Shown: positions 1 to 64,000 of the stretch, piece by piece
How the letters are laid out: each line of letters opens with the position of its first letter
Position numbering within the stretch: position 1 is the first letter of the stretch
From: Candidatus Xenobia bacterium
Lineage (GTDB): Bacteria; Vulcanimicrobiota; CADAWZ01
Direction: 5' to 3'
Length of the DNA: 64,000 nt
Assembly (NCBI GenBank): GCA_045114665.1
Contig: JBGUKW010000318.1
Location: forward strand, 1,868 to 65,867
Notes under the pieces: model-generated
Told to the model about the DNA's origin: nothing
Seen by the model: the letters and a program-made list of their open reading frames with translations, nothing else
The model's database searches: none
Position numbers and translations under genes: made by a program

Positions 1-2363
1 TTCAAATACCATACTTCTTTTCCAGCCGATGCATCAATAAGAGAAACAAATACTGTTTTCTCCTCAAAGAATACAAATGAATATATAAGCGAATCTGTAA
101 TAATACAAATTTGACTTATCTTGCTATCTCCCATAATTTTATTTATCATGTGCATATTCTCTTTACAAAATCCAAAAACAAATTTCTTGATATTCTCTAC
201 AGAATTTATGTTTCCAACTTGTTTTTCATTTGCACTTGATTCATCACAAAGAAGAAGAGCTTTTACTGTATCTATTTTATTTAAGTCATCAAAAACCTTA
301 TCTGATAAGGAATTTCTTACATCTTCAGAAGACTGAATTTTTAATTCAATATCTTCTATTTCTTTTTCACACTTAAATACTGTATATCCTAATTCAACAG
401 GCGATATAGTCATATATGAATCAGCAGAATTGATAAAAACTGATTTTATTTTTTTATCTGAAACAAAGGAGAATTCTTTAGAAATTCTATCAAAAAATTC
501 CGAAGAATAAGCAGAAACCTTTTCTGCATCTGGTCTATCATATTTTTTATAACAAATAGAAAAACCGTCTTTAGAAGCCAATGCAAAATTTATATTTTCA
601 TCAAGTTCAGATATTGCATCTTCAAGTTCTGAATAAGAAAGAATTGACGAAGATTTACAAATATTGTCAACATTATCATATACTTTAGAAGAGCTTTCAT
701 TGATTTTGAGATCATAATCAGACATCTTTGGAATTTCAACAATATTATCTTCTGCTTGGAATCCAACTTTCATGGTCTCTTGAATTAAGAAATCATCATC
801 GTCATCATCAAATTCTTCTTCAATATCTATTTTCGATAACTTAGACTCTTCATCTTCAGGTATATTTTTCTGCAATTCAGAATCTACTTCGATCGATTCA
901 TCTATTGGGAATTCTATTTCCTGTTCATCAGACATATCCTTATTTTCTTCATCTAAAGAAGTTGAATCAAATGAAACATTTTCTTCTTCTGTTTCAGAAA
1001 CAAAAGGAGTATTTGAAGATATAACTTCATCTATCAATTCTTCTTCATACTCTATCATATCTTTAGAATCTTCAAATTTGTTATCAATTAAATCATTTCC
1101 AAAGAAAGAAGTATGTATATTTACAGGGTCTAATTTAGAAATTATGTTTTCTTTCTGTTCCTTAAAGAAATTATCTGTAAGTGTTGATGTCAAATTAACA
1201 TAAGACATCTGCCCAAAATTTCTGATAGAATCAGAAACACTCATCAACTTGACTTCATTTAAAACATCTTTCAAAGCCGATTGAACATCACCCAAATAAT
1301 TTATAATAGTAATATTCTTAATTGACTTATTGAAAAATACAATATCTGTTTGATCAAAAATTGCATCTGTAATCAATACTGTCTTATCTGCATTATAAAA
1401 TTTAGCTCTTTCAGCAAAAGTAAATATATCTTCCTTGTTTATAGGACCTTCTTTTACACATATATATATAAGTTTTCCAAAATAACTTACAAAAATATCT
1501 GTGTCTTTTAAACCATTTTCATTTCTAACAGCAATATTATCTTGATATATTCCAATAGACAAAAGGATATAACCTACATAAAGTGAAAGCCAAAAATTAT
1601 TTTTTATAAATATCTTACCTTCATCTGTAAGACATAAAACTTGATCTATTTTTTCTTCAAGGAACAATTTACCACAGAAAGGACATTGAAGACCACGAGA
1701 AGACGCATCTTTTATGGATTCAAGATCTTTCATTCTGCTTATCTGATGACCAAACTCACGGCAATAGACGAAGAAACTCTTACTCGTGAGACCTAAATCA
1801 ACAAGTGTTGAAATCACAGAGAAAAGATCAACATTTGTAAATTCCTTAGATATTTCGTCCATTAGAGAAGTTTTACCATGACCAATAGCTCTCAAAATAT
1901 TTAAAACAAAAGGTTCTTTTAAATATGTTATGACAGAAGGATTTATTTTTGTAAACAACTTTTCAGATGAATCAACATTCAATATGTTAAATTTCTCATT
2001 TACAAAATTGAATTGTTTCCATCTTACATAGCTGACATCACTAAAAGAACTTAAAACTTTTCTTACAATAGATTTAAAATTGTCAAAAACTTTTTTGTCA
2101 TCACTATTGTTGGCAAAACAGCCAACTTCTATATGTTTATGATGTTCTGGAATCATAACATATAATAAACAGCCAGTCTGCTCATCTCTGAATATATCCC
2201 AAGTATTAGGTGATTGACACATACAAACCCTATTTAAACGAGTTTTAAGTATCTCATCGGCTCCATCAACTACAGCGGTATATTCTTTAGCAAGACTTTT
2301 CAAAATACTTCTTTTTTCTTTCCTGTCAATAACAACAGGTAGTATTTGTTTGTAAAATTCCAT
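1..2363 (-). CDS. Large hypothetical protein, partial (C-terminus beyond window edge). N-terminal region has an HTH-like segment and a CPFCGK Cys cluster, followed by a ~150-aa Asp/Glu-rich linker (FDDDDDDF, EEE runs) and further domains
   Basis: Hand translation of the minus strand from ATG at 2363..2361 (SD GAGGTGG upstream) shows a continuous frame to position 3 with no stop. No competing ORF of 60 aa or more anywhere in 337..2345. Lies 57 bp downstream of the TPR gene on the same strand. Confidence 0.6.
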   Translation of the reverse strand, partial: MEFYKQILPVVIDRKEKRSILKSLAKEYTAVVDGADEILKTRLNRVCMCQSPNTWDIFRDEQTGCLLYVMIPEHHKHIEVGCFANNSDDKKVFDNFKSIVRKVLSSFSDVSYVRWKQFNFVNEKFNILNVDSSEKLFTKINPSVITYLKEPFVLNILRAIGHGKTSLMDEISKEFTNVDLFSVISTLVDLGLTSKSFFVYCREFGHQISRMKDLESIKDASSRGLQCPFCGKLFLEEKIDQVLCLTDEGKIFIKNNFWLSLYVGYILLSIGIYQDNIAVRNENGLKDTDIFVSYFGKLIYICVKEGPINKEDIFTFAERAKFYNADKTVLITDAIFDQTDIVFFNKSIKNITIINYLGDVQSALKDVLNEVKLMSVSDSIRNFGQMSYVNLTSTLTDNFFKEQKENIISKLDPVNIHTSFFGNDLIDNKFEDSKDMIEYEEELIDEVISSNTPFVSETEEENVSFDSTSLDEENKDMSDEQEIEFPIDESIEVDSELQKNIPEDEESKLSKIDIEEEFDDDDDDFLIQETMKVGFQAEDNIVEIPKMSDYDLKINESSSKVYDNVDNICKSSSILSYSELEDAISELDENINFALASKDGFSICYKKYDRPDAEKVSAYSSEFFDRISKEFSFVSDKKIKSVFINSADSYMTISPVELGYTVFKCEKEIEDIELKIQSSEDVRNSLSDKVFDDLNKIDTVKALLLCDESSANEKQVGNINSVENIKKFVFGFCKENMHMINKIMGDSKISQICIITDSLIYSFVFFEEKTVFVSLIDASAGKEVWYL

Positions 2364-2420
2364 CTTTACCACCTCTGTCAAAACTTACAAAAGCCTAAAA
2401 AGACTTTCCAAAATTATAAA

Positions 2421-5400
2421 CTATTTAATCAACCTTTTTATTTTTTCCAATTCTTTACTTATTCTCTGATGTATCTTATCACTGTTTGTTTTTGCTGCAA
2501 TTTGAATTGCTTTTTCAAGCTGTTTTTTACATTCTGCATACATTTTTTTCTTTTTGTAAATAAGAGAAAGATTAAACATCGCAGAAATATTCAACGGATC
2601 GAGTTCAATAGCTTTTAGATATGCTCCAATTCCCTCATTTAACTTAGATGCCTTATTGTAAGCAACACCTAAATTGAAATAAGTGCCATGATCGTTTGGA
2701 TTGATTTTTATAGCCTCTCCATATTCTCTTATAGCATCTTCAAGTTTATTTATTCCTGCATAAGATATGCCTAGATGACTATGTGCCTCAAAATTATTCG
2801 GATTTATTTCTATTGCTTTTTCAAGATTTACAACAGCTTCTTCGTAATTTTGTTTCTGAAGATATATGAATCCAAGTTGAGCAAAACTTTCATCATCTTT
2901 TGGATTTACTGACACAGCTTTTTCAAAAGATACAATAGATTCGCCTGTCATATTCTTTTGGAAATAAACTCTACCAGCATGGCTATAAGGTTGAGACATA
3001 TCAGGAGCTACTAAAGAAGCCTCTTCAAACAATTTCAAAGCCTCATCAAGTTTTCCTCTCCACATCAAGGCATCTCCAGTTCCAATCAATGCTTCTGGAT
3101 ATTTAGGATCGAGTGAAAGAGCATTTTTATATGAATTAATTGCAAGATCCCATTTTGCCTTTTTCTGGAATATATCACCCAATTTGACATATAAAGAAGG
3201 AGTTGGAGTAAATACAACAGCTTTTTCAAAATACACTATAGCTAAATCCATATCTCCTCTATCAAAATAACAATTACCCAATTTTATAAGCAAATCGGGA
3301 TCTGTATCATCTAAAATCAACGCTTTTTGATATTGTTCAATAGAAAGTTCCAAATTGTTTTGGAGCTTATATGTATCACCGAGAAGAATCAATGCCTCAT
3401 AATTTTCTGGAGACTGATTAACTAAATCCATTAATTTATTTACAACATCATCTGAAACATCGTTATTTTTAATTTTGATCTGTGCAATTCTAGTAATAGC
3501 TTTTATCTTGTCAATAGTTGTCTCAGGAGATAAACTAATAACATTCTCGAACTGCTCAATAGCTTCATTCCATTTGCATTCTTTAAACAATATATCACCA
3601 AATGTCATATATATATGACTGCCAACAACTCCCTCTGACATAACATCTCTCATCAGAGATTCAGCCTTGGAATATTCACCAATTTCACTTAAAATAGAAG
3701 CAGTGCTATATGAAATATCTACTTTTGATTCTCCATATTCAAGACTACTTTTAAAAGAATCAAGTGCTTCAGAGAAACGTCCTAAAGATACAAGCAAATT
3801 TCCCATTTTAAAGAGAATTTTGCCACATTCAGATTTATCATCTGACAACATAGCAGCTCTCTTATAATAGAAAATAGAATCAGTGTAAATTTCTTGTGAT
3901 GAAGCCATATCTGCATAATCTCTACAGAAAATCCAATCATTATCTCTTAATTTTACAGCTTGATAAAGGGCATCTAGTGCCTCTTTTGATTTTCCTATTA
4001 TAGAATATGCAATTCCCATATAGTGATATAAATCTGCATTGTTAGAATCTAATTTTAGAGCTGTCAAAAATTCATCAATACATAATTCATATTGACCTAT
4101 TTCAAAATACAAAACACCTAAATTATAATTTAATAGATAATTTGAAGGGGCAAGAGCCAAAGCACTCTTAATCTTGTCTATTGCCTTATCTCTCATTTCA
4201 AGAACATGGTACAATTTTCCAAGTTCTTCAAGATATTGAATACTCTTAGGACTTATTTCAAGTGCTTTCTCTGCAAAGATGACTGCATTTTGTAAATCAC
4301 CTGCATTTTTATATGCAATAGAAGTCATATAAAAATATTCACAATTATCTTTATTTAGTTCAACTGCATTTAAAAAGCTCTCTATTGCCTTTTCATATTC
4401 ACCTATTTTCATTTGACATAAACCTTTTCTATAATACGGTTCATGTATATATGTATTAAGTGAAATGCAAGAACTATAAGCATCAGCAGCTATAGACCAA
4501 AGCTGTTGTGCTTCATAAATTTTTCCAAGTTCAAAAAAAGCAACATCTGAAGGTTTTATTTCAATAGATTTTCTCAAATATCTAACAGCTAAATCTTTCT
4601 CATCTATCTTTGCATAAAGACATCCACAAATTCTATATAAAGCATAGCTTGTTTTATTTGACTCAAGAGCAGTTTTATAAGCCTCGATAGCTTCTGAATA
4701 ACGCTCCATTAAAGAATAAGTATCACCAATTAATTTATATATTGCCCCAGTTGCTCCGAACTCTATAGCCTGCTGAAACTGATTATTTGCGAGATCTACT
4801 TTTCCCTGTTTTAAATATGCTATACCCAATTCCGTATGAATGCGACTATTGTCAGGGAAATAAGTCATAGCCTTTTGAAGTTTCTTGATAGCATACTCAT
4901 ATTTTCCAACTCTTGAAAGAGATTGACCAAATTCTATATATGCTTCACTCATCTCAGGCTCATTATCTATCGCTTTTTGGAAAGCTCTATTTGCTGCAGC
5001 AAAATCTCCAAGTTTGCTACATAATTTTCCGTATTCAAAATAAGCAACTGGGTTTTTGTCATCTAATGTTATTGATGTCATCAATTCCTTTAAAGCCTCT
5101 GATAACCTCCCAGCTTTAATATAAGTAATGCCAAGATTCAACCTTATTTTTGGATCATTCGGGTCTAAATCAATGGCTCTTGTAAATTCTCTAATAGCAT
5201 CATTAAATTGTTCAGTTTTCAAATAAGCAGTACCAAGATGATAATGCGAAGAAGGATCATTAGGATCTATTTTAATTGAATTTTTATATGCTTCTATTGT
5301 TTCTGGCCAAGAATTAAGAGCTGAATAAGCCTGTCCCAAATTGTAATGCGAAACAGCATCTTCTGGAGATAGCTTAACAGCAAGCTCAAATTGTTTCAGA

Positions 5401-6119
5401 GCAAGCTCAAACTGTTCTTGTTGCATATATACCAAACCCAACGCAATACATATAGGAGCATAAGAAGGATTTAAGTGCATTGCTTTCTTCAATTCTTCAA
5501 TAGAAATATCATATTTATTTAGCTTTGAAGCAATCAAACCAAGATAGTAATGTGCCTGCATATCCTCTGGATTTATTAGAACTACTTTTTCAAATTCTTC
5601 CTGTGCTAAATCATATTTTCCCTGTCTATAATAGACGATTCCCAAATTTAATCGAGCATCTGAATCACCTGGATCATCTGTAACAGCTTTTTGGAAATCA
5701 TCAATTCGCTGAAGTCTCTCCAGCTCACGATAAATTCTCTGTTCAGCATTTCCGTCATGTCTATTTTGGACAATTTTCAAAGCTATTTGAAGTTCGGTAA
5801 TAGCTTTTGATTTAAGTCCTTGTTTTTCAAAAGCAAGTCCTAAACTAAAATGAGATCTATGGTAATTAGGATTGATAGAAATAGACTCTTGCCATTCTTT
5901 AATGGCCATGTCAACATTTCCATTTCTTGAATATATAGTACCAAGCTCATAATGAGGCAAATAATTATCCGAATTCAATTCCAAACTCTTTTTAAACTCA
6001 ACTTCAGCCTCTTCGATATTGTTGGTATTTAAATATTCAGTTCCTTTTTTATAATGTTCAAGAGCTTTGTCAAGAACATCAACTTCTGTTTTATTTTGAG
6101 CTGTATCTTGTTTTGCCAT
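2421..6119 (-). CDS. Giant tetratricopeptide-repeat (TPR) protein, about 1233 aa, essentially wall-to-wall TPR units
   Basis: ORF track 2421..6140. Reiterated 34-aa units with the W/LG/Y/A/F/A/P TPR signature (e.g. AYYNLGLAFEKQG, NPNDPS...HYHLG). Start moved to MAKQ at 6119, which has an AAGAGG SD. Confidence 0.85.
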   Translation of the reverse strand: MAKQDTAQNKTEVDVLDKALEHYKKGTEYLNTNNIEEAEVEFKKSLELNSDNYLPHYELGTIYSRNGNVDMAIKEWQESISINPNYHRSHFSLGLAFEKQGLKSKAITELQIALKIVQNRHDGNAEQRIYRELERLQRIDDFQKAVTDDPGDSDARLNLGIVYYRQGKYDLAQEEFEKVVLINPEDMQAHYYLGLIASKLNKYDISIEELKKAMHLNPSYAPICIALGLVYMQQEQFELALKQFELAVKLSPEDAVSHYNLGQAYSALNSWPETIEAYKNSIKIDPNDPSSHYHLGTAYLKTEQFNDAIREFTRAIDLDPNDPKIRLNLGITYIKAGRLSEALKELMTSITLDDKNPVAYFEYGKLCSKLGDFAAANRAFQKAIDNEPEMSEAYIEFGQSLSRVGKYEYAIKKLQKAMTYFPDNSRIHTELGIAYLKQGKVDLANNQFQQAIEFGATGAIYKLIGDTYSLMERYSEAIEAYKTALESNKTSYALYRICGCLYAKIDEKDLAVRYLRKSIEIKPSDVAFFELGKIYEAQQLWSIAADAYSSCISLNTYIHEPYYRKGLCQMKIGEYEKAIESFLNAVELNKDNCEYFYMTSIAYKNAGDLQNAVIFAEKALEISPKSIQYLEELGKLYHVLEMRDKAIDKIKSALALAPSNYLLNYNLGVLYFEIGQYELCIDEFLTALKLDSNNADLYHYMGIAYSIIGKSKEALDALYQAVKLRDNDWIFCRDYADMASSQEIYTDSIFYYKRAAMLSDDKSECGKILFKMGNLLVSLGRFSEALDSFKSSLEYGESKVDISYSTASILSEIGEYSKAESLMRDVMSEGVVGSHIYMTFGDILFKECKWNEAIEQFENVISLSPETTIDKIKAITRIAQIKIKNNDVSDDVVNKLMDLVNQSPENYEALILLGDTYKLQNNLELSIEQYQKALILDDTDPDLLIKLGNCYFDRGDMDLAIVYFEKAVVFTPTPSLYVKLGDIFQKKAKWDLAINSYKNALSLDPKYPEALIGTGDALMWRGKLDEALKLFEEASLVAPDMSQPYSHAGRVYFQKNMTGESIVSFEKAVSVNPKDDESFAQLGFIYLQKQNYEEAVVNLEKAIEINPNNFEAHSHLGISYAGINKLEDAIREYGEAIKINPNDHGTYFNLGVAYNKASKLNEGIGAYLKAIELDPLNISAMFNLSLIYKKKKMYAECKKQLEKAIQIAAKTNSDKIHQRISKELEKIKRLIK

Positions 6120-6166
6120 ATAAAAACCTCTTAAAAACAATTAAGCTATTTTTTAAAATCCAAGGC

Positions 6167-6901
6167 TTATCTAAGAAGCCAATCAATTTCTTCAGCAGTA
6201 AAAAGCGATTCTTGAATTTCTATTATTCTCTTTATAGAATCACAAGCAACATCTAAAAATATATTCAATTTATCTCTATCAAATAACCCTTTTTCAGAAG
6301 TCCCCTGAATCTCAATAAATTGTCCCAAACTATTCATAACAACATTCATATCAACATCGGCATTTGAATCTTCAGAATACTCCAAATCACAGACAGGAAT
6401 ACCTTCAACAATACCAACACTTATTGCTGCAATAAATCCTTTAAAAGGCGATTGTTCAAGTTCTCCTCTTTTGTACATTTTTAAAAAACTATCTGCAAGT
6501 GCAACAACAGCTCCATTTATTGAAGTAGTTCTTGTTCCACCATCTGCTTCAATAACATCACAATCAACATTTAACATCAAAGGTCCAAGTTTTTCAAAAT
6601 CAACAACAGTTCTAAGAGAACGACCAATCAATCTCTGTATTTCTTTTGTACGACCAGATGAAAGATGTTTTTCTCTTGAAATACGATTTTTTGAACAATT
6701 AGGAATCATACCGTATTCTGCAGTAAGCCAACCTGTATTTGATGTTTTCATCCAATCTGGAATCTTAGTTGAAACAGAAACAGTACACAAAACACGAGTT
6801 TTTCCACACTCTATAAAAATACTACCGTAATCAGAAGAGGTAAAATCTCTTGTAAATTTTATTTTTCTTTCTTCTGTAAAAAGTCTATTTATTCTAACCA
6901 T
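6167..6901 (-). CDS. rph: Ribonuclease PH (tRNA nucleotidyltransferase)
   Basis: 244 aa. Motifs RxDGR..R.I.IE.G and DGGTRTTSINGA are typical of RNase PH. Confidence 0.9.
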   Translation of the reverse strand: MVRINRLFTEERKIKFTRDFTSSDYGSIFIECGKTRVLCTVSVSTKIPDWMKTSNTGWLTAEYGMIPNCSKNRISREKHLSSGRTKEIQRLIGRSLRTVVDFEKLGPLMLNVDCDVIEADGGTRTTSINGAVVALADSFLKMYKRGELEQSPFKGFIAAISVGIVEGIPVCDLEYSEDSNADVDMNVVMNSLGQFIEIQGTSEKGLFDRDKLNIFLDVACDSIKRIIEIQESLFTAEEIDWLLR

Positions 6902-6905
6902 TAAA

Positions 6906-8315
6906 TTAATCTTTCTTTTTTGAATCTGGTTTATTTATTTTTTTACTCCAAAAAATTGTTTTTTCTTTGCTTTTTGAGGCTGCTTTTTTTTCTTCTTCCG
7001 TAAATAAAGTGCCTTTAACTTCTCCAGTAAATAAAATTTTTATATCTTGATAGACTTCATCAAAAGACAAAACAGTAACATTTATCTTATGTTCATACAA
7101 GATATTATATATATGAGTTCTAAGTGTTGGAGCAACAACAACTACAGGAGGAATTTCAAGATTGTCAACAACTTCTTTAAATAATTTTACAAGTTTTTCT
7201 TCTTTTTCGTCTTCTATCTTTAAGAAAACTCCTCCAAGAGCCTCTACCAACATCCCCTTTAATTCATCTTCAAGAGATGTATTTAATGTAATTGCCCTCA
7301 TAAAACCATCTGCATCGACAAGAGAATAACAAATTTGTGATGAAAGTGCTTTTCTAACATATCCTGTCATCAAATCTATAGAAGACAATTCAGATATATG
7401 TTCTCCAATTACTTCCATAATGGTAACAAGATCAGATATTGAAACTTTTTCATTTAAAAGATTAAACAAAATCTTTCTTATTTTTCTTATAGAAGGAATA
7501 TCTTGCAAGAATTCATCAACTAAAATAGGATGTGTTTTTGCAAGGTCTGCAAGAAGGTTATAAGTTTCTTGAACTCCTAAAATTCTTCCAGCATTTCTGT
7601 GTATTGTATCAGAAATATGTGTCAACATCACATTTAAAGCTCCCTGAACAATACAACCAGATGATTCAGCAAGATTTCTATCTTTTGATTCAATCCATTT
7701 AGCAGGCATTTTATAAGTTGGCTCTGTAACTGCCCAACCTGTTATTTTATCGAGGTCTTCTTGATTACCTATAGCCATCATTCTATCGAGATAAAGTTCA
7801 AAAGAACTTGCCTGTAATTCTCTAAATTTTATAACATAGGCATTAGGATGGAGAAGCATATTATCTTTCACATTTATACCTGGAAGTATAAAACCGAGGC
7901 TTTTTACAAGCTCTTCTCTTATTGCATTTAATCTTTCAAGAAGTGGAGACCCATTACATGGATCAACCAATGGAAGAAGTTCAGCTCCAATCTCAACAGT
8001 TATTTCATCTCTACACAAAAGTCTATCTGACATGACATCAGGAGCACCATCAAAACTTACCTGAACATCTCCCTCGACAGTCCAACCATCACTGGAAAGT
8101 TTCATAATAGCCTTTTGAATTTCTGCCTGCATTACAGAACCTGCACCTGCATATAAAAAAGCATCTTTTCCATGTTTTCTCAATTTCAAAAAAGTCTGTT
8201 GTCCTCTTTCTCCTTTCAACCATGGAACAAAAGGCATATTCATCTCATCTGCAGAGAAAAATTTTATTACAGCATCCTGCTCGTCTATTCTTAATACAGC
8301 TTGTTTTTTTTCCAT
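6906..8315 (-). CDS. FlhA cytoplasmic-domain-like protein (FHIPEP C-terminal domain) without the N-terminal transmembrane export-gate region; carries a novel 100-aa N-terminus
   Basis: 469 aa. Segments LGFILPGINVKDNMLLHPNAYVIKFRELQ, VSISDLVTIMEVIGE and PVVVVAPTLRTHIYNILYEHKINVTVLSFDEV resemble the FlhA linker and C-terminal domains. No hydrophobic TM segments. Gene is 2 nt from the SIS gene and 4 nt from rph. Confidence 0.6.
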   Translation of the reverse strand: MEKKQAVLRIDEQDAVIKFFSADEMNMPFVPWLKGERGQQTFLKLRKHGKDAFLYAGAGSVMQAEIQKAIMKLSSDGWTVEGDVQVSFDGAPDVMSDRLLCRDEITVEIGAELLPLVDPCNGSPLLERLNAIREELVKSLGFILPGINVKDNMLLHPNAYVIKFRELQASSFELYLDRMMAIGNQEDLDKITGWAVTEPTYKMPAKWIESKDRNLAESSGCIVQGALNVMLTHISDTIHRNAGRILGVQETYNLLADLAKTHPILVDEFLQDIPSIRKIRKILFNLLNEKVSISDLVTIMEVIGEHISELSSIDLMTGYVRKALSSQICYSLVDADGFMRAITLNTSLEDELKGMLVEALGGVFLKIEDEKEEKLVKLFKEVVDNLEIPPVVVVAPTLRTHIYNILYEHKINVTVLSFDEVYQDIKILFTGEVKGTLFTEEEKKAASKSKEKTIFWSKKINKPDSKKKD

Positions 8316-8317
8316 AT

Positions 8318-9391
8318 TTACTTACCTGCGAAATAAGGTTCTTTAAAGGTTACACTAAAAGGAACACCTTTTGGTTTATCGGCATTTACACCTTTTTGTA
8401 CAGACATATAAAATCCCAATTCATGCAAAATTGGAATCATAAGAAGATCTCTCGTATATTCAGATAACTTTGATTTCAACTCAAAGACAAAATCTGCACT
8501 TCCAATTTTATTATCAGCTTGTTCACAAATGACAAGTCTATGACATCTAATACTTGCCAATTCACCGAGAACTTCTGATTCTTCTCTTTTCATTGTATCA
8601 CTTATTAACATAATAGCAAGAGTATTAGGTGTACACTGTGCAGCTATTCCATGTCTCATCTGCGAAACATAATCTGCAACTGCAGGAATAACAGCTATTT
8701 TCGAAATAATATTCGCTGCTTCCATTGCATGTCCATAATTTATGCCATTTCCACAAATAATAGCACTTGTAGGTTTTGTTGATGTAACTCTTTGAATTTC
8801 TCTTTGGAATTGTTTAACTTTAAATAAATCAGGAAGAGTTCTAATTTCTTTATATAAATTGGCATTTTTCATCAAAAAAGATACCAAATATTTAAAAGCA
8901 AGTATAGAACTTGTATATGCTCTTGTAGTTGTATGGCTTTCTTCCTTAGCAGAAGGAATCAACAAGGTCATATCAGCCAAAGAAGTTGCTGGAGAATCAG
9001 TTGCAGGAGTTATCAACAATGTTTTTACACCAGGATAAGGACGAAGTTTTTGTAATGCCCAAATAATTTCTGATGTCGCACCACTTCTCGAAAATAGAAC
9101 AACGAGAGTTTTTCTCCTATCCTCAAAAGGAAGTCTCAAACCTGCAAAAATTTCAGAAGGTGGAAAACATCCAGAAGTTACACCTGTAAAATCAGAAAAG
9201 AATCTCCTACATACACGTGCTACATTTAAAGAACTTCCAGCCCCTGTAAAAACAACTGCAGTAAAGCCCTCTTTCATAAACCAAGGCACTATTTTTTGTT
9301 GTTCTCTATCAACTGTTTGTATAACTTGTTTCCAAACATCACCCTGACTTGACAACTCACTTAATGTCAAAGCTCCCTTTTGAGTTAACAT
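8318..9391 (-). CDS. Double SIS-domain sugar-phosphate isomerase/aminotransferase-like protein (AgaS / GlmS isomerase-domain family)
   Basis: 357 aa. SIS motifs VVFTGAGSS and LVVLFSRSGATSE plus a second SIS-like half. Confidence 0.65.
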   Translation of the reverse strand: MLTQKGALTLSELSSQGDVWKQVIQTVDREQQKIVPWFMKEGFTAVVFTGAGSSLNVARVCRRFFSDFTGVTSGCFPPSEIFAGLRLPFEDRRKTLVVLFSRSGATSEIIWALQKLRPYPGVKTLLITPATDSPATSLADMTLLIPSAKEESHTTTRAYTSSILAFKYLVSFLMKNANLYKEIRTLPDLFKVKQFQREIQRVTSTKPTSAIICGNGINYGHAMEAANIISKIAVIPAVADYVSQMRHGIAAQCTPNTLAIMLISDTMKREESEVLGELASIRCHRLVICEQADNKIGSADFVFELKSKLSEYTRDLLMIPILHELGFYMSVQKGVNADKPKGVPFSVTFKEPYFAGK

Positions 9392-9441
9392 AAATTCCTC
9401 CTGATAAAATGCAAAATAAGTATTTGAAAAATATTATAAAA

Positions 9442-10842
9442 TTATTCTTTTGGACGACGCATACGATTTAATCTTGTAAATCCTGTCAAGCCATCTTCTC
9501 TTACATTTACCTTATTATCCTGTTTTGAATTCTGTGATTTCTGATCGAGAAGTTTTATTCCCTGTCTACTCAACATCATCTGATATGCTTCGCTATCACT
9601 CATAACAGGTGCTCTTTGACCAATTATTGAAGATGAAGTTGATCTATGAGCAAGAGAACCTGTTTTCAAATCTGACAAAAGACCTGTTTTTCCACTGTGT
9701 GATTTCTTTGCCGCATTTCTTTCCATACTACTGTTGAGAAGAGATTGATAACTGTCTCTTGAGAAAGATTGAGAACGCTTCAAAAGCAAAGAATCTTTAT
9801 CTGTCCCCATATTCTTCATTGGCATCAACAATGAAGAAACTTTTTCTCTTGAAAGATTTGAAGTCAATTTTTGATCTTTCTTACCACCTTTTTCCATAGA
9901 CCTTTGTAGAAGTGCTTGATATTCTTGTCCACCATTATCTTGTGTTTTAGGTGCAGAATCAGCAGAACTATTTACAATGGAAAGAGCTTGTTCATAAGCA
10001 CCAGGTGAAGCATTTATCAGAGATGAAGTATCAGCTCCAAAAACAAGTTGTTCACCATTCTCATCTGTTTGAATCATATCTGGCTTTGAAGAATCAGATT
10101 CTGTAACTTCAAATTCATGTTCATCAATCAAACCCTTTTCCTGCATTTCCATAAAATGAAGTTTAAGTTCAGCATTTTTACCATATTCAGTTTTATAGAA
10201 ATCATTTTTAAGTCTTTCAAGACATTCTTTAGCTTTGTCTTTCGTTTCCTCTTTTAAAGCATATATATCTGCCATTCTAAAAAGAGAATATGCCAATGCT
10301 TCTGGTTTCTTTGTAATCAACAAAACTTTACTATATTCAGACATAGCAAGCCTTAAATCATTCAGATTACCCATTGCTATAGTTGCTATTTCTATACACA
10401 ATCTATAATCCTTAGCATAACGCTTTGTTCTCTGTTGTTCTTTTAAAAATTCGATAGCTTCTCTATATTTTCCAGTAGAAATAAATGAATCAAGCGGAAT
10501 TTTTATTTCGCTCAAATAATTCTTTAAATCTGTTGGATTGAAGTCATCATTATTAATCAGTATATCTGCAATCATTTTAGTAGTTATAACTGCAAGTTGA
10601 GAAAACGGAATAAGTGAAAAAAAAGCATAAGTGCCAAAAAAGAACATCAAATCATCTGATTCAGTATTCATAGTAGGATATAGTTTTATTGTAAAATAAC
10701 CAAAAAACACGAAAACAATAGAAGTCCATGGAGCTGGAGATACATTATTTTTCATATATCCATAAAGTACATAAAAAATAACTGCATTTAATGCAATATA
10801 TGATAAAAACCACCAAATGGAAAATTTATAGAATAATCCCAT
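9442..10842 (-). CDS. Membrane protein with N-terminal TM helices, a TPR-like middle region and a Ser/Lys-rich low-complexity tail
   Basis: 466 aa. Hydrophobic N-terminus (FSIWWFLSYIALNAVIFYVLYGY...), TPR-like helices, and a C-terminal S/K/Q-rich disordered region. Confidence 0.5.
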   Translation of the reverse strand: MGLFYKFSIWWFLSYIALNAVIFYVLYGYMKNNVSPAPWTSIVFVFFGYFTIKLYPTMNTESDDLMFFFGTYAFFSLIPFSQLAVITTKMIADILINNDDFNPTDLKNYLSEIKIPLDSFISTGKYREAIEFLKEQQRTKRYAKDYRLCIEIATIAMGNLNDLRLAMSEYSKVLLITKKPEALAYSLFRMADIYALKEETKDKAKECLERLKNDFYKTEYGKNAELKLHFMEMQEKGLIDEHEFEVTESDSSKPDMIQTDENGEQLVFGADTSSLINASPGAYEQALSIVNSSADSAPKTQDNGGQEYQALLQRSMEKGGKKDQKLTSNLSREKVSSLLMPMKNMGTDKDSLLLKRSQSFSRDSYQSLLNSSMERNAAKKSHSGKTGLLSDLKTGSLAHRSTSSSIIGQRAPVMSDSEAYQMMLSRQGIKLLDQKSQNSKQDNKVNVREDGLTGFTRLNRMRRPKE

Positions 10843-10987
10843 AAAAATCTACCCTTTTATATAAAATAGAATAATTTTAATTTAAACGGAAAAAGGATAT
10901 AATCCTTTTAATTTGAAATTATCTTGTATTTTTTGAGTTGTTAATTTTTTATATAAATAATAAAATTGTAATATTTCTAAGATAATT

Positions 10988-12604
10988 TCATCTGACTATT
11001 TTATACTTTTCAGCATATTCATAAAATTCAAGTCCAAAACGTGGATTTAAACAAATATGAACAACATTTTCCCTATTACTCAAATAAATTCTATCATTTA
11101 AATACTCATGATATAAAAGATTTCTCAATTCAGAAGCATATTTAAATTTTTTTAAATCACAATCAAAGGCAATGCCCATCAAATTATCATCTCTTGTATT
11201 TTCTTTAGAAAAATACTTTTCACTGATAAATCCAGTAGCAGGCAAAGAACCCGCTTTTCCATTTGTCTCTGTTTTTAATCTATTAAACATATAAGCAATA
11301 AAACCAGCCAATTCAGGTCTCATATATATATCTATATTTTTCTTACCTGATTTGTGTTTCTGTTTCACAAGAACTTTTTCTTTAACAGCATTCTCAACAT
11401 CTTTTAAAGAATAAAATTTTTCTAATCCTTCTGTCTCAGTCTCAATTATAGTCCCTCTACACTTATAAATCTTATCTGCCAATCCTTGAGTAGTATCAAC
11501 AAAAGCCGAATATGCCCCAAAAATCTTCCAAGGATAAATATCACTTTCATCAGCAAGAGCATCATAATAATTTTTTGAATTTGTTATTTCGCCCTCCATA
11601 GTTAGATAACCATTCATCATATTTCTGACTTTTTGATTTTTCCAAAGTGATAAATAATTTATATTTTTTTCATTGATAAAATCTTTCATATTTGAATGAT
11701 AAGAATAAGATTTCATCAATGCCTTCATTAGATCTGCATTATTAGTAGTACCATTGTGATATGCAGAAATCGCCAAATCAGGAACATTTTCAAACGAGTT
11801 CATAAGTGTTTTTAAATAAATTACAGAATCTTCTGCATTACACTCTGGAATTATTCTTTCATCAGATATATTCAATTCCTTAGCCATTTTTTTATGGCGA
11901 GTGGCAATATTAAACAAATCTGCCTGAGCAAGAAGTTCTTTTCTTTTTTCTTCACTTTCTGCAATATTAGCTTTATCTTTAATTTCCCTTGAAATATTCC
12001 CCGCATACTCATGAGCAATTTTTACAGCTCCTGCACTCATCTGACCCAATCCTGAACAGGAAGCATATGACATCTTTGATGTATCCCCACTATTTTCCCA
12101 AGTCATAACAGCAAGTGGTATCTCTGCAGGAATATCGTATTTTATCGCATTTTTCCTTATTATGTTCTCATATCTTTTTATAATCTCAACATTTTTATCA
12201 AGTTTATGAGTACCTGAATCATGAAAAATAACATGTCTATATGAAAGAACTTCATAAGTTGCGTCTGTTACTTCGGATTCAGTGTAATTGGGATTTATTG
12301 CTTTAATTGCTTTTCTTATAGGAGCAAAATCCGACATTGTATATTTTGTGAGATAATAGTTATATAATTTTGATTTTGTTTTTTTATATTTACTCAATAT
12401 TTCGCACAATTCATTTGGATAAGTATTTTTTATATAATTCCAATCTTTGTTTGAATAAAAATAGACAAAATCATCATCTATCTTTATATTTTGTTCACTA
12501 CAACCTGACAAAGATATAAATATATAAAAAATAAGTGATATAATAAGAATAAATAAAAAGAACAAAATAGATATAGAAACAATCTTTGTTTTATTAAATA
12601 TCAT
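10988..12604 (-). CDS. Lipoprotein with a lytic transglycosylase (SLT)-like domain
   Basis: 538 aa. Signal peptide plus lipobox (ISLSGC). SLT-like motifs E-N-S...ASCSGLGQMS and AISAYHNG (an AYNAG variant). Confidence 0.5.
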   Translation of the reverse strand: MIFNKTKIVSISILFFLFILIISLIFYIFISLSGCSEQNIKIDDDFVYFYSNKDWNYIKNTYPNELCEILSKYKKTKSKLYNYYLTKYTMSDFAPIRKAIKAINPNYTESEVTDATYEVLSYRHVIFHDSGTHKLDKNVEIIKRYENIIRKNAIKYDIPAEIPLAVMTWENSGDTSKMSYASCSGLGQMSAGAVKIAHEYAGNISREIKDKANIAESEEKRKELLAQADLFNIATRHKKMAKELNISDERIIPECNAEDSVIYLKTLMNSFENVPDLAISAYHNGTTNNADLMKALMKSYSYHSNMKDFINEKNINYLSLWKNQKVRNMMNGYLTMEGEITNSKNYYDALADESDIYPWKIFGAYSAFVDTTQGLADKIYKCRGTIIETETEGLEKFYSLKDVENAVKEKVLVKQKHKSGKKNIDIYMRPELAGFIAYMFNRLKTETNGKAGSLPATGFISEKYFSKENTRDDNLMGIAFDCDLKKFKYASELRNLLYHEYLNDRIYLSNRENVVHICLNPRFGLEFYEYAEKYKIVR

Positions 12605-13224
12605 AAAATAGAAGAAGCATCTCCTTTTCCTTGCCTAATTATCTCAGGATAATCTTTAGTCATGTCAATAATTGTAGAAGGATCAAAATATGCAAGTCCC
12701 CCATCAATAACAAGGTCTAAATTGTTTCCAAATTTGTCATGTATATGTTCAGGATTGCAAACATATTCTTCTTCATCATCTTCATCTTTATCAAAAGAAG
12801 CACTCGTATTTATGATTGGATTTCCAAGTTCTTCTATTAAAGCAGAACATATTGCATTATCTGCAATTCTTATTCCAACTTCACGCCTTTTGTTCATCAT
12901 GATTTTTGGAACAGATTTAGAAGCATTTAAAATAAATGTAAAAGGACCAGGTGTCAATTGTTTCATTATTTTATATACAGCATTTGAAACTTGAGCATAT
13001 TCTGAAACCTGTTTTATATCCTGACATATAAAGCTCAACTGTTTATATTTTGGAAGTTTTTTTATTCTGTAAATTTTTTCTATAGCATCTTTGTTCATCA
13101 AATCACAACCAATGCCATAAATTGTGTCTGTTGGATATGCAATAACGCCACCTCTTGAAAGAATATTAACAGCATATTTTATGTCTTTTTTTAAAGGATA
13201 TTCTGGATCTACTTGAATTATCAT
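12601..13224 (-). CDS. tsaC: L-threonylcarbamoyladenylate synthase (YrdC/Sua5 family)
   Basis: 207 aa. YrdC signature VIAYPTDTIYGIGCD and the KIYRIKKLPKYKQLSFIC region. Confidence 0.85.
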   Translation of the reverse strand: MIIQVDPEYPLKKDIKYAVNILSRGGVIAYPTDTIYGIGCDLMNKDAIEKIYRIKKLPKYKQLSFICQDIKQVSEYAQVSNAVYKIMKQLTPGPFTFILNASKSVPKIMMNKRREVGIRIADNAICSALIEELGNPIINTSASFDKDEDDEEEYVCNPEHIHDKFGNNLDLVIDGGLAYFDPSTIIDMTKDYPEIIRQGKGDASSIL

Positions 13225-13636
13225 AATTTTTAAACGACCATTTCAAAAAAAATATTTAACTTAAATTATTTCTACAAAAAATTTTATAATCTTTCAAAAA
13301 TTTGACTAGTTTGTTAGATTTACCGATAACCACAAAGTTAATAATATTTTGTACTATAATTATGTTAATTTCTTGTTATTACAAATTATAAGTACATATT
13401 GTTAAATTTGTTAACTTCTTGTTAAATCGGCTTGCTACATTTAGAATATTAATCAACTAACACAATAAATTAATTTCTGAATTAATAATAACTAAGATTA
13501 TAAGGGGAACTTTTTATTTTATAACGAAAACAAAAAAATAAGCTCTACGAAAAATTTGATGGAGCTGTGAAAAAATTAAATAGTTTGCTATCAGCTTTCA
13601 CAACCCCAAACTAAAAAAAATAGGAGGAAAAATTAA

Positions 13637-15322
13637 GTGAACAAAATTTTACTGCTCACGGCTATTTCATTTTCTCTGTTTTTATTTATTGCTTCGATAA
13701 ACCCAGTCTATGCAATATCTAAAGAAGAGAAAAAACTATCTGAATTCATAAAAAAATATGAATCAGAGGTTTCAAAACTTGAATTAGAAGTCAATAAAAC
13801 TGAGTGGAATGCCTATATAAGTGGCAAAAAAGAAGATTATGACAAAATGAGCAAAGCAGAAATTGCTTGGAATATATATCATTCTAACAAAGATGTATAT
13901 AAACAGCTCATTGAATGGAGAGATTCAAACAATATAACTTCTCCAGACTTAAAGAGAAAATTATCTATTTTAATAAATAACTATGGTCCATTCCAATTTT
14001 CAGAAGAACTTATAGAAAAAATAAGCCAAAAAGAAGCCGAACTTCAAAGAATGTTCAATTCTTACAGAGGAAAAATAGATGACAAAACAGTTACAGAAAA
14101 AGACATCTATGAAATTTTAGGAAATAGTAAAAATACAAAAGAGAGAGAAAAAGCATGGGAATCTCAAAAATCTGTAGGTTCTGAAGTTTCTAAAAAATTG
14201 ATAGAACTCATAAAATTGAGAAATCAAGGAGCCAAAGAACTTGGATTTTCAAATTTTCATGAGATGTCTGTAACATTTTCAGATGAAGACCCCAAAGAAG
14301 TTGAAAATATATTTAAAAATTTAGCTTCTGATACAGACAAAAAATTTATAGAATACAAAAAAGAACTCGATAAAAAAATTGCTTTAAGAGTAAATAAAAA
14401 AGTTGAAGAATTAATGCCTTGGGATTATTCAAATCCATTTTTCCAAGATGAATCTGAGGGATTTGCACCAGATTTAAGCAAATACTATCAAGGCAGAAAT
14501 ATTCCACTTATTGGCTACAGTTTTTATAATGAAATCGGTCTTCCCCTCGGAAATGTTCTCAAAAACAGTGATCTATATGAAAAAGAGGGAAAATCACAAC
14601 ATGCTTTTTGTTTTGACATAGACAGAAACAATGATGTAAGAATTTTGATGAACATAAGACAAAATGAAGAATCACTATCAACACTTCTTCACGAAAGCGG
14701 ACATGCAGTATATGATCTAAACACAGACAAAAGCCAATCATGGCTATACAGAACACAAGCCCATACACTGACAACAGAAGGCTCTGCAATGTATTTTGAA
14801 AGATTCACAAAAAATCCAAAATGGCTTGAAAAAAATATGGGAATAAAATTGTCAGAAGATGAAGCAAAAAATCTCAAAAAACAGGAAACTCTTTCAGATT
14901 TGATTTTCTGCAGATGGACAATAGTAATGTACAATTTTGAAAAAAGTATGTATGAAAATCCAGACCAAGATTTAAATAAACTTTGGTGGGAATTAGTTGA
15001 AAAATACCAAAATATCAAAAAGCCTGAAGGCAGAAATAAACCTGATTGGGCTTCAAAAATTCACTTAGTAAGTTCTCCAGTATATTATCACAACTACATG
15101 CTTGCAGGTCTTATGGTTGCACAAATGCAACACAAAATAGGAACAAAATTTGCAAAAGATGAAAATTGGGATGAATTTGATGTAACAGGTAATAAAGAAG
15201 TAGGAAGATGGCTAAGAATGAATATATACAAACCTGGTGCAAAATATAATTGGAATCTTCTAATTAAAAAAGCAACAGGCGAAGAGTTGACATCAAAATA
15301 TTTTGTTGAAAGAATAAAGTAA
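13637..15322 (+). CDS. Secreted clan-MA zinc metallopeptidase (M2/M3-like peptidyl-dipeptidase / oligopeptidase)
   Basis: 561 aa. Signal peptide. HESGH (HExxH) with Glu 25 residues downstream (TEGSAM). C-terminal PVYYHNYMLAG resembles M2/M3 motifs. GTG start with a GGAGG SD. Confidence 0.6.
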   Translation: MNKILLLTAISFSLFLFIASINPVYAISKEEKKLSEFIKKYESEVSKLELEVNKTEWNAYISGKKEDYDKMSKAEIAWNIYHSNKDVYKQLIEWRDSNNITSPDLKRKLSILINNYGPFQFSEELIEKISQKEAELQRMFNSYRGKIDDKTVTEKDIYEILGNSKNTKEREKAWESQKSVGSEVSKKLIELIKLRNQGAKELGFSNFHEMSVTFSDEDPKEVENIFKNLASDTDKKFIEYKKELDKKIALRVNKKVEELMPWDYSNPFFQDESEGFAPDLSKYYQGRNIPLIGYSFYNEIGLPLGNVLKNSDLYEKEGKSQHAFCFDIDRNNDVRILMNIRQNEESLSTLLHESGHAVYDLNTDKSQSWLYRTQAHTLTTEGSAMYFERFTKNPKWLEKNMGIKLSEDEAKNLKKQETLSDLIFCRWTIVMYNFEKSMYENPDQDLNKLWWELVEKYQNIKKPEGRNKPDWASKIHLVSSPVYYHNYMLAGLMVAQMQHKIGTKFAKDENWDEFDVTGNKEVGRWLRMNIYKPGAKYNWNLLIKKATGEELTSKYFVERIK

Positions 15323-15442
15323 ATAGTGTTCAAAAAAAATCCAGCCGAGAAAATGTGAAGTGTACCCCAAATTTAGTACATAACTAAAAGTGAGGCAGTT
15401 CAAATGAACTCGACTGGATTTTTTATTTATTTCTCAATTTAC

Positions 15443-18061
15443 TTATACGACACCGTTAAATGCGTCTATATACATTTGTTTTATTTCACTCATAAGTGGA
15501 TAAGATGGGTTTGTTCCTGTGCATTGATCGTCAAAAGCAAGTTCTACCATTTCATCTAATTTTTCATAGAATGCCTGTTCTGTAACTCCCGCATCTTTTA
15601 TTGATTTTGGAAGTTTGAGAGCTTCTTTGAGTTTGTCAACTTCATTCAAGAAAATACTTATCTTTTCATCATCACTTAAATTTTTATCAACAATGTGAAG
15701 TTCATCAACAATCTGTCCAATTTTTTCTTTGACATTTGGATATTTATACTGTGGGAATGCACACTGCTTAAATGGCTTTTCAGTTGCGTTATACTTGATA
15801 ACCTGACTGAAGAGAAGAGCATTTGCTATTCCATGTGGGATATTGAACATAGAACCAAGTTTATGAGCCATTGAGTGACAGACACCAAGGAAAGCATTTG
15901 CAAATGCCATACCAGCCAATGTTGCTGCATAGTGCATTTTTTCTTTTGCTATTGGATCGCCTTTTCCATGTTCGTAAGATCTCGGCAAATACTTAAATAT
16001 CAATTTTATTGCTTCAAGTGCATTTGAATTTGTGAAGTTCGTTGCCATGGATGAAATATATGATTCAACAGCATGAACAAGTGAATCAAAACCACTTGCA
16101 GCACAAAGACCTGGAGGCATTGTATCGACAAAATCTGGATCGACAATTGCCATCGTTGGAGTGAGTGAATATTCAGCAATAGCATATTTTACATGGGTTT
16201 CATCATCTGTTATGATTGCAAAAGGAGTAACTTCTGAACCAGTTCCAGATGTTGTTGGAATAGCTATCAACTGTGATTTCTTTCCAAGCTCAGGAATTGA
16301 ACAAATTCTCTTTCTGATATCCATGAATCTCATAGATATATCTTCAAAATTAGTATCTGGATTTTCATACATCAACCAAACAATCTTCGCTGCGTCGATA
16401 GGAGAACCACCACCAAGAGCAATAATTACATCTGGTTCATAAGGTCTTACGACATTGAGAGCATCTCTAATTGTCGAAAGAGTTGGGTCTGGTCTGACAT
16501 CAAAGAAAATTTGGAAATCAACACCTATTTCATCGAGAACATTTGTTACTTTATATACTGTATTTGAATTAAATAAAAATCTATCAGTTATGATAAACGC
16601 ACGCTTTTTGCCTTTCAATTCTCTCAAAGCGAGATCGACAGAACCTCTCTTGAAATAAATCTTTGGCGGAACTTTGAACCAAAGCATATTTTCTCTCCTC
16701 TCAGCAACAGTCTTGTAATTTAAAAGATGTTTTACTCCAACATTTTCACTTACAGAATTTTCCCCCCATGATCCACAGCCAAGTGTGAGAGAAGGTTCAA
16801 GTCTGAAGTTATAGAGATCACCAAGACCACCATGGGAAGAAGGAGAGTTAATTATAATTCTGCCTGTATGAAGTTTATTGCCGAAAAATGATATTCTATC
16901 TTGTTTGCGAGGATCTGTATAAAGTACAGATGTATGACCAGCTCCTCCAAGCTCAACAAGATTATATGCCATATCTGTAGCATGTTCAAAATCTTCAGCC
17001 TTGTATAAAGCGAGTACAGGAGAAAGTTTTTCATGTGCAAATGGTTCTTCAAGTGCAATATCTGTAACTTCACCTATCAAAATCTTTGTATTTGGAGGAA
17101 CACTTATTCCAGCCATTTCAGCAATCTTACATGCAGGCTGACCTACAACAGCAGGATTTACACTGCCATTTTCTTTTATAACTGTTTTACCAACAACTTC
17201 TTTTTCTTCAGGTGAAAGAATATAAGCACCTCTATATCTAAATTCTTCTCTTACTTCTTCATAAACATCTTTAACAGCAATAACAGACTGTTCAGAAGCA
17301 CAAATCATGCCATTGTCAAATGTCTTTGAAAGAATAATTGAAGATACAGCCATTTTTATATCTGCAGTTTCATCAATTACAGCAGGAGTATTACCTGGAC
17401 CGACTCCTATTGCTGGCTTACCACTTGAATATGCAGATTTAACCATACCTGGACCACCTGTTGCCAAAATAGCGTCGATCATTGGGTGTCTCATAAGCAT
17501 TGCAGAAAGTTCAACAGAAGGCTCATCAATCCAACCGATTATATCTTTTGGAGCTCCTGCTTTTACAGCTGCATCTAAAACAAGTTTAGCAGCAGCTATT
17601 GTTGATTTTTTAGCTCTTGGATGTGGAGAGAAAATAATGGCATTTCTTGTTTTGAGAGCTATCAATGATTTAAAAATAGCTGTCGAAGTTGGATTTGTTG
17701 TTGGAACTATTCCTGCCAAAACTCCCAAAGGTTCAGCAATAATTTTTGTTCCATTGGTTATATCTTCTGAAATAACACCACAAGTTTTTGTATCTTTGTG
17801 TTTGTTATAGATATATTCTGAGGCAAAGTGATTTTTTATTACTTTGTCTTCAACAATTCCCATACCAGTATCTTCAACTGCCATTTTTGCAAGAGGAATA
17901 CGAGCTTTATTTGCAGCAACTGCAGCTGCTTTAAAAATCTTGTCAACTTTTTCCTGAGAAAATGTCGCATATATCTGCTGAGCTTTTTTAACACTTTTTA
18001 TAAGCTCTTCGAGATGTTCAGTAGTTGTAACTACATCAGAAGTTCTTAAAATTTCTTCCAT
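15443..18061 (-). CDS. adhE: Bifunctional acetaldehyde-CoA / alcohol dehydrogenase
   Basis: 872 aa. N-terminal ALDH domain and C-terminal Fe-ADH domain (GGGSPIDAAK, Fe-binding His). Confidence 0.95.
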   Translation of the reverse strand: MEEILRTSDVVTTTEHLEELIKSVKKAQQIYATFSQEKVDKIFKAAAVAANKARIPLAKMAVEDTGMGIVEDKVIKNHFASEYIYNKHKDTKTCGVISEDITNGTKIIAEPLGVLAGIVPTTNPTSTAIFKSLIALKTRNAIIFSPHPRAKKSTIAAAKLVLDAAVKAGAPKDIIGWIDEPSVELSAMLMRHPMIDAILATGGPGMVKSAYSSGKPAIGVGPGNTPAVIDETADIKMAVSSIILSKTFDNGMICASEQSVIAVKDVYEEVREEFRYRGAYILSPEEKEVVGKTVIKENGSVNPAVVGQPACKIAEMAGISVPPNTKILIGEVTDIALEEPFAHEKLSPVLALYKAEDFEHATDMAYNLVELGGAGHTSVLYTDPRKQDRISFFGNKLHTGRIIINSPSSHGGLGDLYNFRLEPSLTLGCGSWGENSVSENVGVKHLLNYKTVAERRENMLWFKVPPKIYFKRGSVDLALRELKGKKRAFIITDRFLFNSNTVYKVTNVLDEIGVDFQIFFDVRPDPTLSTIRDALNVVRPYEPDVIIALGGGSPIDAAKIVWLMYENPDTNFEDISMRFMDIRKRICSIPELGKKSQLIAIPTTSGTGSEVTPFAIITDDETHVKYAIAEYSLTPTMAIVDPDFVDTMPPGLCAASGFDSLVHAVESYISSMATNFTNSNALEAIKLIFKYLPRSYEHGKGDPIAKEKMHYAATLAGMAFANAFLGVCHSMAHKLGSMFNIPHGIANALLFSQVIKYNATEKPFKQCAFPQYKYPNVKEKIGQIVDELHIVDKNLSDDEKISIFLNEVDKLKEALKLPKSIKDAGVTEQAFYEKLDEMVELAFDDQCTGTNPSYPLMSEIKQMYIDAFNGVV

Positions 18062-18088
18062 TAAACTAAATCTCTCCTTTCATATCAT

Positions 18089-19546
18089 TTAATCTAACTT
18101 TAAATCTTCACTTTTATCCAAATATGCGTTTACTGCTTTTGAAGCAGTTTTTATAGAATTTAATGTTGCATTTCCACCAATACAGCCACTAGGACATGAC
18201 ATAACTTCAATTAAATTACCTTCTTCACAAGCTCCATTTTTGGCATATCTTTTGAGGTCTCTTATGCTCATCTTGTTTAATCCATCTACAACAAAAGGCT
18301 TTACCTTATCACTATTTTTGCCAAGTGCAACTCTTACAGATTCTGCAACACCACCAGTAAGAGGATATCCCCTACCCTGTTTTGAAGCAAACTGTTTAAA
18401 ATCTGTCTCTTCGCATTTTGCAACTTGGATATTAAAACCAATAAGCATTGCTCCAAGTTCTTCAAAAGTCAAAACATAATCTATTGTATCATATTCTGTT
18501 GCTTCCTGTCTTTTTGCTACACAAGGGCTTAAAAAAACTGTAACAGCATCTGGATATTTTTCCCTTACCAATTCAGCAGTATAATAAAGTGGAGTATGTG
18601 TATCTGAAACAAAAGGTTTTATCTCGGGCATGTGCTTTTTTACAAGCTCATTGTAAGCAGCACAACATGAAGTCGTCATAAATTTGTCGCCTCTTTCCAT
18701 TCTCTCCATAAAATCTTTTGCTTCATTTTTAGCTGTAACATCTGCACCAACAGCAACTTCCCAAACATCATAAAATCCCATTTTTCTAAGTGCAGTATTT
18801 AACTGCTGAGGAGAACAAGGCAACTGACCAGCAACTGAAGGAGCCATCATAGCAACTACTTTCATTCCACTTTTGATTCTTACCAAAACATCAATAAGTT
18901 GACTTTTTTCATGTACAGCTCCAAATGGACATGCAACAACACATTTTCCACAAGAAATACATTTATCAAAATCAATTTTGGCAAGCCCCGAAGGACCTTT
19001 TGCTATTGCACCAACAGGACATACATTTTCACAAGGAACAATTCTTTTGACAATTGCTTGATATGGACATACCTTCATGCACATGCCACACTGTTTACAT
19101 TTTGACTGGTCTATGACAGATTTTCCATTTATAAATTTAATAGCATTAAATCTGCATGTATTTACACAAGGTCTTGCAACACAACCTTGACACAACTCAG
19201 TAACAAAAACAGCATTTGGAAGACAACCTTGACATGCAGATTCCAAAACAGTCAAAACATCTTTATCAGGTCTTTTTCTATTTACGGCTCTTCTGACAAA
19301 TTCAGCAAGAGTATGTCTTTCATCATCATCCTCAAGAGTTGTTCCAAGCCCAGCCATAACTCTATTTCTCAAAGCAGCACGTTCTTTATATATACAACAA
19401 CGATAAGGCACTTCACAACCTTTAGGTCGCATATCAAAAGGAATAAGTCTTGCATTGTCTTCAAAAGAATCACTCAAAAAAGCCTTTACAATACGAACTA
19501 AAATTTCTTTTTTTAGTCTTACTGTATCATTTGACATATCAGACAT
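18089..19546 (-). CDS. [FeFe]-hydrogenase (HydA-type catalytic subunit with N-terminal ferredoxin-like Fe-S domain), non-canonical H-cluster motif variants
   Basis: 485 aa. Multiple CxxCxxCxxxCP clusters. H-cluster motifs L1 TSCCAAY, L2 SPCVAKRQE, L3 EVMSCPSGCIGG retain all ligand Cys and the Lys. Sits 27 bp upstream of adhE. Confidence 0.8.
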   Translation of the reverse strand: MSDMSNDTVRLKKEILVRIVKAFLSDSFEDNARLIPFDMRPKGCEVPYRCCIYKERAALRNRVMAGLGTTLEDDDERHTLAEFVRRAVNRKRPDKDVLTVLESACQGCLPNAVFVTELCQGCVARPCVNTCRFNAIKFINGKSVIDQSKCKQCGMCMKVCPYQAIVKRIVPCENVCPVGAIAKGPSGLAKIDFDKCISCGKCVVACPFGAVHEKSQLIDVLVRIKSGMKVVAMMAPSVAGQLPCSPQQLNTALRKMGFYDVWEVAVGADVTAKNEAKDFMERMERGDKFMTTSCCAAYNELVKKHMPEIKPFVSDTHTPLYYTAELVREKYPDAVTVFLSPCVAKRQEATEYDTIDYVLTFEELGAMLIGFNIQVAKCEETDFKQFASKQGRGYPLTGGVAESVRVALGKNSDKVKPFVVDGLNKMSIRDLKRYAKNGACEEGNLIEVMSCPSGCIGGNATLNSIKTASKAVNAYLDKSEDLKLD

Positions 19547-19605
19547 AATCTTATATCAAAAACGAAAAAATTTCGTCAAAACGCCTTTCTTTTATTATTT
19601 TTGTT

Positions 19606-19872
19606 CTATGAATTTCCAAGTTTTTTATCTATAGCTGCAAAAACCTTATCTATTGTAGCTTCTTTTATAACCTCATCATCTACCTTGACATAAGGAGCTT
19701 TTGAAAACTTCCAATCAATAGAACAAAGCCCAAGACATGGAACACCTGTAACTTCAACCTTATCACCATATCTTTTAGGAACAGAATCAATAAGTTCCTG
19801 AAGATTGGAAGCTCCCATGACAAAACATGTAGTCCCCAAACATACTTTTACATCTATTTTCTTTTCTTCCAT
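19606..19872 (-). CDS. Thioredoxin-like [2Fe-2S] ferredoxin (NuoE/HndA-like)
   Basis: 88 aa. Cx4C...Cx3C pattern (CLGTTC, CLGLC). Confidence 0.65.
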   Translation of the reverse strand: MEEKKIDVKVCLGTTCFVMGASNLQELIDSVPKRYGDKVEVTGVPCLGLCSIDWKFSKAPYVKVDDEVIKEATIDKVFAAIDKKLGNS

Positions 19873-19904
19873 AGCTGTATCATCCTTTTATAAAAATTAC
19901 AGTA

Positions 19905-21065
19905 TTACATATACTGTATATTAACCTTTTTAAAATATTTTTTTTCGAGAACTTCTGCAATTTTCTTTACTATATTTTTTCTTATAGCAATTTCAACAGG
20001 TAAAGTAGGATCATAATGAGCTTCATTTAATTTAGCTCCTACCATAAAATATATTTCATCACTATCAAGGAAAAAATTTGATAACCTAACTGCAGCATTA
20101 TTTGAATCAGGTATTTTATTTTCAAGATATTCCAATGTTCGAGTAAGGGTCAAAACGCCCTCTGTAACTAAATCTGCTCCTTCCATTTCGAGACAAGAAG
20201 GTAGAGAATCTATACTTATCAATCTGCCAACTGTAATTTTTGCATTTAATTCTCTTGATAACAAATTCGCTGTTGTTCCTCCACAAACAGCTTTTTTGCC
20301 AACAAAATTCTTAAACATATAAGCAAATTCTCTATCACTTGATTGTCTATAAGGAGGACCAGTAAAAACAAGAGATTTTCTTGGTTCTCTAAAATATAAA
20401 ACACAAGCTGATATATCATCAATAGGCTTTCTATTTGGTTCAACTAATTTTGCCTGCTGTACAATATATTTAGCAAGATTATGGCTTGAAATTTCAGGAT
20501 CATTTGCAAGTTTAATTTTCAAAAAATCAATTAATCCACTTCTTCTAAGACCTAATTTTAAAACACCACCGCCAAGTCCCGCTTGAGTAACTCCGTCTGA
20601 GCAAAAAACGAATCTATCACCTAACTGTGCATTCATTTTATAGACTTTCATATGTCTATTTTTAAAATTTACAGAGTCAATTATAGTAAATTCTGGTTTT
20701 AAAACCTCTGTACCTCTAATCCAAACAAAATCTGGATTTCCTTCTTCAACAACAGAAATTTTGCCATCATCAAAACAGTCAATAGCAGAAAAAGTAGAAT
20801 AACTTATATGTCTCACTTGACAGACAGGAAGAGAATTCATAACAATTTCAGCTGCCTTTTTTATTTTGATATTTTTTTCTATAAATCTCAAAAGCATTGT
20901 TGCTGTCATACAAGACAATATATTTGCTTTTATTCCACTTCCCAAACCATCAGACAAAACTGCTATTAATCTTTTATCTTGCGGATAACGCTTAGATACA
21001 AAATAATCCCCAAAGGCATTTTGTTTATATTTTTTTTCTTGTACACAATCTATATCTATAAACAC
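19905..21065 (-). CDS. PP2C-type (SpoIIE/RsbU-like) serine phosphatase
   Basis: 386 aa. PPM motifs VLSDGLGSG and FVFCSDGV. Confidence 0.7.
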   Translation of the reverse strand: MFIDIDCVQEKKYKQNAFGDYFVSKRYPQDKRLIAVLSDGLGSGIKANILSCMTATMLLRFIEKNIKIKKAAEIVMNSLPVCQVRHISYSTFSAIDCFDDGKISVVEEGNPDFVWIRGTEVLKPEFTIIDSVNFKNRHMKVYKMNAQLGDRFVFCSDGVTQAGLGGGVLKLGLRRSGLIDFLKIKLANDPEISSHNLAKYIVQQAKLVEPNRKPIDDISACVLYFREPRKSLVFTGPPYRQSSDREFAYMFKNFVGKKAVCGGTTANLLSRELNAKITVGRLISIDSLPSCLEMEGADLVTEGVLTLTRTLEYLENKIPDSNNAAVRLSNFFLDSDEIYFMVGAKLNEAHYDPTLPVEIAIRKNIVKKIAEVLEKKYFKKVNIQYM

Positions 21066-21074
21066 TATGCCCTC

Positions 21075-22766
21075 CTATTTATCATAATCATCTGCAATAG
21101 AACTTAATAGAGTCTCTGTTTCAACCATATGTTCACCAAGTAAGCAAGCTATTTCTTGAACAATAGAAATATTTTTTGAAATAACTTCATTTGCTCTTCG
21201 TGCTATTTTTTCTCTATTCATCTGTGTTTTAGTTACATCTGTTATTATAGCACCAGCAACTTTACCAGGTTCAAGTACAAAAGCTATAATATCATATATT
21301 TTATCATCTAAACAATAATGCTCTTTGTGAATTTCATGACCAAGTTTAAAAACTTCCTTAAATATCTCAACAATATCTACAATACGGTCTAAAGAAGCTC
21401 CTGCAATTCCATCTGCTTCAAAAATATCAGCCATATCACCTGTAAAAGCTCTAATAAAAGATGTATTTGCTTCCAATATTCTCAAAAAAGAATCAACAAT
21501 AACAACAGATGAAGGCATACATCTTATCATTATCGAAGCCTTTTGCATTGCCAATTTTCTCATATATGATACACACATAGAAGGCTCTGCAATACCTGCA
21601 ATAAGTGCTAACGCAAGTTCCCTACAAGTGTTATATCCACATCCACCACAATTTAATTCATCTTCTGGATTAGACTTTCCTAATTTCTTCAAAGCCTCAT
21701 TTATTTCTTCTAATGAATACTCTTTTAAATCTTCTTTTTTAGGTGCATAATCCATATGGACTACACTTAAAGGCTCTTTTGGAATAGAATCTCTCAACTT
21801 TGTACGAGTCAAAATATCTGAAATAAGCATTATCTCTGATTTTTCTGTGCTTATACAAGGACCACCTATGCAACCACCTTCACATGCAAGAACTTCTGCA
21901 AATGTAACTTTAGTGCAATCATTTGGCTTAAATCCATCAAGTGCCTTTTTAAAAGACTTTAAAGAGGCAAATTCTGTCAATATACAATTTTTAACACCTA
22001 TCTGTTTTAATGTACGATTCATTCCACCATCAATAGGATAGAAATTTCCCTCATTTGCATTATGTGGCAAAAATTTTATCTCTTCTAAATTTATTTCTTT
22101 ATGTATATTAATAAAAGATTTCTCAAACATTAATTTTAATTCTTCAAAAGTTAAGGAAACATCTATTAAATTTTTATTGGTATCTGATTCATTTTTCTTT
22201 CCTATGCATGGACCAATGAAAATAACAGAAATATCTTCGCCATACATTTCTTTTAACATTTTAGCATGTGTCAATGCAGGAGAAGCTATTGGAACTATAT
22301 TTTTAACAAATTCAGGGCGGTATTTTCTTATATATTCTACAACTACTGGACAAGCACTCGATATAAAAAATCCATTTTCAGCTTTGTTCAATATTTCAGC
22401 TGTTTTAATAGATACTTCTTGAGCTCCTAAAGCCGTTTCACTAACTCCAGTAAAACCAAGTTTTTTAAGAGATGAAATAATTTCAGTTTCTGTACAATCA
22501 AAAGCTCCTCTCCAACTTGGTGCCAATGAAGCATAAACTTTTTTACTGGATTCCAAAAGTTCTGTCGCTATTCCGACATCTGATCTTACTCTTTTGGCAT
22601 TACAAGGACATACAATAACACAATTACCACAAGAAATACATTTATCTTGCATAACAAAAGCATGACCTTTTTCAACTTTTATGGCTTTTACTGGACATTC
22701 TCTAATACATTTATAACAATCTTGACACTCATTTGTCAATGTATATACAGGTTGAGAAATAGGCAT
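21075..22766 (-). CDS. Sensory-type [FeFe]-hydrogenase (HydS/HfsB-like): 2x[4Fe-4S] ferredoxin domain, modified H-cluster domain, C-terminal Cys-rich plus PAS domain
   Basis: 563 aa. CxxCxxCxxxCP x2. L1 ISSACPVV, where the proton-transfer Cys position is Ala. L2 GPCIGKK. L3 EVLACEGGCIGGP. CGGCGYNTC followed by a PAS-like C-terminus. Confidence 0.75.
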   Translation of the reverse strand: MPISQPVYTLTNECQDCYKCIRECPVKAIKVEKGHAFVMQDKCISCGNCVIVCPCNAKRVRSDVGIATELLESSKKVYASLAPSWRGAFDCTETEIISSLKKLGFTGVSETALGAQEVSIKTAEILNKAENGFFISSACPVVVEYIRKYRPEFVKNIVPIASPALTHAKMLKEMYGEDISVIFIGPCIGKKNESDTNKNLIDVSLTFEELKLMFEKSFINIHKEINLEEIKFLPHNANEGNFYPIDGGMNRTLKQIGVKNCILTEFASLKSFKKALDGFKPNDCTKVTFAEVLACEGGCIGGPCISTEKSEIMLISDILTRTKLRDSIPKEPLSVVHMDYAPKKEDLKEYSLEEINEALKKLGKSNPEDELNCGGCGYNTCRELALALIAGIAEPSMCVSYMRKLAMQKASIMIRCMPSSVVIVDSFLRILEANTSFIRAFTGDMADIFEADGIAGASLDRIVDIVEIFKEVFKLGHEIHKEHYCLDDKIYDIIAFVLEPGKVAGAIITDVTKTQMNREKIARRANEVISKNISIVQEIACLLGEHMVETETLLSSIADDYDK

Positions 22767-22781
22767 TTATTAGAACCTCTT

Positions 22782-23030
22782 TTAATTATTTTTTAAATGT
22801 TCAGATATTAATTGTTTTATTTTTTCAAAATCAATATTATCATGTTTTTTTTCATTTATAAAAACATGGGGACCATCAGAACATTGATTTGAACAACGAA
22901 CTCCAGCAAGTTCTATTTTATCTTGCAAACCATTTTCTTCTATATATTTTTCAATAAGTTCAAGATTATCATTATTTCCTCTTGCAAAACAAGAACTCCC
23001 CATACATATTGTCAAATTTATTTTATCCAT
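22782..23030 (-). CDS. Thioredoxin-like [2Fe-2S] ferredoxin
   Basis: 82 aa. Cx4C (CMGSSC) and Cx3C (CSNQC). Confidence 0.6.
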   Translation of the reverse strand: MDKINLTICMGSSCFARGNNDNLELIEKYIEENGLQDKIELAGVRCSNQCSDGPHVFINEKKHDNIDFEKIKQLISEHLKNN

Positions 23031-23095
23031 AATAAAATCTTTCTTTTACTTAAAATTTTTTATATAAAATGTGATTTTTTTCTCAATTTCTTTAC

Positions 23096-23123
23096 ATTAT
23101 AACATATAAATTTATAAAGTCAA
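23096..23123 (-). promoter_or_regulatory. Candidate sigma70-type promoter for the ferredoxin-hydS-PP2C-hydA-adhE operon
   Basis: On the minus strand, TTGACT - 16 nt - TATAAT, about 60 nt upstream of the first ferredoxin start. Confidence 0.4.
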
Positions 23124-23140
23124 TATTTTTCAAAAAAAAT

Positions 23141-23175
23141 AAACTCTCTATTTAAATAGAGAGTTTATTTTTTTT
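23141..23175. terminator. Bidirectional rho-independent terminator (downstream of lepB; insulates the hydrogenase operon)
   Basis: Perfect hairpin AAACTCTCTA-TTTAAA-TAGAGAGTTT flanked by an A-run and a T-run. Confidence 0.7.
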
Positions 23176-23179
23176 GAAA

Positions 23180-23785
23180 TTATAAAACTTTACATCTATT
23201 GAATGGGAAAATTATTATAACAGCTTTGCCTACTAAATTCTTTCTGGGTAGAAATCCCCAAACATGACTGTCTGCACTGTTATTTCTATTATCTCCCATC
23301 ACAAAATAAGAATCTTTCGGAACAGTTTGTCTATCCATATCATAAAGTATAGGTTCTAAAATATATGGTTCATCTTGAGCCACGTCATTTACGAATAGAA
23401 CTCCACTTTTTATTTCAACAGTATCGCCTCCGACTGCTACAATCCTTTTTATAAAATCTTTGCCTTCTGCCTGTGCTTCCGCTGGTGGGTGAAAAACCAC
23501 AATATCATGGCGTGCTGGATTATAAAAAGAATAAACAAATTTATTTACTATTATAAAATCATTTATTTTTAAAGTCGGAACCATTGAAGAAGATGGAATA
23601 TAGAAAGTCCTAATTACAAAAGTTATAATTATTAAAGCTGTAACTCCAGCAAGAATAACTGAATCAATATTTTCTATTATAGATTTCTTTTTTTCTTCTT
23701 CTATCTTTAGATGTTTGTTAAAACGAAAAACAAGACTAACTATTCCCAAGATAATTACCGCTATAACTAAATATATTGGATTCAT
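23180..23785 (-). CDS. lepB: Signal peptidase I
   Basis: 201 aa. N-terminal TM. S-box SSSMVPTL, KR box, GDNRNNSADSH. Confidence 0.9.
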   Translation of the reverse strand: MNPIYLVIAVIILGIVSLVFRFNKHLKIEEEKKKSIIENIDSVILAGVTALIIITFVIRTFYIPSSSMVPTLKINDFIIVNKFVYSFYNPARHDIVVFHPPAEAQAEGKDFIKRIVAVGGDTVEIKSGVLFVNDVAQDEPYILEPILYDMDRQTVPKDSYFVMGDNRNNSADSHVWGFLPRKNLVGKAVIIIFPFNRCKVL

Positions 23786-23802
23786 GGTTTATCGATCTTA
23801 TT

Positions 23803-24153
23803 TTATTTTGTTACTTTTCTCTCTTTTACACGAGCATTTTTACCAACTTTATCTCTGAGGTAATAGAGTTTGGCTTTTCTTACATCACCATATCTTGTTA
23901 CTGTAAGAGAATGGAGCATTGGAGAATGATATAAAAATGTTTTTTCTACGCCAACGCCATGAGAGATTTTTCTGAGAACAAAAGATTCTCTTAAACCTGT
24001 ATTTTGTCTTGCAATACAGATTCCCTCAAATGCTTGATATCTCTCTTTTCCACCTTCTACAACTTTGAGTTGTACTTTTACTGTATCTCCAGGTCTAAAA
24101 TCCTGAAATTGATTTTTCATTTGTTCTTTTGCAAGTTCATCTATAATAGTCAT
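23803..24153 (-). CDS. rplS: 50S ribosomal protein L19
   Basis: 116 aa, typical L19 sequence. Confidence 0.95.
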   Translation of the reverse strand: MTIIDELAKEQMKNQFQDFRPGDTVKVQLKVVEGGKERYQAFEGICIARQNTGLRESFVLRKISHGVGVEKTFLYHSPMLHSLTVTRYGDVRKAKLYYLRDKVGKNARVKERKVTK

Positions 24154-24266
24154 TGTTTTTCTCCCTTGATGTGTTTCTTTTTTTTATTTGCTGTTTACGA
24201 AAATTTTATGGCAATTTTTATTTTTTCTATTTTTGAAAATTAATACCGTTTTCTTCTCTTTATTTT

Positions 24267-24950
24267 TTATTCTTTTTTATATTTTATGAGAAGTTCAGGG
24301 CGTTTTTTCAAAGTATTTGTCGTTTTTTGAAGTTCTCGCCATTGTTTTATTTTCTCATGATTTCCTGAAAGGAGGACTTCAGGAACTTTTAGTCCCATAA
24401 ATTCAACAGGTCTTGTATATTGAGGATAATCCAATCTGTTGTCGGTAAATGATTCCTCTAAGGCTGATTGAGAATCTATGACTTTTGGAATAAGTCTTAT
24501 CGTTGAATCTGCAATAACCATTGCTGGGATTTCTCCACCAGTTAATATATAATCTCCTATGGAAATCTCTCCATCACATGCCAGCTCAATAAAACGCTCA
24601 TCCACTCCTTCATAATGTGCACATACAAGAATCATTCCCTCTAATTTGGAAAATTCTCTACACATTTCTTGTGTCAAAACTTTTCCTTGGGGAGATGTCA
24701 AATATACAGGAGCATTGGGATTTTGCTTTTTTATTGATTCAACAGCTTTATACAATATTGGAGCAGTCATGACCATTCCAGAACCTCCACCATAAGGAGA
24801 ATCGTCAACACTTTTATGTCTATCTGTAGCAAATTCTCTTAAATTATGTATGTGAAGTTCTACTAATTTAGCTTTAACAGCTCTGTCAATAATACTGTAT
24901 GAAAGAGGTGCAAACATCTCTGGAAACACAGTCAATATGTCAATTCTCAA
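24267..24950 (-). CDS. trmD: tRNA (guanine37-N1)-methyltransferase
   Basis: 227 aa. Typical TrmD N-terminus (MRIDILTVFPEMF..) and SPOUT knot. Confidence 0.95.
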   Translation of the reverse strand: MRIDILTVFPEMFAPLSYSIIDRAVKAKLVELHIHNLREFATDRHKSVDDSPYGGGSGMVMTAPILYKAVESIKKQNPNAPVYLTSPQGKVLTQEMCREFSKLEGMILVCAHYEGVDERFIELACDGEISIGDYILTGGEIPAMVIADSTIRLIPKVIDSQSALEESFTDNRLDYPQYTRPVEFMGLKVPEVLLSGNHEKIKQWRELQKTTNTLKKRPELLIKYKKE

Positions 24951-25452
24951 AATTTAATTTCTCCGTGTCTATATGCATTATTTTTTTTGACACGTCTATG
25001 TCTTTTATAAATATTTTTAAAGCAGGAACAAGTAATTCACCATTTGCAGTTTCAACTGAATAAATGTCATTTGCAGGATTTTCAAGAACTTCTTTAAGAA
25101 TCCCAATTTTGTTATCATTTAAATCAAATACTTCCATTCCCTCTAAATCGAAAATGTAATATTGGTCTTTTTCCAACTCTTTTGGTTCTTCTGTATAAAA
25201 AGCATATCCTTTTAAAAGTTCTGCTTCATTTCTGTCATTTATTTCTTTAAATTTTAGGATCAATTTTCCATTGTGAGAACGATTTCTTTCTATAGTTAGA
25301 TGTTTTTCACCAACTACACCTTCTTTTGCTCCTACAAGTTTATTGCCTTCATCAAATCTTTCAGGAAAATCTGTCAATACTTTGACAAAAACTTCTCCTT
25401 TTATTCCACGAGCACTAGTAACTGCTCCTATTTGAATCCTTTTTCCTGCCAT
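24940..25452 (-). CDS. rimM: 16S rRNA processing protein RimM
   Basis: 170 aa. GxxxGxKGEV motif (ARGIKGEVFV) and PRC barrel. Overlaps the trmD start. Confidence 0.9.
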   Translation of the reverse strand: MAGKRIQIGAVTSARGIKGEVFVKVLTDFPERFDEGNKLVGAKEGVVGEKHLTIERNRSHNGKLILKFKEINDRNEAELLKGYAFYTEEPKELEKDQYYIFDLEGMEVFDLNDNKIGILKEVLENPANDIYSVETANGELLVPALKIFIKDIDVSKKIMHIDTEKLNFEN

Positions 25453-25459
25453 AAAATTT

Positions 25460-25867
25460 TTATAAGCCTCTCAGTTCCATTACCTTCCAGTCTTTGACAA
25501 CAATTTCAGCACCATGTAATATTTTCTGAATATCATCGCCTTCTTTTACATCTACTGGACCTTCAAGAATTCTGAAAACTATTTCTTGACCTTCTGGGAC
25601 ATTTTTAAAAGCATTCATTTTTACTTCCATATCTTTTTTGATTTCTGCAAGTCTTACTTTTTCGAATTCAAGTTGTTTTTTTATGTTGGTAAGATCTTCT
25701 ACAGAAGCACCACTTTTTTTAGTTTTTTCATACATGCTTTCTGCTTGGGCAAACATTTCTTCATTCTTTTTTAATGAATCTGAAGTTTCATCGAGAATTT
25801 GTTTGCGAAAATCTTCAGTCATTATAACTTTTATAGCAACGGGTCTCTTTACTTGTATAGAACTCAT
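25460..25867 (-). CDS. YlqD-family small protein (conserved between the KH protein and rimM)
   Basis: 135 aa. Position within the rpsP-KH-ylqD-rimM-trmD-rplS synteny; coiled-coil-rich. Confidence 0.45.
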   Translation of the reverse strand: MSSIQVKRPVAIKVIMTEDFRKQILDETSDSLKKNEEMFAQAESMYEKTKKSGASVEDLTNIKKQLEFEKVRLAEIKKDMEVKMNAFKNVPEGQEIVFRILEGPVDVKEGDDIQKILHGAEIVVKDWKVMELRGL

Positions 25868-25882
25868 AATTTCCTCCTGATT

Positions 25883-26110
25883 TTATATGATTTCAACAAC
25901 GACTCTTTTGCCTTCTTTGACGGCAGCCGCTCTAATGACTGTTCTTATTGCTTGTGCAATTCGTCCTTGTTTGCCTATAATCTTTCCCATATCTTCGGGA
26001 GATACTCTGAGTTCAAGAACAACAGTTTTTTCGGCTTCTAATAGCTTTACTTGTACTTCATCTGGATTGTCAACGAGAGATTTTGCAAGGTATTCCAAAA
26101 GCTCCTTCAT
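25883..26110 (-). CDS. KH-domain RNA-binding protein (YlqC/UPF0109 family)
   Basis: KH GxxG motif ([13 protein letters not shown]). Start set to MKELLEY at 26110, which has a GGAGG SD 7 nt upstream (ORF track extends to 26167). Confidence 0.8.
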
Positions 26111-26226
26111 AATTTTGCCTCCAATTATTTTTTTATGCTGTCCCAATGTGTAATATGACTCTTCCAAAACTAAGTAATGGAATTTTGCGAATATTCGCTA
26201 AGGGTTTGTCAATATCCCTTTAAGAA

Positions 26227-26547
26227 TTAGTTTTCTTTTTTGTCTTTCTTTTTGCTTGCTGTTTTGACAGTAGGTGTTTCAGGTTTGAAGATACCGAGTT
26301 TGACAAGTATACGTCTTACTGAATCTGTTGGTTGAGCACCTTTTGAAAGCCATTCGTTAAGTCTGTCTTGTTTTACAAACATTTTATTTTCAATGTCTTT
26401 ACCTTCGGCATCTCTTTTGTTTCTCGGATTGTAGGTTCCGATATTTTCAATTATTTTGCCGTTTCTTGGACATCTTGCATCTGCTACGACGATACGATAG
26501 CTTGGTTGTTTCTTCTTTCCCATTCTTGTTAATCTAATTTTAACCAT
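26227..26547 (-). CDS. rpsP: 30S ribosomal protein S16
   Basis: [23 protein letters not shown], typical S16. Confidence 0.95.
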
Positions 26548-26591
26548 TATTTTTCTCCTTATAAAATACTATTGGTTTTATTTTTTGTTAT

Positions 26592-27923
26592 TTAGAAAGG
26601 AAGCCTAAAAGGCAAACCCATTTTACTCATTTTTTCCATATCAGCAAATTGTTTAAACATTTTTTTACTTGCTGTATATTGTTTTACTAATTTATTTACA
26701 TCTGAAACTTCTGTTCCAGAACCACTTGCGATCCTCTTTTTTCTACTTGCATTTAATATAGAAGGATTTAATCTTTCCTCCATAGTCATGGAACGAATTA
26801 TTGCCTCAACTTGATTTACCTGTTTATCCCCGATAGGTATATCTTTTGTGATTTGTGCAAATCCTGGAATCATTTCAAGAAGACTTTTTATCGGTCCCAT
26901 TTTCTTGATTCTTTGAAGTTGATCTAAAAAATCTTGTAGGGAAAATTCTTTATTTCTAAATTTCTTCTCAAGTTCAAGAGCTTCTGCTTCTGAAAATTCT
27001 CTTTCTGCACGGTCGATAAGAGTTAAAATATCGCCCATTCCGAGAATTCTTGAAGCAATTCTGTCTGGATGGAAAGGTTCAAGAGCATCAAGCTTTTCAC
27101 CCATTCCAACAAATTTAATCGGTTTTCCTGTAACTTCTTTTATTGAAAGAGCAGCTCCGCCTCTTTCATCACCATCTAACTTTGTTAGTATTACACCTGT
27201 TATGTCAAGTCTTTCATTAAATACTTGTGCAATATTTACGGCATCTTGTCCTGTCATTGCATCTACTGTCAAAAGTATCTCATGTGGCTGTATCTCATTT
27301 TTGATTTCTTCGAGTTCAGCCATGAGTGTCTCATCTATCTGCATTCTTCCTGCAGTATCTATTATAACTACATCACAACCAGATGATAAGGCATGGGAAA
27401 TTGCACCTTTACATATCTGAACAGGTTTTTGTTTATCCCCGAGAGTAAATGTGGGTACATTTAAGCCATTTGCCAATACTTCAAGTTGTTTTATAGCTGC
27501 AGGTCTATAAACATCAGCAGCAACAAGTAGAGGAGAATGCCCATTGTTTTTTAAATATTTTGCAAGTTTTCCTGAAGATGTCGTTTTTCCTGCTCCATTC
27601 AATCCGACCATAACTATTACTGTAGGAGGAGTAGGTGATAAAATAAGTTCTGAATTTTCATTGCCCATCAACTCAAGAAGTTCATCTTTGACAAACTTTA
27701 TTACAAGCTGACCTGGCGAAAGACTTTCCCAAATTTCAGAACCAACAGCCTTTTCTTTAACTTTTGAAATAAAAGTTCTGACAACTTTTAAATTGACATC
27801 TGCCTCTAATAGGGCAATTCTAACTTCCCTTAATGCTGTATCAACATCTTGCTGAGTTAATTTACCTTTGCCACGAAGTTTTTTGAATATTGAACTTAAT
27901 TTTTCTTGTAGTGATTCAAACAT
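26592..27923 (-). CDS. ffh: Signal recognition particle protein Ffh
   Basis: 443 aa. NG domain GLNGAGKTT and DTAGR. Met-rich M domain. Confidence 0.95.
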   Translation of the reverse strand: MFESLQEKLSSIFKKLRGKGKLTQQDVDTALREVRIALLEADVNLKVVRTFISKVKEKAVGSEIWESLSPGQLVIKFVKDELLELMGNENSELILSPTPPTVIVMVGLNGAGKTTSSGKLAKYLKNNGHSPLLVAADVYRPAAIKQLEVLANGLNVPTFTLGDKQKPVQICKGAISHALSSGCDVVIIDTAGRMQIDETLMAELEEIKNEIQPHEILLTVDAMTGQDAVNIAQVFNERLDITGVILTKLDGDERGGAALSIKEVTGKPIKFVGMGEKLDALEPFHPDRIASRILGMGDILTLIDRAEREFSEAEALELEKKFRNKEFSLQDFLDQLQRIKKMGPIKSLLEMIPGFAQITKDIPIGDKQVNQVEAIIRSMTMEERLNPSILNASRKKRIASGSGTEVSDVNKLVKQYTASKKMFKQFADMEKMSKMGLPFRLPF

Positions 27924-28374
27924 TTAACTGAGTTTATTAATCCAAAAGTTTTTAATTCGAATTATTAATAAGCGAATTTGTATTTAGTCTGACTACTCCT
28001 ACAGACAAACCTGTAGGGTTCTGACTGCCAAGTTTAGCTTGTAATCATACATCATTTTCAGACTTAGATATACAAGTGTAAATCTGTTTGAGTCAGGACT
28101 TTTATTACCAAGCAATCCAACGACCACATTAGCGGTAAATTTCTGCTTTTTAGCAAGGAAGGATAGTCAAGCTCCCTGATATTTTGTTGTTAAGCTAGTT
28201 TTAATTTCGCTGTTTAATACTTTAATTTTATTAGACTTAATCCATATTATATATTTAATTTATGTAATTGTCAAGTAAAAGAAAAGCAACTTTCATCTTA
28301 CAGGCAAGTCTGCGGTTTTTCTGCCACAAACCTATAACATATATCTTCAACTTAATCAAGATATAAACATAAGA

Positions 28375-28405
28375 AATCCTTCACCAAATTTTGATGAAGG
28401 ATTTC
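28375..28405 (-). terminator. Rho-independent terminator downstream of the Gly/Met-rich protein gene
   Basis: Perfect 10-bp stem AAATCCTTCA / TGAAGGATTT with a 9-nt loop, followed on the minus strand by a T-rich tract. Confidence 0.55.
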
Positions 28406-28433
28406 CATTATCTATTCATTTTTAATATCTAAC

Positions 28434-38023: not shown

Positions 38024-38121
38024 ATATTATCCTTAAAAAAATAATTTGAATATTTGAAAATAAAAAAAGCGGAGCCGATTTTAAAATCTCTACCGCTTTA
38101 TGTCATCTTATTCGGAAAAAA

Positions 38122-38607
38122 TTATTCTTTTTCACCTTCAGCTACGGCTTCTGCCTTTTCTTCTTCTGATTTTACAACGACTTTTACTTCAGCTTTTACA
38201 TCTTTGTAGATTTTTACTACAGCATGATATTCGCCTACTGATTTGATCTGTTCTTCAACACTGATTTTTCTTCTATCTATAACAATTTTAGTCTTTGCTT
38301 CAATTGCATTAGAGATGTCCTGTGTTGTAACTGAACCATAGAGCTTACCCTCATCACCGACTTTTGCAATTACTTCATATATATTTGCAGAGATGATCTT
38401 TGCTTGCTCTTCTGCTTTAGCCGTATTCTTTGCTATTTTGCGATCACGAGCTACTTTTTCATTTTCCCAAGTTTTAAGATTACCTGGAGTAGCAATTACC
38501 GCATAACTTTTTGGGAGAAGATAATTTCTTGCATATCCATTTTTTACAGTTACGATATCCCCTTCTTCTCCAAGAAAATCGACGTCTTTTGTAAGAATTA
38601 CTTTCAT
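38122..38607 (-). CDS. rplI: 50S ribosomal protein L9
   Basis: MKVILTKDV...GYARNYLLP, typical L9. Confidence 0.9.
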   Translation of the reverse strand: MKVILTKDVDFLGEEGDIVTVKNGYARNYLLPKSYAVIATPGNLKTWENEKVARDRKIAKNTAKAEEQAKIISANIYEVIAKVGDEGKLYGSVTTQDISNAIEAKTKIVIDRRKISVEEQIKSVGEYHAVVKIYKDVKAEVKVVVKSEEEKAEAVAEGEKE

Positions 38608-38649
38608 TGTTTTTTCACCTCATTAAAAATTTCGGTAATCCGGCGTTGA

Positions 38650-38889
38650 TTATGCGGTAAACGGAAGAAGTGCTATAACTCTTGCTCTTTGTACAGCACG
38701 AGTCAAAGCTCTTTGATGTTTTGCACAATTTCCGGAAACTCTTCTTGGAAGAATTTTTCCTCTTTCACTTATGTATTTTCTCAATGTTGCAACATCTTTG
38801 TAATCTGCAACACTGTCTTTTTTAGAACAGAATAAACAGACTTTTCTTTTTGGCTTTCTCATTCTGGAGCCACCTTCACGTCTCATCAT
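38650..38889 (-). CDS. rpsR: 30S ribosomal protein S18
   Basis: CLFCSKK...[22 protein letters not shown]. Confidence 0.95.
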
Positions 38890-38967
38890 GGCTTTATCCT
38901 TCCTTATATAACTTTTGCACTTGTCGCATTTAATACGACTGGCATATTTTGTTCAAAAATTACTTTT

Positions 38968-39402
38968 TTAAAATGGCAAATCGTCGCTCATTCCAAAATC
39001 CGAACTGTCGGACTGTGGCATGTCTGCATCTGAAATTTCTGGTATTTCATCTTTTGCTTGTGGATTACCAGAACTATTTTTGCGGTCTAACATTCCTATA
39101 TCGCTTGCTATTACTTCAGCGACTGTTCTTTTTGAGCCGTCTTGAGCTGTATAGTTACGAATTTGTAATCTTCCTTCTACATATATGAGTTTACCTTTTT
39201 CAAGATATTTTCCACATATTTCTGCTAAATTTTGCCAAGCTACTATATTTATGAAGTCAACATTTTGTTGTGTTGGATCAGTAGAAGCTTTTTTTAGACG
39301 GTTTACTGCAAGTGTAAATGAACAAACAGGCTTGCCTGTTTGAGTATATCTCATTTGTGGAGCCGCTGTTGTACGACCGATTAAAATAATCCTATTTAAC
39401 AT
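38968..39402 (-). CDS. ssb: Single-stranded DNA-binding protein
   Basis: OB fold (NRIILIGRTTA.P.MRYTQTG), Gly/Pro-rich linker, acidic tail ending DDLPF. Confidence 0.95.
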   Translation of the reverse strand: MLNRIILIGRTTAAPQMRYTQTGKPVCSFTLAVNRLKKASTDPTQQNVDFINIVAWQNLAEICGKYLEKGKLIYVEGRLQIRNYTAQDGSKRTVAEVIASDIGMLDRKNSSGNPQAKDEIPEISDADMPQSDSSDFGMSDDLPF

Positions 39403-39422
39403 GTCGATTTACCCTTTTATTT

Positions 39423-39710
39423 TTATTTATCAAGTCTTATGAATAATGAACGAACGATTTTTTCATCAAGTCCCATAAGTCTTTTTGTTTCATCTGTTGT
39501 TGCAGGAGTTGCTTTGTAGTTCATGCAAACATAGAATCCCTCAAAATGACCATTGATTTCATAAGCAAGTCTCTTTTTTCCAAGAGTGTCAATCTTTACA
39601 ACTTCTCCGTCATGACTTTTAACTAATTCGGCATATTTATCCATAATTGCACGAATTTCGTCATCAGAAAGACTGGAAGCTATTATATAAGTTACTTCGT
39701 AAGCGTTCAA
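39423..39710 (-). CDS. rpsF: 30S ribosomal protein S6
   Basis: 95 aa. YE.TYI ... KRLAYEINGH.EG.Y. Confidence 0.95.
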   Translation of the reverse strand: MNAYEVTYIIASSLSDDEIRAIMDKYAELVKSHDGEVVKIDTLGKKRLAYEINGHFEGFYVCMNYKATPATTDETKRLMGLDEKIVRSLFIRLDK

Positions 39711-39894
39711 AAAAATATACCTCCGTATTTTTCTTTTCTATAACTTTATCACTATTTTTTTTCAAAAAGTGGTTTTCTTACAAAACTATTTTTTCATTAT
39801 ACTATTTTGATTTAAATAATGCAAGTTTTATTTTATTTTTTTATAATATAATTTTTAAAATTAATGATTATATCTTATATAAATATAAAAAACA

Positions 39895-41172
39895 CTATAT
39901 ATCTGGATCAAAATCAAAGTTCTGACCACCTATAATTATATTGTCCCCTGCTTTTGCACCTGCATTTATAAGTGCATCTTCCAATCCAATACCTTTAAAT
40001 TTTTTCTGCAGATATGAAACAACATCTGGATTATATAAATCCATCATAGCCATGAGTTTTTCTATTTTATATCCCTTAACTATAAATGAATCGTTTTCTC
40101 TCTCCACAGTAAAATCTGTAATCATTTTTTCAGGGCGTATTGGTATTATTGTTTCAGGAACATCTGGAGCTTCTTGTGCATATTGGAATATTTTTTTTGA
40201 AAGTTCTTCTATTCCTTCCCCTGTATCGCAAGATGTAAAAAGAACATCTATTCCTTTTTCTTTAAAAATATTCTCTATTTTTTTCAAAATTTTCCTATCT
40301 TGGACTAAATCAATTTTATTTAAAACAACTATTTCAGGTTTATTTTCCATTGACTCATCATATAAATCTAATTCATTTCTTATTGATTCATAAGTTTTGA
40401 TAGGATTTTCTTGTGTTTTCTCATCAGATATGTCAATCATGTGGATCAACATTCTTGTTCTTTCAATATGTTTTAAAAAGAGAAGTCCAAGTCCTTGACC
40501 TTTATGAGCCCCTTCAACAAGCCCTGGAACATCTGCCAAAACTACTTCAACATCTCCATCTTGCATTATACCCAATACAGGATTTAATGTTGTAAAGGGA
40601 TATGAAGCTATTTTAGGATTTGCAGATGTTATTTTAGATAAAAGAGATGACTTTCCAGCATTTGGAAAACCTACTATTCCAGCATCAGCCAATATTTTCA
40701 ATACAAGCCTAACCCATTTTTCATCACCTGGTTCTCCTTTTTCAGAAAAACGTGGTACATGCCTAGTAGGTGTTGAAAATTTTGCGTTACCTCTTCCACC
40801 TCTTCCGCCATGGGCAACTATAAATTGTTGTCCATGCTCTGTTAAATCACATATTGGATCACCTGTTTCACAGTCATATACAAGAGTACCTGGTGGAACA
40901 TATAAAATGATGTCTTTTCCATTTCTCCCATTTTTTCTTGAACCTTGACCATGAACTCCAGGAGAGGCTTTGAAATGTGCTTTATATTTAAATTGTAAAA
41001 GATCGTTTTCTCCTGCATCTGTTTCAAGTATTACATTTCCACCGCTTCCGCCATCTCCGCCATCTGGACCACCGTTAGCGACATACTTCTCTCTTCTGAA
41101 ACTAGTGCAGCCGTTTCCACCATCTCCGCCTTTTACAAAAATTTTCGCTTCGTCTATAAAACGTTCTCTCAT
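39895..41172 (-). CDS. obg: GTPase Obg/CgtA
   Basis: Gly-rich Obg fold (GGDGGNGC, GGPDGGDGGSGG). G domain GFPNAGKSS, DVPGLVEGA, NKID. C-terminal OCT domain. Confidence 0.95.
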   Translation of the reverse strand: MRERFIDEAKIFVKGGDGGNGCTSFRREKYVANGGPDGGDGGSGGNVILETDAGENDLLQFKYKAHFKASPGVHGQGSRKNGRNGKDIILYVPPGTLVYDCETGDPICDLTEHGQQFIVAHGGRGGRGNAKFSTPTRHVPRFSEKGEPGDEKWVRLVLKILADAGIVGFPNAGKSSLLSKITSANPKIASYPFTTLNPVLGIMQDGDVEVVLADVPGLVEGAHKGQGLGLLFLKHIERTRMLIHMIDISDEKTQENPIKTYESIRNELDLYDESMENKPEIVVLNKIDLVQDRKILKKIENIFKEKGIDVLFTSCDTGEGIEELSKKIFQYAQEAPDVPETIIPIRPEKMITDFTVERENDSFIVKGYKIEKLMAMMDLYNPDVVSYLQKKFKGIGLEDALINAGAKAGDNIIIGGQNFDFDPDI

Positions 41173-41270
41173 GTTCTTTTTCTAAATTTAATTAATTAGG
41201 GCATGTTGGTAAAATCTAAAATATCCAATAAAGATTTCAAAAACTAATCATGATTATACCAACACACCTT

Positions 41271-41293
41271 AAAAAAGGCTGTTGAAAACAGCC
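41271..41293 (-). terminator. Rho-independent terminator downstream of rpmA
   Basis: GGCTGTT-TTC-AACAGCC followed by TTTTTT on the minus strand. Confidence 0.55.
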
Positions 41294-41320
41294 ATAATTT
41301 TTATTTTATGGGGAAATTTA

Positions 41321-41614
41321 TTACTCAGCTACTTCTTCAACTTCAACTTCTGTTACATTTACATATTTTTTGTTATGACGCATTGTGAATTCTACTGTAC
41401 CAGTAGCTGTTGCAAAAATAGTATGGTCTTTGCCCATTCCTACATTTTCTCCAGGATAGAACTGTGTTCCACGCTGACGAATGATTATATTTCCAGGAAT
41501 TACGGCATTGCCTCCGAATTTCTTTACTCCGAGACGCTGTGAATTACTGTCTCTTCCATTTCTTGAGCTTCCCATTCCTTTTTTATGAGCAAATATTTGA
41601 AGATCGAATTTCAT
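41321..41614 (-). CDS. rpmA: 50S ribosomal protein L27 with N-terminal pro-sequence
   Basis: MKFDLQIF^[15 protein letters not shown]. The conserved L27 core follows a 9-aa extension, the type cleaved by Prp in some lineages. Confidence 0.95.
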
Positions 41615-41885
41615 TGTTTTTAATCCTTTCTACTCAATAAGGTTTAATTCTTTTTTGAATTGATTAGCATGTTTGAACAAAATTATTGTGATTTTTGAAT
41701 ATGCAATCTATTACAGTTGAAATATTATAGCATGTGTTTTTTGTAAATGCAAGATCAAAAATAAATAAAGGAAGAATAATTCTTTAGAAAAATATTTATT
41801 TTTAGAAATATTTGATATAATTATAAGAAAAATACGACTATATTCAAAATATAATGTATTTTTTTTAGGAAGGAGTAATAATATT

Positions 41886-43247
41886 ATGAAAGTTTTAAAT
41901 ACAATAGCCATTATTTTTTTCTTTTTATTTATATGTTTTTCTAATGGTTATTGTCAATTTATGAAAGTTGTCAGTACTGTTCCTGTAAATAACCAAAAAG
42001 ATGTTCCTTTAGATCAAGTTATTGTTATAAGATTTAAACAGCCATTGAGAAAAAATATAGCTAATCCAGATTTAATTTTTGAAGTTCAATCAAAAACTCC
42101 TGTTAAATCAACTCTTTCTTTTTCAGACGATAAAAGAACAATTTTTGTAACACCCAATGAACCATTAAAAAGAAATACTTATTATATGGTAAACATAACA
42201 ACACTTGTTTCAGATATGGAACTAAGAGATTTCTATACAAAAGATGTTCATTTTACGACTATAGGTGGAAATTTTAGATGTATTGCCTATAGTACCCCTG
42301 CCGAAATAACACTTCCACCAGGTGGTTTTAAAGATGTATTATATAAATTTACTGAAACAGGTGGTGGAATAGGTGAAATAAAGCGTTGTAAACTCTCCTA
42401 TGAGACTTTAAATGGTCAAGAAATAAGCAATAGTATGAATGAAATGAAACTGTTTATAAAAGACAAAGAAACAGTAACTCTTCCTGCTTCTATTTCTATT
42501 CCTATTGAACTTGGAAATCGTCTTAAAGGTTCTACTATATATATAAGAAGAATTTTCGAAGGCGTTGATGGAGATAATAATTACTTTACAATAAGAACTG
42601 GAATAAAAACAACTATTGCTGATAATATAAATGTTTCAAATAATAATTGGAAAGCAACTGTAACATCTCCAGAATATGGAGCTGTTGTTCCAAAAGGTTC
42701 TATTATTTCTGTCGAATCTGTACTAAATGGAGTACCAAATAGTCAAGTTCATGGTTGTTGGGTTGTAAATGGCACTCCAACTGGATTTTTTGCTGCAAAT
42801 ACAGATGTTAATGGAAGATTAAAACAATCTTTCTCTGATAAATTTTTGGCAGCAAATTCAGGAACTTATTCTGTTGCACTTCAAATTATATCCCCAGTAA
42901 AAATGACATGTGAACCTATTGAATATATTGTTAGTGCTTCTCCTGTAAATTCTCCTATATTGATGTATCCAAAGCCTTCACAAATATTTAAAAAGAATTC
43001 TTCAAACACTCCTTCATTTAAGTGGGCTTCAACTCTTGGGGCTATTTCATATAAATTTGCAATTTCCAAAAAGAGAGAAGACGCTTCTAAAGTATGGGTT
43101 GATTGTACAACAAATAGTTATACACCAACTTGGGTAAAATGGAGTGAATTGGAAACTGGAACTTTTTATTGGTTTGTAAAACCAGTTTTTCCAGATGGGA
43201 AAGTTGGAAATGAAGCCCCTCCAAGTATGTTTATGATTAATGATTAA
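41886..43247 (+). CDS. Secreted hypothetical protein with an N-terminal bacterial Ig-like (Big/SbsA-like) region
   Basis: 453 aa. Signal peptide. PVNNQKDVPLDQVIVIRFKQPL resembles Ig-like SbsA-type domains. Confidence 0.45.
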   Translation: MKVLNTIAIIFFFLFICFSNGYCQFMKVVSTVPVNNQKDVPLDQVIVIRFKQPLRKNIANPDLIFEVQSKTPVKSTLSFSDDKRTIFVTPNEPLKRNTYYMVNITTLVSDMELRDFYTKDVHFTTIGGNFRCIAYSTPAEITLPPGGFKDVLYKFTETGGGIGEIKRCKLSYETLNGQEISNSMNEMKLFIKDKETVTLPASISIPIELGNRLKGSTIYIRRIFEGVDGDNNYFTIRTGIKTTIADNINVSNNNWKATVTSPEYGAVVPKGSIISVESVLNGVPNSQVHGCWVVNGTPTGFFAANTDVNGRLKQSFSDKFLAANSGTYSVALQIISPVKMTCEPIEYIVSASPVNSPILMYPKPSQIFKKNSSNTPSFKWASTLGAISYKFAISKKREDASKVWVDCTTNSYTPTWVKWSELETGTFYWFVKPVFPDGKVGNEAPPSMFMIND

Positions 43248-43252
43248 TTACC

Positions 43253-44185
43253 ATGTTAAATATTGAAAAAAATATACTAAAAAATATTGATATTTCAAAA
43301 TATTCCTCTTTTAAAACAGGAGGAAAAGCAGATCTATTTTTCTACGCAGATACAACTGAAAAGTTGAAAGCAATTCTATCCTATACCTCACAAAAAGATA
43401 TTCCAATTTTTATTGTAGGTGGTGGAACTAATATATTATTTTCAGATAGAGGCTTAAGGGGCATGTTAATTGTCAATGCTACATCTGAAATAAATTTACT
43501 AGATGATAATTATGTTACATGCTCTTCTGGTATAAAAATAGAAAAACTTATGTCATTTTGTTTAAAAAATAGCCTTTCTGGAGCTGAATTTTTGACAGGT
43601 CTTCCAGGAACAATAGGAGGAGCTATTTATGGAAATGCAGGAGCCAATGGTTCTGAGATATCAAATTTAATCGAAAATGTAGAATTATTTTCTAAAGATA
43701 AAGGCTTTTTTACCTTAGATTCAGGGGGCATGTCATTTTCATATAGAAACAGTGTTTTAAAAGCAAATGAAATGTCAAAAATTATAGCAATATCTGCTAA
43801 ATTAAAATTAAATAATGGAAACATTTTTGAAATAAAAGATAAGATGAACAAATCAATGGTTAAAAGAGTAAAAAATCATCCTTCAAAATTGATAAAATCC
43901 TGTGGTTGTTTTTTCAAAAATCCATCTAAATTATTTCATGGTGAAAAAATATCTGCAGGGAAACTACTTGATATGTTTGGAGCTAAAAATATGAGAGTTG
44001 GCAATGCTTGCGTTTCCCAAAAACATTGTAATTTTTTGATAAATGAGGCAAATTGTTCTTCCTCAGATATTTTTGAACTTGCTAAAAAATTAAAAGATGT
44101 CGTTTTTAAAAATACTGGGATAATTCTTGAAAATGAAGTGAGAATTATTTCAGATGAACCTCCTTTTGTATCAGTACAATTATAA
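43253..44185 (+). CDS. murB: UDP-N-acetylenolpyruvoylglucosamine reductase
   Basis: FAD-binding domain (IFIVGGGTNILFSD) and MurB C-terminal domain. Confidence 0.9.
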   Translation: MLNIEKNILKNIDISKYSSFKTGGKADLFFYADTTEKLKAILSYTSQKDIPIFIVGGGTNILFSDRGLRGMLIVNATSEINLLDDNYVTCSSGIKIEKLMSFCLKNSLSGAEFLTGLPGTIGGAIYGNAGANGSEISNLIENVELFSKDKGFFTLDSGGMSFSYRNSVLKANEMSKIIAISAKLKLNNGNIFEIKDKMNKSMVKRVKNHPSKLIKSCGCFFKNPSKLFHGEKISAGKLLDMFGAKNMRVGNACVSQKHCNFLINEANCSSSDIFELAKKLKDVVFKNTGIILENEVRIISDEPPFVSVQL

Positions 44186-44223
44186 AAAAAGTGGTGTGAA
44201 AGTTTTTTCACACCACTTTTTTT
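44184..44223. terminator. Bidirectional rho-independent terminator (murB and the convergent His-rich protein gene)
   Basis: AAAAAAAGTGGTGTGAAA-GTTTT-TTCACACCACTTTTTTT. Confidence 0.75.
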
Positions 44224-44262
44224 ACCATACAAATTTTGTTTTCACATTCTTTTACTTCACTT

Positions 44263-44655
44263 TTACCATCGTGTTCTATAGTCTTTACCTTTATATTCTA
44301 TTTCGTCTTCGTTTATAGTCCATTCTTTTTCTTCATAGCCTGGTTTTATCTCTATATATTCTTTTATTTCACAAGCACCATCATTATATTCAAGAACTAC
44401 TTTATGTGAACCAAAAGGAACTTTAAATTCTTCTCTGTCATTTGGCTCAAGCTGTTTTTCATTGTGATCATCTATTACTACATAAAATTTTACATCTGTC
44501 TCATTTATTATTTTTATTACTCCATCTCTTCTGTGTTCATGGTCATGGTGTTCAGGATTGTAATGATCATAATGATTTGGTGGATGTGCTACAGCAGTTT
44601 TAGCAAATAAAAATAAACAGCAGAAAAAAGCTATAATTAAAAATTTATATTTCAT
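44263..44655 (-). CDS. Small secreted His-rich protein
   Basis: 130 aa. Signal peptide. HPPNHYDHYNPEHHDHEHRRDG segment. Confidence 0.4.
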   Translation of the reverse strand: MKYKFLIIAFFCCLFLFAKTAVAHPPNHYDHYNPEHHDHEHRRDGVIKIINETDVKFYVVIDDHNEKQLEPNDREEFKVPFGSHKVVLEYNDGACEIKEYIEIKPGYEEKEWTINEDEIEYKGKDYRTRW

Positions 44656-44666
44656 TTTTTTTCTCC

Positions 44667-45830
44667 TTATTTTTTTATTTCAGTAGATTTTTCTTTTGTT
44701 TTTATTGCAAAAACAGAAAAAATTCCCAAGATTGACATAATTCCAGATATTCCAAAACTTATTGTAAAGTTTGACATATCCATTATTTTACCTGCGAGAT
44801 AAGGTCCTATCAAACAACCTATCATCATCGCCGATATTATAATTCCAAATGCTGTGTTTATCTTTTCTTTAGGTAAGACTTTCGGAATTATAACATATAC
44901 AGGGGTCATTATTATTCCCGCCCCAAAACAGAAAAATATTAAAGATATAAACATTGGTATTTGAGCAAATGGAATAAATATAAGTCCTAATCCTTGGGAA
45001 ATCAATCCAATATTCAATATTACTTTTGAATATTCCCCTTTAGACAATATTTTTCCAACTATAGGAGCAAATAATATTGCCCCCCATAATCCAGCAGATA
45101 ACATTGTGCCTCTTATATGCCAATCTATTTTTAAATGTTCATAATAAGATGGAGCTAATGTTACATAAGCCATTGAAGCAAGATTTGCCAACAATACTAT
45201 TATTGCGAGTGGAATTATTATATTTGCATTTGGAATTCCTATATTCTTTTGACTGTCTTTTATATCTTTATCCTTGTTATTTGTCTCTGGAAAGAATAAA
45301 AATAAAACTGCCAATAATCCTGAAATTACTGTAGGAATATAAAAAGATTCAAAGAGACCTATTTTTTGTGCTATGTTATGATAAAATGTCAGTGTTAAAA
45401 TAGAACCAACTGGTATGGCTGTATTAAAAAATCCCATTAATTGTGGAACATTTTCTTTTGGTAAATATTGCGGAATTATCCCTGGCACTAAAACTGATAT
45501 TGTAGCACAACCTATTCCTATTAATATTCTTCCGATAACTGCTGAATTGTAATTTGCAAAAATAGGAAATAATAAATTTCCTATACATATTAAAAATAAT
45601 CCCAATACTAAAATATATTTTCGACCTATTTTATCTGCTAATTTTCCTATTGGAGTTGATATAAATATTCCAGGTAGGGATATTATTCCCATCAATATCC
45701 CTAACATTGAATATGATATGTTTAGAATTTCTTTTAAATCATTGTTTATAGGTGTCAATAATTGTATATTTATTCCCATTACTGCCATTGACAGCCAAGC
45801 AATAAGAAATATTAAAATATTTTTAATCAT
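44667..45830 (-). CDS. MFS transporter
   Basis: 387 aa. 12 predicted TM helices. MFS motif GKLADKIGRKYIL. Confidence 0.8.
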   Translation of the reverse strand: MIKNILIFLIAWLSMAVMGINIQLLTPINNDLKEILNISYSMLGILMGIISLPGIFISTPIGKLADKIGRKYILVLGLFLICIGNLLFPIFANYNSAVIGRILIGIGCATISVLVPGIIPQYLPKENVPQLMGFFNTAIPVGSILTLTFYHNIAQKIGLFESFYIPTVISGLLAVLFLFFPETNNKDKDIKDSQKNIGIPNANIIIPLAIIVLLANLASMAYVTLAPSYYEHLKIDWHIRGTMLSAGLWGAILFAPIVGKILSKGEYSKVILNIGLISQGLGLIFIPFAQIPMFISLIFFCFGAGIIMTPVYVIIPKVLPKEKINTAFGIIISAMMIGCLIGPYLAGKIMDMSNFTISFGISGIMSILGIFSVFAIKTKEKSTEIKK

Positions 45831-46001
45831 AATTATAAATTTTATTTCAAATTTTGATAAAATTTACCGCAATTCGGTAAATTAACTGCTAAAATTATAA
45901 TTCTGTTGTGTGAAATAATATTATAAAAAATCCCCATTTTTATTTGGGGATTTAATTATTTCATTATATATAATGATATATATTTTTTGTTGATATGAAA
46001 A

Positions 46002-46493
46002 TTACATTTTTTCTTTTTGAGGTTCTCCATGTACAGAATTTATTTCTGAAGCAACTACAAATTTAAAATTTCTTGAAAAATTTTTGTTGTTATTTATAAT
46101 CAATACATCTATATATTCTGCATTTATAGATTTTTCATTTTGTGGAATTTCATAACTCTCGGTCAATTGTCTCACATTGATTTTTTTAATTTTTTCACCC
46201 TCTGGGCTGAAAAACCATACATCAAAATTACAATCTATTTTTCCTATAATATCTTCAGAATTTAAATAAAAATATTTTCCATTTTTTATCGTAAATTTTA
46301 CATTGAACTTGTAAGGTACAGAAAATTTTGCATTTCCTTCTGGATACGAATACACTTCATAAGCTGAAGAATCATGGGGTATCAAAAAACCTCTTCTTAA
46401 ACTCTCTGCATTAGAAATTCCTAAAAAAGTTAAAAATAAGGTAAATGATAACAAAACTACAATGTATATATTTTTTGTAATAAAAGGTCTCAT
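46002..46493 (-). CDS. Secreted hypothetical protein
   Basis: 163 aa, signal peptide. Confidence 0.4.
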   Translation of the reverse strand: MRPFITKNIYIVVLLSFTLFLTFLGISNAESLRRGFLIPHDSSAYEVYSYPEGNAKFSVPYKFNVKFTIKNGKYFYLNSEDIIGKIDCNFDVWFFSPEGEKIKKINVRQLTESYEIPQNEKSINAEYIDVLIINNNKNFSRNFKFVVASEINSVHGEPQKEKM

Positions 46494-46496
46494 ATT

Positions 46497-46964
46497 TTAA
46501 TTTTTCTCTTCACTCTGTATAAATTTTTTGACAGAAGGCATTAAATCATTTATAAAAAGTTCCATTTTTCCCCTCCGTTCATCATTTTCAAGTATCTGTT
46601 TTAAAATACTTGATTTCATTGCAGAAAATCCTTTGTTTTTTGCCATTTTTGAACCAAATTCTTTTTTTAAAGCACTTTCAACTATTCTATCTGTAGCTTC
46701 TTCAAGAAAATTTTCTGAATTTTCATCTAAATTTGACAAATTTTTTATAGCACTATTTCTAAATTCCTGCATTTTTTCATTTTCTGCCTGTTTTTGAGCT
46801 TGCTCACTTATTGCAGATGTATCACCACTTTGTATTCCAAAGAAGTGACTTTGATGTTTTTCTACAGGAGAATTTGATTCATTTTTAGCTTTTTTTTGGG
46901 ATATATATAACTCTTCAGTTGTAAACATCATCCCAAATTGATTAGGATTTATAGAATTATTCAT
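46497..46964 (-). CDS. Hypothetical protein (divergent from the flgB operon)
   Basis: 155 aa, no recognised motif. Confidence 0.35.
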   Translation of the reverse strand: MNNSINPNQFGMMFTTEELYISQKKAKNESNSPVEKHQSHFFGIQSGDTSAISEQAQKQAENEKMQEFRNSAIKNLSNLDENSENFLEEATDRIVESALKKEFGSKMAKNKGFSAMKSSILKQILENDERRGKMELFINDLMPSVKKFIQSEEKN

Positions 46965-47277
46965 TTTAGCTATATCCTATATTATATTAATAAATAATTT
47001 GCGAAACGCTTTTTAATATAATCACTTTAATTTTCTTTTTAGTAAATACTTTTCCTGTTTTTTTTTTATTTGAAACTATTATTACAAATATGTACATTTT
47101 TTTTAAATGTTAAGAAAATGTCTAAAATCTTTAAGAGTCTGTAATATCACTCTTTTTAACATACTGTTAATATTTCGTTAACGAATTTGTAAACTGTTTT
47201 AGTTATTATTTAAACAAGTAAAAGTCTTTTTATAGATATTTTAAGAAATTCTCCAAGAAGTGAGGGGGGCATATTTA

Positions 47278-47679
47278 ATGGATATATTTAATGTTTCACA
47301 ATGTTATGAAAAAGCTCTTGACGCTGCATCCCTTCGTCAACAGGTCATTTCAAACAATATTGCCAATGTAAATACTCAGGGATTCACTCCTTCAAAAGTC
47401 AATTTTGAAGATGAAATGAAGAGATGTATGGCTGCTGCAAATGACAATGACGGTTTTCAAGTAGTTTGTGATTTTTCTGACGAAGACCTTGGCGTTGTTG
47501 GTTCAGCTGATGGTATCGCAGGAGTAAAGCCAAGTGTTGTTTCAAGTGGTACTAAAGTAGATGTAAATCAAGAAATGGTTGATTTAGCTAAGAACAATGT
47601 TATTTTTGATGCATTGACAGCACAGGTTACTGGTAGATATTCAAATCTAAAATATGTTATAGATAACTATGGAAGATAA
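47278..47679 (+). CDS. flgB: Flagellar basal-body rod protein FlgB
   Basis: Rod N-terminal motif (SNNIANVNTQGF). ATG at 47278 with a GAGGGGGG SD (ORF track starts at an upstream GTG). Confidence 0.9.
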   Translation: MDIFNVSQCYEKALDAASLRQQVISNNIANVNTQGFTPSKVNFEDEMKRCMAAANDNDGFQVVCDFSDEDLGVVGSADGIAGVKPSVVSSGTKVDVNQEMVDLAKNNVIFDALTAQVTGRYSNLKYVIDNYGR

Positions 47680-47728
47680 TTTTGAAATATAATATATAAA
47701 AGGTTAAGAAAAGGAGGCTATTTAGAAT

Positions 47729-48199
47729 ATGGATTGCGGAATGTTCAGATCAATGGATATAGCGGCATCAGGTATGTCTGCAGAAAGATTCAAACTTGAT
47801 TTAATTGCCGACAATATCGCTAATGTAAACACAACTTCCACTAAAGATGGGACACCTTATTTAAGAAAGATGGCTGTTATAACTGCAAAAGATGCTCCAG
47901 CATTTGCACTCCCATGTGGATTAGGAGATGATGAACCTTCAGTTCCTTCAACTGGAGTTCAGATTTCTGGATTCAAAGTTGATACATCTGAAAATGCTCT
48001 TAGATATGTATATGATCCAAGTCATCCAGATGCAGTTCAAGAAGGAAAATGGAAAGGATATGTGGCCATGCCTAATATCAACATTATTTCTGAAATGACT
48101 GAAATGATGAAAGCTTCAAGAGCTTTTGAAGCCAATTCAACTATTATCGAATCTGCTAAAACAATGGCTCAAAAAGCCATTCAGATGAGCAGAATATAA
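47729..48199 (+). CDS. flgC: Flagellar basal-body rod protein FlgC
   Basis: IADNIANVNTT and the conserved C-terminal rod motif (MPNINIISEMTEMMKASRAFEAN). Confidence 0.9.
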   Translation: MDCGMFRSMDIAASGMSAERFKLDLIADNIANVNTTSTKDGTPYLRKMAVITAKDAPAFALPCGLGDDEPSVPSTGVQISGFKVDTSENALRYVYDPSHPDAVQEGKWKGYVAMPNINIISEMTEMMKASRAFEANSTIIESAKTMAQKAIQMSRI

Positions 48200-48223
48200 T
48201 TTAACTTGAGGAGGAAATAAAAA

Positions 48224-48541
48224 ATGTCAGCTCCTTTAAATGCAATCTCTGGTATAACCAGCAATATTCCGTCAATATCTTCGGATATGACGAAGTCTGT
48301 TTTTGCTAAACCTGAAGTAGGCGGTGGATTCGATTCAGTTTTTACAAGTTGTATGAACAAAGTAAATACTACAATGAATGCAACCCAAGAACTCGGAGAT
48401 AAAATCGCAACAGGTGAGGTCGGTAGTCTTCACCAAGTTTCAATAGCTGAAATGAAATCAAAGATTATGCTTCAGCTTACAACACAAGTCGCTGCAAAAC
48501 TTTCATCTGCTGCTTCTACACTTTTCAATATGCAGATGTAA
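48224..48541 (+). CDS. fliE: Flagellar hook-basal body protein FliE
   Basis: 105 aa. Conserved C-terminal FliE region (ELGDKIATGEV...LHQVSIAEMKS). Confidence 0.85.
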   Translation: MSAPLNAISGITSNIPSISSDMTKSVFAKPEVGGGFDSVFTSCMNKVNTTMNATQELGDKIATGEVGSLHQVSIAEMKSKIMLQLTTQVAAKLSSAASTLFNMQM

Positions 48542-48613
48542 ACATTGTCAAGGATATTTATTTATATTTGTCAAAATATAATTTTGAAAAAAATTTAAAA
48601 GAGAGGTGCTTAT

Positions 48614-50281
48614 ATGGCTACTGGAATACAAACAGGAATGAGGACTGGCTCAGCCCCCATGCCTACAGGTACACGTGGCGGTGCTCCTGCAGGTGGCGGT
48701 TCTCCAATCCAAAAAATGATGCAGTCGCTCAATGCTTTGTCAAAAACACAAAAAATAATATTTGGTAGTATTATTGGTGTTCTTCTTATTTCAGCAATAG
48801 TATTTGCTGTAATAAGTAAAAACAATGAGTTTGTACCACTTTATGAAACTCCTTTGACAGAAACAGATGTAAGACAGATTTCTGAAAAACTCACAGAGTT
48901 CGGAACAAAGTATTCAACATCTGAAGGTGGAAAGGATATCCTCGTAGCTCCATCAGAGAGAAGCGGAATCAGAATGAGACTTGCTCAATATGGTCTTCCA
49001 CTTCGTAAACTCAGTATCCCTGAGCAGGGTGGACTTACACCACAAACTCCAAAGCAGATTGATGCAAACAATCTTCAACTTCTTCAAGTAGATCTTACAG
49101 AATCTGTAAGACAGATTAATGGTGTTGCTGATGCTTATGTAAAAGTTGTTATGCCAAAAGATGACAGTTTTTCAACAGAAAAAGCTCCTTCAACTGCAAC
49201 AGTAATGTTAAAACTCCAACCAGGAATTACTCTTACTGCAAGTCAAATTAAAGGTGTTGTTCATCTTATAGCTTTCTCAGTTGAAGGTCTTGATCCAAAG
49301 AATGTAAAAGTTGTTGATACAAACGGTATGATTTTAAGTGATATTCCTTCAATCAATGACGACCAAAACGATCCTTCAGTTTTAACTGGACAGCAGAATG
49401 ACAAGAAGATTGCTTACGAACAAGAACTTCAGAAAAAAGTACAGGCTATGCTTGATTCAACATTAGGTCCAAACAAAGCAAGAGTTGCTGTAAATGCAAC
49501 ACTCGATTTTTCTTCAAAGACAAAAGAGAGCAAAGTTGTTGGTGGCGTAGGAAATACAAGCGGTGAAGTAGTTGTAAAGAGTAAAACTTCAACAGAAACA
49601 TACACATCAGATCCAAATTCTGGAGATGATTCAAGTGGTGCAGTTCAAATGTCCTTCAAGGGCGGTTCTGCAGATGCAAACGCAAATTACAAAAAAGTTG
49701 ACAAAACAGAAATCAAAGATGTAAACCAGACAATCATAAAGGTTCAGACACCTGCTGGAACACTTGAAAGACTTTCTTGCAGTGTTCTCGTTGACAATCT
49801 CAAACCAAATCAAGTAGCAAAAATTCAAGGTATCGTCAAAGACGCTATCGGAATTGATGAGACACGTGGTGATTCAATAACAGTCGAAAGTATGCCTTTC
49901 AATCGTCAGAACGATGAAATGAATGATATGAGAGCTGCTATGGCTGCTGCTCCTGCAGTTACTGCTCCTGCAAACACAAATATGGGTTCAGTTGCTACAG
50001 TTGCTGGTGCTGGTGTAATTGCAATTCTTCTCGTACTTGCTGTAGTTTATATGGTTCGCCAGAAAAATGTACAGACAGAACAGTCAAGAGTTCTTCTTGG
50101 TTCAAATTCTATAAATTCAACAACAGTTGATATTTCTGATTTGACATCTACAAAGAATGGAACAAGTACACTTCCAACAGAAACAAAAGTCAATACCTCA
50201 GAGACACTTGAAAAATTGGCAAAGAATCAACCAACTAAAGTCGCTGAACTTCTCAAGAGTACATGGCTTGTAGATAAGTAA
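48614..50281 (+). CDS. fliF: Flagellar M-ring protein FliF
   Basis: 555 aa. TM helix near the N-terminus, YscJ/FliF domain, second TM near the C-terminus (VAGAGVIAILLVLAVVYMV). Confidence 0.9.
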   Translation: MATGIQTGMRTGSAPMPTGTRGGAPAGGGSPIQKMMQSLNALSKTQKIIFGSIIGVLLISAIVFAVISKNNEFVPLYETPLTETDVRQISEKLTEFGTKYSTSEGGKDILVAPSERSGIRMRLAQYGLPLRKLSIPEQGGLTPQTPKQIDANNLQLLQVDLTESVRQINGVADAYVKVVMPKDDSFSTEKAPSTATVMLKLQPGITLTASQIKGVVHLIAFSVEGLDPKNVKVVDTNGMILSDIPSINDDQNDPSVLTGQQNDKKIAYEQELQKKVQAMLDSTLGPNKARVAVNATLDFSSKTKESKVVGGVGNTSGEVVVKSKTSTETYTSDPNSGDDSSGAVQMSFKGGSADANANYKKVDKTEIKDVNQTIIKVQTPAGTLERLSCSVLVDNLKPNQVAKIQGIVKDAIGIDETRGDSITVESMPFNRQNDEMNDMRAAMAAAPAVTAPANTNMGSVATVAGAGVIAILLVLAVVYMVRQKNVQTEQSRVLLGSNSINSTTVDISDLTSTKNGTSTLPTETKVNTSETLEKLAKNQPTKVAELLKSTWLVDK

Positions 50282-50321
50282 GTTTTAAAATAACAAAATA
50301 TTATAATAGAGGTGAACTCAA

Positions 50322-51317
50322 ATTTCGAACCTTTCGGCAAAACAGAAAGCAGCTATACTGTTGGTATCCTTACCACCGGAGGTTTCAGCATCGGTTTTTA
50401 AAGAATTCGGTCCAGAGGAAGTCCAAGCCATCAGTTTGGAAATATCTAAATTGCCTCAGATTTCACCAGAAGTCAGGTCCAAAGTTATTGAGGAGTTCCT
50501 CGGTACTTCGGATATACCAGGGCTAAAAGATCCAAATCAGAAAAGCAATACACCATTTCCAACTGTTGGCGGACCACCGACGAGAAGAATTAGTGGAGAT
50601 ACCTCTCCGACAATGGGAGGAGGAACCAAAACTACAGTTTCTCGCCAGCGTCCTCTGGACTTTTTGCGTAATGTGGATCCCAAACAGCTTATAGTGCTAT
50701 TAAGAAAAGAACATCCTCAGACAATAGCTTTAGTTTTATCATATTTACATGCTTCACAAGCCTCAGCTGTGATTTCAGAGTTGCCTTCTCAAATGCAAAC
50801 TGAAGTTGCGAGAAGACTTGCAGAAATTGGGCATGTACTACCAGAAGTCCTTGCAGAAGTTGAATCTGTTCTTCAAAATAGACTTTATTCACTTATGGAA
50901 GGCGATGGTCTTGATGAGTCAGATGGCAAAGAGGCACTTGTTGAAATTTTAAGTCAATCAGATCGTTCTACTGAGGAGAAAATTATAACAGGATTGACTA
51001 AAAAAAGTCCTCATCTTGCCAGTGATATTAAAAACAAACTCTGTGATTTTGAAGACCTTGAACTCATTGATGAAAATTCGCTTCAAGCAGTTTTAAGACT
51101 GACAGATATCAGAGATTTAGTTATGGCACTTAAAGGTGCAAGTAAACATTTATCTGAGAGAATTTATAACTGTATGGAACCTGAAGTTTCTAAGGCTTTG
51201 AGAGATGATGTCGAAGCACTTGGAACAGTACCTTGGGAAAATATTAAAAATGCTCAACAGCAAGTTAGAAATATTTTGAGAGGACTTGTTACTTTAGGAA
51301 AAGTTAAGTTTAAGTAA
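50322..51317 (+). CDS. fliG: Flagellar motor switch protein FliG (start codon uncertain)
   Basis: The conserved FliG N-terminus LSAKQKAAILLVSLPPEV is in frame upstream of the ORF-track TTG start at 50361. The only in-frame start candidate preceded by an SD (AGAGGTGA, 6-nt spacing) is ATT at 50322. The C-terminal torque helix is present. Confidence 0.8.
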   Translation: MSNLSAKQKAAILLVSLPPEVSASVFKEFGPEEVQAISLEISKLPQISPEVRSKVIEEFLGTSDIPGLKDPNQKSNTPFPTVGGPPTRRISGDTSPTMGGGTKTTVSRQRPLDFLRNVDPKQLIVLLRKEHPQTIALVLSYLHASQASAVISELPSQMQTEVARRLAEIGHVLPEVLAEVESVLQNRLYSLMEGDGLDESDGKEALVEILSQSDRSTEEKIITGLTKKSPHLASDIKNKLCDFEDLELIDENSLQAVLRLTDIRDLVMALKGASKHLSERIYNCMEPEVSKALRDDVEALGTVPWENIKNAQQQVRNILRGLVTLGKVKFK

Positions 51318-51359
51318 AAATTCGAATTTTAATTCGAGTTTAAAAGAGGAGGTATGTTT

Positions 51360-52391
51360 GTGGGTATTGTAAAACGCCGATTTATACCATCGGAAAATCA
51401 AGAATCTGAAAATCGTGGATTTAATTCGACCATGACTAATACTGGACTTACAAGTCCTTTATTTAAAGGTTCACAATCAAATTCTATAAACATGCCTTCT
51501 CCAACTGTTACTAATTTAAGTCAAACAATGACTAAGACACATAGTGGAGGTCTTATAAAAGGCGGTTCTTATGCTTCTTTTGTAACAAATAAAGAATCAG
51601 AAGTTACTCCACCTATTCTTAATAATAATGACAATGACGATTTAGAAGGTGTAATGCAACTTGAAGAAGATTTGCATCCAGAAGGTGTTAAATCTTCAGG
51701 TAGTTTGCCACCAGCTCCTCCTGCTTCTCCTCAAATAGATAGACTTTTGATTGAAGAAGCAGAAAAAAAAGCTGCTGATATTGTAAAAAAAGCAAGAGCA
51801 GAAGCTAAAAAATTGATAGAAGAAACAAAATTGTACAGCCAATCAGCTTTTGCACAAGCTGAGACTGATGGTTTTAATAAGGGAAGAGAAAGTGGATTTG
51901 AAGCAGGTAAAGAAGAGATGACCAATCTCATTCTTCAAGCTAAAGATGTTTTAAATCAGGCAATAAAAGAAAGAGAGCTCCTAATTAGAAGTATTGAACC
52001 AGAAATGGCAAAGCTCTCAGTAAGAATAGCAGAGAAAATAATGCGGTACCAAATTGACATAGACCAAGGTGCCGTTGTAAATATGATAAGTTCAGCCCTT
52101 GATACTTTAAAACAGAGGGAAGAAATAATAATAAAAGTAAATCAAGAAGATTATTATTATGCAAAAGAAAAAAAGTCTGTTTTTGCCTCTATGGTAGAAG
52201 GTCTTAAAAAACTTGATGTTGTTGTTGATTCAGGTGTTGATAGAGGTGGTTGCATAATTGAAACAGACCTTGGCAATATAGATGCCAGAATCTCTACACA
52301 GATTCACACTTTAGAACTTGTTTTTGATAAAGTTGCAGAAGAGAGAAAACAAGAATATGAAGAAGAATCAAGTGAAAATTCTGTAGGTTAG
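51360..52391 (+). CDS. fliH: Flagellar assembly protein FliH
   Basis: C-terminal FliH/YscL-like domain (LSVRIAEKIM...ARISTQIHTLE). Start probably GTG at 51360 (GAGGAGG SD, 7-nt spacing) rather than ATG at 51354. Confidence 0.8.
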   Translation: MGIVKRRFIPSENQESENRGFNSTMTNTGLTSPLFKGSQSNSINMPSPTVTNLSQTMTKTHSGGLIKGGSYASFVTNKESEVTPPILNNNDNDDLEGVMQLEEDLHPEGVKSSGSLPPAPPASPQIDRLLIEEAEKKAADIVKKARAEAKKLIEETKLYSQSAFAQAETDGFNKGRESGFEAGKEEMTNLILQAKDVLNQAIKERELLIRSIEPEMAKLSVRIAEKIMRYQIDIDQGAVVNMISSALDTLKQREEIIIKVNQEDYYYAKEKKSVFASMVEGLKKLDVVVDSGVDRGGCIIETDLGNIDARISTQIHTLELVFDKVAEERKQEYEEESSENSVG

Positions 52392-52405
52392 TAAGGTGAT
52401 AAATA

Positions 52406-53734
52406 GTGAAAAAGTTAGAAGATTTTAAGATTAATTTTGAACCTTACAGAAGTGCATTAGAGGCAACTCCTCTTGTAAAAATGCATGGCAAGGTAACTCA
52501 ACTTATTGGTTTAACTATTGAATCAGAAGGTCCTTCTGTTCAAATGGATGAGTTGTGTTACATTTATAGAAAAAATAGTCCCAACCCTTGTAGGGCTGAG
52601 GTTGTAGGTTTTAAGGGCAATAAAGTTCTTTTGATGCCTATTGATGACATGTCTGGTATTGCACCAGGTTGTGAAGTCAGGGCTACAGGTAATCCATTGA
52701 TGATAAAAGTTGGTCCAAAACTTTTGGGTAGAGTTTTGGACGGTCTTGGAGAACCTATTGACGGGAAAGGACCTATTGAATATGAAACTGAATATCCTGT
52801 CATAAATAACCCTCCAAACCCATTTCAGCGTCCAACAATTAAAAAACCTATGGCACTTGGTGTAAGAGCTATTGATTCTCTTCTTACATTTGGAACTGGT
52901 CAACGTATGGGAATTTTTGCAGGTTCTGGTGTAGGTAAATCTACTACTCTAAGTATGATTGCTCGTAATACCACGGCCGACATCAATGTTTTAACACTTG
53001 TTGGAGAGCGTGGTCGTGAGCTTAGAGACTTTATTGAAAAAGATTTAGGTCCAAAAGGACTTGCACGAAGTGTTGTAGTTGTTGCTACTTCAGATAGACC
53101 TGCTCTTGTTCGTATGAAAGGGGCATATACTGGAACTGCTGTTGCTGAGTATTTTAGAGACCAAGGTCAAGATGTTTTTCTTATGATGGATTCTGTTACT
53201 CGTTTTGCCATGGCTCAGAGAGAAATTGGACTTGCTATTGGTGAACCACCAGCACAAAAAGGTTATACACCTTCTGTGTTTGCTAAAATGCCAGGTTTGC
53301 TCGAAAGGGCAGGCACTGCTCCAAAAGGTTCTATCACTGCAATTTATACAGTTCTTGTCGATGGTGATGATATGACAGAACCTATCGCTGATAATGTTCG
53401 TTCTATTCTCGATGGACATATTGTTCTATCAAGAAAAATTGCACATGCTAACAGATATCCTGCTATAGATATTCTTCAAAGTGTGTCTCGTCTGTTTAAT
53501 GCTGTTACAACTAAAGAACATAGAGCTGCTGCATCTAAAATGCGTGATGTGTTATCAACATATAAAGACAATGAAGATTTGATCAATATCGGTGCTTATA
53601 AAGATGGTAGTAACCCAAAGGTTGACTATGCAAAAAAGATGATAGAACCTGTATATTCATTTTTAAAACAAGGTATTGATGAGCCTACTACTTTTGATGA
53701 TACTATACAGAGATTGATCAATATGATGAATTAA
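52406..53734 (+). CDS. fliI: Flagellum-specific ATPase FliI
   Basis: Walker A GSGVGKST, Walker B, F1-ATPase-like fold. Confidence 0.95.
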   Translation: MKKLEDFKINFEPYRSALEATPLVKMHGKVTQLIGLTIESEGPSVQMDELCYIYRKNSPNPCRAEVVGFKGNKVLLMPIDDMSGIAPGCEVRATGNPLMIKVGPKLLGRVLDGLGEPIDGKGPIEYETEYPVINNPPNPFQRPTIKKPMALGVRAIDSLLTFGTGQRMGIFAGSGVGKSTTLSMIARNTTADINVLTLVGERGRELRDFIEKDLGPKGLARSVVVVATSDRPALVRMKGAYTGTAVAEYFRDQGQDVFLMMDSVTRFAMAQREIGLAIGEPPAQKGYTPSVFAKMPGLLERAGTAPKGSITAIYTVLVDGDDMTEPIADNVRSILDGHIVLSRKIAHANRYPAIDILQSVSRLFNAVTTKEHRAAASKMRDVLSTYKDNEDLINIGAYKDGSNPKVDYAKKMIEPVYSFLKQGIDEPTTFDDTIQRLINMMN

Positions 53735-53749
53735 TGAGGCTTATTTATA

Positions 53750-54211
53750 ATGGCAAAAGGTTTTAAGTTTAAACTTCAAAGTGTTCTCGATTTAAAATTT
53801 GATATTGAAGAAGAAGAAAAAAGAAAATTAGCTGATGTCATGCAACTTCAAGAGAGAGAAGAACAAAAATTGATGAGCATGCAGGCAAGACAGGCACAGT
53901 TGATCGCAGAACTTAAAAAGAAACAGGGCGAAGGTGCAATAAATATAACTGAGCTTCAGATGTATTCAAGAGGTATAGAAAAACTTAAAAATGACATCAT
54001 AGGTCAACAACTTCGTTTAAAAGAAGTTGCGATCATGCTTGACGATCAGAGAAAACGACTTATAACTGCAACTCAGGAAAGAAAAATTTACGAAAAGTTA
54101 AAAGAGAAACAACAACAGGCATTTAAAGAAGAAGAAGAATATAAAGAGAAGTTGCTCATAGATGAATTGGCAACTTTGAAATATGCTAAGGTTAAACCTA
54201 AAGAAGAATAG
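53750..54211 (+). CDS. fliJ: Flagellar export chaperone FliJ
   Basis: 153 aa. Coiled-coil. Position immediately after fliI. Confidence 0.75.
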   Translation: MAKGFKFKLQSVLDLKFDIEEEEKRKLADVMQLQEREEQKLMSMQARQAQLIAELKKKQGEGAINITELQMYSRGIEKLKNDIIGQQLRLKEVAIMLDDQRKRLITATQERKIYEKLKEKQQQAFKEEEEYKEKLLIDELATLKYAKVKPKEE

Positions 54212-54326
54212 GTACCGCAATTTTCAAAAATATTGTATTTTTTATTTGACATTAAGACGAATTTTATAATTAGTGAATTTAATATATAAATAAGTTTAAA
54301 AATATAAAAAACAAAGGAGGGTTCAA

Positions 54327-54950
54327 ATGTCCGTTTTTGACAGAATTTCTCAAATTCATTCGAGAATGCATAGTATGCAATCTCAGTTTTCAAATGTTTC
54401 AGCTTCAAATTTTGCTCCTTCAGGTGTCACATCTGGGCCAGCATGCTTAAACACTCCTACATCTCAGACTTTTGAACAGATTCTTGCGAATTCTGGTTTA
54501 AAACCAGGTGAGGGAGTTTCTTCAGAAAATATTTCTTCAAATACCGCTTATAAAGGTTCTGAAAAAGATTTTGAAGGCATAATAAAAGATGCTTCTAAAA
54601 AATATGGAGTTGAAGAAGATTTCATTAGAGCTATAATCAAACAGGAATCAGGATTTAATCCAAATGCTGTATCTTGTTGCGGAGCTCAAGGAATGATGCA
54701 GTTAATGCCTGAAACAGCAAAAGATTTGGGTGTTACAAATCCAATGGATCCAAGAGATAATATCATGGGCGGTGTAAAATACATCAAACAGATGTTAGAC
54801 CGTTATGATGGAAACAAGACAAAAGCACTCGCAGCATATAATGCAGGTCCGGGAAATGTCGATAAATATGGTGGTGTTCCTCCTTTCTCAGAGACACAAA
54901 ATTATGTAAATAATATTCTTTCAATGTACCAAGAATATAAGAAATCTTAA
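54327..54950 (+). CDS. Flagellum-associated soluble lytic transglycosylase (SLT domain)
   Basis: ESGFNPNAVS..GAQGMMQLMPETA and AYNAGPGNV SLT motifs, inside the flagellar operon. Confidence 0.8.
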   Translation: MSVFDRISQIHSRMHSMQSQFSNVSASNFAPSGVTSGPACLNTPTSQTFEQILANSGLKPGEGVSSENISSNTAYKGSEKDFEGIIKDASKKYGVEEDFIRAIIKQESGFNPNAVSCCGAQGMMQLMPETAKDLGVTNPMDPRDNIMGGVKYIKQMLDRYDGNKTKALAAYNAGPGNVDKYGGVPPFSETQNYVNNILSMYQEYKKS

Positions 54951-54969
54951 ACAAAGAGAGGATTTTTTC

Positions 54970-55866
54970 ATGAATATAACAAGTTATGATCCTTTAAAGG
55001 ATAGAGATTACGAAAAATCTTCATCATCTTCTTCAGCAAAAGGTGGTGCTATTACTGATGGCGATGTCGCTACATTTGCAAATATGTTAGAACGCAAGAC
55101 AAATGGCGACAATGATGTAAAAGAAAAGACAAAAGAGGCTATTTATTCAGATAAAGAAGCTAAAAAAGAGAGTGAAAAGAATGCAAAAACAGCTTCTAAT
55201 TTGCCAAATACTGCAAAGATGTCTGCCTCTAAACAGCTTTTATATAACATGCCTTATATGAACAAAGCAACACTTTCACTTGCTCAGAAAAGTGCAATGG
55301 GATTAAATGCTGATGGTACTTCAAAGGCTATGGTTATGTATGGAAATAATCAGAACATGACTGCAGGCAAGACTGGTGAAGCTGTCAATCTTCAAGCTCA
55401 GACAAAGGCTGCAGAAGCAAATGGAATTGCAAAAACTGATGAAGCAAAAGCTGGCAAAGAATCAAAAGCAAAATCTCCAGCACTTGGTGTCAATGCAAAT
55501 ATTTCTGCTCAAAATACAGAACAGACAGAAAAGCCAATTACTAAAGAAGTAAGCAAAGCCGAAAAGACAGAAGCTGAACGCAATGTCAAGAGAGAAGAAG
55601 TCATCAAACAGATCATCAACCATGTTGAATTGAAGAATTTTGCAGGTAAGTCAGAACTCACAATTAAGATGAATCCTGAATTCCTCGGTGCAATGAAGAT
55701 GAGACTTATATTTGAAGGCGATAAGGTCTCCGCAGAATTTAATACAACTTCAAAAGCTGTTCGTGAAGCAATCGCTGATTCTTCAGATGAACTTTCACAG
55801 GCATTTAATAAAAAGGGTATTAAAGTTGGTCATATCGGTGTAAAACTCGTAGATAAAGTTTCATAG
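54970..55866 (+). CDS. fliK: Flagellar hook-length control protein FliK-like
   Basis: C-terminal Flg_hook-like domain (ELTIKMNPEFLGAMKMRLIFEGDKVSAEF). Low-complexity N-terminus. Confidence 0.65.
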   Translation: MNITSYDPLKDRDYEKSSSSSSAKGGAITDGDVATFANMLERKTNGDNDVKEKTKEAIYSDKEAKKESEKNAKTASNLPNTAKMSASKQLLYNMPYMNKATLSLAQKSAMGLNADGTSKAMVMYGNNQNMTAGKTGEAVNLQAQTKAAEANGIAKTDEAKAGKESKAKSPALGVNANISAQNTEQTEKPITKEVSKAEKTEAERNVKREEVIKQIINHVELKNFAGKSELTIKMNPEFLGAMKMRLIFEGDKVSAEFNTTSKAVREAIADSSDELSQAFNKKGIKVGHIGVKLVDKVS

Positions 55867-55901
55867 AAAAATTTGAAATAAAAAGTAGAACTATATTGTG
55901 A

Positions 55902-55935
55902 AAGCGGTAAGGAAATTTTCTTTACCGCTTTTTTA
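55902..55935 (+). terminator. Rho-independent terminator ending the flagellar operon
   Basis: AAGCGGTAA-GGAAATTTTCT-TTACCGCTTTTTT. Confidence 0.75.
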
Positions 55936-56055
55936 ATAGAATTTTTGAAAACATAGTGTACAGAAAATGAATATGGCTGGTTAGTGAAGTAATGGATTAT
56001 GTGGCAAGAGAGACGCAGAGTAGAAAATTTGTAGATTGTTTGAAGGAATTGAAAA

Positions 56056-56364
56056 TTGACATACTCCCCATAAATTTAGGGGATTCTGGCATATTAACGA
56101 ACCTTGCCTCTATTTTAAATTAGAGGTCTTACGAGTTCTATCTACAATGGTTGATGCCCCAACCATATTCTTTATTTATTATTATGTTCCTTGTTTTAAT
56201 TTAAGTTTAGAGAACAGACGATTACCTTCTCTATCTATGTTTATTCCTGCGTTTATATCACGATCATGATGAACACCACAAACAGGACAAGTCCATTCTC
56301 GTATCCGTATATGCCTGTATACTGTCATTTTATCATTGCGAGGCTTTAGCCGTGGCAATCTCAA
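56056..56364 (-). mobile_element. IS200/IS605-family right-end remnant, copy 2: 60-codon TnpB C-terminal fragment (ORF 56182..56364: ...[22 protein letters not shown]...) plus RE hairpins
   Basis: About 90% identical to 36427..36678 and extends a further ~65 bp into tnpB. Hairpins CCCCATAAATTTAGGGG and CCTCTATTTTAAATTAGAGG. Same minus-strand orientation as copy 1. Confidence 0.65.
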
Positions 56365-56448
56365 GCACTTTTTTATTAACTAACACAACGAGTTAATTAT
56401 GAAAATATTTTATATTATTAAACCCCCAAAAAATACAAAAAAAAATCA

Positions 56449-56477
56449 TTGCATAAAATCTTTAAAAGTAGTATAAT
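56449..56477 (+). promoter_or_regulatory. Consensus sigma70-type promoter of the oadGAB operon (TTGCAT-17-TATAAT), member of a duplicated ~52-nt promoter module
   Basis: -35 TTGCAT at 56449..56454, 17-nt spacer, -10 TATAAT at 56472..56477, upstream A-tract. Module matches 59903..59956 with only 3 mismatches. Confidence 0.6.
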
Positions 56478-56528
56478 TATAAAATACAGCAAAAAATACC
56501 CCAACAATAAAGGGAAAGAGGACAAAAT

Positions 56529-56756
56529 ATGGTAGAAGGTCTTTATGTTACTGGGATAGGCATGGGGGTTGTATTTGCTTTTCTATGTATTCTTGTACTT
56601 GCTATAACATTGACAGATATGCTTGTAGCTAAATATGAAAAAGCAAATCCACCAGCAGAAATTGCAAACAAACCAAAAGCTAAAAAGTCTATACCAGAAG
56701 AAGAAGTTATAGCCGTTGCCATTGCTTCGGCAATTAAACATGGAGAGTTAGTATAA
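56529..56756 (+). CDS. oadG: Oxaloacetate decarboxylase gamma subunit
   Basis: 75 aa. Single N-terminal TM helix. Sits immediately upstream of oadA. Confidence 0.7.
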   Translation: MVEGLYVTGIGMGVVFAFLCILVLAITLTDMLVAKYEKANPPAEIANKPKAKKSIPEEEVIAVAIASAIKHGELV

Positions 56757-56758
56757 AT

Positions 56759-58570
56759 ATGGGTAAGAAAAAAATTAAAGTAATGGATACGTCTTTCAGA
56801 GACGGATTTCAGTCAGTCTATGGAGCGAGAGTTTTCACTAAAGATTTTCTTCCCGCTCTTAAAAGTGCAATAGAAGCAGGATTAAGACATTTTGAAGTAG
56901 GTGGTGGAGCAAGATTTCAAGCCCCTATATTCTACTGTAATGAAAATGCTTTTGACATGATGGACACAATAAGAAAAACAGCAGGTCCAGAAATTGAGCT
57001 TCAGACACTCGCAAGAGGTGTAAATGTCGTAGGTCTTGAATCACAGCCTAAAGACATCATCGATCTTCATGCTAAAATGTTCAAAAAACATGGCATGACA
57101 ACGATTAGAAATTTTGATGCATTAAATGATGTCAATAATTTAGATTATTCAGGAAGATGTATTAAAAAACATGGATTAAAACATGAAGTAACTGTAACAA
57201 TGATGGAATTACCTATTGGTTGTGAAGGAGCTCATGATGTTCCATTTTATGAAAAAGTTTTAAGAAGTATACTTGATGCTGGAATTCCATTTGATTCTCT
57301 ATGTTTTAAAGATGCATCTGGTACATCAAGACCAAGAAAAGTTTTTGAGACAGTAAAAATGGCAAGAGAATTAATCGGTTCTGACAAAAGCATAAGATTC
57401 CATTCTCATGAAACAGCTGGAACAGGCTTAGCATGTTATTTATCTGCTCTCGAAGGTGGAGCTGACGCAATAGATTTATCAATGAAACCTGTTTCAGGTG
57501 GAACAGCACAGCCTGACATCGTATCAATGTGGCATGCTCTCAAAGGTACAGAATACGATCTCGGAATCGACATCAAAAAAATCATAGAAACTGAAGAAAT
57601 TTTTAAAGAGTGTATGAAGGACTATTTCCTGCCTCCTGAGGCTACAACAGTAAATCCTATGATCATTCAATCCCCTCTCCCAGGTGGTGCCTTAACAGCA
57701 AATACCCAAATGATGAGAGACAACGGAACTATGAACAGATTCCCAGAAGTTGTAACAGCAATGAATGAAGTTGTATCAAAAGGCGGTTTTGGAACTTCTG
57801 TAACACCTGTTTCACAATTCTATTTCCAACAGGCATATTCAAATGTGATGTTTGGACCTTGGAAAAAGATAACAGACGGATATGGCAAAATGGTTCTTGG
57901 ATATTTTGGAAAGACACCTTGTGAGCCTGATCCTGAAGTAGTAAGAATGGCTTCAGAACAGTTAAAACTTGAACCAACAAAAGAAAAAGTTGTTAACATC
58001 AATGACAGAGACAAAACAAAAGGCATTGAATATGCAAAAAAAGTTTTAAAAGAAGCTGGTCTTGAAGAGACAGATGAAAACATATTTATAGCTGCCTCTT
58101 GTAAAGAAAAAGGTATCGAATTCCTAAAAGGAAATGGAAAAATTGGTGTCAGAAAGAACGAACCTGAAAAGAAAACTACATCATTGACAAAAACCAAAAA
58201 ATCAGATACATATACAGTAACTGTAAATGGCAAGAGTTATGTAGTTAAACTCGATTCACAATGTACAAAGGCAACTGTAAATAATTCTACTTATGACATA
58301 GATGTAAAAGAAGGTTCTACATCTCTTGTCAAAAAATCTTCTTCATCAAATGAAGGCACAGAGATAAAAGCTCCACTACCAGGAAAAATTACAAAAGTTC
58401 TTGTAAAAATTGGAGATAAGATAGAAAAAGAAGATACAGTAGCTATCATTGAAGCAATGAAAATGGAAACAGAGATAAAAAGTCCAGTCGCTGGTACTAT
58501 TTCTTCTATAGATGTTGAATTTGGAACAGATGTACTTACAGATCAAGCAATTATGACTGTAGAAGAATAG
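56759..58570 (+). CDS. oadA: Oxaloacetate decarboxylase alpha subunit (carboxyltransferase plus biotin carboxyl-carrier domain)
   Basis: 603 aa. TIM-barrel carboxyltransferase (FRDGFQS, HxH metal site). C-terminal biotinyl domain EAMKMETEI. Confidence 0.9.
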
Positions 58571-58578
58571 GAGGGATC

Positions 58579-59766
58579 ATGGATTTCGGAAGTAAATTAC
58601 AAGCATTAAATGCAAGCACTGGATATTGGAACTTAATAAAACCACCAAATCCAGCACTAAGTGGAATTGAGCAATTTTTATATCAATTTGGAACTCCGAT
58701 AATGTTTATTGTCTGCTTCCTTTTGATATATCTTGCAATAAAAAAACAATATGAGCCTCTTTTACTTCTTCCTATTGGCTTTGGAGGATTTTTAGCAAAT
58801 ATTCCAGTCATAAATATGGCCGAGGGCAATGGATTTCTTCACCAAATATATAATTTCGGTATAGAATCAGGATTATTTCCACTGTTTATATTCATGGGAG
58901 TAGGAGCATTGACGGACTTTGGTCCACTAATTGCAAACCCTAAAATGGCACTTTTAGGGGGTGCAGCACAATTTGGAATTTTTGGTGCATTGTTGGGAGC
59001 CCTTGTACTTGGTGAATACTGCGGATTTGGTTTTGGACTAAAAGAAGCAGCTTCTATCGGAATCATAGGAGGTGCTGACGGCCCAACTTCAATATTTGTA
59101 ACCACAAAATTAGCTCCTGATTTACTTGGTGCTATTGCGGTTGCTGCTTATTCATATATGGCACTTGTTCCAATAATTCAGCCACCAATAATGAAATTAT
59201 TGACAAGCGAAGAAGAACGAAAAATAAAAATGACTCAGCTAAAACCTGTATCAAAAACGACTAAAATATTATTCCCTATTGTAGTTCTTGGACTTTGTGC
59301 ATTATTTCTTCCAGACGCAACCCCACTAATGGGAGCATTATGTTTTGGAAATTTAGCTAAAGAATCAGGAGTTGTTGATAGAATTTCAAAAACAATGCAG
59401 AATGAATTTATGAATATTGTTACAATTCTTCTCGGATTGGCAGTTGGTTCAAAATTATCTGCAGATAAATTTTTGACAGTTCAGACACTTGGAATTCTTC
59501 TTTTAGGACTTATAGCATTTTCAATAGCAACAGCTTCAGGTGTTTTATTTGCTAAACTTATGAACCTTTTTTCAAAAAAGAAAATCAATCCACTTATCGG
59601 TGCAGCTGGTGTTTCTGCAGTTCCAATGTCAGCAAGAGTTGTAAACAAAGTAGGACTTGAAAGTGATTCACAAAATTTCTTGCTTATGCATGCAATGGGA
59701 CCTAATGTATCTGGTGTCATAGGTTCTGCTGTAGCAGCAGGAATATTAATTGCACTTTGTAGATAA
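58579..59766 (+). CDS. oadB: Oxaloacetate decarboxylase beta subunit (Na+-translocating)
   Basis: 395 aa polytopic membrane protein of the OadB/GcdB/MmdB family. Confidence 0.9.
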
Positions 59767-59788
59767 AATAATTAACCTAAACATAAAA

Positions 59789-59827
59789 AACCTTTCCTCT
59801 CCTTATATAAGGAGAGGGAAGGTTTTT
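59789..59827 (+). terminator. Rho-independent terminator after oadB
   Basis: AACCTTTCCTCTCCTTA-TAT-TAAGGAGAGGGAAGGTTTTT. Confidence 0.8.
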
Positions 59828-59914
59828 GTATATTTTTTCTCATATGAACTGAACCCAAAATTACATTTTTTGTTTGCCTTTGCATAAAAATACATAAAAA
59901 ATATAAAAAAATCA

Positions 59915-59943
59915 TTGCATAAAATTTTTAAAAGTAGTATAAT
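59915..59943 (+). promoter_or_regulatory. Consensus sigma70-type promoter of pckA; second copy of the duplicated promoter module
   Basis: TTGCAT at 59915..59920, 17-nt spacer, TATAAT at 59938..59943. Confidence 0.6.
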
Positions 59944-60027
59944 AATAAAATATAGCGAACATAGTGAAAAATTAAGGGCTATTTTGATAGTCCTATTTTT
60001 ATAAAATACAAGGTGAAAGGAATAAAC

Positions 60028-61674
60028 ATGAGTACAATAGAGAATTTCAGAACAAATGAAGAATTCAAAGCTATGACTTCTGCAGCAAGAGCAACTATAG
60101 TAACTCCATTTTTTGGAAACAATGTAGAATCTGTAAAGACAATAGCAGAAGCATACAAACTTGCACTTCGTAGCCCTGGTACAATAGAATTGACAGGAAT
60201 GCCAGTCTATGAACCTGAAAAAATTGGACTTCCAAAAGGTGCAAATCAACTTCTTTTCAACGATGGCAATGTTGTCGGTCGTTGTGCAGCAGCAAGAAGA
60301 ATCGTAGGAGACACAAACTGTGATCTCAAAAAAATTCTCCCAGTAGTTAGAGAAGCTGTATATAATACAAGATATAAATTAATGTACAGAACAGAAGCCG
60401 TTATTGGTCTTGAAAATGATTTCATGATCAAAGCACACCTTTTGATTCCACAAGGCTTTGAAAATATAATGTACTCTTGGCTCTTGAACTTCCAATATAT
60501 AAATGAAGAATATGCAAAAATGTATGCAAATTCAAGAGAAATCCCAGAGGGTGACATCTATGTATTCTCAGACCCAGATTGGACACACCCAGACTTCCCA
60601 CTCGGTTTGACATTCTTCGATCCAGAACACAACTGTGCAGCAATCCTCGGAATGAGATATTTCGGAGAATTCAAAAAAGGAACTCTCACACTTGCTTGGG
60701 GTTCTGCAGCAAGAAATGGATATGCTTCATGCCATGGTGGAATGAAGCGTTACAACCTCGAAGGTGGAAAATCATTCCAAGCAGCAGTATTTGGTCTTTC
60801 AGGTTCAGGAAAATCAACAATTACACACGCAAAACACAACAACAAATATGACATCACTGTTCTTCATGATGACGCATTTATCATCAATGTTGAAAAGAAA
60901 TATTCAATAGCTCTTGAACCTTCATATTTTGATAAAACAGCTGACTATCCAATGGGTTGCGATGATAACAAATATATCCTCACACAACAGAACAATGGCG
61001 CAATCACAGCTGAAGACGGAAAAGTCTATTCAATAACAGAAGACATCAGAAATGGAAATGGAAGAGCTGTAAAATCAAAACTATGGTCTCCAAACAGAGT
61101 TGATAGAGTTGATGAACCAATCAACGCTATATTCTGGCTTATGAAAGACCCAACAATTCCTCCAGTTGTAAAAGTATCAGGTGCAGCACTCGGAAGCACA
61201 ATGGGAGCAACACTTGCAACAAAGAGAACATCTGCAGAAAGACTTGCACCAGGTGTAGATCCAAATGCACTCGTAGTTGAACCTTATGCAAACCCATTCA
61301 GAGTTTATCCTCTAAAAGTTGACTATGAACGCTTCAAAAAATTGATTGAAGACGGAGTTGCTTGCTACATTCTCAACACAGGCGAATTTATGGGCAAGAA
61401 AATCAAAAAAGAGACAACACTTGGAGTTCTCGAATCAATCGTCGAAGGTACTGCAAAATTTGAAAAATGGGGCAATCTTTCTGACATCGAAATCATGAAA
61501 ATCGAAGGATTTGATGCTTCATTTGACAATGCAGAATATGCAGAACAATTCTCAAAACGCATGAGCGATAGAATCGAATTTGTAAAATCAAGAAAGACAG
61601 AAAAAGGCGGAAAGGACGAACTTCCAGAAGAAGCTCTCCAAGCTCTTGAAAATGTCATCAAAGAAATCAAATAA
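60028..61674 (+). CDS. pckA: Phosphoenolpyruvate carboxykinase (ATP)-like
   Basis: Kinase-1a P-loop FGLSGSGKSTIT (canonical FGLSGTGKTTLS) and overall collinearity with ATP-PEPCK. ATG at 60028 with an AGGTGAAAGG SD. Confidence 0.7.
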   Translation: MSTIENFRTNEEFKAMTSAARATIVTPFFGNNVESVKTIAEAYKLALRSPGTIELTGMPVYEPEKIGLPKGANQLLFNDGNVVGRCAAARRIVGDTNCDLKKILPVVREAVYNTRYKLMYRTEAVIGLENDFMIKAHLLIPQGFENIMYSWLLNFQYINEEYAKMYANSREIPEGDIYVFSDPDWTHPDFPLGLTFFDPEHNCAAILGMRYFGEFKKGTLTLAWGSAARNGYASCHGGMKRYNLEGGKSFQAAVFGLSGSGKSTITHAKHNNKYDITVLHDDAFIINVEKKYSIALEPSYFDKTADYPMGCDDNKYILTQQNNGAITAEDGKVYSITEDIRNGNGRAVKSKLWSPNRVDRVDEPINAIFWLMKDPTIPPVVKVSGAALGSTMGATLATKRTSAERLAPGVDPNALVVEPYANPFRVYPLKVDYERFKKLIEDGVACYILNTGEFMGKKIKKETTLGVLESIVEGTAKFEKWGNLSDIEIMKIEGFDASFDNAEYAEQFSKRMSDRIEFVKSRKTEKGGKDELPEEALQALENVIKEIK

Positions 61675-61690
61675 ATTTAGGTAAACAATA

Positions 61691-61732
61691 AAAAAGTTAC
61701 ACTTGAAAATTTTCAGGTGTAACTTTTTTTTA
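61691..61732. terminator. Bidirectional rho-independent terminator after pckA
   Basis: AAAAAAGTTACAC-TTGAAAATTTTCAG-GTGTAACTTTTTTTT. Confidence 0.8.
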
Positions 61733-61943
61733 TTAGGGCGTGTAAGAAACTTTAATAGTTTTGTTTTTGAGTTTTTAGGTATAAGTCGCTCACTAATTCT
61801 TTTTTTTCGCATATATTGTGCTAATTGCAAGAAACTACTATGGGAAAAAAACATATCGTTCGCTGACTTACACCGTAAAAACTCTTTTACCTGCTAAATA
61901 GACAAAAAATAAACTAGCACAAGGCATTGAGTTAATAAAAAAT

Positions 61944-61972
61944 TTGACAAAATAACAAAATAACATTATAAT
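61944..61972 (+). promoter_or_regulatory. Consensus sigma70 promoter of the rubrerythrin gene (TTGACA-17-TATAAT)
   Basis: Perfect -35 and -10 hexamers with a 17-nt spacer, about 40 nt upstream of the rbr start. Confidence 0.6.
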
Positions 61973-62014
61973 AAACACTGTACCTATTTTAAACAAAATA
62001 AGGAGAAAAAACAA

Positions 62015-62554
62015 ATGAAATATGTATGCAAAGTATGTGGATATGTCTATGAAGGCGACAATCCTCCAGAGCAATGCCCAATTTGCAAGGCTATGAATCC
62101 ATTCAATGAATTAAAAGAAGAAAAAGTCTATGCTGATGAGCACAGAGTAGGCTCAGCAAAAGGTCTTGATGAAAGAATTATTGAAGGACTTAGAGCCAAC
62201 TTCACAGGTGAATGTGCTGAAGTTGGTATGTATCTTGCAATGAGCAGACAAGCTGATAGAGAAGGCTATCCAGAAATTGCTGAAGCATTCAAGAGATATG
62301 CTTTTGAAGAAGCAGACCATGCTGCAAGATTTGCAGAACTTCTCGGAGAAGTTTTGACAAATTCAACAGAAGAAAATGTAAAAATGAGAGCCGCTGCAGA
62401 ATTTGGTGCATGTGATGGCAAACTCCAACTTGCAAAACTTGCTAAACAGTTAAACTACGATGCAGTACATGATACAGTTCATGAAATGTGTAAAGATGAA
62501 GCAAGACATGGCAAAGGATTTGATGGACTTTTAAAGAGATATTTTGGCAAATAA
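62015..62554 (+). CDS. rbr: Reverse rubrerythrin (N-terminal rubredoxin-like CxxC...CxxC domain plus C-terminal ferritin-like di-iron domain)
   Basis: CKVCGYVY...CPICKA rubredoxin motif first, then E...ExxH di-iron ligands ([29 protein letters not shown]). Confidence 0.85.
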
Positions 62555-62577
62555 AATTTTAGAAAAATAGAAGAAAT

Positions 62578-62620
62578 AAACCCTTTGAAATAGAAGTTAA
62601 TTTCAAAGGGTTTATTTTGT
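62578..62620 (+). terminator. Rho-independent terminator after rbr
   Basis: AAACCCTTTGAAA-TAGAAGTTAA-TTTCAAAGGGTTTATTTTGTT. Confidence 0.8.
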
Positions 62621-62636
62621 TATTGGAGGGCGTGAT

Positions 62637-63977
62637 ATGTCTTTACTTATAAAAAATGGAAAAATTATAACAATGGGAGATGATCCCAAAATAATTGAAA
62701 ATGGTTCTATATACATAAAAAATGGACGAATTGAAGATTTTGGAAATAAAGACGAAGTTGAAAAAAGAAATGAAAAAGCAACAGAAGAAATAGATGCAGA
62801 AGACAATTATATAATGCCTGGAATGATAAATTCTCACATGCACCTTTACAGTACATTTGCAAGGGGCATGGCACTTTCTGGAGAACCTGCGACAACATTT
62901 GTTGAAATTCTTGAAAAACTTTGGTGGAGACTCGATAAAAAACTAACTCTTGAAGATTGTTATTACAGTGCATTAATGCCAATGATCGACTGTATAAAAA
63001 AAGGAGTTACAACAATAATTGACCATCATGCAAGTCCTTATGCAATAATGGGAAGTTTAGATGAAAATGAAAAGGCAGTAAAAGAAATTGGAATAAGAGG
63101 CAGTTTCTGTTACGAATTATCAGACAGAGACGGCATAGAAAAAAGAGATGAAGGCATAGAAGAAAATATCAGATTCATAAAAAAATGTAATGAAAATAAT
63201 GACGATATGGTAAAAGCCATGTTTGGATTACATGCAGCATTTACTTTAAGTGATGAAAGCCTTGAAAAAGCAAGAGAATCTATAGAAGGATTAAATACAG
63301 GTTTTCACATTCACACAGCAGAGGGAATTGCAGATGAAAATGACAGTGAATCAAAACACAAAATGAGAATTGTCGAAAGGCTCAAAAAATTTGATATTCT
63401 CGGTCATAAAACACTTGCCATTCACTGTGTACATGTAAATGAAAAAGAAATTGATATTTTAAAAGAGACAGATACATGTACTGTTCATAATCCATATTCA
63501 AACATGGGAAATGCAGTTGGTGTTGCCCCAATGCTCGACATGATAAGAAAAGGATTGATAATGGGTCTTGGAACAGACGGATATAACTGCGATATATTAG
63601 AAGGAATGAAACTTGTAAATGTCCTTCACAAACTAAACACAAGAGATCCAAGAGTATCTTGGGCTGAGCCTCCCCTACTCGCCTTTAAAAATAATTCAAT
63701 AATAGCAGAAAGACAATTTGGATATCCAATAGGAGTAATCAAAAAAGGTGGAGCTGGTGATGTTGTAATTGTTGACTACAAACCTTGGACACCAATGACA
63801 AATGAAAATTTGTTCAGTCATATTCATTTTGGATTCGCTTCACACAATATTAAAACAGTTGTTGCCAATGGTAAAATATTGATGAAAGATCACAATCTTG
63901 TAAATATTGATGAAGAAAGAATTTCGAGAAAATCCCAAGAGCTTGCTCAAAAACTTTGGAAAAGAATAAACACCTAA
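62637..63977 (+). CDS. Amidohydrolase-superfamily protein (SsnA / chlorohydrolase / aminohydrolase-like)
   Basis: 446 aa. Metal-binding HxH (MINSHMHLYST), downstream His/Asp ligands (HIHTAEG, GLGTDG), composite-barrel N-terminus. Confidence 0.7.
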   Translation: MSLLIKNGKIITMGDDPKIIENGSIYIKNGRIEDFGNKDEVEKRNEKATEEIDAEDNYIMPGMINSHMHLYSTFARGMALSGEPATTFVEILEKLWWRLDKKLTLEDCYYSALMPMIDCIKKGVTTIIDHHASPYAIMGSLDENEKAVKEIGIRGSFCYELSDRDGIEKRDEGIEENIRFIKKCNENNDDMVKAMFGLHAAFTLSDESLEKARESIEGLNTGFHIHTAEGIADENDSESKHKMRIVERLKKFDILGHKTLAIHCVHVNEKEIDILKETDTCTVHNPYSNMGNAVGVAPMLDMIRKGLIMGLGTDGYNCDILEGMKLVNVLHKLNTRDPRVSWAEPPLLAFKNNSIIAERQFGYPIGVIKKGGAGDVVIVDYKPWTPMTNENLFSHIHFGFASHNIKTVVANGKILMKDHNLVNIDEERISRKSQELAQKLWKRINT

Positions 63978-64000
63978 AAGGCAGACAAAAAAACAAAAGG

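Follow-up and report, generated by a model that had tools for sequence, protein, structure and literature searches.

Six consecutive genes on the minus strand of the window (the whole 64-kb stretch of DNA that was analysed) encode two thioredoxin-like ferredoxins (Fdx1 and Fdx2), a putative sensory [FeFe] hydrogenase (HydS), a PP2C phosphatase, a monomeric [FeFe] hydrogenase (HydB) and a bifunctional AdhE, and probably constitute an operon that is the counterpart of both the Ruminococcus albus 7 cluster and the Thermoanaerobacterium hfsABCD and that works in the steps proposed below. The host is most likely a rumen bacterium of the Gastranaerophilales (Melainabacteria, a gut lineage with cyanobacterial kin) and not a Firmicute. 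The physical clustering of sensor, phosphatase, hydrogenase and adhE is already known from R. albus and is not new; what is new here is a Rex-type box on the promoter of the entire sensor-hydrogenase-adhE operon, a candidate element through which expression of all six genes may respond to NADH.

Predicted operon structure and boundaries

The six ORFs (15443–23030) follow the order Fdx1, HydS, PP2C, Fdx2, HydB and AdhE, with intergenic gaps, 5′ to 3′, of 15, 9, 32, 59 and 27 nt, and look like a single transcription unit of ~7.7 kb, with one predicted sigma-70-type promoter (23123–23096) and one predicted terminator (15424–15332) bracketing all six genes. The sequence-only reading of this DNA had described a same-strand string with gaps of 9–59 bp at the same coordinates, and that description holds, as do its gene identities, each of which is backed by a profile match.

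23180–23785: lepB (PF10502 and TIGR02227)
23128–23179, minus strand: lepB intrinsic terminator, a perfect 24-bp hairpin between A and U runs
23096–23123, minus strand: sigma-70-type promoter, TTGACT-16-(TG)TATAAT, 11/12 matches
23069–23086, minus strand: candidate Rex-type operator TTGAGAAAAAAATCACAT, beginning 9 nt past the -10 and overlapping the expected transcription start
22782–23030, minus strand: Fdx1, thioredoxin-like [2Fe-2S] ferredoxin, 82 aa; PF01257
21075–22766, minus strand: HydS, putative sensory [FeFe] hydrogenase, group C / M2f, 563 aa
19905–21065, minus strand: HfsC-type PP2C (PPM, SpoIIE/RsbU-like) Ser/Thr phosphatase, 386 aa, GTG start; PF07228 SpoIIE
19606–19872, minus strand: Fdx2, second thioredoxin-like [2Fe-2S] ferredoxin, right ahead of the catalytic hydrogenase, 88 aa; PF01257
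18089–19546, minus strand: HydB, monomeric [FeFe] hydrogenase of the TIGR04105 / group B type, 485 aa
15443–18061, minus strand: AdhE, bifunctional acetaldehyde-CoA/alcohol dehydrogenase, 872 aa; NF010378
15332–15424, minus strand: operon-ending intrinsic terminator, a long hairpin AAAAAAUCCAGUCGAG...CUCGGCUGGAUUUUUUUU and a U-run after adhE

The sigma70-type promoter that had been proposed 5′ of the first gene was the top promoter-like site in a scan of 13000–24500. Promoter-like sites as a class were not enriched in this interval (62 found, 54.8 expected), and the weight given to the operon promoter stems from its conservation, with both the -35 and the -10 kept amid diverged flanks in the related loci L008, L009 and L010. 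Upstream, the terminator hairpin expected between lepB and the operon is present (-26.9 kcal/mol; z -9.7 versus shuffles) and is predicted to insulate the operon from upstream transcription. At the other end, the hairpin after adhE (-38.9 kcal/mol; z -8.8) has shorter forms at the same position in L008 and L009.

Nearly all Gastranaerophilales have the five-gene hydrogenase module, and hydB is followed by a gene other than adhE (dxr or adk, for example) in 77 of the order's 80 loci at species level, a distribution that would suit an adhE brought here by rearrangement, driven by its own promoter in the 3′ part of hydB and adjacent without regulatory meaning. The same could be said of L095, where adhE lies 141 nt after hydB and has its own promoter and Rex box, and of the weak promoter-like hexamers within hydB at 18679–18483, which leave room for an extra internal start there. 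This explanation is nonetheless quite improbable. The adhE gene begins 27 nt past the hydB stop, and this gap contains a ribosome-binding site (AAAGGAGAG) only, with no space for a promoter and, at the sequence level, none of the internal terminators that would have separated adhE from the module. No Rex-type box with three or fewer mismatches occurs between 15420 and 21325, and none lies before adhE, whereas the standalone adhE of relatives usually has one 60–200 nt upstream. Further, at least four gene orders and two phyla show linkage of adhE to the module, often together with rex, and in other lineages with the same arrangement, represented by three metagenome contigs, the hydB–adhE junction is 0 nt, a 4-nt ATGA overlap or an 8-nt overlap, as would be expected of two translationally coupled genes. 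The six-gene order is also identical in a relative whose HydS is 69% identical and whose flanking genes are wholly different (L004–L006, L010).

The putative sensor module

Fdx1, kin to the C-terminal domain of NuoE/HoxE, matches PF01257 (E 1.4e-9, 38 bits; cut-off 24.8) and has four cysteines at positions 9, 14, 46 and 50. HydS matches PF02906 (155 bits) and PF04060, with two CxxCxxCxxxCP motifs at the N-terminus (residues 14–25 and 43–54), an H-domain in which all four cluster cysteines are kept (C139, C187, C295 and C299) and a C-terminal 4-Cys domain (PF04060, residues 373–398). The residues A138, G185 and L293 are ‘sensory’ substitutions at the positions of C299, M353 and M497 of CpI (comparison with PMC10055695). 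The features of a sensory-type [FeFe] hydrogenase that had been ascribed to this protein are present, while the C-terminal PAS domain ascribed to it is weakly supported: PAS_9 is matched over the full model at 16.9 bits (E 0.008), below the gathering score of 27, some homologues have precomputed PAS_9 or PAS_8 matches, and a low-confidence AlphaFold model (mean pLDDT 59) places a PAS-like beta-beta-alpha-alpha-alpha-beta-beta-beta topology at residues 420–510. The HydS proteins of Thermotoga maritima (group C, M2f) and Thermoanaerobacter mathranii (group D, M2e) have in common with the window protein the N-terminal 2x[4Fe-4S] domain, the C-terminal 4-Cys cluster domain and the replacement of the three CpI residues (Ala, Gly and a non-Met residue in the window; Ala, Gly and Ser in T. 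maritima), but a PAS domain, by which groups C and D are told apart, is weakly detectable in the window HydS.

The phosphatase gene follows hydS after 9 nt, and its product ends in a family-specific alpha/beta domain (residues 228–386). Neither a kinase nor a candidate PP2C substrate is encoded near the operon, and the STAS or anti-sigma partner proposed by the sequence-only reading is not in the 64-kb window. The signalling mechanism was still called unknown in 2026 (PMC13277313). Judging from homologues only, HydS and Fdx1 would bind H2 at a sensing-tuned H-cluster, the C-terminal [4Fe-4S]/PAS/helical region of HydS would pass the signal to its tightly coupled partner, the PP2C, and the phosphatase would dephosphorylate some target that feeds back on the H2/ethanol pathway.

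Genetic evidence comes from Thermoanaerobacterium saccharolyticum hfsABCD (Shaw 2009; Eminoglu 2017, PMC5707799), which, compared through its published descriptions, has the same core of HfsB (HydS-like, PAS), HfsC (PP2C) and HfsD (ferredoxin-linked hydrogenase) in one operon and a genetic tie to adhE expression and ethanol yield. It differs in that adhE (Tsac_0416) occupies a separate locus from hfs and in that HfsA is described as hydrogenase-like, not as a thioredoxin-like ferredoxin. In strains deleted for hfsB, both adhE expression and ethanol go up, provided that hfsC and hfsD are intact (PMC5707799), which fits a model of HydS restraining the phosphatase.

The hfs operon was, in turn, defined as the main H2-evolving hydrogenase of T. 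saccharolyticum, and HfsABC has been suggested in 2026 to be possibly functional as a hydrogenase without HfsD (PMC13277313; PMC5707799). HydS might be no sensor but a catalytic or electron-transfer subunit of a multi-subunit Hfs-type hydrogenase (Fdx1-HydS-Fdx2-HydB), with the PP2C acting post-translationally on enzyme activity and not on gene expression; the retention of the four H-cluster cysteines and the measurable turnover of the T. maritima HydS (PMC10055695) are compatible with such a role. This is unlikely, however, given that all three hallmark sensory substitutions are present, that the 4-Cys domain and PAS-like region are typical for groups C and D, and that deletion of hfsB raised hydrogenase activity and did not lower it (PMC5707799). 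That HydS is obligately paired with a signalling phosphatase, their genes lying 9 nt apart or overlapping, likewise favours signalling.

The catalytic genes

Fdx2 matches PF01257 (E 1.4e-7, 31.9 bits; cut-off 24.8), has cysteines at positions 11, 16, 46 and 50 and shows 60–88% identity across 80 relatives. HydB scores 525 bits against TIGR04105, ‘monomeric [FeFe] hydrogenase’ (cut-off 450), possesses canonical H-cluster motifs (TSCC, 292–295; SPC, 340–342; EVMSCPSGCIGG, 447–458) and keeps the proton-transfer Cys. Both hydrogenase calls passed the profile searches, and the earlier ‘HydA’ label stands as to a catalytic-type [FeFe] hydrogenase; the enzyme is group B-like and of the monomeric TIGR04105 type, not a clostridial group A HydA. 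By sequence, HydB is the counterpart of HfsD and of R. albus HydA2, and is presumably ferredoxin-dependent and H2-evolving. Welsh et al. 2025 (PMC12578642) report that most fermentative H2 production in the gut is due to enzymes of the group B class; HydB resembles the group B enzymes of gut bacteria in its TIGR04105 score and H-cluster motifs, but lies inside a sensor-phosphatase operon with its own 2Fe-2S ferredoxin ahead. Subgroup names differ between sources, and Greening et al. call the R. albus homologue ‘group A1’ (PMC6776011). AdhE scores 1375 bits against NF010378 (cut-off 951) and has both Aldedh and Fe-ADH domains.

Based on family membership, HydB with Fdx2 would discharge reduced ferredoxin as H2, and AdhE would re-oxidise two NADH per acetyl-CoA converted to ethanol, so that the operon would co-express both enzymes belonging to what has been described for R. 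albus as a fermentative ‘high-H2 mode’.

Comparison with the R. albus 7 cluster

The sequence-only reading had presented the fusion of sensor, phosphatase, hydrogenase and adhE into one unit as a contrast with R. albus. That contrast fails, as plasmid pRUMAL01 carries these genes on one strand in the order rex-adhE-kinase-fdx-fdx-hydS-PP2C-hydA2 (NC_014824; RUMAL_RS17350–17385; Zheng et al. 2014), published as a co-transcribed eight-gene cluster with a 111-fold drop in co-culture (Greening et al. 2019, PMC6776011) and with co-regulation by H2 (PMC6776011; PMC10838669). The homology of the window genes to the HydS and hfs systems, as the earlier reading claimed, does hold. The two clusters share AdhE (59% identity), two thioredoxin-like ferredoxins (35% for Fdx1), a HydS ending in an Fe-S/PAS region (32% over 97% of its length), a two-domain SpoIIE-type PP2C (27%), a TIGR04105-type monomeric hydrogenase (36%; HydA2 scores 577 bits), the single strand with tiny gaps and the presumed co-expression of a ferredoxin-only hydrogenase with AdhE at high H2. 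They differ in that the R. albus cluster is plasmid-borne, belongs to the Bacillota (the window most likely to the Melainabacteria), has adhE first instead of last and its ferredoxins in tandem instead of split, and encodes Rex and a small kinase, neither of which is in the window; the module proteins have 27–36% identity.

A candidate Rex-type operator

Rex control of adhE is an established pattern in Firmicutes. Among 45 loci with Gastranaerophilales-type adhE promoters, 19 have TTGTGAAATAAATCAC(G/A)A, with at most two mismatches, at 60–200 nt ahead of adhE, and ~5 other matches occur in 621 kb. The window box occupies the place where the standalone adhE promoters of related genomes have TTGTGAAATAAATCACGA, aligns in register with TTGAGAAAAAAATCACAA (L008) and TCGTGATAACAATCACAA (L010), and lies at the same offset from the -10 as its counterparts in L008, L009 and L010; an A-rich spacer variant in L145, TTGTGAAAAAAATCACAA, is two positions off it. 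The box is degenerate, with three mismatches to the consensus (11/14 positions), and alone is not significant, as the AT-rich window contains nine sites with three mismatches. It is absent at most hfs promoters without adhE. As in Rex-controlled adhE promoters, the -10 in the window is directly followed by an inverted repeat of the TTGTGAA-N4-TTCACAA type, but here the box is at the promoter of a six-gene unit and not directly ahead of adhE, and the rex that follows adhE in relatives is missing from the 64-kb window.

This missing gene, the degeneracy of the site and a core, TG(A/T)GA-N6-TCACA, that suits the CRP/FNR consensus (TGTGA-N6-TCACA) equally well as the Rex consensus lend some weight to a CRP/FNR-type site, or a mere conserved leader, in place of a Rex operator. 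Such an identity is rather unlikely, since the same motif family in relatives precedes adhE genes directly followed by rex (L093, L095, L102, L109, L159 and others; identified by PF06971 and PF02629), in line with the usual Rex control of adhE in Firmicutes. As a Rex-type operator over the transcription start, the box would, from its conserved position and motif, repress the unit at low NADH/NAD+, and NADH build-up, for example when H2 accumulates and NADH is no longer disposable as H2, would release it.

Implications for fermentation

The Rex-type box, the only cis-element found, indicates a promoter that responds to NADH/NAD+, and the ‘direct H2-dependent control’ proposed from the sequence therefore goes no further than the homologues suggest. 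The proposed switch between ethanol and H2 as electron sinks is likewise not supported, as co-transcription of a ferredoxin-dependent hydrogenase with AdhE implies co-expression. If NADH-responsive control is true, H2 evolution and ethanol formation would be co-expressed rather than switched between.

Organization of the hydrogenase-adhE unit

Six minus-strand ORFs occupy the positions proposed in the sequence-only reading, with intergenic gaps of 15, 9, 32, 59 and 27 nt, and each gene identity proposed there is backed by Pfam and NCBIfam profile matches:

22782-23030 (-), Fdx1, thioredoxin-like [2Fe-2S] ferredoxin (PF01257), four cysteines as Cx4C...Cx3C
21075-22766 (-), HydS, 563 aa, [FeFe]-hydrogenase-like (PF02906, 155 bits; PF04060, E 1.6e-10)
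19905-21065 (-), PP2C, 386 aa, SpoIIE-type phosphatase (PF07228) with a family-specific C-terminal domain, directly downstream of hydS
19606-19872 (-), Fdx2, thioredoxin-like [2Fe-2S] ferredoxin (PF01257), four cysteines as Cx4C...Cx3C
18089-19546 (-), HydB, 485 aa, 'monomeric [FeFe] hydrogenase' (TIGR04105, 525 bits, cut-off 450)
15443-18061 (-), AdhE (NF010378 equivalog, 1375 bits, cut-off 951; PF00171, PF00465, PF25137)

The promoter proposed for the unit, TTGACT-16-(TG)TATAAT at 23123..23096, had the best score in the scanned region, and the hairpin terminator of the upstream lepB is strong (-26.9 kcal/mol, z -9.7 against shuffled sequences). A second strong hairpin terminator lies 3' of adhE (-38.9 kcal/mol, z -8.8). 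A terminator between hydB and adhE would have spoken for separate transcripts; the 27-nt gap, ATGATATGAAAGGAGAGATTTAGTTTA, has none and contains solely a ribosome-binding site, adhE lies within the same-strand string, and a hairpin in the 3' end of hydB lacks a U-run on the coding strand. Folding of the operon 5' UTR and internal gaps was no better than that of shuffled sequence, and an Rfam search of the window returned no leader RNA, its sole RNA gene being a tRNA-Leu(CAG) at 30191-30273 (-). Within the fdx2-hydB gap (19547-19605, -), GACGAAA...UUUCGU forms a weak hairpin with UUUUU 3' of it, a possible attenuator that folds no better than shuffled sequence (z +0.36).

HydB retains the motifs TSCC, SPC and EVMSCPSGCIGG, and the proton-transfer cysteine is thus present. 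Profile searches resolve AdhE into an N-terminal aldehyde dehydrogenase and a C-terminal Fe-ADH domain.

HydS as a putative group C sensor

All four cysteine ligands of the H-cluster are present in HydS (C139, C187, C295 and C299, within SSACP, GPC and ACEGGC) and are unchanged in 12 homologues. Sensory enzymes are altered at three second-sphere positions, C299, M353 and M497 of the reference catalytic hydrogenase CpI, which are Ala, Gly and Ser in Thermotoga maritima HydS (PMC10055695); based on an alignment to the group A enzyme 8a6t, the corresponding residues here are A138, G185 and L293. The HydS class is recognized by two N-terminal [4Fe-4S] motifs together with an atypical C-terminal 4-Cys cluster domain, and a PAS domain following that cluster separates group C from group D (PMC13104023). 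HydS has two CxxCxxCxxxCP motifs (residues 14-25 and 43-54) and a PF04060 4-Cys domain at residues 373-398 (C373, C376, C381 and C398). The approximately 165 residues beyond it match PAS_9 over the full model, though weakly (E 0.008, 16.9 bits, cut-off 27), an AlphaFold model has a PAS-like topology at low confidence (pLDDT 59), and some homologues carry precomputed PAS_9 or PAS_8 matches. Based on the cysteine domains, the weak PAS_9 match, the predicted topology and the PAS matches of homologues, the architecture probably corresponds to group C (M2f) and not to group D (M2e).

In an alignment of homologues the best-conserved stretch of the protein is its last ~30 residues, EVISKNISIVQEIACLLGEHMVETETLLSSIA. 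The C-terminal helices (residues 527-557; window 21096-21188, -) are near-invariant across homologues 59-69% identical overall, and their conservation, higher even than around the H-cluster, points to a possible protein-protein interface.

Host lineage and conservation of the module

A scan for HydS loci that took a single genome from each species yielded 80 loci. The rumen bins RUG13580 and RUG13696 encode HydS proteins 98% identical to that of the window and one further bin a protein at 69%, while most other loci (HydS identity 58-62%) are labelled Gastranaerophilales, Melainabacteria, Vampirovibrio or 'Cyanobacteria bacterium' and a few Clostridium or Muribaculaceae. The organism names on PP2C and AdhE homologues agree with the Gastranaerophilales assignment and, given the names attached to homologues of all three proteins, the host is most likely a rumen Gastranaerophilales bacterium and not a Firmicute.

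Essentially all 80 loci possess Fdx1-HydS-PP2C-Fdx2, with HydB as the next gene in 72. An insert of 0.6-2.2 kb precedes hydB in 15 of the 80 and likewise in L007, a relative outside that scan; because of these inserts in 16 relatives (L007, L011, L014, L025, L028-L031, L053, L054, L056, L058, L066, L072, L080 and L085), the module is seen to be split often, and exactly between fdx2 and hydB. The L007 insert encodes a 279-aa HHH_3 protein. The gene 3' of hydB is mostly dxr, adk or an unrelated gene, and is adhE in only three of the 80 loci (L008, L009 and L010). The full six-gene order of the window recurs in L010 and in the related loci L004-L006, amid entirely different flanking genes. Upstream of the L010 operon is a 1.4-kb gene-free stretch without a convincing ORF.

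Surroundings of the operon

At window ~41000-48000 the genes change strand and the GC skew reverses, with minus-strand genes and negative skew to the left, plus-strand genes and positive skew to the right, and a cumulative skew minimum near 46-48 kb, the pattern of a replication origin. DnaA-box matches around the switch are at chance level and dnaA is absent there. The source organism appears to be flagellated, judging from its predicted genes, and flagella are reported in some Gastranaerophilales:

47729-60000 (+), flagellar cluster: flgB/C, fliE, fliF, fliG, fliH, fliI, fliJ and a hook-length gene
6906-8315 (-), separate FHIPEP (FlhA-like) ORF

Four further large minus-strand ORFs have no Pfam match in the contig annotations: 2421-6140 (1239 aa), 9442-10842 (466 aa), 10988-12604 (538 aa) and 28434-29825 (463 aa).

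Recurrent linkage of adhE and rex to the module

Homologues of the window AdhE at 74-78% identity are numerous, and two of them bear an organism name, Gastranaerophilales in both cases, on which grounds adhE was probably present in the lineage already and was relocated within it. Recent acquisition of adhE from a foreign source is disfavoured by the same homologues. Three look-ups of AdhE-homologue contexts returned adhE-rex (L093), adhE alone (L094) and Fdx-HydS-PP2C-Fdx-HydB-adhE-rex (L095). On the opposite strand of L095 (10656-13572), 1.4 kb past adhE-rex, lies a partner-switching set composed of a 754-aa SpoIIE + HATPase_c_2 fusion and two STAS-domain proteins; no comparable set was found in the window.

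A metagenome scan with the window AdhE as query returned 80 loci, in 17 of which module genes lie within 8 kb of adhE. The order adhE-rex-fdx-hydS-PP2C-fdx-hydB occurs in L102, L109, L159 and L120, as well as on partial contigs, the window's own order in L116, L121 and L131, and Firmicute-like versions in L164 and L168, the latter with a kinase of the Ruminococcus albus type. The hydB stop and adhE start abut or overlap in all three loci with the window's order (TAAATG, ATGA and an 8-nt overlap), which is strong evidence that the window-type hydB-adhE arrangement is operonic. It appears that adhE and rex were joined to the module repeatedly during evolution, in different gene orders, and this repeated joining lends comparative support to a functional link between the sensor and AdhE/Rex.

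A candidate Rex-type operator

When the leaders of the window operon, L008, L009 and L010 were aligned, only the -35, the -10 and one further block were conserved and the remainder had diverged. Its sequence in the window lineage is TTGAGAAAAAAATCACA(T/A); that of L010 is TCGTGATAACAATCACAA. Scored against the Rex motif TTGTGAA-N4-TTCACAA, as refined on the adhE promoters of relatives, it constitutes a candidate Rex box at window 23069-23086 with 11 of 14 consensus positions, in the same position in L008, L009 and L010. Taken alone, the window box is not statistically significant and no better than chance; what gives it weight is where it lies, that it is conserved and that it belongs to a motif family.

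That family is evident at the standalone adhE genes of relatives, where the promoter is followed directly by TAGTGAATTAAATCACAA, TTGTGAAATAAATCACGA or TCGTGAATTAAATCACTA. The motif (≤2 mismatches) is present 60-200 nt 5' of adhE in 19 of 45 metagenome loci, with only about five other matches in 621 kb, and a rex gene (PF06971 + PF02629) comes next after many of these adhE genes. Two positions separate the window box from variants with A-rich spacers, such as TTGTGAAAAAAATCACAA in L145. Such a box is missing from most hfs promoters that have no adhE: among 76 upstream regions of this kind, box scores are distributed as background, with the exception of L076. A search of the R. albus locus for a Rex box gave nothing convincing.

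No Rex-type box lies directly in front of adhE in the window, and from the comparison with relatives we infer that in the window lineage adhE may have lost its own promoter, with a Rex-type element now situated at the promoter shared by all six genes. Since the window has no rex gene (tblastn with the R. albus and Gastranaerophilales Rex proteins), we infer Rex control of the unit rather than read it from the locus itself.

The 98%-identity relative L008 has a second Rex-type box, TTGTGAATTTTTTCTCAA (2172-2189; 13 of 14 positions), ~108 nt 5' of Fdx1. It lies upstream of the -35, while the other box follows the -10, and it is missing from the window because the lepB terminator sits there. Elsewhere in the window, a perfect 7-bp inverted repeat just past murB (44194-44213), GTGTGAAAGTTTTTTCACAC (TGTGA-N8-TCACA), has a spacing unlike that of a Rex box.

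Comparison with Ruminococcus albus

The closest described system is on plasmid pRUMAL01 of R. albus 7. In its sequence, which was read directly, one strand carries rex, adhE, the gene of a small kinase, those of two 2Fe-2S ferredoxins, hydS, the gene of a SpoIIE-family PP2C and hydA2, in this order and with minimal gaps. Identities between the window and R. albus proteins are 32% for HydS, 27% for PP2C (full length), 36% for HydB/HydA2 and 59% for AdhE, with HydA2 and HydB belonging to the same NCBIfam family (TIGR04105; 577 and 525 bits, respectively). The hydS and PP2C genes are 9 nt apart in the window, whereas they overlap in R. albus and L007. The R. albus cluster includes rex and a Ser/Thr kinase ('phosphotransferase'), both of which are absent from the window, as they are from the Thermoanaerobacterium hfs operon; a tblastn search of the window with the R. 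albus kinase returned no match.

The putative eight-gene cluster of R. albus drops 111-fold when an H2 consumer is co-cultured, and Greening et al. (PMC6776011) propose that H2 is sensed through the group C enzyme, which is co-transcribed, together with its phosphatase. The ferredoxin-only hydrogenase and AdhE of R. albus are jointly induced at high H2 (PMC6776011, PMC10838669). The sequence-only reading had contrasted physical fusion in the window with mere co-regulation in R. albus; its central claim of novelty fails because the pRUMAL01 cluster already joins hydS, PP2C, hydA2 and adhE. The window locus is of an already-known cluster type, yet in a new lineage, with a different gene order and without cluster-encoded rex or kinase. 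The present analysis adds that the module is conserved across the lineage, that its linkage to adhE and rex recurs, that the junctions are tight or overlap, and that the promoter has a candidate Rex operator.

Proposed function and implications

In gut and rumen, H2 partial pressure sets the output of fermenters, either acetate and H2 for methanogens or ethanol. HydB could release reduced ferredoxin from pyruvate oxidation as H2 at any H2 level, while NADH would not be disposable as H2 through HydB. By analogy, the window operon would hard-wire the hydrogenase-AdhE pairing known from high-H2 induction in R. albus, with HydS and PP2C presumably acting as an H2-responsive signalling pair and a Rex-type box tying expression to NADH/NAD+. 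In Thermoanaerobacterium, deletion of the hydS-like hfsB increases both adhE expression and ethanol, but only in strains with intact hfsC (PP2C) and hfsD (hydrogenase) (PMC5707799), a requirement that fits HydS restraining the phosphatase.

The STAS or anti-sigma partner that the sequence-only reading had suggested looking for was not found within the window, and annotation of three further 20-kb stretches returned only housekeeping and flagellar genes, with neither a kinase nor a candidate target of PP2C near the operon. It is conceivable, though improbable, that H2 and NADH sensing converge on a single Gastranaerophilales promoter, with a sensor that operates without a cluster kinase and a PP2C that acts on Rex, AdhE or HydB. 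Under such convergence, the family-specific, Rossmann-like C-terminal domain of PP2C could bind a nucleotide, e.g., NAD(H), H2 and NADH/NAD+ would jointly set the expression or activity of hydrogenase and AdhE, the repeated independent adhE(-rex) fusions would mark a conserved sensor-to-Rex/AdhE link, and the target of HydS-type sensors could at last be identified.

The window locus introduces no new principle. With the gut Melainabacteria, a second lineage at phylum level has the HydS-PP2C-hydrogenase module near-universally, and the window operon, a compact form with neither kinase nor rex in the cluster, is suited to probing the target of the phosphatase.

Follow-up and report, generated by a model that had tools for sequence, protein, structure and literature searches.

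In the window (the whole 64-kb stretch of DNA that was analyzed), a short tnpB-related sequence occurs twice: once (copy 2) between a fliK-like gene (PF02120) and oadG/A/B, in the position correctly given by an earlier note, and once (copy 1) between the stop codon of dnaB and prmA, in the same orientation as both of these genes. The earlier note, made from the sequence alone, described the pair as a MITE-like family. The question raised by this locus is whether the two copies represent a mobile unit of that kind, stand-alone guide-RNA genes or the leftovers of a conventional insertion sequence (IS).

Extent, identity and orientation of the two copies

A BLAST search of the region against the whole window aligned positions 56055-56299 with 36427-36675 (94.0% over 249 columns, E=4e-108), bearing out the report of a second copy; beyond copy 1, this search gave no match above chance. 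Copy 2 was assigned to 56056-56309, and BLAST together with the pairwise and full-length alignments placed copy 1, the RE-proximal (right-end-proximal) 246-248 bp of the same element, at 36428-36675, with 94-95.5% identity between the two (95.5% when ungapped columns alone are counted). Both were found on the minus strand in the pairwise alignment that included their flanks, and thus share an orientation, as had been stated. Their common terminus reads TTGACATACT on the plus strand (AGTATGTCAA on the minus strand); identity stops abruptly there, and the flanks of the two copies are unrelated on either side, so that the repeat is real and lies outside any larger duplicated block. The earlier description of homology that ends at one RE terminus, followed by diverging flanks, was borne out by the pairwise and full-length alignments alike. 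The flanks diverge immediately, in line with the accompanying claim of two independent events rather than a segmental duplication. The terminus had been written as ATTGACATACT, in which the additional “A” is a chance match within the flank.

The left boundary of copy 2 had been placed too far out. Copy 2 was said to extend ~65 bp further into tnpB than copy 1, but alignment to L004, L006, L007, L009 and L023 (contigs are designated here by L numbers) reduced this figure to 11-13 bp. Homology to full-length tnpB stops at window 56307-56309 (..TACGGATACGAGAATGG..), within which the left junction (minus strand) is ambiguous, and beyond these positions this side of copy 2 shows no likeness to tnpB. 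Host homology resumes at 56308, and window 56308-57000 is 97.7% identical to the element-free contigs L015, L016 and L026. The 60-codon ORF attributed to tnpB is accordingly composite: its first ~17 codons (56310-56364, minus strand) are read-through into this host flank, which was mistaken for part of the gene. On the basis of these alignments, the true remnant is 56056-56309, and not 56056-56364. Within the flank, at 56335-56359, there is an imperfect palindrome, ATTGCGAGGCTTTAGCCGTGGCAAT, located upstream of oadG and conserved in the remnant-free sister contigs, which may be a host regulatory or repeat element.

TnpB similarity and family membership

The tail of the minus-strand ORF at 56182-56364 matched Pfam family PF07282 (Cas12f1-like TNB, formerly OrfB_Zn_ribbon) with 35.1 bits versus a curated cut-off of 26.3 (1.5e-8), and also matched positions 328-359 of 360, the last 32, of the NCBIfam IS200_TnpB profile. 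In tblastn comparisons and alignments, the tails in the window corresponded to residues 325/336-373 (tblastn, 325-373) of the 373-aa TnpB of L006, such that only 38-41 tnpB codons are left per copy. In copy 2, the last ~41 codons occupy 56185-56309 (minus strand), with the stop codon at 56182-56184 and the first codon split by the junction; they include the second CxxC of the zinc ribbon and the RuvC-III HDRD motif, and the tail is not a functional protein.

The corresponding gene in L006 (1360-2481) is intact, and its 3' end is homologous to the remnants. Its product contains the OrfB_IS605 (PF01385) and TNB (PF07282) domains, scores 214 bits on the NCBIfam model of the RNA-guided TnpB subfamily, matches the ISDra2 TnpB structures 8BF8, 8EXA and 8H1J over residues 11-360 (E=2e-49) and belongs to a 90%-identity cluster of 102 members. 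Up to the RE terminus, copy 2 is 93-94% identical to L006, L009, L023 and L004. A word-indexed protein search with the 53-aa tail returned only three short, unrelated TnpB fragments and was uninformative. The exact pattern of the conserved hairpin was more productive in nucleotide collections: five loci were detected among the GTDB species representatives, in two rumen MAGs (RUG13580 and RUG13696), three of them at contig ends, as expected of an assembly-breaking repeat, and two more loci in metagenomes; the same RE pattern had no match in IMG/VR. The element is multi-copy in related genomes, which bears out the multi-copy part of the earlier suggestion. The assignment of the two copies to an IS200/IS605-family right end with a tnpB tail, proposed earlier, is backed by PF07282, IS200_TnpB and the full-length alignments; membership in IS200/IS605, and specifically an IS608-like nature, is well supported by these comparisons and by the element ends and distant relatives described below.

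Anatomy of the parent element and its relatives

The full-length parent element, known from related rumen MAGs and metagenomes, measures 1410 bp, with tnpB at 159-1280 followed by a 130-nt non-coding right end. L006 and L023, in which it occupies different sites, become homologous right after TTAC, as TTAC/CGAAAYGCACCGTAATG-CCCCTAAATTTATTTATGGGG-ATATAAGG (slashes mark boundaries), and both finish at CCCCTAAATTYATTTATGGGG-AGTATGTCAA/. From these independent insertions the element boundaries are fixed, all copies ending in the hairpin followed by AGTATGTCAA/. The RE of all copies reads GAAT-CCCCTAAATT(C/T)ATTTATGGGG-AGTATG-TCAA/. GAAT is the G_R tetranucleotide of IS608. A matching left-end (LE) palindrome and insertion 3' of TTAC are evident in the family, as judged from L006, L023, L031, L035, L036 and the reconstructed site of copy 2.

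In copy 2, the RE terminus (56056-56086, minus strand) consists of GAAT (56083-56086), the imperfect palindrome CCCCTAAATTTATGGGG (56066-56082), AGTATG (56060-56065) and TCAA (56056-56059), and the element ends directly after TCAA. This layout is common to 8 relatives at 30-57% TnpB identity. The entire non-coding right end (56056-56181, minus strand) would constitute the 3' part of a predicted omega/reRNA scaffold, according to an RNAalifold consensus of 7 copies and to single-sequence folding (z = -1.8 for the single sequence). In addition to the terminal, TnpA-type palindrome, two internal hairpins are predicted in copy 2, at 56147-56166 and about 56100-56137 (minus strand). One hairpin of copy 2 had been described as “upgraded” relative to copy 1, but the CCCC/GGGG stem is the family consensus and copy 1, in which the terminal palindrome is degraded to CCAC..GGAG, is the deviating copy; a 4-nt loop deletion in the hairpin of copy 2 is a family polymorphism, found also in L004 and L025. 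On the plus strand, the antisense of hairpin 2 (56147-56166) resembles a terminator (ATGGTTGATGCCCCAACCAT followed by a T-rich run); located after the fliK terminator and before the oad promoter, it could incidentally contribute to insulation.

More distant relatives were collected by a protein-guided scan of IMG/VR, which yielded 15 relatives at 30-60% TnpB identity (L031-L045 are IMG/VR viral contigs with TnpB relatives and the same GAAT-hairpin-AGTATGTCAA right end), and 8 of these 15 keep GAAT-[hairpin]-AG(T/G)..GTCAA at the element end. The stems of the RE hairpin differ among relatives of 30-57% TnpB identity and yet stay complementary, with compensatory changes in 6 of 10 predicted pairs; hairpins 2 and 3 also look conserved, by eye, in the distant relative L037, with apparently compensating changes. 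Several relatives begin with TTAC/C(C)GAA.. at the left end. In L033, the left end is TTAG and the tetranucleotide 5' of the hairpin is altered, a change that would fit guide-directed target choice, by analogy with the IS608 rule (PMC3201880).

No tnpA was found beside the close full-length copies. L034, which is 51% identical in TnpB and has the same RE layout, carries a putative Y1/HUH-type TnpA directly upstream of tnpB (L034:1201-1500), recognized by reading the sequence by eye (..PDHVHLF..), and would thus be an autonomous relative.

Other states of decay were also encountered. The full-length copy at L025:28-1152 is a pseudogene, in which tnpB is split into ORFs of 251 and 121 aa, representing another route of decay. 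At L007:927-1281 (RUG13696 contig 53), a remnant is cut at TnpB residue ~306 by an element with a DDE transposase (PF01609; L007:1222-2226); it is separated by ~57 bp from the orthologue of window 59892-60771, shortly after oadB, and provides, in a sister species, a third case of independent insertion close to the oad operon. A perfect 20-nt RE tip, ATTTATGGGGAGTATGTCAA, is found in inverted orientation at L006:3132-3151 (plus strand), ~650 bp upstream of the full-length tnpB, adjoining AAAATTAGTGCRAATTTG, a motif that occurs also in the dnaB-prmA spacer of L024; this tip may be all that is left of an earlier insertion. Terminal inverted repeats, to which the inverted tip would have pointed, were considered and rejected, since L023 puts the LE at TTAC, 500 bp inside that copy.

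Insertion history of copy 2

Close relatives were traced by their exact OadG and FlgJ-like proteins, and their contigs were then compared with the window. Window 55000-55934, containing fliK and its terminator, corresponds to L026:5762-6692; window 55935-56055 corresponds to L026:7890-8011, in the middle of an intact 110-aa ORF; window 56056-56307, the remnant, has no counterpart in L026; and window 56308-57000, comprising the region upstream of oadG and the oad genes, corresponds to L026:9179-9870. The segment next to the RE (55935-56055, plus strand) is thus a 121-bp fragment of a host ORF, 90% identical to L015:992-1113 (equivalent to L026:7890-8011), and was the original target of insertion. 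This ORF is intact at L015:855-1187 and is cut off on both sides in the window.

The guide-equivalent flank of copy 2, TTTTCAATTCCTTCAA (56040-56055, minus strand), consists of host DNA from the disrupted ORF. In L015 and L026, TTAC directly precedes this flank sequence on the same strand, the uninterrupted sister sequence reading, on the element strand, ..AAATTTAC/TTTTCAATCC.., from which it follows that the RE flank comes after TTAC, the family target; the site reconstructed in L015 is TTAC/TTTTCAATCC. On the opposite side, 1167 bp of sister sequence (L026:8012-9178) are missing from the window with the remnant in their place, and the junction with the tnpB tail displays a 2-nt TA microhomology. 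The sister contigs show that a full-length element inserted on the minus strand, after TTAC within the 110-aa ORF of the fliK-oadG spacer. An illegitimate deletion at the TA microhomology then removed the LE and ~1150 bp of tnpB, along with the neighbouring 1167 bp of host sequence. Copy 2 certainly lost the rest of the element by deletion, and these two steps make up its simplest history.

A second deletion (L026:6693-7889) took the other side of the 110-aa ORF, and the spacer is evidently a variable, deletion-prone islet. In the sister, the fliK-oadG spacer (L026:6693-9178) is larger by ~2.4 kb and contains five small ORFs (62, 150, 41, 110 and 95 aa). Of these, the 95-aa ORF is similar to the C-terminal part of a 220-aa ORF at L006:16-678, and the 110-aa ORF is the only one still represented in the window, by its 121-bp piece.

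Probable insertion history of copy 1

The dnaB-prmA spacer is 32 nt long and element-free in L011-L014 (four aligned; 18 further contigs share the neighbours). Compared with this short allele, as represented by L011, copy 1 has the look of a near-precise insertion, TTAATTAG/remnant..TCAA/T/ATAAAACA.., with a left junction that is ambiguous within 36673-36675. A third allele, in L024, has a spacer of ~190 nt (L024:1531-1720), the 3' part of which (T-ATAAAACACAAYGAG...AAAGAGGACGAAAATATG) is a far better match than the short allele to the window sequence at the RE flank and in the prmA leader, and also accounts for the “extra” T after TCAA. In L024, TTAC does not adjoin the RE flank but occurs 27 nt upstream, followed by TATAA, which is repeated at the flank. 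L024 has TAA at the dnaB stop, and the G of the TAG in the window could come from the element (..CGAG/AATGG). Precise insertion of an already truncated unit at the TTAG of dnaB was also considered, and is disfavoured by the match to the L024 allele.

Copy 1 would accordingly have arisen by insertion into a long, L024-type spacer and subsequent deletion back to the dnaB stop codon, where the deletion probably stopped because further loss would damage an essential gene. The history of copy 1 was probably similar to that of copy 2, although here the exact ancestral site was not recovered.

The guide-equivalent flank of copy 1, TATAAAACACAATGAG (36412-36427, minus strand), is prmA leader DNA. PrmA is called as 300 aa here, versus 281 aa in all close relatives (window 36359-36416, minus strand); the 19 extra codons derive from an in-frame ATG in the leader just past the RE of copy 1 and are an annotation artefact, the real start probably being MDYTTIKIE at 36359. 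The spacer of L024 also contains a 17-bp perfect inverted repeat (GGTTTTGGTATAAGCCA ... TGGCTTATACCAAAACC) with a 37-nt loop. Elsewhere in the window, around 46964-47260, gene orientation and GC skew switch sign, minus-strand genes lying mostly to the left and plus-strand genes to the right; this region may be a replication origin or terminus, or a mere strand switch. If it is the origin, the active strand of copy 1 would be on the lagging-strand template and that of copy 2 would not.

Searches for left ends, protein partners, targets and transcription

No match to the 21-mer of the LE was found in the whole window with up to 3 mismatches. A search of the window for the terminal palindrome, likewise with up to 3 mismatches, matched only the RE of copy 1 itself, the shorter RE palindrome of copy 2 being seen directly in the sequence, and neither copy has a second palindrome. 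By tblastn, the 64-kb window contained no other tnpB-like sequence and no Y1 TnpA, the latter being a weak negative owing to the approximate IS608 TnpA query.

The idea that the RE-proximal flank might act as a guide that matches another genomic or phage sequence gained no support for either copy: TTAC plus the 16-nt flank had no match in IMG/VR, and neither guide had a second match elsewhere in the window with up to 2 mismatches. In the whole window, Rfam at the gathering threshold detected only a tRNA at 30191-30273, and a permissive Rfam scan of 55950-56450 gave only a chance match to a CRISPR-DR family (E=10). No promoter-like site was found upstream of copy 2 on the element strand, and the counts from promoter and terminator scans were not above those of shuffled sequence. 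Copy 1 lies in sense orientation within the dnaB-prmA unit and is probably transcribed, passively, judging from this arrangement. Per-window diversity among four full-length copies was uninformative with respect to the 5' boundary of the omega RNA.

State of decay and competing explanations

Three derived substitutions are common to both copies, and each copy has a further five of its own; on this evidence, they are members of one family sub-lineage that diverged separately. The private changes of copy 1 include two amino-acid replacements in the TnpB tail, a substitution that disrupts hairpin 2, and two that destroy G-C pairs in the terminal palindrome. In all, both copies are most probably non-functional remnants of the 1410-bp, tnpB-only, IS608-like element, i.e., ordinary IS debris. 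The parent element would insert 3' of TTAC and require a Y1 TnpA supplied in trans, and what is left of it in each copy, the last tnpB codons and the RE, would in an intact element comprise the whole region encoding the omega/reRNA scaffold together with the TnpA-binding palindrome. Having no left end, the remnants can presumably no longer transpose. They also presumably lack guide-RNA function, given that there is no TnpB in the window, no evident promoter for copy 2 and no TTAC-adjacent target for either flank. They are gathering neutral substitutions, including the stem-breaking ones in copy 1.

The earlier note saw in the pair a MITE-like, TnpB-less RE module of ~250 bp, mobilized by TnpA in trans or otherwise and inserted independently on two occasions. 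Indeed, copy 1 resembles a near-precise insertion if the short dnaB-prmA allele is taken as the reference, just 11-13 bp separate the left ends of the copies, and three derived substitutions are common to both. Nevertheless, we consider this explanation unlikely. There is no LE palindrome or G_L/TTAC module, and an IS608-type TnpA needs both ends (PMC3201880); the left boundaries are not identical, and TTAC precedes neither of them. In copy 2, 1167 bp of host DNA are missing at the left junction, and the RE junction falls at TTAC in a once-intact ORF, which is what insertion of a full-length element and subsequent deletion would predict. As copy 1 is flanked by sequence of the long, L024 type, any model would need a host deletion of ~190 nt. 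Moreover, left ends elsewhere in the family, such as those of the L007 remnant and the 20-nt tip in L006, are quite different, at odds with the proposal that the TnpB-less RE module is the mobile unit. Still less consistent with the data is an origin by segmental duplication or from part of a non-IS gene, an extremely improbable reading to which the sequence identity itself, and nothing more, lends support: the flanks diverge at once on both ends, each copy is missing at the orthologous site of sister strains, and the unit comprises the RE and, next to it, the 3' end of a genuine TnpB gene.

The positions of the breakpoints deserve separate consideration. Two breakpoints only 11-13 bp apart in an element of 1410 bp would have a chance of ~2% if breakpoints were uniform, and both are located just 5' of the long predicted stem that opens the retained region. 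With two observations, this clustering may reflect chance, a deletion hotspot associated with structure or, very improbably, weak selection for keeping the guide-RNA region. It is quite unlikely that the remnants are other than random debris, whether as selected, stand-alone omega-RNA genes or as products of a structure-directed hotspot; in the hotspot version, the stem could systematically turn IS605 elements into solo guide-RNA modules. The more specific proposal, that the copies are orphan guide-RNA genes kept by selection to serve, in trans, a TnpB or a protein derived from TnpB whose gene lies elsewhere in the genome, is very unlikely. Both remnants exceed the ~150 nt that form the ISDra2 reRNA (PMC8612924), copy 1 shares the orientation of dnaB and prmA and is likely transcribed, the first predicted stem begins just 3' of both breakpoints, and protein-less PATEs can encode omega RNAs that are acted on in trans (Meers et al., bioRxiv 10.1101/2023.03.14.532601). 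Against this, the 64-kb window has no TnpB-like gene, copy 2 has no promoter-like site upstream on its strand, copy 1 has acquired stem-breaking substitutions, and no target of the form TTAC plus guide was detected. The remnants are, furthermore, strain-specific, being absent from L011-L014, L015/L016 and L026 (18-20 further contigs share the neighbours), and breakpoint clustering in two copies only is weak evidence.

Comparison with known systems

IS608 of Helicobacter pylori, which is moved by a Y1 TnpA through a peel-and-paste mechanism, offers the closest parallels described here. Its target is TTAC, and TCAA lies 10 nt 3' of the palindrome foot (PMC3201880); the TTAC of IS608 was also noted by Karvelis et al. 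(PMC8612924). The family shares with IS608 the insertion 3' of TTAC with no target duplication, an RE that ends in TCAA with cleavage 10 nt 3' of the foot of a subterminal imperfect palindrome, GAAT immediately 5' of the RE palindrome, and the placement of tnpB at the RE side. The LE palindrome of the family resembles the RE palindrome and is 17 nt from TTAC, versus 19 in IS608. Unlike IS608, the full-length elements of L006, L023, L009 and L025 carry tnpB only, within 1410 bp, and TnpA was seen only beside the relative with 51% TnpB identity (L034). The copies in the window lack the LE and ~88% of tnpB and would therefore not be substrates of TnpA.

With respect to ISDra2, the full-length relative is a clear homologue of its TnpB, with the RuvC D/E/D motifs read from the sequence. 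Karvelis et al. described a ~150-nt reRNA derived from the 3' end of tnpB, the RE and ~16 nt of flank (PMC8612924), and the remnants likewise cover the 3' end of tnpB and the RE, the source of the guide-RNA scaffold, followed by a would-be guide flank. In contrast to ISDra2, the expected TAM is TTAC rather than TTGAT, there is no Rfam family and no protein partner in the window, and the reRNA here is predicted from sequence. PATEs are protein-less IS200/IS605 derivatives that keep both ends (Meers et al., bioRxiv 10.1101/2023.03.14.532601). The remnants are similar to these in being short, non-coding and IS200/IS605-derived, with a right end of the omega-RNA type. PATEs, however, retain LE and RE palindromes and uniform boundaries, such that TnpA can move them, whereas the remnants have the RE only and their left junctions appear to be ragged products of deletion. 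The remnants resemble a generic truncated IS in having one end intact and the other lost together with host DNA, and in being strain-specific and decaying; nothing essential sets them apart, the only oddity being that the breakpoints fall within 13 bp.

Implications for the element family

The analysis points to an apparently unnamed, IS608-like, tnpB-only IS that circulates in an uncultured rumen bacterium and is distantly related, at 30-57% TnpB identity, to elements on viral contigs of IMG/VR. The two copies illustrate the decay of such elements into right-end stubs, a finding of little biological weight in itself. In practical terms, both the 60-codon ORF and the PrmA call of 300 aa are annotation artefacts of the remnants, and RE-only stubs should not be described as MITEs or active guide-RNA loci unless accompanied by a left end, by a TnpB partner or by evidence from RNA. 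Should the orphan omega-RNA reading be true, copy 1 would be expressed from the dnaB-prmA transcript, and if the clustering of breakpoints held across many genomes, it would bear on the origin of orphan omega RNAs.

What the first reader, a model, noticed from the sequence alone, without database searches (positions are those of the whole stretch)
56437..56490. Duplicated 52-nt consensus promoter module drives both oadGAB and pckA (copy 2 at 59903..59956)
The sequence AAAAAAATCATTGCATAAAAT(C/T)TTTAAAAGTAGTATAAT(T/A)ATAAAATA occurs twice with 3 mismatches. One copy is ~50 nt upstream of oadG, the other ~85 nt upstream of pckA. Each contains TTGCAT-17 nt-TATAAT, a near-perfect sigma70 promoter, plus an upstream A-tract and a palindromic TTTTAAAA core in the spacer. 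Identity extends beyond what promoter function alone requires, through the -10 and into the +1 region. That implies a shared operator for a common regulator of the oxaloacetate node (Na+-pumping OAD and PEP carboxykinase).
Basis: seen in the sequence. Interest (0 to 1): 0.5.

Follow-up and report, generated by a model that had tools for sequence, protein, structure and literature searches.

The report
Duplicated promoter left by operon split
A roughly 65-base promoter in front of the oxaloacetate decarboxylase genes was copied in front of the neighbouring PEP carboxykinase gene, apparently when a former single operon was split; this is a tidy natural example of promoter re-use, not evidence for a new regulator.

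Summary
The repeat is real. Window 56439-56490 and 59905-59956 differ at 3 of 52 positions, against 0 matches expected by chance. Homology runs for about 65 nt, from roughly -45 to +20.

Each copy has an A-tract, TTGCAT, a 17-nt spacer and TATAAT. The same TTGCAT-N17-TATAAT form also precedes rpsF and rpmA here (4 sites against 0.06 expected). It therefore looks like this organism's strong housekeeping promoter. The organism is a rumen bacterium, probably Melainabacteria.

- **Occurrence:** In 20+ contigs of the same species-level clade the module always precedes oadG and pckA. DNA upstream of about -50 differs between strains. No third copy was found.
- **Relatives:** In two lineages with 81-83% identical PEPCK, oadG-oadA-oadB-pckA is one tight operon with a 31-47 nt gap, and the module is absent.
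- **Best reading:** This is an operon fission. A terminator and a second copy of the operon's promoter now separate oadB from pckA.
- **Shared operator:** This is not needed to explain the identity. Both copies share no dyad, and there are no extra sites. However, the spacer is more conserved than neutral proxies (P about 0.01), so an operator is not excluded.

Transcription starts are unmapped. This is a new member of a known kind, the putative mobile promoter doublet.

The parts
56427..56493 (+). Promoter module, copy 1 (oadG). A-tract 56437-56445; -35 TTGCAT 56449-56454; 17-nt spacer 56455-56471; -10 TATAAT 56472-56477; predicted start near 56484.
   Evidence: The start site is inferred from the usual 7-nt distance after the -10 and has not been mapped.
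59893..59977 (+). Promoter module, copy 2 (pckA). A-tract 59905-59911; -35 TTGCAT 59915-59920; spacer 59921-59937; -10 TATAAT 59938-59943; predicted start near 59950. Includes a window-specific 9-nt tandem duplication within 59952-59969, after which the homology continues (GAAAAATTA).
56529..56756 (+). oadG, gamma subunit of a Na+-pumping decarboxylase (75 aa).
   Evidence: TIGR01195 scores 47 bits, above its cutoff of 36.
56759..58570 (+). oadA-like alpha subunit: carboxyltransferase plus biotin carrier domain (603 aa).
   Evidence: Pfam PYC_OADA, Biotin_lipoyl and HMGL-like. NCBIfam oadA and pyruvate carboxylase subunit B hits are below their cutoffs.
58579..59766 (+). oadB, Na+-translocating decarboxylase beta subunit (395 aa).
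   Evidence: TIGR01109 scores 556 bits, above its cutoff of 190.
59786..59827 (+). Intrinsic terminator after oadB: a 19-bp stem followed by a T-run.
   Evidence: Free energy is -29 kcal/mol, z = -6.5, with 0 of 200 shuffles as stable. L024 and L029 have a terminator of different sequence at the same place.
60028..61674 (+). pckA-like gene: a divergent ATP-type PEP carboxykinase family protein (548 aa).
   Evidence: Pfam PEPCK_ATP scores 52 bits, above its cutoff of 26.5. NCBIfam hits are below cutoff. The best PDB match is 1ygg at E = 3e-4. GLSGSGKST and GEFKKG motifs are present.
59975..60003 (+). Short hairpin plus T-run in the pckA leader only. It is not part of the shared module.
   Evidence: about -9 kcal/mol, z = -0.8 to -1.2, not significant. 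It is present in all strains in two sequence variants.
56041..56364 (-). Truncated IS605-family right end (TnpB C-terminal zinc-finger fragment plus downstream non-coding end) directly upstream of copy 1. It marks the rearranged upstream flank.
   Evidence: Pfam Cas12f1-like_TNB. It is 96% identical to a repeat at 36446-36675. Aligned with the full tnpB of L031.

Best explanation
**What it is.** The two sequences are paralogous copies of one compact housekeeping-type promoter. Each has a proximal A-tract, a TTGCAT -35, a 17-nt spacer, a TATAAT -10 and the first ~20 transcribed bases.

**How it arose.** In the ancestor, oadG-oadA-oadB-pckA was a single operon read from one promoter. In this species-level lineage of a rumen bacterium (probably Melainabacteria) the operon was split. 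An intrinsic terminator now follows oadB, and a ~65-nt copy of the promoter now in front of oadG was placed in front of pckA. The two enzymes of the PEP -> oxaloacetate -> pyruvate route therefore keep the same transcriptional input although they are no longer co-transcribed.

**Consequences.** Because pckA is now self-sufficient, the oadB-pckA gap tolerates insertions. In different strains it holds an IS4-type transposase, an IS605 tnpB, or a 7.7-kb AdhE/hydrogenase segment.

**Shown:** the repeat, its extent, its invariance across strains and its absence from relatives; the operon state in relatives; the terminator.

**Inferred:** promoter activity and start sites; the direction of change (fission rather than fusion); the copying mechanism (probably illegitimate recombination; unknown).
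For: 1. **The repeat is far beyond chance**.
2. **It is a recurrent promoter form.** TTGCAT-N17-TATAAT occurs 4 times in the window against 0.06 expected, and all four sites are correctly oriented upstream of genes: rpsF, rpmA, oadG, pckA.
3. **It is always present where expected.** In about 30 loci of the clade the module precedes every pckA and every oadG. No third copy exists at up to 6 mismatches in 29. Only two copies per genome were found in the two related MAGs, RUG13580 and RUG13696, and one further oadG copy in metagenomes.
4. **Homology between strains stops at the module's 5' edge.** The breakpoints are at window 56427 and 59892. Four different upstream contexts are seen for pckA and at least four for oadG. 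The about -50 to +20 block must therefore contain what is needed for expression.
5. **Relatives have one operon.** Those with 81-83% identical PEPCK have oadGAB-pckA with a 31-47 nt oadB-pckA gap, no terminator and no module. Their oadG promoter is unrelated in sequence. L008, L009 and L033 share the fliH/fliI neighbourhood with the window.
6. **Strong terminators follow oadB in both sub-lineages**, with different sequences.
7. **The core is held by selection, not homogenisation.** The -35 and -10 hexamers are invariant, and 2 of 17 spacer positions vary across 12 alleles. The flanks vary at 8 of 14 and 17 of 25 positions, and 4-fold sites at 23-31%. Within-genome paralogue distances (7-14 of 63) are not systematically smaller than between-genome ones (9-15), so concerted evolution is not the explanation.
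8. **It meets the published criteria for a putative mobile promoter doublet** (PMC3488235).
Against: - No transcript data exist, so start sites and terminator efficiency are predictions.
- The -35 matches TTGACA at only 3 of 6 positions.
- The polarity (fission) rests on two operon-bearing lineages and shared synteny, without a rooted phylogeny. Two other lineages (P0073, P0020) have pckA alone.
- The source of the module is unknown. It may have come to both sites from a third locus not sampled. The MAG search needed an exact match to 28 specified bases, and MAGs are incomplete.
- The copying mechanism is not visible: there are no flanking direct or inverted repeats.
- Spacer conservation above the neutral expectation could mean something more than a plain promoter.
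Confidence: 0.7

Rival explanations
1. First reader's view. The block is conserved because it contains an operator for a dedicated transcription factor, overlapping the spacer and +1 region, that co-regulates the oxaloacetate node.
For: - The 17-nt spacer is more conserved than 4-fold sites (combined P about 0.01) and than the downstream and upstream flanks (P = 0.018 and 0.0004).
- The two transcription units are functionally linked.
Against: - Duplication by descent already explains the identity, because relatives lack the module and use one operon.
- No dyad or direct-repeat symmetry is shared by both copies. TTTTAAAA occurs only in copy 2 and TATAATTATA only in copy 1.
- There is no excess of spacer-like sites elsewhere in the window, and no third copy in related genomes or loci.
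- No regulator gene lies nearby.
- Spacer sequence also affects promoter strength. The rpsF promoter shares the TAG-TATAAT junction.
- The statistical tests treat sites and alleles as independent, so their P values are approximate.
Confidence: 0.17
2. Reverse polarity. The split arrangement with two promoters is ancestral, the tight oadGAB-pckA operons of relatives arose later by deletion, and the two promoters stay alike through gene conversion or selection.
For: - Operons are known to form by deletion of intervening DNA (PMC1480536).
- Two related lineages have pckA on its own.
- The oadG copy of the window and RUG13580 carries the pckA-type 'TCA' before the -35, hinting at some exchange between copies.
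Against: - The module is absent from every relative examined, including those with a solitary pckA.
- Two distinct operon-bearing lineages in different neighbourhoods would each need an independent deletion.
- There is no general signal of concerted evolution.
- About 89% identity over 66 nt of non-coding DNA is hard to keep across the divergence implied by 81-83% protein identity.
Confidence: 0.08
3. The module is the end or outward-facing promoter of a mobile element (IS or MITE), or a dispersed intergenic repeat, and sits next to these genes by chance.
For: - IS605-family remnants or full tnpB genes, and an IS4-type transposase, lie directly upstream of one or other copy in several strains.
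- Mobile elements are one proposed route of promoter propagation (PMC3488235).
Against: - The element next to the module differs from strain to strain, and some strains have none. The module stays with the gene, not with the element.
- The IS605 right end stops at ...TATGTCAAT, about 70 nt before the -35 in L031. In the window it faces away from oadG.
- Only two copies per genome were found, none in viral contigs, and there are no terminal inverted repeats.
Confidence: 0.04
4. The conserved block is a transcribed RNA element (leader, riboswitch or sRNA) driven from further upstream, not a promoter.
For: - Similarity extends about 20 nt past the -10.
- The pckA leader has a hairpin with a T-run.
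Against: - No Rfam match was found, even at E <= 5.
- The block is AT-rich with no stable fold. The oadG leader folds at -3.2 kcal/mol, z = 0.1.
- Sequence upstream of about -50 is not conserved between strains, so no common upstream promoter exists.
Confidence: 0.02

Closest known systems
Putative mobile promoters (PMPs), doublet class (Matus-Garcia, Nijveen & van Passel 2012, PMC3488235)
   Same: Two highly similar upstream regions of at least 50 nt and 80% identity sit in front of non-homologous genes in one genome. This is a species-restricted pair, which that paper attributes to recombination-mediated duplication. Here the -150..-51 fragments give 50 nt at 92%.
   Different: - The two genes are neighbours and were formerly co-transcribed, so the copy preserves an existing regulatory link and does not rewire a silent or foreign gene.
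- Population-level data show the copy fixed across a whole clade, with variable flanks.
Operon death by insertion or rearrangement (Price, Arkin & Alm 2006, PMC1480536)
   Same: A conserved operon of functionally related genes is split while both genes stay near each other. Insertions occupy the former junction.
   Different: - That study describes insertion, rearrangement and replacement, and reports that split pairs become less co-expressed. A text search of the paper for 'duplicat' and 'new promoter' found nothing.
- Here the downstream gene received a copy of the operon's own promoter, which should conserve co-expression.
Strong sigma70-type promoters with a proximal UP-element A-tract, such as E. 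coli rrnB P1 (own knowledge; Estrem et al. 1999)
   Same: A-tract at about -45 to -39, a TTG-containing -35, a 17-nt spacer and a consensus -10. The same architecture is used by ribosomal protein genes in this window.
   Different: - The -35 is TTGCAT, not TTGACA.
- The organism is not a proteobacterium, and its sigma factor and alpha-CTD preferences are unknown.
- No activity data exist.
Na+-translocating oxaloacetate decarboxylase oadGAB of Klebsiella, Vibrio and Salmonella (reviewed in PMC8100219)
   Same: Three-subunit gene set in gamma-alpha-beta order. The beta and gamma subunits pass the family cutoffs.
   Different: - It is not linked to citrate or tartrate fermentation genes. It is linked to a PEPCK-family gene instead: in one operon in relatives, and behind the same promoter here.
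- The alpha subunit scores below the equivalog cutoffs.

Membership tests
Putative mobile promoter (PMP) doublet, PMC3488235 | The 100-nt fragments taken from -150 to -51 relative to the start codon align over at least 50 nt at 80% identity or more (E <= 1e-4). | tested here: met
   BLASTN of window 56379-56478 against 59878-59977 gives 50 nt, 92% identity, E = 8e-18. This is exactly at the length threshold. The full repeat is 59/66.
Putative mobile promoter (PMP) doublet, PMC3488235 | The downstream coding sequences are not homologous. | tested here: met
   BLASTP of OadG against the PEPCK-like protein finds no hit at E <= 10. They belong to different families.
Putative mobile promoter (PMP) doublet, PMC3488235 | The upstream coding sequences are not homologous, that is, this is not a whole-segment duplication. 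| tested here: met
   Upstream of copy 1 lie fliK and an IS605 remnant; upstream of copy 2 lies oadB. Repeat detection finds no other similarity between the two flanks.
Sigma70-type (housekeeping) promoter | -10 hexamer TATAAT and a 16-18 nt spacer. | tested here: met
   TATAAT at 56472-56477 and 59938-59943, with a 17-nt spacer.
Sigma70-type (housekeeping) promoter | -35 hexamer close to TTGACA (at least 4 of 6). | tested here: not met
   TTGCAT matches 3 of 6, so the scanner did not report it. However, TTGCAT-N17-TATAAT is itself over-represented (4 against 0.06 expected) and precedes rpsF and rpmA. This suggests a lineage-specific -35 preference.
Sigma70-type (housekeeping) promoter | Transcription starts about 7 nt after the -10. 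| not testable with these tools
   No transcriptome data are available. The predicted starts are near 56484 and 59950.
Transcription-factor operator shared by a regulon | Internal dyad or direct-repeat symmetry present in all copies. | tested here: not met
   The palindromes found are copy-specific: TATAATTA in copy 1 only, and an imperfect 13-nt palindrome in copy 2 only. TTTTAAAA is broken in copy 1 and in L024 and L029.
Transcription-factor operator shared by a regulon | Further occurrences upstream of other genes. | tested here: not met
   The spacer 17-mer with up to 3 mismatches gives 10 hits against 6.0 +/- 2.3 expected. The 29-mer with up to 6 mismatches occurs nowhere else in the window or about 30 loci. 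Two copies per MAG. Limited by incomplete genomes.
Transcription-factor operator shared by a regulon | Conservation of non-hexamer positions beyond the neutral expectation. | tested here: inconclusive
   One of 17 spacer positions varies in each paralogue set, against 23-31% of 4-fold sites (combined P about 0.01). This is equally expected from selection on promoter strength.
Intrinsic (Rho-independent) terminator | A G+C-rich hairpin directly followed by a T-run, downstream of a stop codon. | tested here: met
   59786-59827 has 19 pairs followed by a T-rich tail, at -29 kcal/mol and z = -6.5. L024 and L029 have a counterpart at -22 to -25 kcal/mol.
Na+-translocating oxaloacetate decarboxylase (oadGAB) | Gamma, alpha (carboxyltransferase plus biotin carrier) and beta subunits encoded together. 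| tested here: met
   TIGR01195 and TIGR01109 score above cutoff. The alpha subunit has PYC_OADA and Biotin_lipoyl domains but scores below the oadA equivalog cutoff. Substrate specificity was not tested.
ATP-dependent PEP carboxykinase (PF01293) | Match to the family profile above the curated threshold, with nucleotide-binding motifs. | tested here: inconclusive
   Pfam scores 52 bits, above 26.5. All NCBIfam PEPCK models score far below cutoff (116 against 369). The best PDB match is 1ygg at E = 3e-4. GLSGSGKST and GEFKKG are present (motif identity from own knowledge). It is a family member, but its activity is unproven.

The most novel reading that the evidence does not exclude
The near-invariant 17-nt spacer (AAAAT[C/T]TT[T/C]AAAAGTAG) is not only a strength determinant. 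It would be the binding site of an unidentified regulator that sets flux through a PEPCK -> Na+-pumping OAD bypass of pyruvate kinase in gut and rumen Melainabacteria. On this reading the promoter was duplicated because that control had to be kept when the operon broke.
Probability: 0.15. Interest if true: 0.45.

Novelty: new member of a known kind. Interest (0 to 1): 0.3.

Why it matters
**Co-regulation after an operon break.** The case shows how co-regulation can survive the break-up of an operon: the downstream gene receives a copy of the operon's own promoter. The classic survey of operon death does not mention this route (no text match for 'duplicat' or 'new promoter'), although promoter re-use as such is well documented.

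**Minimal promoter defined by natural variation.** More than 20 natural contigs give a 'promoter-bashing' series. Everything upstream of about -50 can be replaced without loss of the module. This defines a minimal promoter for an uncultured lineage, which could be useful as a genetic part.

**Metabolic hint.** The operon link between a Na+-pumping decarboxylase and a PEPCK-family enzyme points to a PEP -> oxaloacetate -> pyruvate route that conserves extra energy as a sodium gradient. That speaks to the open question of what Na+-pumping OADs do outside citrate fermentation (PMC8100219).

None of this is a surprise to specialists, and it does not reveal a new mechanism.

Tried and rejected
- **Known RNA families.** Rfam on the whole window at gathering thresholds, and on 55860-60060 at E <= 5, found only a tRNA elsewhere and noise on the terminator.
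- **Regulon search.**
  - The exact 28-base core in GTDB genomes found only two MAGs, each with two copies.
  - A relaxed 24-base core in JGI metagenomes found one more oadG copy.
  - Two patterns in viral contigs found nothing.
  - Mismatch-tolerant scans of the window and all fetched loci found nothing new.
- **Operator symmetry.** No dyad is shared by both copies.
- **Concerted evolution.** Within-genome paralogue distances are not lower than between-genome ones, apart from a possible small exchange at the 5' edge in the window lineage. Rejected as the main cause of identity.
- **Module carried by the neighbouring IS605 remnant.** The IS right end is defined by four aligned copies and does not include the module. 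Its orientation and presence vary.
- **Homology of the module with the rpsF promoter.** The match is 34 of 48, only slightly above the AT-rich background maximum of 31. Treated as a shared promoter architecture, not shared descent.
- **pckA leader hairpin as an attenuator.** The fold is no better than shuffles and there is no compensatory change. Left as an observation.
- **Similarity of the two ribosome-binding regions in RUG13696-type strains.** Judged too short and too AT/purine-rich to count as extended homology.
- **Alternative sigma factors.** Read by eye against recalled sigma28 and sigma54 consensus motifs (own knowledge; no tool run), the module resembles neither.

Full report
**1. 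The observation**

With its two degenerate positions it matches 56439-56486 and 59905-59952 on the + strand exactly. No match was obtained in 100 dinucleotide-preserving shuffles. Reading the DNA directly, 56439-56490 and 59905-59956 differ at three of 52 positions.

Repeat detection extends the pair to 67 nt at 88%. A gapped alignment gives 59/66 identities, E = 5e-22.

Each copy contains, in order:
- a run of A (56437-45; 59905-11);
- TTGCAT (56449-54; 59915-20);
- a 17-nt spacer;
- TATAAT (56472-77; 59938-43).

TTGCAT matches TTGACA at only three of six positions, so the consensus scanner did not list the site. 'Near-perfect' is therefore too generous. The TTTTAAAA palindrome is present in copy 2 only.

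**2. The genes**

| Coordinates | Gene | Evidence |
|---|---|---|
| 56529-56756 | oadG | |
| 56759-58570 | carboxyltransferase + biotin-carrier alpha subunit | |
| 58579-59766 | Na+-translocating beta subunit | |
| 59786-59827 | 19-bp hairpin with T-run (-29 kcal/mol, z = -6.5) | |
| 60028-61674 | PEPCK_ATP family protein | |

- The PEPCK-like protein is very divergent. Pfam scores 52 bits, NCBIfam models fall far below their cutoffs, and the best PDB hit is 1ygg at E = 3e-4.
- It does carry GLSGSGKST and GEFKKG.
- Upstream of oadG lie flagellar genes (fliI, fliJ, a lytic transglycosylase, fliK) and a truncated IS605-family end.
- The nearest named homologues of the PEPCK (81% identity) are from 'Candidatus Melainabacteria' MAGs.
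- The only related GTDB genomes found are two uncultured rumen MAGs.

**3. Is it a promoter?**

There are no transcript data, so this is inference. Four lines of evidence agree.

- (a) TTGCAT-N17-TATAAT occurs four times in 64 kb against 0.06 expected. The other two sites are correctly placed upstream of ribosomal protein genes rpsF and rpmA. This looks like the organism's strong housekeeping promoter form, with a lineage-specific -35.
- (b) The terminator after oadB makes an independent start for pckA necessary.
- (c) The module was present in front of every pckA and every oadG in about 30 loci of the same species-level clade (pckA 95-99% nt identity).
- (d) Homology between strains ends at the module's 5' edge, at window 56427 and 59892.

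The DNA further upstream of pckA takes four forms:
- oadB plus terminator;
- a 531-aa ORF plus an IS4-type transposase;
- a 7.7-kb AdhE/[FeFe]-hydrogenase segment, which in the window lies at 15413-23125;
- an IS605 tnpB.

The oadG upstream region is equally variable. Whatever drives these genes must therefore lie within about -50 to +20.

**4. Why are the two copies alike?**

Two lineages with 81-83% identical PEPCK have oadG-oadA-oadB-pckA contiguous. These are the P0002 type (L005-L007) and the P0055/P0044 type (L008, L009, L033).
- Only 31-47 nt separate oadB and pckA.
- There is no terminator and no module.
- Their oadG promoters are unrelated in sequence to the module.
- The P0055/P0044 type also has fliH-fliI a few kb upstream, as in the window.

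Two other lineages have pckA alone, again with an unrelated promoter.

The simplest history is an operon fission in the window's lineage. A terminator and a second copy of the promoter now found at oadG were placed between oadB and pckA. Once pckA was autonomous, the junction could accept insertions, as the strain variants show. The paralogous identity is thus common descent, and no operator is needed to explain it.

**5. What maintains it?**

An alignment of 12 distinct alleles (six per gene) shows the following.

| Region | Variable positions |
|---|---|
| -35 and -10 hexamers | invariant |
| Spacer | 2 of 17 |
| Next 14 positions downstream | 8 of 14 |
| 25 positions upstream | 17 of 25 |
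| 4-fold degenerate sites, same strains | 23% (pckA), 31% (oadAB) |

- The 29-nt core is significantly less variable than 4-fold sites (P = 0.006 and 0.0003).
- The spacer alone is marginally so (0.077 and 0.017, combined about 0.01).
- Within-genome paralogue distances (7-14 of 63) are not generally smaller than between-genome ones (9-15). Gene conversion is therefore not the main cause, and purifying selection is.

Against it:
- no symmetry is shared by both copies;
- spacer-like sites show no excess;
- no third copy was found, and none in viral contigs.

Spacer composition and the TAG-TATAAT junction, which the rpsF promoter shares, can be selected for strength alone.

**6. Comparison with what is known**

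- **Putative mobile promoters.** The pair satisfies the operational definition of Matus-Garcia et al. (PMC3488235): 50 nt at 92% within the -150..-51 fragments, with non-homologous flanking genes. It belongs to their 'doublet, single species' class, which they attribute to recombination-mediated duplication.
- **Operon death.** It is also an instance of operon death with both genes remaining neighbours (Price et al., PMC1480536). That study lists insertion, rearrangement and replacement, and reports reduced co-expression after a split. A text search of the paper for 'duplicat' and 'new promoter' found nothing. The combination seen here is a modest twist, not a new kind of element: the copy conserves a link and does not rewire one.
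- **Metabolism.** Di Rienzi et al. (PMC3787301) already proposed that gut Melainabacteria use OAD to build a sodium gradient. [quoted passage not shown] An oadGAB-pckA operon suggests PEP -> oxaloacetate (with ATP formed) -> pyruvate (with Na+ pumped). This is my inference and is untested.

**7. Verdict**

- Promoter function for both units is well supported by comparative evidence but unmapped.
- The shared-operator inference is not supported, though not excluded (about 0.15-0.2).
- The best explanation is promoter duplication accompanying fission of an ancestral oadGAB-pckA operon. My confidence is about 0.7. The main uncertainty is the polarity of the change and the source and mechanism of the copy.
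- Interest is low to moderate.

Noticed in passing
window 36427-36675 and 56041-56364 (genes on the - strand); L003 900-1250; L031 1612-2900: There are two 96%-identical truncated right ends of an IS605-family element. Each has a TnpB C-terminal zinc-finger fragment plus about 190 nt of non-coding end that finishes ...GGGGAGTATGTCAAT, possibly the omega-RNA region. A full-length tnpB with the same end sits about 70 nt upstream of the pckA promoter in other strains.
   Followed up: partly
window 15413-23125: A 7.7-kb segment (AdhE, two [FeFe]-hydrogenase-like genes, a SpoIIE-type phosphatase, small thioredoxin-like ferredoxins) lies here in the window. In RUG13580 and ten other contigs it lies between oadB and the pckA promoter. 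This is a strain-level translocation with intergenic breakpoints.
   Followed up: partly
window 59975-60003 (pckA leader): A short hairpin followed by a T-run is present in all strains in two sequence variants. It is terminator-like but no more stable than shuffles. Its 3' half plus the T-run resembles the module's -10 to +10 region (22/28), so it may be a remnant of a second partial copy or a leader attenuator.
   Followed up: partly
window 59952-59969: A 9-nt tandem duplication (ATAGCGAAC / ATAGTGAAA) just after the predicted pckA start. It is found only in the window's strain and lengthens the leader by 9 nt.
   Followed up: yes
L005-L009 and L033 (relatives); window 56529-61674: In related Melainabacteria-like genomes oadG-oadA-oadB-pckA form one tight operon. 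In one lineage it is preceded by a biotin-protein ligase gene and a Na+/H+ exchanger. This suggests a PEP -> oxaloacetate -> pyruvate route coupled to Na+ export.
   Followed up: partly
window 60028-61674: The PEPCK-family protein is very far from characterised enzymes (Pfam 52 bits; best solved structure at E = 3e-4). Even so, it is highly conserved (>80% identity) across thousands of metagenomic sequences. It is a distinct, uncharacterised PEPCK subfamily.
   Followed up: partly
window 39796-39824 (-) and 41724-41752 (-): TTGCAT-N17-TATAAT promoters lie upstream of rpsF-ssb and rpmA. Together with the two module copies they suggest TTGCAT as the preferred -35 of this organism.
   Followed up: yes
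window 29011-29727, inside the - strand ORF 28434-29825: 9-nt periodic DNA repeats encode a Gly/Met-rich repetitive stretch in a 463-aa protein with weak EF-hand and FlxA-like matches.
   Followed up: no
L024 5800-5850 and L029 3560-3605 versus window 59786-59827: The terminator after oadB differs in sequence between sub-lineages but stays a strong hairpin plus T-run. The stem has turned over while function is apparently retained.
   Followed up: partly
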